Positions 1-16,372 of a DNA stretch of 16,372 bases are shown here, piece by piece (the first letter of the stretch is position 1; each line of letters begins with the position of its first letter). The position numbers were made by a program, and so were the translations under genes. Source of the stretch: Chitinivibrionales bacterium (lineage in GTDB: Bacteria > Fibrobacterota > Chitinivibrionia > Chitinivibrionales > WJKA01); NCBI GenBank assembly GCA_038247415.1, contig JBBRUX010000066.1, positions 1-16,372 of the forward strand. Direction: 5' to 3'. Under the pieces are notes generated by a model. That model searched no databases, was not told where the DNA came from, and worked only from the letters and a program-made list of their open reading frames with translations.

Positions 1-402
1 GAGGCATGGACATTTCCCAGAGGCACGTTAGAGATGCTGCATATTGAAGGAGCAATCATCGGACGCGCCACCTACGAGCCAGGATGGAAGTGGTCCACCT
101 CGGTGCAGCCTATTGCAAAAACTAAAAGCTGCGAAGTATCTCATTTTAAATACATTATTTCCGGCACGTTAAAATTTCTCATGGATGACGGTCTTGAATT
201 AACGTGCAAGACCGGAGACGTTTGCGTTATTCCAGGGGGCCATGATTCATGGGTAGTTGGAGACGAGCCAGTTGTTGTAGTGGATTTTCAGGGGATGAAG
301 GATTACACGTTAAATGAGCAACCAGTCCGTCATAATAATGCTTTTTATGATCGGATGGAAACCCTCCGCAACCTAAAAAAAAGGGAATCTTATGCACGTT
401 AA
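1..402 (+). CDS. Cupin-domain protein, 5'-truncated by the window edge
   Basis: The frame is open from base 1 (EAWTFPRGTLEMLHIEG...), so the true start is probably upstream. Cupin-like motifs: GRATYEPGWKWS, C-x3-H, GDVCVIPGGHDSWVVGDEP. The last ~30 aa do not look cupin-like and overlap the SOD start by 11 nt. Confidence 0.8.
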   Translation, partial: EAWTFPRGTLEMLHIEGAIIGRATYEPGWKWSTSVQPIAKTKSCEVSHFKYIISGTLKFLMDDGLELTCKTGDVCVIPGGHDSWVVGDEPVVVVDFQGMKDYTLNEQPVRHNNAFYDRMETLRNLKKRESYAR

Positions 403-1114
403 ACCACAGATTATTATCGCACTTTCTGGCATTACTCTTTTAAGCGCAATCTCATGGCTGCAATCGAGCGTGGCTGAAACGAAAAGAAACGGCTCAGCTG
501 CGTCTATATCCGCAGCAATGCCCGCATTTACGCTTCCCGCACTCCCCTATGCCAGAAATGCCCTGGAACCGTACCTTTCGGCGCGCACTATGGACTTTCA
601 TTACGGCAAGCATCATCAGGGCTATGTAGACAATCTGAACAAACTCACAGCCGGCACGGATGTGGCTGGAATTCTGCTGGAAGAGCTCCTCCGTAAAACC
701 ACTGGTAAGGATGACAAAGCGGAAATTTTCAACAACGCTGCACAAGTCTGGAACCATACGTTCTTCTGGAAGAGCATGAAACCCAATGGCGGCGGCGCGC
801 CGAGCGGCAAGCTATCCCAGCTTATCAACAAATCATTTGGGAGCCTCGATTCTTTCAAAGTGGCGTTTATCAATGCTGCCACGACCCAGTTCGGGAGCGG
901 TTGGGTTTGGCTCGTACTCGAGCAGAACACGTTGAAGATTGTCAAAACATCTAACGCCGATACACCAATCGCGCACGGCCAAACAGCACTTCTTACGTGC
1001 GATGTCTGGGAGCACGCCTACTATCTTGACTACCAGAATCGACGCAAGGATTTCGTTAAGACCTTCCTGGATCAACTGGTAAATTGGGAGTTTGCATCAT
1101 CACAACTGAAATAA
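392..1114 (+). CDS. sodB: Fe/Mn superoxide dismutase (Fe-type signature) with N-terminal signal peptide
   Basis: LPALPYA..ALEP, FHYGKHHQGYV, FNNAAQVWNHTFFW (AAQ is the Fe-type signature), QFGSGWVWL, DVWEHAYYLDYQNRR. SD-like AAGGGA precedes ATG 392. Hydrophobic 28-aa leader. Confidence 0.95.
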   Translation: MHVKPQIIIALSGITLLSAISWLQSSVAETKRNGSAASISAAMPAFTLPALPYARNALEPYLSARTMDFHYGKHHQGYVDNLNKLTAGTDVAGILLEELLRKTTGKDDKAEIFNNAAQVWNHTFFWKSMKPNGGGAPSGKLSQLINKSFGSLDSFKVAFINAATTQFGSGWVWLVLEQNTLKIVKTSNADTPIAHGQTALLTCDVWEHAYYLDYQNRRKDFVKTFLDQLVNWEFASSQLK

Positions 1115-1179
1115 TCCGACAGTTCGGTAATTGTTTCGAGATTTTTGCGTTGCCGGGGTCAAGCAGTGTGGTAAGAAAA

Positions 1180-1207
1180 ACCAGATTCCCATATATGAGA
1201 ATCTGGT
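1180..1207. promoter_or_regulatory. 28-bp near-perfect palindrome (operator/upstream activator site or hairpin)
   Basis: ACCAGATTC-C-CATATATG-A-GAATCTGGT, 13 of 14 positions symmetric. Lies about 130 bp upstream of the -24/-12 motif at 1336. Confidence 0.45.
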
Positions 1208-1335
1208 AATTGGAAATGAGAAATCAGGTGCGCGTAATACAATGCCAACATTCTCATCCGTTATACAATTGTGGGATCTCTCTAAAAAATATGCAAAAGA
1301 CACCCCGCATCATCATTTTTTCTCGTTTCTGCTCA

Positions 1336-1351
1336 TGGCACGATTTTTGAT
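1336..1351 (+). promoter_or_regulatory. Putative sigma54 (-24/-12) promoter with variant -12
   Basis: TGGCACGATTTTTGAT: perfect TGGCACG, GG-N10-GA instead of GG-N10-GC. Intergenic, upstream of the BON gene. Confidence 0.55.
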
Positions 1352-1476
1352 AATATAACAGGTGTAGTTATGAACCATTCGTAATCTAAAACAAAGGAGA
1401 GTTTATGTCATGATTACTGAATCTGAGAACAACTTTAGGTATAGAACAATCCGCAAACAAAAACAAAGGAGATTTT

Positions 1477-1953
1477 ATGCACGTTAAACAACAGGTTATT
1501 ATTGCAGTTTCAGCCATTACGCTTCTGAATGCGCTCTCGTGGGCGCAATCGGGGAAGTATGACAATTCAATGCGGGATAGTAGTAGTGTGTCATCAAGGT
1601 CCGACTCCACAAAAAATGGAACAAGGCTGGGCACTGCAGCAAAGAGCACTAGTCACAGATCCGCGAGGTCGGACTCCTTGCAAAATGACTCTGCCACTCA
1701 CGGTTATGGTGTCACGCCTTCTGACCAGGGCAATAAGAAGTCCGATGTGGATATCACCACAAGAATCAGAAAAGAAATCATGGCCACAAAGGGAATGTCA
1801 ATTAACGCTCAAAATGTTAAAATCGTCACTATTGACGGTGTGGTAACGCTCCGAGGAAAGGTTGATACCCAAAAGGAAAGAGCACTCGTTGTGGATATAG
1901 CCATGAAAACAGTCGAGGCTACTAAAGTTATAAATGAATTGCAGGTCAAGTAA
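1477..1953 (+). CDS. BON-domain (OsmY-like) exported protein
   Basis: Signal peptide (..ALSWA/QS), Ser-rich linker, then DQG..KSDVDITTRIRKEI...NVKIVTIDGVVTLRGKV...VINELQVK, typical of a BON domain. Strong SD AAAGGAG. Confidence 0.9.
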   Translation: MHVKQQVIIAVSAITLLNALSWAQSGKYDNSMRDSSSVSSRSDSTKNGTRLGTAAKSTSHRSARSDSLQNDSATHGYGVTPSDQGNKKSDVDITTRIRKEIMATKGMSINAQNVKIVTIDGVVTLRGKVDTQKERALVVDIAMKTVEATKVINELQVK

Positions 1954-1977
1954 GTGGCCGGAAAGGTTCCGGCTGCT
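1954..1977 (+). other. Intergenic GC-rich hairpin (no U-tract)
   Basis: GCCGGAA-AGG-TTCCGGC (1957-1973), extendable by G-U pairs, immediately after the BON stop. Confidence 0.5.
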
Positions 1978-2008
1978 CTAGTAATACGTCAATTGAAAGG
2001 ATTTTATC

Positions 2009-2566
2009 ATGTCAAGTAAATCAGTATTTTGCATTGCGAGCTCAGAGGACCAGGCGAATCGTATTGTGGATCGCCTTAAAATGGAAGATTTCCCAAATGA
2101 TACTATCTCTGTATTGTTTCCTGATAAAAAGGGGACTCGGGATTTTGCACACGAAAAGAAAACTAAGCTGCCCGAAGGTGGTGCCATTGGCGCCAGTACC
2201 GGCGGAGTAGTTGGCGGAGCATTGGGTTTGGCTGCAGGCATTGGTGCACTCGCCATTCCCGGGATTGGGCCATTCATTGCTGCCGGACCCATTATGGCAG
2301 CCCTCAGTGGCGCAGCAATCGGAGGTGCGGTTGGAGGGATAGCCGGGATGCTTATTGGTCTTGGTATTCCGGAATTAGAAGCAAAGCGGTACGAAGGGAA
2401 GATCAAAGATGGCAACATTCTGCTTTCAGTCCATGTAGAGGATTCCGATAAGGTCAATCGCGCTAAAGAAATATTCAAAGAAGAAAACGCGGAGGACATA
2501 GCTGAGGCAGGCGAAGCCTCAGTTCCCAAGAGGGACAAGCGTGAGACTGAGACAGTATCTGTCTAG
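2009..2566 (+). CDS. General stress membrane protein with glycine zipper (YflT/17M-like N-terminus)
   Basis: GGAIGASTGGVVGGALGLAAGIGALAIPGIGPFIAAGP...GLGIPELEAKRYEGKIKDGNILLSVH, a pattern typical of this stress-island family. SD AAAGGA. Confidence 0.8.
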   Translation: MSSKSVFCIASSEDQANRIVDRLKMEDFPNDTISVLFPDKKGTRDFAHEKKTKLPEGGAIGASTGGVVGGALGLAAGIGALAIPGIGPFIAAGPIMAALSGAAIGGAVGGIAGMLIGLGIPELEAKRYEGKIKDGNILLSVHVEDSDKVNRAKEIFKEENAEDIAEAGEASVPKRDKRETETVSV

Positions 2567-2580
2567 AAAGCTAGAAATCA

Positions 2581-2682
2581 GATGAATGTTGACAGCGCTC
2601 CTGTGCACATCTAACGGCGGTGTAATAATTCTATGTAAGGAATTCACCGCTGTTGAATTTGTGCAGGTCGTTGTTATTCATT
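2581..2682 (+). other. ~100-nt imperfect RNA stem-loop (UTR element or ncRNA candidate)
   Basis: Nested helices 2581-87/2676-82, 2591-97/2669-75, 2600-07/2660-67, 2612-22/2645-55, 2627-32/2639-44, including about 8 G-U pairs. Confidence 0.6.
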
Positions 2683-2749
2683 TTAAAACCATAATGGTTT
2701 ACAAAGTTAGCAGCAAGGTCAAAAACATTCACATAACAAGGGGTACACA

Positions 2750-2929
2750 ATGAAATCGAGCATGCATGACAAGGCAGAAGGCAAATTTCACAAAGTATCG
2801 GGTGGCATTAAACAAGTTGCCGGGAAACTCGGCAATAACCCGGAATTGGAAGCCAAAGGTACGGTAGAAAAGAATGCTGGAAAATTTCAGGAAAAAACTG
2901 GCCAAACCAAAAAGCTTTTCGGCAGATAG
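2750..2929 (+). CDS. csbD: CsbD-family general stress protein #1 (59 aa, not in ORF track)
   Basis: MKSSMHDKAEGKFHKVSGGIKQVAGKLGNNPELEAKGTVEKNAGKFQEKTGQTKKLFGR*. SD AAGGGG. A paralogue lies at 14557. Confidence 0.92.
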   Translation: MKSSMHDKAEGKFHKVSGGIKQVAGKLGNNPELEAKGTVEKNAGKFQEKTGQTKKLFGR

Positions 2930-2950
2930 TCGAATTTTAGTATGGCCTGC

Positions 2951-2985
2951 GTAGGAATCTCGTTAGGCACTAATGAGGTTCTTGC
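2951..2985 (+). other. 16-bp hairpin 3' of csbD #1
   Basis: GTAGGAATCTCGTTAG-GCA-CTAATGAGGTTCTTGC: 16 contiguous pairs including 4 G-U. No U-tract. Confidence 0.55.
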
Positions 2986-3225
2986 AAAACAGCCATTCGA
3001 TTCGATCGTATTTACATTAGGCAAGCTCAGTGCAAGAGCGATCGCTTCTGAAAACGATGCACTGAACGTGTTTAAAGGAGTGGGTGTTAAGTTTACTAAT
3101 TGCATCTAAGATAACCCGCACGAGGTAGCCTATACTACGATAGGATACGCTTAGGGAATAATTCCAATATTCTTTTTTGTAAAATCCACACTATTCTGAT
3201 AACAACAACCACACTAAGGATTATC

Positions 3226-4047
3226 ATGAGCACACTTATTACCAAAGACGGCACAGAAATTTACTATAAGGATTGGGGTGCTGGTCAACCCATTGTTTTC
3301 AGTCACGGCTGGCCTCTTACTGCGGACGCATGGGAATCGCAGATGGTGTTCCTTGCGGAGCACGGTTATCGCTGTATTGCTCACGACAGACGGGGTCATG
3401 GCCGATCTGGCCAGTCGTGGAATGGCAATGATATGAATACCTATGCTTCTGATCTTGCAGAACTGATTGTATCGCTTGACCTAAAGAATATTATTATGAT
3501 TGGTCATTCGACGGGTGGTGGTGAGGTTGCTCGTTATATCGGCCGCTACGGAACATCCCGTGTTGCCAAAACAGTCCTCATGGGCTCAGTTACGCCGCTT
3601 ATGCTCAAGACAAAGGATAATCCTCTTGGTTTGCCTATAAGCAAGTTTGATGAGATCCGTGCTGGCGTTACTGCAGACCGCTCCCAGTTCTACAAGGACC
3701 TCACGACTCCTTTTTTTGGTGCAAACCGCGAAGGTCACAAGGTCACGCAGGGAATGCGGGATGCGTTCTGGTTTCAGGGAATGCAGGGCAGCCTCAGGAG
3801 CGAACTCGAGTGCATCAAGGCTTTCTCGGAGACGGATTTCACCGGGGACCTAAAAAAGTTCGACGTGCCAACACTGATCATCCACGGAGATGACGATCAG
3901 ATAGTGCCGATTGAGGCTTCGGCATTGCTCTCGGTGAAACTCGTCGAGAACGCGACTCTGAAAATCTACAAGGGTGGCCCTCACGGTTTGGCCGACACCC
4001 ACAAGGATCAACTCAACGTCGACCTGTGGGGCTTTCTTATTGCCTGA
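3226..4047 (+). CDS. cpo: Non-heme chloroperoxidase/arylesterase-type alpha/beta hydrolase
   Basis: [27 protein letters not shown], nucleophile [21 protein letters not shown] (Ser-Asp-His triad). SD TAAGGA. Confidence 0.92.
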
Positions 4048-4058
4048 AAGGGATAAAT

Positions 4059-5276
4059 GTGGAAAATGCATTGATTGAATTAGATGAAACCACAAAGGCC
4101 TTGCAGGCCTCGGAACTACGATATCGCCGACTGTTTGAGTCTGCGAGAGACGGAATTCTTATTCTGAACGCGCAAACCGGGCACATAATGGACGTTAATC
4201 CGTTCCTGATTGAGCTGCTGGGCTATTCGCATGAACAGTTCATGAATAAGTTTGTCTGGGACATAGGTGTTTTCAAGGATGTGTTTTCAAATCGCGAAAA
4301 ATTTTTAGAACTGAAAGAGAAGAAATACATCCGCTATGAAGACCTTCCTCTGGAAACCGTCGACGGACGACAGGTCGCCGTGGAGTTTGTCAGTAATGTC
4401 TACCAGGAAGGCAATCAGTCTGTCATACAATGCAACATCAGGGATATCACCGAAAACAAAAAATTGATGGAGATCTCGCAAAGAAATCAGAAACTTGAAT
4501 CCCTTGGTGTGCTTGCAGGCGGCATAGCCCACGACTTCAACAACCTGATGCAAAGCATTTATGGATTAATGGAGATGGCACTACTAGAATCCGATCCTGC
4601 CAAAGCCAGACAAAATCTTGGGCAAGCCATAGATACCATCGACAGGGCGCGAGCCCTCACCGGGCAGTTGATTACCTTCGCAAAAGGTGGTGCCCCCCTC
4701 AAAAAGACAACATCAATTTCCAGACTTGTACGGGAAACCGTGCAATTCGCCCTGAGCGGATCGAACGTTTCCTGTCGCTACGAACTACCGCACGACCTCT
4801 GGATGGGCAATATTGACAATGGACAGATCTCACAGGTCATCGACAACATTGTCTTCAATGCGCGACAGGCGATGTCGGACGGTGGTAATATCACCATATC
4901 GGCACGGAATATTCACATCGATCGGGAAACCCCAGGCATATTGTCAAACGGTAATTACGTCAAAATCTCGATTCATGATTGCGGTATTGGCATGCCCCAG
5001 GCGATTCTCCCCCGTATCTTCGACCCATTTTTCACGACAAAAACTAAAGGGCATGGCCTCGGACTGGCAACGTGTCAATCGATAATTGCCAGGCACCATG
5101 GTGAAATAGAAGTCGAGTCGGTGCACGGCCAAGGCAGCACATTCCATATTGTTCTTCCTGCATCTTCAGAAAAGCCGGGTATTAGCGTTGTGGAACCCGG
5201 CATACACCAAACAAACAACACCATAACAATTGGGAACCAAAAGGGCGTATCGGTTGCATTCATAATAACAGACTGA
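4059..5276 (+). CDS. Cytoplasmic PAS-domain sensor histidine kinase (no receiver domain)
   Basis: Likely GTG start at 4059 after AAAGGGA (the track start at 4026 overlaps cpo). PAS (YRRLFESARDGILIL..DVNP..IRDITE), H-box AGGIAHDFNNL, N-box NIVFNARQAM, DCGIGM, FDPFFTTK, GHGLGL. Confidence 0.92.
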   Translation: MENALIELDETTKALQASELRYRRLFESARDGILILNAQTGHIMDVNPFLIELLGYSHEQFMNKFVWDIGVFKDVFSNREKFLELKEKKYIRYEDLPLETVDGRQVAVEFVSNVYQEGNQSVIQCNIRDITENKKLMEISQRNQKLESLGVLAGGIAHDFNNLMQSIYGLMEMALLESDPAKARQNLGQAIDTIDRARALTGQLITFAKGGAPLKKTTSISRLVRETVQFALSGSNVSCRYELPHDLWMGNIDNGQISQVIDNIVFNARQAMSDGGNITISARNIHIDRETPGILSNGNYVKISIHDCGIGMPQAILPRIFDPFFTTKTKGHGLGLATCQSIIARHHGEIEVESVHGQGSTFHIVLPASSEKPGISVVEPGIHQTNNTITIGNQKGVSVAFIITD

Positions 5277-5285
5277 TAGCGAGTG

Positions 5286-5324
5286 TTTCGCGGTTTTGGG
5301 AACTTTTTTTCCCACAACCGGAAA
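5286..5324. promoter_or_regulatory. Inverted repeat after the kinase (hairpin or binding site)
   Basis: CGGTTTTGGGAA-CTTTTT-TTCCCACAACCG (5291-5320, 1 mismatch), extendable with a bulge. Confidence 0.4.
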
Positions 5325-5511
5325 TCATCACAAGAATATAACAAGCAGAGCGGTGACCACAATTCATTACTATGGTTTGCTCGTTGCACCGAACAAACAT
5401 GACATGCGTGCAGCATGGATACAACAACAATTAATTAACAATACCTGCGATACCGGATTTTTGATCTCCTTTATTTGTTGAGAAAAGACACAAGGCTTGC
5501 TGCAATAACCA

Positions 5512-5527
5512 TGGCATGGCATTCGCT
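5512..5527 (+). promoter_or_regulatory. Putative sigma54 (-24/-12) promoter
   Basis: TGGCATGGCATTCGCT with exact GG-N10-GC spacing, 66 bp before ATG 5594. Confidence 0.55.
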
Positions 5528-5593
5528 ACTATTACCATATGAATAGAAAAATGGATTTAGTTTTCAAATTTTTAATTACCAGAGGAGTTCATT

Positions 5594-6292
5594 ATGAAGT
5601 CTCGTAAATCGTTCACCCTCATTGCATCTGCTCTTAGCGTGCTCGGCCTGTGTGCCGCAGCACAAGCGCAGGAAACAGATAGCTCTATTAGTAGTAATGG
5701 ATCGACAACAAGTACAACAACGACGGCAACTACCCCTGTCCCTGCTGCAACGACCAGCACTACTACAACGGTAAATACTCCCGTTACGACGACTACCAAT
5801 AAACAAACGCACAGCGTATACATCGGCCCTCAGTTGGGATATCAGCAGGCCCGGGACGCTGATAATGGAAACCTTTTTCTTGGTGCAGCTTTACGAGCGA
5901 AATTTGTTCCTGCTGTTGGAGCCGAGGTGTCTATAAATTGGCGTCAGGAGAGATTTTTTAATAGAGCCGTGACGGTTACAAGTTGGCCAGTTATGCTGAC
6001 GGGAATGTTTTATCCGGTTCCCTTTCTTTATGGATCCATAGGCGGCGGATGGTATAACACCACTTTCGATTACGACTCGAGTAAGATCCCGTCCATTGTC
6101 TTGGAACGTGAAACAAAGCAGACGTTCGGCTGGCATTTCGGCATTGGTGCGGAAGTTCCTGTTGGAAATGTCAAGCTTACGGCCGACCTGCGCTATGTTT
6201 TTATTAATTACGATTGGCAGGAAGTTCCCGGTCTGAGCGGACTCAAATCGAATTTCATTATGGCTGGTGTAGGAATCTTGTTCGGTATTTAA
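5594..6292 (+). CDS. Outer-membrane beta-barrel protein with Thr/Ser-rich N-terminal linker
   Basis: Sec signal (AQA/Q), ~45-aa Thr-rich tract, then amphipathic strands (YIGPQLGY, VGAEVSINW, LYGSIGGGWY, FGWHFGIGAE, LTADLRYVF, MAGVGILF). SD GAGGAG. Confidence 0.8.
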   Translation: MKSRKSFTLIASALSVLGLCAAAQAQETDSSISSNGSTTSTTTTATTPVPAATTSTTTTVNTPVTTTTNKQTHSVYIGPQLGYQQARDADNGNLFLGAALRAKFVPAVGAEVSINWRQERFFNRAVTVTSWPVMLTGMFYPVPFLYGSIGGGWYNTTFDYDSSKIPSIVLERETKQTFGWHFGIGAEVPVGNVKLTADLRYVFINYDWQEVPGLSGLKSNFIMAGVGILFGI

Positions 6293-6314
6293 TTTAACCT
6301 AAAAGGAGTATTCT

Positions 6315-6464
6315 ATGTTGTGGACAGTTGCAGTAATATTATTGATTTTGTGGGCAGTGGGCTTGGTGACCAGTTATACTCTGGGCGGCTTTATTCACGT
6401 GCTTCTGGTAGTGGCAATTATTGTAGTAGTAATCAACATCATAAGTGGACGTAAAGCCGCTTAA
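6315..6464 (+). CDS. lmo0937-family (DUF5670-like) small membrane protein (49 aa, not in ORF track)
   Basis: MLWTVAVILLILWAVGLVTSYTLGGFIHVLLVVAIIVVVINIISGRKAA*, with the family GGFIHxLL motif. SD AAAGGAG. Confidence 0.9.
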   Translation: MLWTVAVILLILWAVGLVTSYTLGGFIHVLLVVAIIVVVINIISGRKAA

Positions 6465-6491
6465 AAAGTGACCGTTAACATTTAAGAATTA

Positions 6492-6558
6492 CCTTGACCC
6501 CCGCCTGGGCAGCCTCTAAGGAATTTAAATTCCTTTCGCTGCTTGGCTTGGGTTAGGG
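6492..6558 (+). other. Long imperfect RNA hairpin after the lmo0937-like gene
   Basis: Helices 6492-6500/6550-58, 6503-05/6545-47, 6507-13/6538-44, with apical palindrome AAGGAATTTAAATTCCTT (6518-6535). A second hairpin CGAGGGC/GCCCTCG lies at 6593-6615. Confidence 0.55.
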
Positions 6559-6634
6559 AAAGAAATAAACCGTTCAAAAATAAAAGGCAGAACGAGGGCG
6601 CCAGAGCAGCCCTCGAAAACAGGTGCGTGTCTTG

Positions 6635-8323
6635 ATGCTCAATAAATTGCCAAATCCTTTCAGAACGTACCGTCATGTAGCTCGATATGGTGAAATAGTT
6701 TCTGTATTGATCAAGTTTGGTTTTAGCGACCTTATAGCGTCAATAAAACTTGACCGTTATTTACCGATGCGTGAAATACGTCGGGCAAAGAAACCCAAAG
6801 CATCGGTTCATCAAATGTCTCGCGGAGACCGAATCCGGGGGGCATTTTCCGAACTGGGCCCTTCTTTCATAAAGCTCGGTCAGTTTATGAGCAACCGTCC
6901 AGATGCCCTCCCTGCCGAAATAATTTCCGCGCTTAGAGAGCTGGAGGATTCCGTTGCTCCTTTTGACTCTGCGGAAGCATTGAGGATTCTTGAAACTGAA
7001 TTAAGTAAACCGGTCGAGGAAATTTTCAAGGAATTTTCTAAAACGCCAATAGCTTCCGCATCCATCGCGCAGGTACATCGGGCCACGCTTTTTAACGGTG
7101 AGTACGTGGCTGTTAAAATCCAACGGCCTGACATTGAGAAAAACATTACAACCGATATGGAAATAATGTTCGAATTGGCAGGCCTCATTGAGCGTCATGT
7201 GCAGGGCGCTGCCACCATAAATCCCGTTAAAATTTGTGAGGAATTTAAACACAACCTCGGAAAAGAAATTGATTTTACCAATGAAGCGTCCCATGCAGAA
7301 AGATTTGGAGAGAATTTTAAAGGCGACACAAACATCCATGTGCCTATTGTCTATAGAGAATTCTGCACGAAACGTATTCTTACAACCGAGTTCATCGAGG
7401 GGATAAAGGTTTCGGATAGTAAGGCCCTTGCGGCAGCGGGTCTGGATGGTGGTATTATAGCCGAACGTGGAACGAAACTTTTGCTGCGCCAGATTTTTGA
7501 ACACGGCTATTTCCATGGTGATCCTCATGCCGGTAATATTTTCGTCTTGAAAGACAATGTGATTTGTTTTGTTGATTTTGGAATAATGGGTTTTTTATCG
7601 CCAACATTAAAAGAATACATTATTACCGTCATGCTTGCGATAGCTGACCGTGATCCAAAAAAAATTGTCCGGATTCTTGTTGAAGAAAGCCAGTATTCGG
7701 TGATCGATATCAACCGTCTGGAATATGATGTTAGTGAATTGATCGGCGAGTATGGGACTATGTCAATAAAAAATCTTAATGTTGGCGAACTTGTTACACA
7801 ACTGACAAAACTGATTGTTACCCACAACTTGCGCGTTATGCCGGGCTTTTTCCTGTTATTCAAGGCACTCGACACAATGGACAGAATCGGAAACACGCTC
7901 GATCCCGAATACAGAATAGTCAAACATGTTGAGCCATTTTTAAGAAAACATTTCAATGATCGGCTCAACCCGCTAAAATCAATACATTCCGTACTCATGA
8001 GCGCCGCGGATATTGGACATGCCGTTACACAGTTGCCGTTTACAATAAGTGATATTATTGGTATTGCAAAAAATGGCAAATTACATATTAAGTTCGAACA
8101 CCTGGGACTTGAGCCAATGCTTAACAAACACGATCAGCTTGTCAATAGAGCAGTGTTTGCAATTATAATCGGCTCGATTATCATGGGCTCATCGTTTGTT
8201 GTCCTTTCGGGTATTCCCCCTAAAATTTATGGCATTCCTCTTATTGGGTTTGTTGGATTTTTGGCCGCTGGGATCATCGGATTTTCGCTTCTGATATCCA
8301 TGATCTGGAATAAAAAATTATAA
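6635..8323 (+). CDS. ABC1/AarF/UbiB-family atypical kinase with C-terminal transmembrane helices
   Basis: KxGQ motif (FIKLGQFMSNRPD), A-rich loop ASASIAQVH, VAVKIQRP, FHGDPHAGN, VDFG, and two C-terminal hydrophobic segments. Start is ATG 6635 or GTG 6623. Confidence 0.92.
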   Translation: MLNKLPNPFRTYRHVARYGEIVSVLIKFGFSDLIASIKLDRYLPMREIRRAKKPKASVHQMSRGDRIRGAFSELGPSFIKLGQFMSNRPDALPAEIISALRELEDSVAPFDSAEALRILETELSKPVEEIFKEFSKTPIASASIAQVHRATLFNGEYVAVKIQRPDIEKNITTDMEIMFELAGLIERHVQGAATINPVKICEEFKHNLGKEIDFTNEASHAERFGENFKGDTNIHVPIVYREFCTKRILTTEFIEGIKVSDSKALAAAGLDGGIIAERGTKLLLRQIFEHGYFHGDPHAGNIFVLKDNVICFVDFGIMGFLSPTLKEYIITVMLAIADRDPKKIVRILVEESQYSVIDINRLEYDVSELIGEYGTMSIKNLNVGELVTQLTKLIVTHNLRVMPGFFLLFKALDTMDRIGNTLDPEYRIVKHVEPFLRKHFNDRLNPLKSIHSVLMSAADIGHAVTQLPFTISDIIGIAKNGKLHIKFEHLGLEPMLNKHDQLVNRAVFAIIIGSIIMGSSFVVLSGIPPKIYGIPLIGFVGFLAAGIIGFSLLISMIWNKKL

Positions 8324-8360
8324 ATTTAAAGTTCCTTGAACGTTATAGAGGAGTAGCCTA

Positions 8361-10619
8361 GTGTTTACAAAATGGTTTCCCTGGAGATTCATTGTCAGAC
8401 ATGCAGCCCGCATACATGGTTTTCTGGATCCAATCGGATTGCTGGCACATTTCGACCGTTTTGCAGAACCGTCGGAAGTGCGCGCACCCACAGAGCTGCT
8501 TCGAGCCGGGTTACTCCTGCAAGCTCGCGGATTTATTAACAATCAGGCAATCCAGCACAATCTCGATTGGGTTTGGCCGTATTGGGTGGTGCAGCAGTTC
8601 GACCCTCGCAGCTCCTCGTTTATCCCACGAGCATTTTCGGTCATTCATATAAATATTACACATCGCAACTGGACAGCACTTGGAATACCCGGGTGCGAGA
8701 ACATGCCGATAATCGATCCTCGGGGACTAGTTACCCCACACCACGACGGGTGGTCAATGGATTTCTGGATCGTGGGGTTAGACGGCACAGCATTGTTCCC
8801 CTCCCGTCTTGCATCGGTTGACCAGGAGCTAGCGTCTACCCCCAATCTTGTGGTGACGACACAGTCGTCTGACGCAGAGAAATACTTAACAGTAGCGTGC
8901 AGGGTCGAATTAATAAACGGGCAACCAAGCTGCTGCGTCGATATTTGCGCTTTGGCAAAAAACGACGCTCTGCTGGTCGTTTCCGCGCGACCGTTCAACC
9001 CCGAAGGAGTGAGCTTCATAGACACTATTGCCACAGATAAAAATCCGCGGGAAGTAATTATTAACAAAAAAGACCGGATTCTCTTTTCGGAAACCCCCAC
9101 GCAGATTCTGTTTTCCAATTACCGCGAAGGCGATGTTTTTCGTCAACTATTGAATGTAAATAATCCCCAACGCGACCATATCGCATGTCCCGTAGGCATG
9201 GCAACATGCGCAGCCGTTTACCCCATTACTGCAGCGGTGCAGCGCAGGATCGAGCTTACTATGCCTCTTACTCCTTCTAGCGTGCCGTCGAATCCAATTA
9301 TCACTACTGTCACGTCGGGCAGCGAGATGTGGTCCCGGCGCATGCAGGGGGCGTGCACGCTTCAGATTTCCGACACAGTGATATGCCGGCTATTTTCTGC
9401 GGCGCTAACGACCATGGTGCTGCATACTCCCGGGGATGTGTTTGCCGGTCCGTACACCTACAAGCGGTTCTGGTTCCGCGATGCGGTGCTGATCTTGCAC
9501 CCCATGCTCGTACTTGGTCTGGGTGCTAATGTCAAGGAACTGGTTCAAACGTTTTTTAAGCGCCAAAGAGGAGACGGCTACTTTATGTCGCAGGAGGGTG
9601 AATGGGATTCCAACGGACAGGTACTGTGGCTTATTAACCGGTTTCGGTTGCTTACGCGAACTCCCCTTGATCCATCATGGCTACCCCACATCAGTAAAGC
9701 GGCGAATTGGATCCGTAAAAAAAGGCGCACATCCGGTTTTCCGGGGCTTTTGCCCGCGGGCTTTAGCGCCGAACATCTCGGGCCCAACGATAACTATTAC
9801 TGGGATGATTTCTGGAGTATAGCGGGATTGACATCTGCTGCCGCCATGCTGGAAGGATTCGGCAACAAGGCTTTGGCGGACATTTGCCTTTGTGAAGCGC
9901 AGGATCTCTTGAAAACAGTTCTTGATGTCCTGGGGAAATCGACCGGCGACAACGCAGAACCCATTATGTCAACCTCTCCGCATCGCAGAATGGACAGCGC
10001 CGCTGTAGCGAGTTTGGTGGCAACCTATCCGTTGCAAATTCTGCCCGCCGATGGCCCTTTGGTGCGTAACACTGTTCACTATCTTGTTGACCATTGCTTC
10101 GTAGACAATGCACTCTTCCACGATATCAGCCATTCGGGGATCAACCCGTATTTGTCGTTGCATATCGCTCAGGCAATGCTGCGGGCAGGAGATCCCCGAT
10201 ACCTGCAGATGGTGTACCGCATACGCGACCTTGCCTCGCCTACCGGCCAATGGCCCGAGGGCATCCATCCAAGAACAGGGTACGGGTGCATGGGCGACGG
10301 CCAACATGTGTGGGCCGCGGCAGAATGGGCTATGATGATTCGGAATTGCTTTGTGCGGGAAGAAGACGCTCTCGGAAAGATTGTACTGTGCTCGGGCGTT
10401 GCACGGGAGTGGTTATCCCCAGATGTTCCCGCTACGTTCGGCCCAACCCATACCCTTTTCGGGATCATTTCGCTCACTATTACCATTACCGAAAGCACGG
10501 TTCGCGTCGATTGGGAAGGAGTCTGGCATGCCGGACGCCCCCTTATCGAGATATCACTTCCCGGCGCACCCAGTGTAACGGCAACGCCTGATCGGGACTG
10601 GGTCGAAATCATATTGTAA
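8361..10619 (+). CDS. Putative six-hairpin (alpha/alpha)6 glycosidase-like protein of unknown substrate
   Basis: 752-aa ORF with SD GAGGAG. Motifs GPYTYKRFWFRDA, EGEWDSNGQ, SAEHLGPNDNYYWDD and GQWPEGIHP..MGDGQH resemble GH15/GH63/GH78-like barrels. Confidence 0.65.
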   Translation: MFTKWFPWRFIVRHAARIHGFLDPIGLLAHFDRFAEPSEVRAPTELLRAGLLLQARGFINNQAIQHNLDWVWPYWVVQQFDPRSSSFIPRAFSVIHINITHRNWTALGIPGCENMPIIDPRGLVTPHHDGWSMDFWIVGLDGTALFPSRLASVDQELASTPNLVVTTQSSDAEKYLTVACRVELINGQPSCCVDICALAKNDALLVVSARPFNPEGVSFIDTIATDKNPREVIINKKDRILFSETPTQILFSNYREGDVFRQLLNVNNPQRDHIACPVGMATCAAVYPITAAVQRRIELTMPLTPSSVPSNPIITTVTSGSEMWSRRMQGACTLQISDTVICRLFSAALTTMVLHTPGDVFAGPYTYKRFWFRDAVLILHPMLVLGLGANVKELVQTFFKRQRGDGYFMSQEGEWDSNGQVLWLINRFRLLTRTPLDPSWLPHISKAANWIRKKRRTSGFPGLLPAGFSAEHLGPNDNYYWDDFWSIAGLTSAAAMLEGFGNKALADICLCEAQDLLKTVLDVLGKSTGDNAEPIMSTSPHRRMDSAAVASLVATYPLQILPADGPLVRNTVHYLVDHCFVDNALFHDISHSGINPYLSLHIAQAMLRAGDPRYLQMVYRIRDLASPTGQWPEGIHPRTGYGCMGDGQHVWAAAEWAMMIRNCFVREEDALGKIVLCSGVAREWLSPDVPATFGPTHTLFGIISLTITITESTVRVDWEGVWHAGRPLIEISLPGAPSVTATPDRDWVEIIL

Positions 10620-10635
10620 ACAGGGAGTTACTACT

Positions 10636-11922
10636 ATGAATATCCTTATACTGACGAATTCCTATACCCCTTTTGTAGGAGGATTGGAACGGTCCGTAGC
10701 CTTATTTACTAGCCGGCTTCGAAGCAGGGGGCACCGCGTGCTTATTGTCACACCGGATTCGGAGGGTGCCCCTCTAAACGAAGAGGACGTGGTTCGCGTA
10801 CCTGCGATACAGCATTTCAACGGGACCGATTTTTCTGTGCAATTGCCGGTGCCGGGGATTCTCAACGCGATACTGCGAGAGTTTCGTCCCGACCTTGTAC
10901 ATTCCCAGCATCCCTTTCTCATCGGCGACACTGCCCTGCGCATCGCGACGGAAAGTAAAGCACCACTCGTGTTTACATTCCATACGTTCTTTGAGCACTA
11001 CACTCATTACACGCCGGTAGATTCGCCTCAATCCAAACGGTTCGTTGCCGCACTCGCAACGGGGTATAGCAATCTGTGCGACTCGGTGATCGCACCCAGC
11101 GAAAGTGTGCGACAGGAGCTGCAACACCGTGGGGTCACCCGCCCCATTTCGGTAGTCCCCACCGGCATCGACGTCGAAAGCTTTAAGGAAGGCGACGGGC
11201 AGGCGTTTCGTGCGGCAGCCGGCATTCCCCCAGACGCATTCGTAGCGGGAATTGTGAGCCGAATCGCCCCTGAAAAGAACCTCGGATTCTTGACAGAAGC
11301 GCTTATGCATTTCATGACGCTTAATGTCAACGCCCATTTCCTCATGATCGGCGATGGCCCTTCGGCCGAAGAAATCAAAGCGACCTTCACCGAAAAGGGT
11401 TTTGGCGACCGATTCCATGCGCCCGGAACGCTGCAAGGTCGGCCGCTTCTGGACGGCTATCATGCGATGAATGTTTTCGTCTTCGCGTCCTTTAGCGAGA
11501 CACAGGGTCTGGTGCTTACCGAGGCGATGGCAGCCGGCGTTCCCGTCATTGCACTCGACGGTCCCGGCGTTCGCGACGTTTTGCGCGAACACGATGGAGG
11601 ACGGCTCATCATGGATCAAAAGAGCGATGAGTTTGTAAAGGCGCTTCAAGAGTATGCCGCACTTTCCCCTAGCGAGTACGAAAGCCGCAGCGCCAGCGCC
11701 CAGGCACGTGCGGCCGATTATTCGCACGAAATATGCACCAATCTCCTGTTGGACGTATACCGCGCTGCATTATCAAACGAGCTGCTGCAGCATGAGTACA
11801 AGACAAACCACTGGAAGGAAACCCTCGACCGGTTGCAGACTGAATGGCACCTGTTCTCCAACGTTGCGCAAGCCGCCCACGATGCTTTGGCACCCAGGCA
11901 AAATACCGTTCAGTCAAGCTGA
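10636..11922 (+). CDS. GT4 glycosyltransferase (diacylglycerol glucosyltransferase-like)
   Basis: MNILILTNSYTPFVGG, PDLVHSQHPF, FTFHT, VVPTGID, SRIAPEKN, FASFSETQGLVLTEAMAAGVPV (E-x7-E). Confidence 0.92.
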   Translation: MNILILTNSYTPFVGGLERSVALFTSRLRSRGHRVLIVTPDSEGAPLNEEDVVRVPAIQHFNGTDFSVQLPVPGILNAILREFRPDLVHSQHPFLIGDTALRIATESKAPLVFTFHTFFEHYTHYTPVDSPQSKRFVAALATGYSNLCDSVIAPSESVRQELQHRGVTRPISVVPTGIDVESFKEGDGQAFRAAAGIPPDAFVAGIVSRIAPEKNLGFLTEALMHFMTLNVNAHFLMIGDGPSAEEIKATFTEKGFGDRFHAPGTLQGRPLLDGYHAMNVFVFASFSETQGLVLTEAMAAGVPVIALDGPGVRDVLREHDGGRLIMDQKSDEFVKALQEYAALSPSEYESRSASAQARAADYSHEICTNLLLDVYRAALSNELLQHEYKTNHWKETLDRLQTEWHLFSNVAQAAHDALAPRQNTVQSS

Positions 11923-11941
11923 ATCAGCAGATGATACTATC

Positions 11942-12349
11942 ATGAAAAAATTAACATTTCGTAAAACGGCCATGTTTCTTTTGAGTGCAGTTCTAACCGG
12001 CACCCTCTATGTAGGCGCGCTGTATCTGTGCGAGAAAAAAATGTCGCTGAATCCCTATCTGAGCGTTACCCTAGCGTTTATCGCGTCGTCGATTTTTTAC
12101 TTTGTTTCCAACAAGCTCGTGGTTTTTAGGGATGCACCGTCAACAAGCAGTCTTATGGTGCAAATTGGCCAATTCGCAATAGTAGTTTTAGTCAACTATG
12201 CGATAACAATTTCGCTTGTTTGGGCGTTCAAGTATTTCACCGGTGAGGTCTACTCAGGTTCCGTGGCCGCAGGTATCGTGACGACGATACTTGCTTATTT
12301 AGTGTTCGATACGATGTTCTCGGGAATAGCGAAACAACGTGCTGATTAA
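11942..12349 (+). CDS. GtrA-family small polytopic membrane protein
   Basis: From ATG 11942: four hydrophobic segments and FVSNKLVVFRD (the GtrA-type N+xxxF motif). The longer ORF-track start overlaps GT4. Confidence 0.75.
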   Translation: MKKLTFRKTAMFLLSAVLTGTLYVGALYLCEKKMSLNPYLSVTLAFIASSIFYFVSNKLVVFRDAPSTSSLMVQIGQFAIVVLVNYAITISLVWAFKYFTGEVYSGSVAAGIVTTILAYLVFDTMFSGIAKQRAD

Positions 12350-13085
12350 AATATTTACACTCAATATCCACAAGGGATTTTCATGGTTTAACCGACGGTT
12401 TATGCTGCCACGGTTGCGTCAAGCAATCAGATCGGTAAATCCGGACATCCTTTTTCTGCAGGAAGTGATCGGAGAGAACGAGTTGATCGAGCTCAGACAC
12501 AGTGAGACTCCCGGGGTATCACAGTATGAATTTCTCGCCGAGGAGTTCTGGCCATTTCATACCTACGGGAAAAATGCGATCTATCTTGGGGGACACCATG
12601 GAAACGCCATTTTGTCTCGATATCCGATTGTATCCACTACCAACACCAATATCTCCACCAATAAGCTGGAACAGCGTGGGCTTTTATATTGTCATGTAAG
12701 AATGCCCCAAACGCATACTGTCGTCCATTGCTTGTCCGCGCATCTTGATCTCTTCAGAAGAGGACGCCGCAAGCAGTTCCTCATGATCGAGGAGTTTATA
12801 CACAAAAATATTCCGTCCGGTTCACCGCTTGTTCTTGCCGGCGATTTCAACGATTGGGCGAATAAGGATGCGTTGAACTTTTCAGCTCGCATGATGTTAA
12901 CAGATGCGGTGCGCGTACCTTCGGGCAAAGCAGTCTATACATTTCCAGCGAAATTCCCGTTGCTACCACTCGACCATATTTTTGTGCGTGATACCCGGGT
13001 GATTCATTCGGTCCGTTACAAAGGTGACAACTGGGAGAAGCTTTCCGATCATATACCTCTGAGCGCAAGTATCGAAATTGAATAG
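12339..13085 (+). CDS. Endonuclease/exonuclease/phosphatase (YbhP-like)
   Basis: TLNIHKG, PDILFLQEV, HGNAILSRYP, AGDFNDW, LDHIFV, LSDHIPL. The GTG start overlaps the GtrA end. Confidence 0.9.
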   Translation: MLIKIFTLNIHKGFSWFNRRFMLPRLRQAIRSVNPDILFLQEVIGENELIELRHSETPGVSQYEFLAEEFWPFHTYGKNAIYLGGHHGNAILSRYPIVSTTNTNISTNKLEQRGLLYCHVRMPQTHTVVHCLSAHLDLFRRGRRKQFLMIEEFIHKNIPSGSPLVLAGDFNDWANKDALNFSARMMLTDAVRVPSGKAVYTFPAKFPLLPLDHIFVRDTRVIHSVRYKGDNWEKLSDHIPLSASIEIE

Positions 13086-13099
13086 TCGCAGGTGCCGTT

Positions 13100-14476
13100 A
13101 TGAACTTATTTCAGCTACTTATTGACCATGCCGTAGCCATCGTCGGCTTCCTTCTTGCACTATTTCTGATGGTGAAAATCATGCGCGAACGTCGTGCTCC
13201 AGCCACCACAATGGCCTGGCTCCTTGCGATAGTACTAATCCCGTATGTTGGCGTTCCGGCATTTGTACTGTTCGGGGGACGTAAAATAAAACGGTTGATG
13301 CGGGAAAAGCACAGTATAAAAAACGCAGCACCAGTTCTCGCACGTCCAAATGCGCCAATGAGCATGAGTAGCATCTTTGCTCAGCGCAGTGGCCCGCATC
13401 CTGTCTTGCTACTGTGCGGAGAATCAGCATTTGCCTGTTTGCTCGATACCATCAAGGGCGCGCAACGTAGCATCCGGATTTCGACGTTTATTTTCGGTAC
13501 TGATGCCATTGGAGAGGCGATTCTGCGGGAGCTTATTGTCTGTTTACACCGTGGGGTTGACGTCTGCTTGCTGGTTGATGCCCTTGGTTCATTCAAACTA
13601 ACAAAACTATTCCTCGCGAAATTCAAGGCCGCGGGAGGTAAATACGCCTATTTTATGCCAATGATACACCTGCCTTTTCGTGGACGCGCAAACCTGCGTA
13701 ACCACCGAAAATTGATTATCGTCGATGAGTCTTCCGCCCTCCTTGGGGGAATGAACCTGACGCAGCAGTACATGGGACCGCACCACGATGCAACGCGTTG
13801 GAACGACATCGCGATCTCTGTGCAAGGGGCAGTTGTGAAGGATCTTTCGCGCGTGTTTGCATCCGATTGGCATTTTGCGGCGGGCTATGACCTTGAATTG
13901 GAAGATGATCATCCCTTTGATGCTATCCGCAGCGAAGAAGAAGTCAGGTATCAGGCCGTCCCCAGCGGACCGGACATCACCAGTGATGCTCTTTACGATG
14001 CGTTGCTTACTCTCATATTCACTGCCCGTAAACGTATCTGGATCGTAACTCCCTATTTCATACCCGACGAGATGATGCTTAAAGCATTATGTGTAGCGTC
14101 AACGAGGCAGGTCGATGTACGGATTATTGTTCCGCATAAGTCAAATCACACAATTGCAGATCTCGTGCGACGCGGTTATCTGCGCATAGCCCAACAGGCT
14201 GGAGCCCGTCTTTATTTTTATCAGCCGGGAATGCTGCATACCAAATTGATACTCATCGACGATCAGCCGGCGATACTCGGTTCCATGAATATGGACATGA
14301 GGAGTTTCTTCCTTAATTATGAGATAGCACTTTTTATTTATTCGGCGCCGGCACTAGAAAACCTTACTATCTATGCGGAAGGGTTAATGAGAAAAAGTCG
14401 CACCGGGTTGGCAAAAACGCCAATGCCCGTGGAATTTCTGGAAAGCGTTCTTCGCCTTTTCGCGCCATTGTTATGA
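13100..14476 (+). CDS. cls: Cardiolipin synthase / phospholipase D with N-terminal membrane anchor
   Basis: Two HKD motifs (NHRKLIIVD...GGMN; LHTKLILID...GSMNMDMRSFFLNYE), SGPD, TPYFIPD, and the ClsA-type N-terminus AWLLAIVLIPYVG. Confidence 0.92.
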   Translation: MNLFQLLIDHAVAIVGFLLALFLMVKIMRERRAPATTMAWLLAIVLIPYVGVPAFVLFGGRKIKRLMREKHSIKNAAPVLARPNAPMSMSSIFAQRSGPHPVLLLCGESAFACLLDTIKGAQRSIRISTFIFGTDAIGEAILRELIVCLHRGVDVCLLVDALGSFKLTKLFLAKFKAAGGKYAYFMPMIHLPFRGRANLRNHRKLIIVDESSALLGGMNLTQQYMGPHHDATRWNDIAISVQGAVVKDLSRVFASDWHFAAGYDLELEDDHPFDAIRSEEEVRYQAVPSGPDITSDALYDALLTLIFTARKRIWIVTPYFIPDEMMLKALCVASTRQVDVRIIVPHKSNHTIADLVRRGYLRIAQQAGARLYFYQPGMLHTKLILIDDQPAILGSMNMDMRSFFLNYEIALFIYSAPALENLTIYAEGLMRKSRTGLAKTPMPVEFLESVLRLFAPLL

Positions 14477-14493
14477 AAACAAGGTAATCGTTG

Positions 14494-14509
14494 TGGCACG
14501 TGATTTGCA
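14494..14509 (+). promoter_or_regulatory. Sigma54 (-24/-12) promoter, consensus match
   Basis: TGGCACGTGATTTGCA = TGGCACG-N4-TTGCA, 47 bp before the csbD #2 ATG. Confidence 0.8.
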
Positions 14510-14556
14510 ATGTTTAATATAAGAGTCACTATTTTTCCATTAACAAGGAGTACAAG

Positions 14557-14736
14557 ATGAAATCCAGTATGCACGACAAGGTTGAGGGTAAGTTTCACAG
14601 AGTAAAGGGTAATATTAAAGAAGTTGCCGGGAATCTCGGAAATAACCCAGAATTGGAATCCAAAGGTAAGTTCGAAAAAACCGCCGGCAAAATTCAGGAA
14701 AAAGTTGGCCAAGCCAAGAAGCTTATCGGCAAGTAA
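14557..14736 (+). CDS. csbD: CsbD-family general stress protein #2 (59 aa, not in ORF track)
   Basis: MKSSMHDKVEGKFHRVKGNIKEVAGNLGNNPELESKGKFEKTAGKIQEKVGQAKKLIGK*. SD AAGGAG. 44/59 identical to copy #1. Confidence 0.92.
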   Translation: MKSSMHDKVEGKFHRVKGNIKEVAGNLGNNPELESKGKFEKTAGKIQEKVGQAKKLIGK

Positions 14737-14752
14737 AAAAAACGAACCAAGT

Positions 14753-14851
14753 TATCCAAGCGTCGTTGCAAGTGGTGCATCCGCTGGAGGCTTGGTCGTA
14801 CTCCGAGAAATAAGCGAAAATCTCCCACCTGATGCCTAAAAGGCGTTCGTG
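14753..14851 (+). pseudogene. Degraded N-terminal fragment of a CheB methylesterase (CheB/CheR-type)
   Basis: Translates YPSVVASGASAGGLVVLREISENLPPDA*KAFV, matching the CheB pattern FPxVxIGASAGGLxALxxFFxxLPxDTGMAFV, with an in-frame stop and no continuation. Confidence 0.7.
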
Positions 14852-14926
14852 TGGGACTTTCGTATTCTGGGCGGGCAAGAGAGCCTGTCCCCTTCCAGCC
14901 TGTATGTATCTATCAAGGAATAAATT

Positions 14927-16252
14927 ATGGCCAACACTCTCATTAATTATGTAGTACTGTCAACTCTTATTGCCGGATTTTTAGGTTGCGGAGGCGCCGC
15001 GCGCCTACCGGCGTCAAGCGGCTTTGGTTCTAAGCCCGAGCTTCCACAACCCGCGCCATCACTTATTCCTCTTATAAACGTGGTTCGAGGCACGGGCTGG
15101 AAAGCCGACCAGAAACCGGTTGCGGCAGAAAGCTTAAAAGTCAATGCGTTTGCGCGAGATTTAAATCATCCGCGTTGGCTCTATGTACTTCCCAATGGCG
15201 ACGTGCTGGTTGCAGAAACCAATGCTCCTGTGCGACCAAAGGATGGAAAAGGAATTGTGGGATGGTTATTTAAACACTTTCAGAAAAAAGCGGGTGGTGC
15301 TGTACCAAGCGCGAATCGCATCACAGTGCTCCGTGACGCAGACGGCGATGGCATTGCCGAAATGCGAAAAGTATTTCTTTCTGGCCTAAACTCGCCCTTT
15401 GGTATGGCTTTACTAGGAAATACATTTTACGTAGCAAATACCGATGCTTTAGTGCGCTTCCCGTATGTAGAAGGACAAACAGAAATCACGACTGCTCCCA
15501 CCACAGTCACGGATCTTCCAGCAGGTCCCATAAATCATCATTGGACCAAAAGCCTCATTGCATCTGCAGATGGGTCGAGGCTTTACGTGGGCGTTGGATC
15601 CAACAGTAACCTTTTAGACAACGGACTTGAAGCGGAAAAAGAGCGCGCCGCAATCTGGGAAGTGGATCCGCAAACAGGCAGCCACCGAATTTTTGCTTCT
15701 GGCCTGAGAAACCCCGTAGGAATGGCCTGGGAACCGCAGACTAATGCGCTGTGGGCAGCAGTAAACGAACGCGATGAGCTGGGCAGCGATCTCGTACCCG
15801 ACTACATGACTGCGATTCATGATGGTGCCTTCTACGGCTGGCCGTACAGCTATTATGGATCGCACATTGACATTCGCGCAAAACCTCCCCGCCCAGATCT
15901 GGTGGCCATTGCCATTGTGCCGGATTACGCCCTAGGGGCGCATACAGCATCGCTAGGGCTCGCTTCCTCGCGTGGATCAACCTTGCCTGCCCGATTCGAG
16001 AATGGCATGTTTGTGGGACAACATGGTTCGTGGAATCGCAAACCACGCAGCGGATACAAAGTTATTTTTGTACCATTTACAAGTGGCATTCCGGCCGGGG
16101 AACCGATTGATGTTTTAACCGGATTTGTTAAGGAGAATGGCGATGCTATGGGACGGCCGGTTGGGGTTGTTATTGACAAAAAGGGCGCATTGCTCGTGGA
16201 TGACGATGTCGGCAATATCATTTGGCGGGTAACGGCCCTGCATGAGCAGTAG
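14927..16252 (+). CDS. Sorbosone dehydrogenase-family (glucose/sorbosone, beta-propeller) lipoprotein
   Basis: Lipobox-like FLG/C, LNHPRWLYVLPNGDVLVAE, NHHWTK, GLRNPVG, NERDELGSDLVPDY, QHGSWNR, GRPVGV. SD AAGGA. Confidence 0.88.
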   Translation: MANTLINYVVLSTLIAGFLGCGGAARLPASSGFGSKPELPQPAPSLIPLINVVRGTGWKADQKPVAAESLKVNAFARDLNHPRWLYVLPNGDVLVAETNAPVRPKDGKGIVGWLFKHFQKKAGGAVPSANRITVLRDADGDGIAEMRKVFLSGLNSPFGMALLGNTFYVANTDALVRFPYVEGQTEITTAPTTVTDLPAGPINHHWTKSLIASADGSRLYVGVGSNSNLLDNGLEAEKERAAIWEVDPQTGSHRIFASGLRNPVGMAWEPQTNALWAAVNERDELGSDLVPDYMTAIHDGAFYGWPYSYYGSHIDIRAKPPRPDLVAIAIVPDYALGAHTASLGLASSRGSTLPARFENGMFVGQHGSWNRKPRSGYKVIFVPFTSGIPAGEPIDVLTGFVKENGDAMGRPVGVVIDKKGALLVDDDVGNIIWRVTALHEQ

Positions 16253-16296
16253 CCTATTCCAAAATCGCATGAATTAACTTAAGGGAGTCAGGACGA

Positions 16297-16372
16297 TAGT
16301 ACTTCATGGGGCGTATGGCACTACGCGCCGACGATATAACACTATTACTTCATGGGGCGTATGGCACTACGC
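16297..16372. repeat. Tandem palindromic repeat (REP-like), 46-bp period, runs off the window edge
   Basis: TACTTCATGGGGCGTATGGCACTACGC occurs identically at 16300-16326 and 16346-16372. Internal inverted repeat GGGGCGTA/TACGCGCC. Confidence 0.75.

Follow-up and report, generated by a model that had tools for sequence, protein, structure and literature searches.

A periplasmic-type iron superoxide dismutase of a Chitinivibrionales bacterium probably carries the initiation region and signal peptide of a neighbouring BON-domain gene lineage

The window analysed here is a 16,372-nt stretch from the Chitinivibrionales bacterium GCA_038247415.1 (contig JBBRUX010000066.1, positions 1–16,372, forward strand). 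At its left end a truncated cupin gene is followed by a gene for an Fe-type superoxide dismutase (SOD) and by BON1, which encodes an OsmY-like protein. Among the ORFs of the window, none was recognised as a phage or plasmid gene. The features discussed below are as follows.

1–402, forward strand: small cupin gene, 5′-truncated by the contig end, with a weak Pfam Cupin_2 match.
360–466, forward strand: cassette copy A, comprising about 32 nt of A-rich 5′ UTR, an SD-like AAGGGAA (381–387), the ATG at 392 and leader codons 1–25, MHVKPQIIIALSGITLLSAISWLQS; 78% identical, ungapped, to 1445–1551.
392–1114, forward strand: Fe-type SOD precursor, 240 aa, Pfam Sod_Fe_N plus Sod_Fe_C.
392–475 (residues 1–28), forward strand: signal peptide of SOD, predicted by inspection of the sequence.
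476–523 (residues 29–44), forward strand: SOD linker, ETKRNGSAASISAAMP, containing M43 at 518–520.
Residues 45–240 of SOD, forward strand: SOD core, the fold starting at A45.
1180–1207, no strand assigned: hairpin of 12 bp that lies 66 nt beyond the SOD stop, with a T-run on the minus strand only (terminator-like scan).
1336–1350, forward strand: sigma-54-like −24/−12 element TGGCACG-N4-TTGA ahead of BON1, present again ahead of BON2 (C20:1724).
1372–1407 (feature 1372–1413), forward strand: UTR-only third copy of the 5′ part of the cassette (repeat family D3), the positional counterpart of the BON2 UTR.
1445–1551, forward strand: cassette copy B, comprising a 5′ UTR with AAAGGAG, the ATG at 1477 and BON1 leader codons 1–25, MHVKQQVIIAVSAITLLNALSWAQS.
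1477–1953, forward strand: BON1, a 158-aa single-BON-domain OsmY-like protein, predicted to be exported, with Pfam BON at residues 89–158.

Both Pfam domains of the SOD are full length, Sod_Fe_N covering residues 46–130 (profile positions 2–82 of 82, E 1.3e-28) and Sod_Fe_C residues 137–237 (positions 1–101 of 102, E 1.6e-38). The motifs FHYGKHH, WNHTFFW and DVWEHAYY are all present, with identical counterparts in the alignment to the iron SOD 1my6; the His of FHYGKHH, the His of WNHTFFW, and the Asp and His of DVWEHAYY are presumably the metal ligands. The same protein, 1my6, is the best solved relative, its residues 1–196 aligning to residues 45–239 of the query. Iron SODs, by name, take the first two places among the solved relatives and most of the places after them, the first Mn-named chains ranking much lower. 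Among the NCBIfam models, SOD [Fe] scored best (248.7 bits vs 176.4 for SOD [Mn]), both scores lying under the equivalog cut-offs of 348 and 363. The GC3 of the SOD core is 0.577, against 0.40 for the leader and a mean of 0.396 (sd 0.056) over long ORFs of the genome; as a mark of a foreign gene the high core value is not decisive, several genes of the window and the genome’s own cytoplasmic SOD on C20 (0.637) being equally high.

SOD and BON1 share their 5′ ends at the DNA level. In a blastn search against the whole 3,838,968-base genome, positions 365–466 and 1450–1551 aligned without gaps at 80 of 102 nt (78.43%, E 5.7e-18), and a repeat search lengthened the pair to 360–466 and 1445–1551 (107 nt, 78%), that is, to about 32 nt of 5′ UTR plus 25 codons. 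Within the 102-nt alignment, 21 of 27 UTR positions and 59 of 75 coding positions are identical. Twelve leader codons are the same, six differ only synonymously and seven change the amino acid (V/I, L/V, G/A, S/N, I/L, L/A and P/Q), which leaves 18/25 residues identical and keeps the hydrophobic core. The limits are sharp on both sides, with only 10/36 nt matching downstream and 10/36 upstream; the 70 nt upstream of each copy gave a local-alignment score of 12, reached or exceeded in 829 of 1000 shuffles, and thus no upstream homology. These identity counts, the six synonymous codons and the abrupt downstream end had all been reported in an earlier note on this DNA and were reproduced here.

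A third full copy lies elsewhere in the genome (contig C20:1567–1687, minus strand), where it heads the paralog BON2 and is 87% identical to the BON1 copy and 75% to the SOD copy by blastn. Searching 45,997 six-frame genome segments with a profile of the three leaders recovered these three and no others (E <= 6e-16, the next best segment having an E of 1.7), so that the leader is not the genome-wide repeat that the earlier note had considered. Likewise, the 28-aa SOD N-terminus, compared with 143 proteins by blastp-short, matched itself, BON1 (E 1e-8) and BON2 (E 1e-7), the next match having an E of 5.6. A genome-wide self-blastn screen for other shared 5′ ends reduced 1,996 HSPs to 11 candidate pairs; ten of them read as GTG-started frames over non-coding repeats or as internal repeats, and SOD/BON1 was the sole ATG-started pair with a signal-like peptide.

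Signal peptides are alike in composition, the genome is metagenome-assembled and the cupin region is tangled, all of which would suit a chance or convergent similarity or a chimeric assembly. Against both stand the E value within the genome and the extension of identity into the UTR and synonymous sites. The two window copies, moreover, differ at 22 positions, which rules out a repeat-induced misjoin, and independent Logan contigs bridge the junction at nt 466/467 in the runs X1 (268–862), X2 (268–1400) and X3 (204–803), from three sediment samples of one study, of which X1 may be the source sample. The SOD ORF is present in X1–X3 with only 2 differences, neither in the coding part of the leader. 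The run X4, from another study, covers only 204–394, the cupin–cassette junction, and positions 403–536 are outside its span. At position 379 the X2, X3 and X4 contigs have C instead of A, giving AAAACAAAGG as in the BON copies. The shared leader is not an assembly artefact, and we count chance and chimerism as already refuted.

The surroundings of the two copies differ. On the SOD side, the cupin frame enters the cassette and ends with a TAA at 400–402, within SOD codons 3–4, overlapping the SOD start by 11 nt. Cupin homologues in G000:C48, G027, G037 and G015 start about 15–20 codons before position 1 of the window. Those of G000:C48, G027 and G037 stop 4–10 residues after VDFQGM.DY and that of G015 stops 3 after LDFTNM, whereas the window cupin continues for 31 residues beyond the motif (vs 3–10 in the four homologues) and ends inside the cassette. 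Since the cupin frame overlaps the SOD start, the two genes are probably co-transcribed and translationally coupled. Between SOD and BON1, the hairpin at 1180–1207 may be a terminator or a transcript-end structure.

On the BON side, window positions 1327–1407 align to C20:1733–1653 at 77%. The pattern TGGCACG-N4-TTG[CA] occurs at only seven sites in the genome, three of which precede BON1, BON2 and a second CsbD gene; rpoN is present, and the TGGCACG-N4-TTGA elements may be promoters. The sigma-54-like element is not within the copy ahead of SOD. Directly after the UTR-only copy lies a two-codon mini-ORF (ATG TCA TGA, 1405–1413). The SD of the SOD copy, AAGGGAA, is weaker than the AAAGGAG of the BON copies. 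Neither cassette copy folds better than shuffled sequences (z +1.17 and +0.69; −1.25 for the long BON1 UTR), giving no sign of a structured regulatory RNA, and an Rfam scan of window positions 1–3300 returned no match at E <= 1. In 1115–1371 and 308–359, blastn (word size 9, E <= 1e-3) showed no trace of a BON 3′ end or of the native 5′ end of SOD.

The distribution of the leader bears on the direction of transfer, which the earlier note had assumed to run from BON to SOD. BON1 matches Pfam BON (PF04972) with 47.6 bits against a cut-off of 27, and BON2 is 68% identical to it in amino acids and 78% in nucleotides over the whole length, homology between the two spanning the entire gene and continuing upstream as far as the promoter-like element. 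Outside the genome, the homologue P0123 is 48% identical over its full length and has a collinear leader, MKNSKQLVLAASVSALLGATAWAEA, with 9 of 25 residues identical by hand count. With BON1 as query, 40 genomes of the same order yielded no BON1-like gene except for one weak BON-domain match. In contrast, the BON-type leader is absent from all 119 non-self database homologues of the SOD (62–79% identity). Because both BON paralogs carry the leader, P0123 has a similar one and none of the 119 SODs has it, the BON-to-SOD direction is supported, with one outside BON homologue of moderately similar leader as its external reference. The reverse, a leader native to SOD and copied onto the BON genes, has nothing in its favour beyond symmetry and the greater divergence of the SOD copy, which is the most diverged of the three as 17 of 107 sites are specific to it. 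Set against the leader distribution and the extent of the BON1/BON2 homology, it is hardly credible. At discriminating sites the SOD copy agrees with BON1 14 times and with BON2 5 times (one-sided binomial ~0.03 by hand), a weak preference whose sites lie mostly in the first codons and the UTR, and the BON1 lineage is the likely donor. The earlier description of a local duplication thus holds as to a DNA-level duplication of RBS and leader; that it was local is plausible, given the proximity to the adjacent BON1, but unproven.

The earlier note had further proposed that a SOD core starting near M43, until then cytoplasmic, received the BON leader by grafting and so became a newly exported enzyme, and had suggested comparing the N-terminus and the core separately. 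The fold does start at A45, two residues past M43, and the genome itself encodes two leaderless SODs, on C20 and C8. The relatives of the core, however, proved for the most part not to be leaderless. In 95/119 homologues the N-terminus is extended by 25 aa or more, with a hydrophobic core but without an RR motif; three others were flagged RR, 20 were classed as short (two of them regex slips, some truncated) and one as other. The premise of Tat as the export route for Fe-SODs is also too narrow for this clade. In its members, of about 237 aa, the leader is followed by a 15–17-residue Ala/Pro/Gly/Ser linker before AFTLPALPY, and the window SOD keeps this linker. M43 is accordingly a linker residue, and at its position most orthologues show A, T, S or G (GAPAF, GTPAF, VSAF). 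Named members of the clade come from Verrucomicrobiota, Lentisphaerota, Planctomycetota and Syntrophorhabdaceae MAGs. In a FastTree phylogeny of 170 SOD cores, the window SOD is one of eight rows in a set with SH-like support 97, the others having clade-type leaders (one truncated), and falls inside a 66-row clade (support 92) that includes none of the 27 same-order rows and none of the three paralogs from the same genome. The leaderless C20 and C8 paralogs are only 52% identical to the window SOD. The genome also has a Tat-type SOD on C59 (DRRDFLKT...), and many genomes of the order have SODs with RRDF leaders. A graft onto a cytoplasmic core is therefore largely refuted by the N-terminal alignment with orthologues, and we consider it very unlikely.

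By tree, core identity, linker length and AFTLPALPY start, the window SOD belongs with the ~237-aa clade; it differs in that the clade leaders are of the type MN.YF.EGW.A.LVL.PLVGMAI.A.A, whereas the window SOD has a BON-type leader and 5′ UTR. With relatives already carrying leaders, and with the linker and a collinear SVA/E retained, the event reads as a replacement of one signal peptide by another rather than as an exit from the cytoplasm. The cupin, BON1, YflT-like and CsbD proteins, searched by tblastn (E <= 1e-4) against 189 SOD loci (28 from genomes of the order, 1 own paralog, 80 genome contigs and 80 among the metagenome matches listed), gave no match and hence no unswapped ancestral locus; the 78%-identical SOD P0002 was not among the metagenome matches listed. 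A literature search on periplasmic Fe-SOD signal peptides found no paper on the non-Tat Fe-SOD clade, and this large clade is apparently uncharacterised.

The leader itself points to Sec. By rule-of-thumb inspection, K4, a hydrophobic core I7–L23, S26-V27-A28/E29 and the lack of Cys fit a Sec-type SPI pattern. Residues 1–31 contain no Arg and the Tat motif (S/T-R-R-x-F-L-K) is absent, in line with the earlier remark that a twin-arginine is missing, and the leader would for this reason be of Sec type; TatC is present in the genome. We infer from the sequence that SOD is exported by Sec and cleaved after A28. The previously suggested site SVA/E is plausible, as it is collinear in the N-terminal alignment with the orthologue sites ARA/E, AMA/E and ANA/Q. 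Because a cleaved Sec signal would usually have a shorter hydrophobic core, an N-terminus of the same origin could instead serve as an uncleaved anchor that keeps SOD attached to the inner membrane on its outer face: P5–A28 are 24 uncharged residues, the 17-residue core has a mean Kyte–Doolittle hydropathy of ~2.2 by hand calculation, and the BON site AQS has become LQS in the SOD copy. SVA/E nevertheless meets the −3/−1 rule, and BON proteins with the same hydrophobic core are expected to be soluble in the periplasm, which makes anchoring rather improbable.

Translation might also begin at the in-frame ATG at 518, just ahead of the core, the cassette being a functionless relic and the enzyme cytoplasmic, or both isoforms might be made. 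Loss of export does occur in the clade, since about 14 of the 119 homologues are 215–216-aa forms that keep the linker (MNPHVEKSATGPAAS...) without the hydrophobic core. Yet the frame is open from 392, where the SD-like AAGGGAA lies 5 nt ahead of the ATG, and 518 is preceded by no purine-rich SD, as the earlier note had also found. Every substitution in the leader preserves the hydrophobic core, and the ORF is intact in X1–X3. We thus regard a relic cassette as unlikely; for annotation, the SOD start should be placed at 392 and not at M43, and the product named an exported Fe-type SOD.

Taken together, we consider it probable that this is an exported, periplasmic Fe-type SOD whose initiation region and signal peptide were copied from a BON/OsmY-like gene, the adjacent BON1 lineage being the most likely source, and have since diverged, and that this copy of the gene's 5′ end replaced the enzyme’s own Sec-type leader. 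The ancestral SOD would have had such a leader, as its closest relatives still do. Illegitimate recombination or duplication, a mechanism we infer, would then have replaced a stretch that starts ~32 nt before the ATG and takes in the n- and h-regions, leaving in place the SOD’s own c-region and cleavage site (SVA/E), linker and core. The same event would have set the cassette against the cupin 3′ end, so that the cupin frame now runs into it. The SOD copy lacks the sigma-54-like promoter element of the BON genes. The leader (MHVK, a 17–19-residue hydrophobic core, no RR) would direct the precursor, still unfolded, to Sec, possibly by way of SRP; the precursor would be cut after A28 by signal peptidase I, and iron would be inserted in the periplasm. 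A more far-reaching version, which we put forward only tentatively and think less probable than not, holds that the SOD core was acquired horizontally from the clade with mostly PVC bacteria among its named members and then domesticated with the initiation region and signal peptide of a resident periplasmic stress gene.

The locus is one of the rare instances where an exchange of signal peptides between unrelated bacterial genes can still be read in the DNA, from the UTR, the synonymous sites, the sharp breakpoints, the donor paralogs and the unswapped orthologues. It suggests that the exchanged unit can be an RBS with n- and h-regions, the recipient’s own cleavage site being retained, and it draws attention to a large Fe-SOD clade with non-Tat leaders. 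If that clade is truly exported by Sec, how does an iron SOD fold and acquire its metal in the periplasm? If the domestication reading is true, the locus would show in nature what signal-peptide engineering does by design, the host fit of 5′ UTR and leader would be a selectable barrier to the transfer of secreted enzymes, and the SOD may share translational or export control with the BON proteins.

Compared with known systems, BON1 and BON2 resemble the OsmY/BON periplasmic stress proteins (PF04972) in having a signal peptide, a low-complexity Ser-rich spacer and a C-terminal BON domain, and some database homologues are labelled hyperosmotically inducible periplasmic protein. They have one BON domain, unlike Escherichia coli OsmY, which has two, and BON1 scores far under the cut-offs of the NCBIfam OsmY (20.6 bits) and DolP (23.5 bits) models. 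As to exported SODs, the original work on a periplasmic enzyme was reportedly carried out in D. vulgaris. Desulfovibrio-type sulfate reducers have a periplasmic SOD (PMC6491731), and Chroococcidiopsis SodA2.1 is an MnSOD with a Tat signal (PMC8193680). These exported Fe/Mn SODs and the window SOD alike place the core behind a cleavable-type N-terminal targeting peptide. The window SOD and 95 of the 119 clade members lack the twin-arginine of a SodA2.1-like Tat signal, and for this reason would use Sec and would fold and take up metal only after leaving the cytoplasm; the window leader, in addition, derives from a different gene family.

Unrelated proteins with a common leader are already known from Borrelia burgdorferi, where papers by Akins (1999) and Marconi (1996) are said to treat the Elp proteins or the upstream homology box. 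The Elp (OspE/F-like leader peptide) lipoproteins and the ‘upstream homology box’ family have a leader and upstream DNA in common, through recombination, ahead of unrelated mature proteins. SOD and BON1 are alike in this respect, the same leader and upstream DNA preceding mature parts from different Pfam families. The Borrelia leaders are lipoprotein leaders, form large families and reside on multicopy prophage plasmids of a pathogen, whereas the SOD/BON leader has no lipobox Cys and only three copies, and reflects a single chromosomal event in a housekeeping-type enzyme that already had a leader. The SOD/BON case is a clear but modest bacterial signal-peptide swap.

The SOD gene and the BON-domain gene BON1 share a DNA cassette made up of the 5' UTR with its RBS and leader codons 1–25. 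The repeat described in the earlier note was borne out: positions 365–466 and 1450–1551 align gap-free with 80/102 nt identical (21/27 UTR positions and 59/75 coding positions), and a repeat search widened the pair to 360–466 and 1445–1551 (107 nt, 78%). The match has an E value of 5.7e-18 against the whole 3.84-Mb assembly. Identity in the flanks is only 10/36 on either side, and similarity across the 70 nt 5' of the copies is at shuffle level. The 25 leader codons comprise 12 identical ones, 6 with synonymous differences only and 7 that encode different amino acids. Because the similarity is common to the UTR and to synonymous positions, chance and the convergence of two hydrophobic peptides are excluded. 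The features at the start of the window, and a second CsbD-like gene, are as follows.

1–402: small cupin gene, 5'-truncated, first gene of the window
392–1114: SOD, 240 aa, with both Pfam SOD domains at residues 46–237
between SOD and BON1: spacer of 362 nt
1477–1953: BON1, BON-domain protein, 158 aa
2009–2566: YflT-like protein, 185 aa, with a weak Pfam match to the YflT-like N-terminal domain and a Gly/Ala-rich hydrophobic middle
2734–2924 and 14541–14731: two CsbD-like genes, 11.8 kb apart, DNA 81% identical over 191 nt

After BON1 the order is YflT-like, CsbD-like and then further genes; with its YflT-like, BON, CsbD and SOD genes, the window start resembles a general-stress cluster. A 30-nt direct repeat (16297–16326 and 16343–16372, 97% identical, 46-nt spacing) reaches the contig end.

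Searching the genome for more leader copies yielded a single extra one. This third full cassette, on the minus strand of another contig (C20:1567–1687), heads BON2, a full-length BON1 paralog, and there is no further full copy. A profile of the three leaders matched nothing else among 45,997 six-frame genome segments (known copies E ≤ 6e-16, next best E 1.7). Since the SOD copy differs from that of BON1 at 22 positions, and from that of BON2 at more, repeat-induced misassembly cannot explain the fusion. Logan contigs bridge the junction at nt 466/467 in sequencing runs X1, X2 and X3, three samples of one study, of which X1 may be the source sample; run X4, from a second study, covers 204–394 only. 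Position 379 is C in X2, X3 and X4, restoring AAAACAAAGG as in the BON copies.

The direction of transfer from BON to SOD, previously assumed, is supported by the presence of the leader in both BON paralogs, its similarity in an outside BON protein and its occurrence in 0/119 SOD homologues (the best 119 of thousands). BON2 (159 aa) is 68% identical to BON1 in amino acids and 78% in nucleotides over 525 nt, with homology spanning the leader, the whole gene and the upstream region to a promoter-like element. In P0123, the closest outside BON homologue (48% identity, full length), the leader is collinear and similar. When the SOD leader served as a short blastp query, BON1 and BON2 were the sole matches (next best E 5.6). 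Of the 107 aligned cassette sites, 69 are the same in all three copies and at 2 every copy has a different base; the SOD copy agrees solely with BON1 at 14 sites and solely with BON2 at 5, and is unique at 17. The probable donor is the BON1 lineage, at a time after or close to its separation from BON2, and the transfer is not recent.

The best NCBIfam model for the protein is SOD [Fe], with a score under its equivalog cut-off; of its relatives with a solved structure, the iron SOD 1my6 ranks first, and residue 1 of 1my6 aligns with A45. The genome encodes four Fe/Mn SODs: those at C20:10375–10944 and C8:93670–94224 are leaderless, that at C59:6840–7451 has a twin-arginine (Tat) leader, and that in the window (C66:392–1114) carries the Sec-type BON leader. 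TatC is present. Among 40 same-order genomes, in which many SODs have RRDF-type Tat leaders, the best match is 58% identical. Closer relatives number in the thousands in a large protein database, the best 119 non-self ones being 62–79% identical; those named come from MAGs of Verrucomicrobiota, Lentisphaerota, Planctomycetota and Syntrophorhabdaceae. A FastTree of 170 SOD cores places the window protein in an 8-row set (support 97) and also in a 66-row clade (support 92) that includes 0/27 same-order rows and 0/3 of its own paralogs.

In 95 of the best 119 of these thousands, the N-terminus is extended by 25 residues or more, and the extension contains a hydrophobic core and lacks an RR motif; a typical one reads MN.YF.EGW.A.LVL.PLVGMAI.A.A and leads into a 15–17-residue Ala/Pro/Gly/Ser linker and then AFTLPALPY. 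The remainder comprise 3 flagged RR, 1 'other' and 20 'short', the last including 2 regex slips, several truncated proteins and about 14 of 215–216 aa. These last (P0020, P0029, P0035, P0047, P0048, P0057, P0065, P0066, P0081, P0085, P0090 and others) retain both the initial residues and the linker but are missing the hydrophobic core of about 22 residues (MNPHVEKSATGPAAS... as against MNPHVIELWSAICILVPLVGMAVVAKAQQSAPAP...), which suggests repeated loss of export within the clade.

In alignment with the closest relatives, the window SOD (...SSVA/ETKRNGSAASISAAMPAFTLPALPY) is collinear with ...VVARA/ELPATGPAASGGSPAFTLPALPY and other such sequences; the SOD therefore retained its own c-region-like site, linker and core. 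The replaced part starts at about −32 and takes in the n- and h-regions together with the BON c-region SWAQS, now SWLQS. The earlier interpretation thus stands for the duplication and its direction. The newly exported SOD that it proposed was not borne out, as most of the best 119 relatives already carry a leader and the linker and site are collinear: an existing SOD leader was replaced by a BON leader, and export was not gained.

From these sequence features we infer export, cleavage and metal: the protein is most likely a Sec-exported periplasmic Fe-SOD, possibly SRP-dependent, its precursor most likely being cut after A28. That the N-terminus stays as an uncleaved anchor is a minor alternative. 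Initiation at M43, near which the SOD core had been thought to start, is likewise minor: the methionine is a linker residue, replaced by A, T, S or G in most orthologues, and no SD precedes it. For the exported form, translation would probably begin from the borrowed, A-rich, unstructured initiation region, on a transcript probably shared with the cupin gene.

Cupin homologues stop 3–10 residues past a conserved VDFQGM.DY-type motif. The window cupin extends 31 residues past it and stops inside SOD codons 3–4, which fits a rearrangement that deleted the cupin's own stop and abutted the cassette. In 189 SOD loci drawn from relatives and from genome and metagenome contigs, no cupin, BON, YflT-like or CsbD gene lies nearby, so the neighbourhood is lineage-specific; none of these loci shows the ancestral arrangement. 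Downstream of BON2 lies a partial cupin copy (window 1–297 versus C20:681–876, 97–100% identical) with a frameshifting 101-nt internal deletion. An X3 Logan contig runs from this deletion-bearing copy straight into the SOD locus, and 120-nt unitigs from all four runs reach 32 nt past the window start and then end. Either the cupin copies are two alleles or strains, or contigs C20 and C66 adjoin (BON2–cupin–SOD–BON1) in a tangled assembly.

A UTR-only cassette copy (1372–1407) lies 72 nt 5' of the BON1 copy and corresponds in position to the BON2 UTR. In the BON1 5' leader (region 1372–1413) it carries a strong AAAGGAG followed by a two-codon ORF, ATG TCA TGA, and may be either a scar left by rearrangement or a mini-uORF. 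Just 5' of it, BON1 and BON2 share a sigma-54-like TGGCACG-N4-TTGA. The SOD copy begins downstream of this element; therefore, the UTR and leader alone were copied. Three of the seven TGGCACG-N4-TTG[AC] sites in the genome precede the following genes.

1336–1350: BON1
14494–14508: second CsbD gene
C20:1724: BON2

With rpoN also found in the genome, the positions of these sites may mark an RpoN-dependent stress regulon.

Both exported Fe/Mn SODs and leader sharing between unrelated proteins are already known. In the open-access literature we found no description of this non-Tat Fe-SOD clade and no comparable leader replacement in a free-living bacterium. Excerpts of two papers record a sulfate reducer with a periplasmic SOD (PMC6491731) and an MnSOD with a Tat signal (PMC8193680). 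The Borrelia Elp/OspE/F family, as described in an excerpt of PMC12018966, has a leader and upstream DNA common to unrelated mature proteins, much as one leader with its upstream DNA here heads both SOD and BON.
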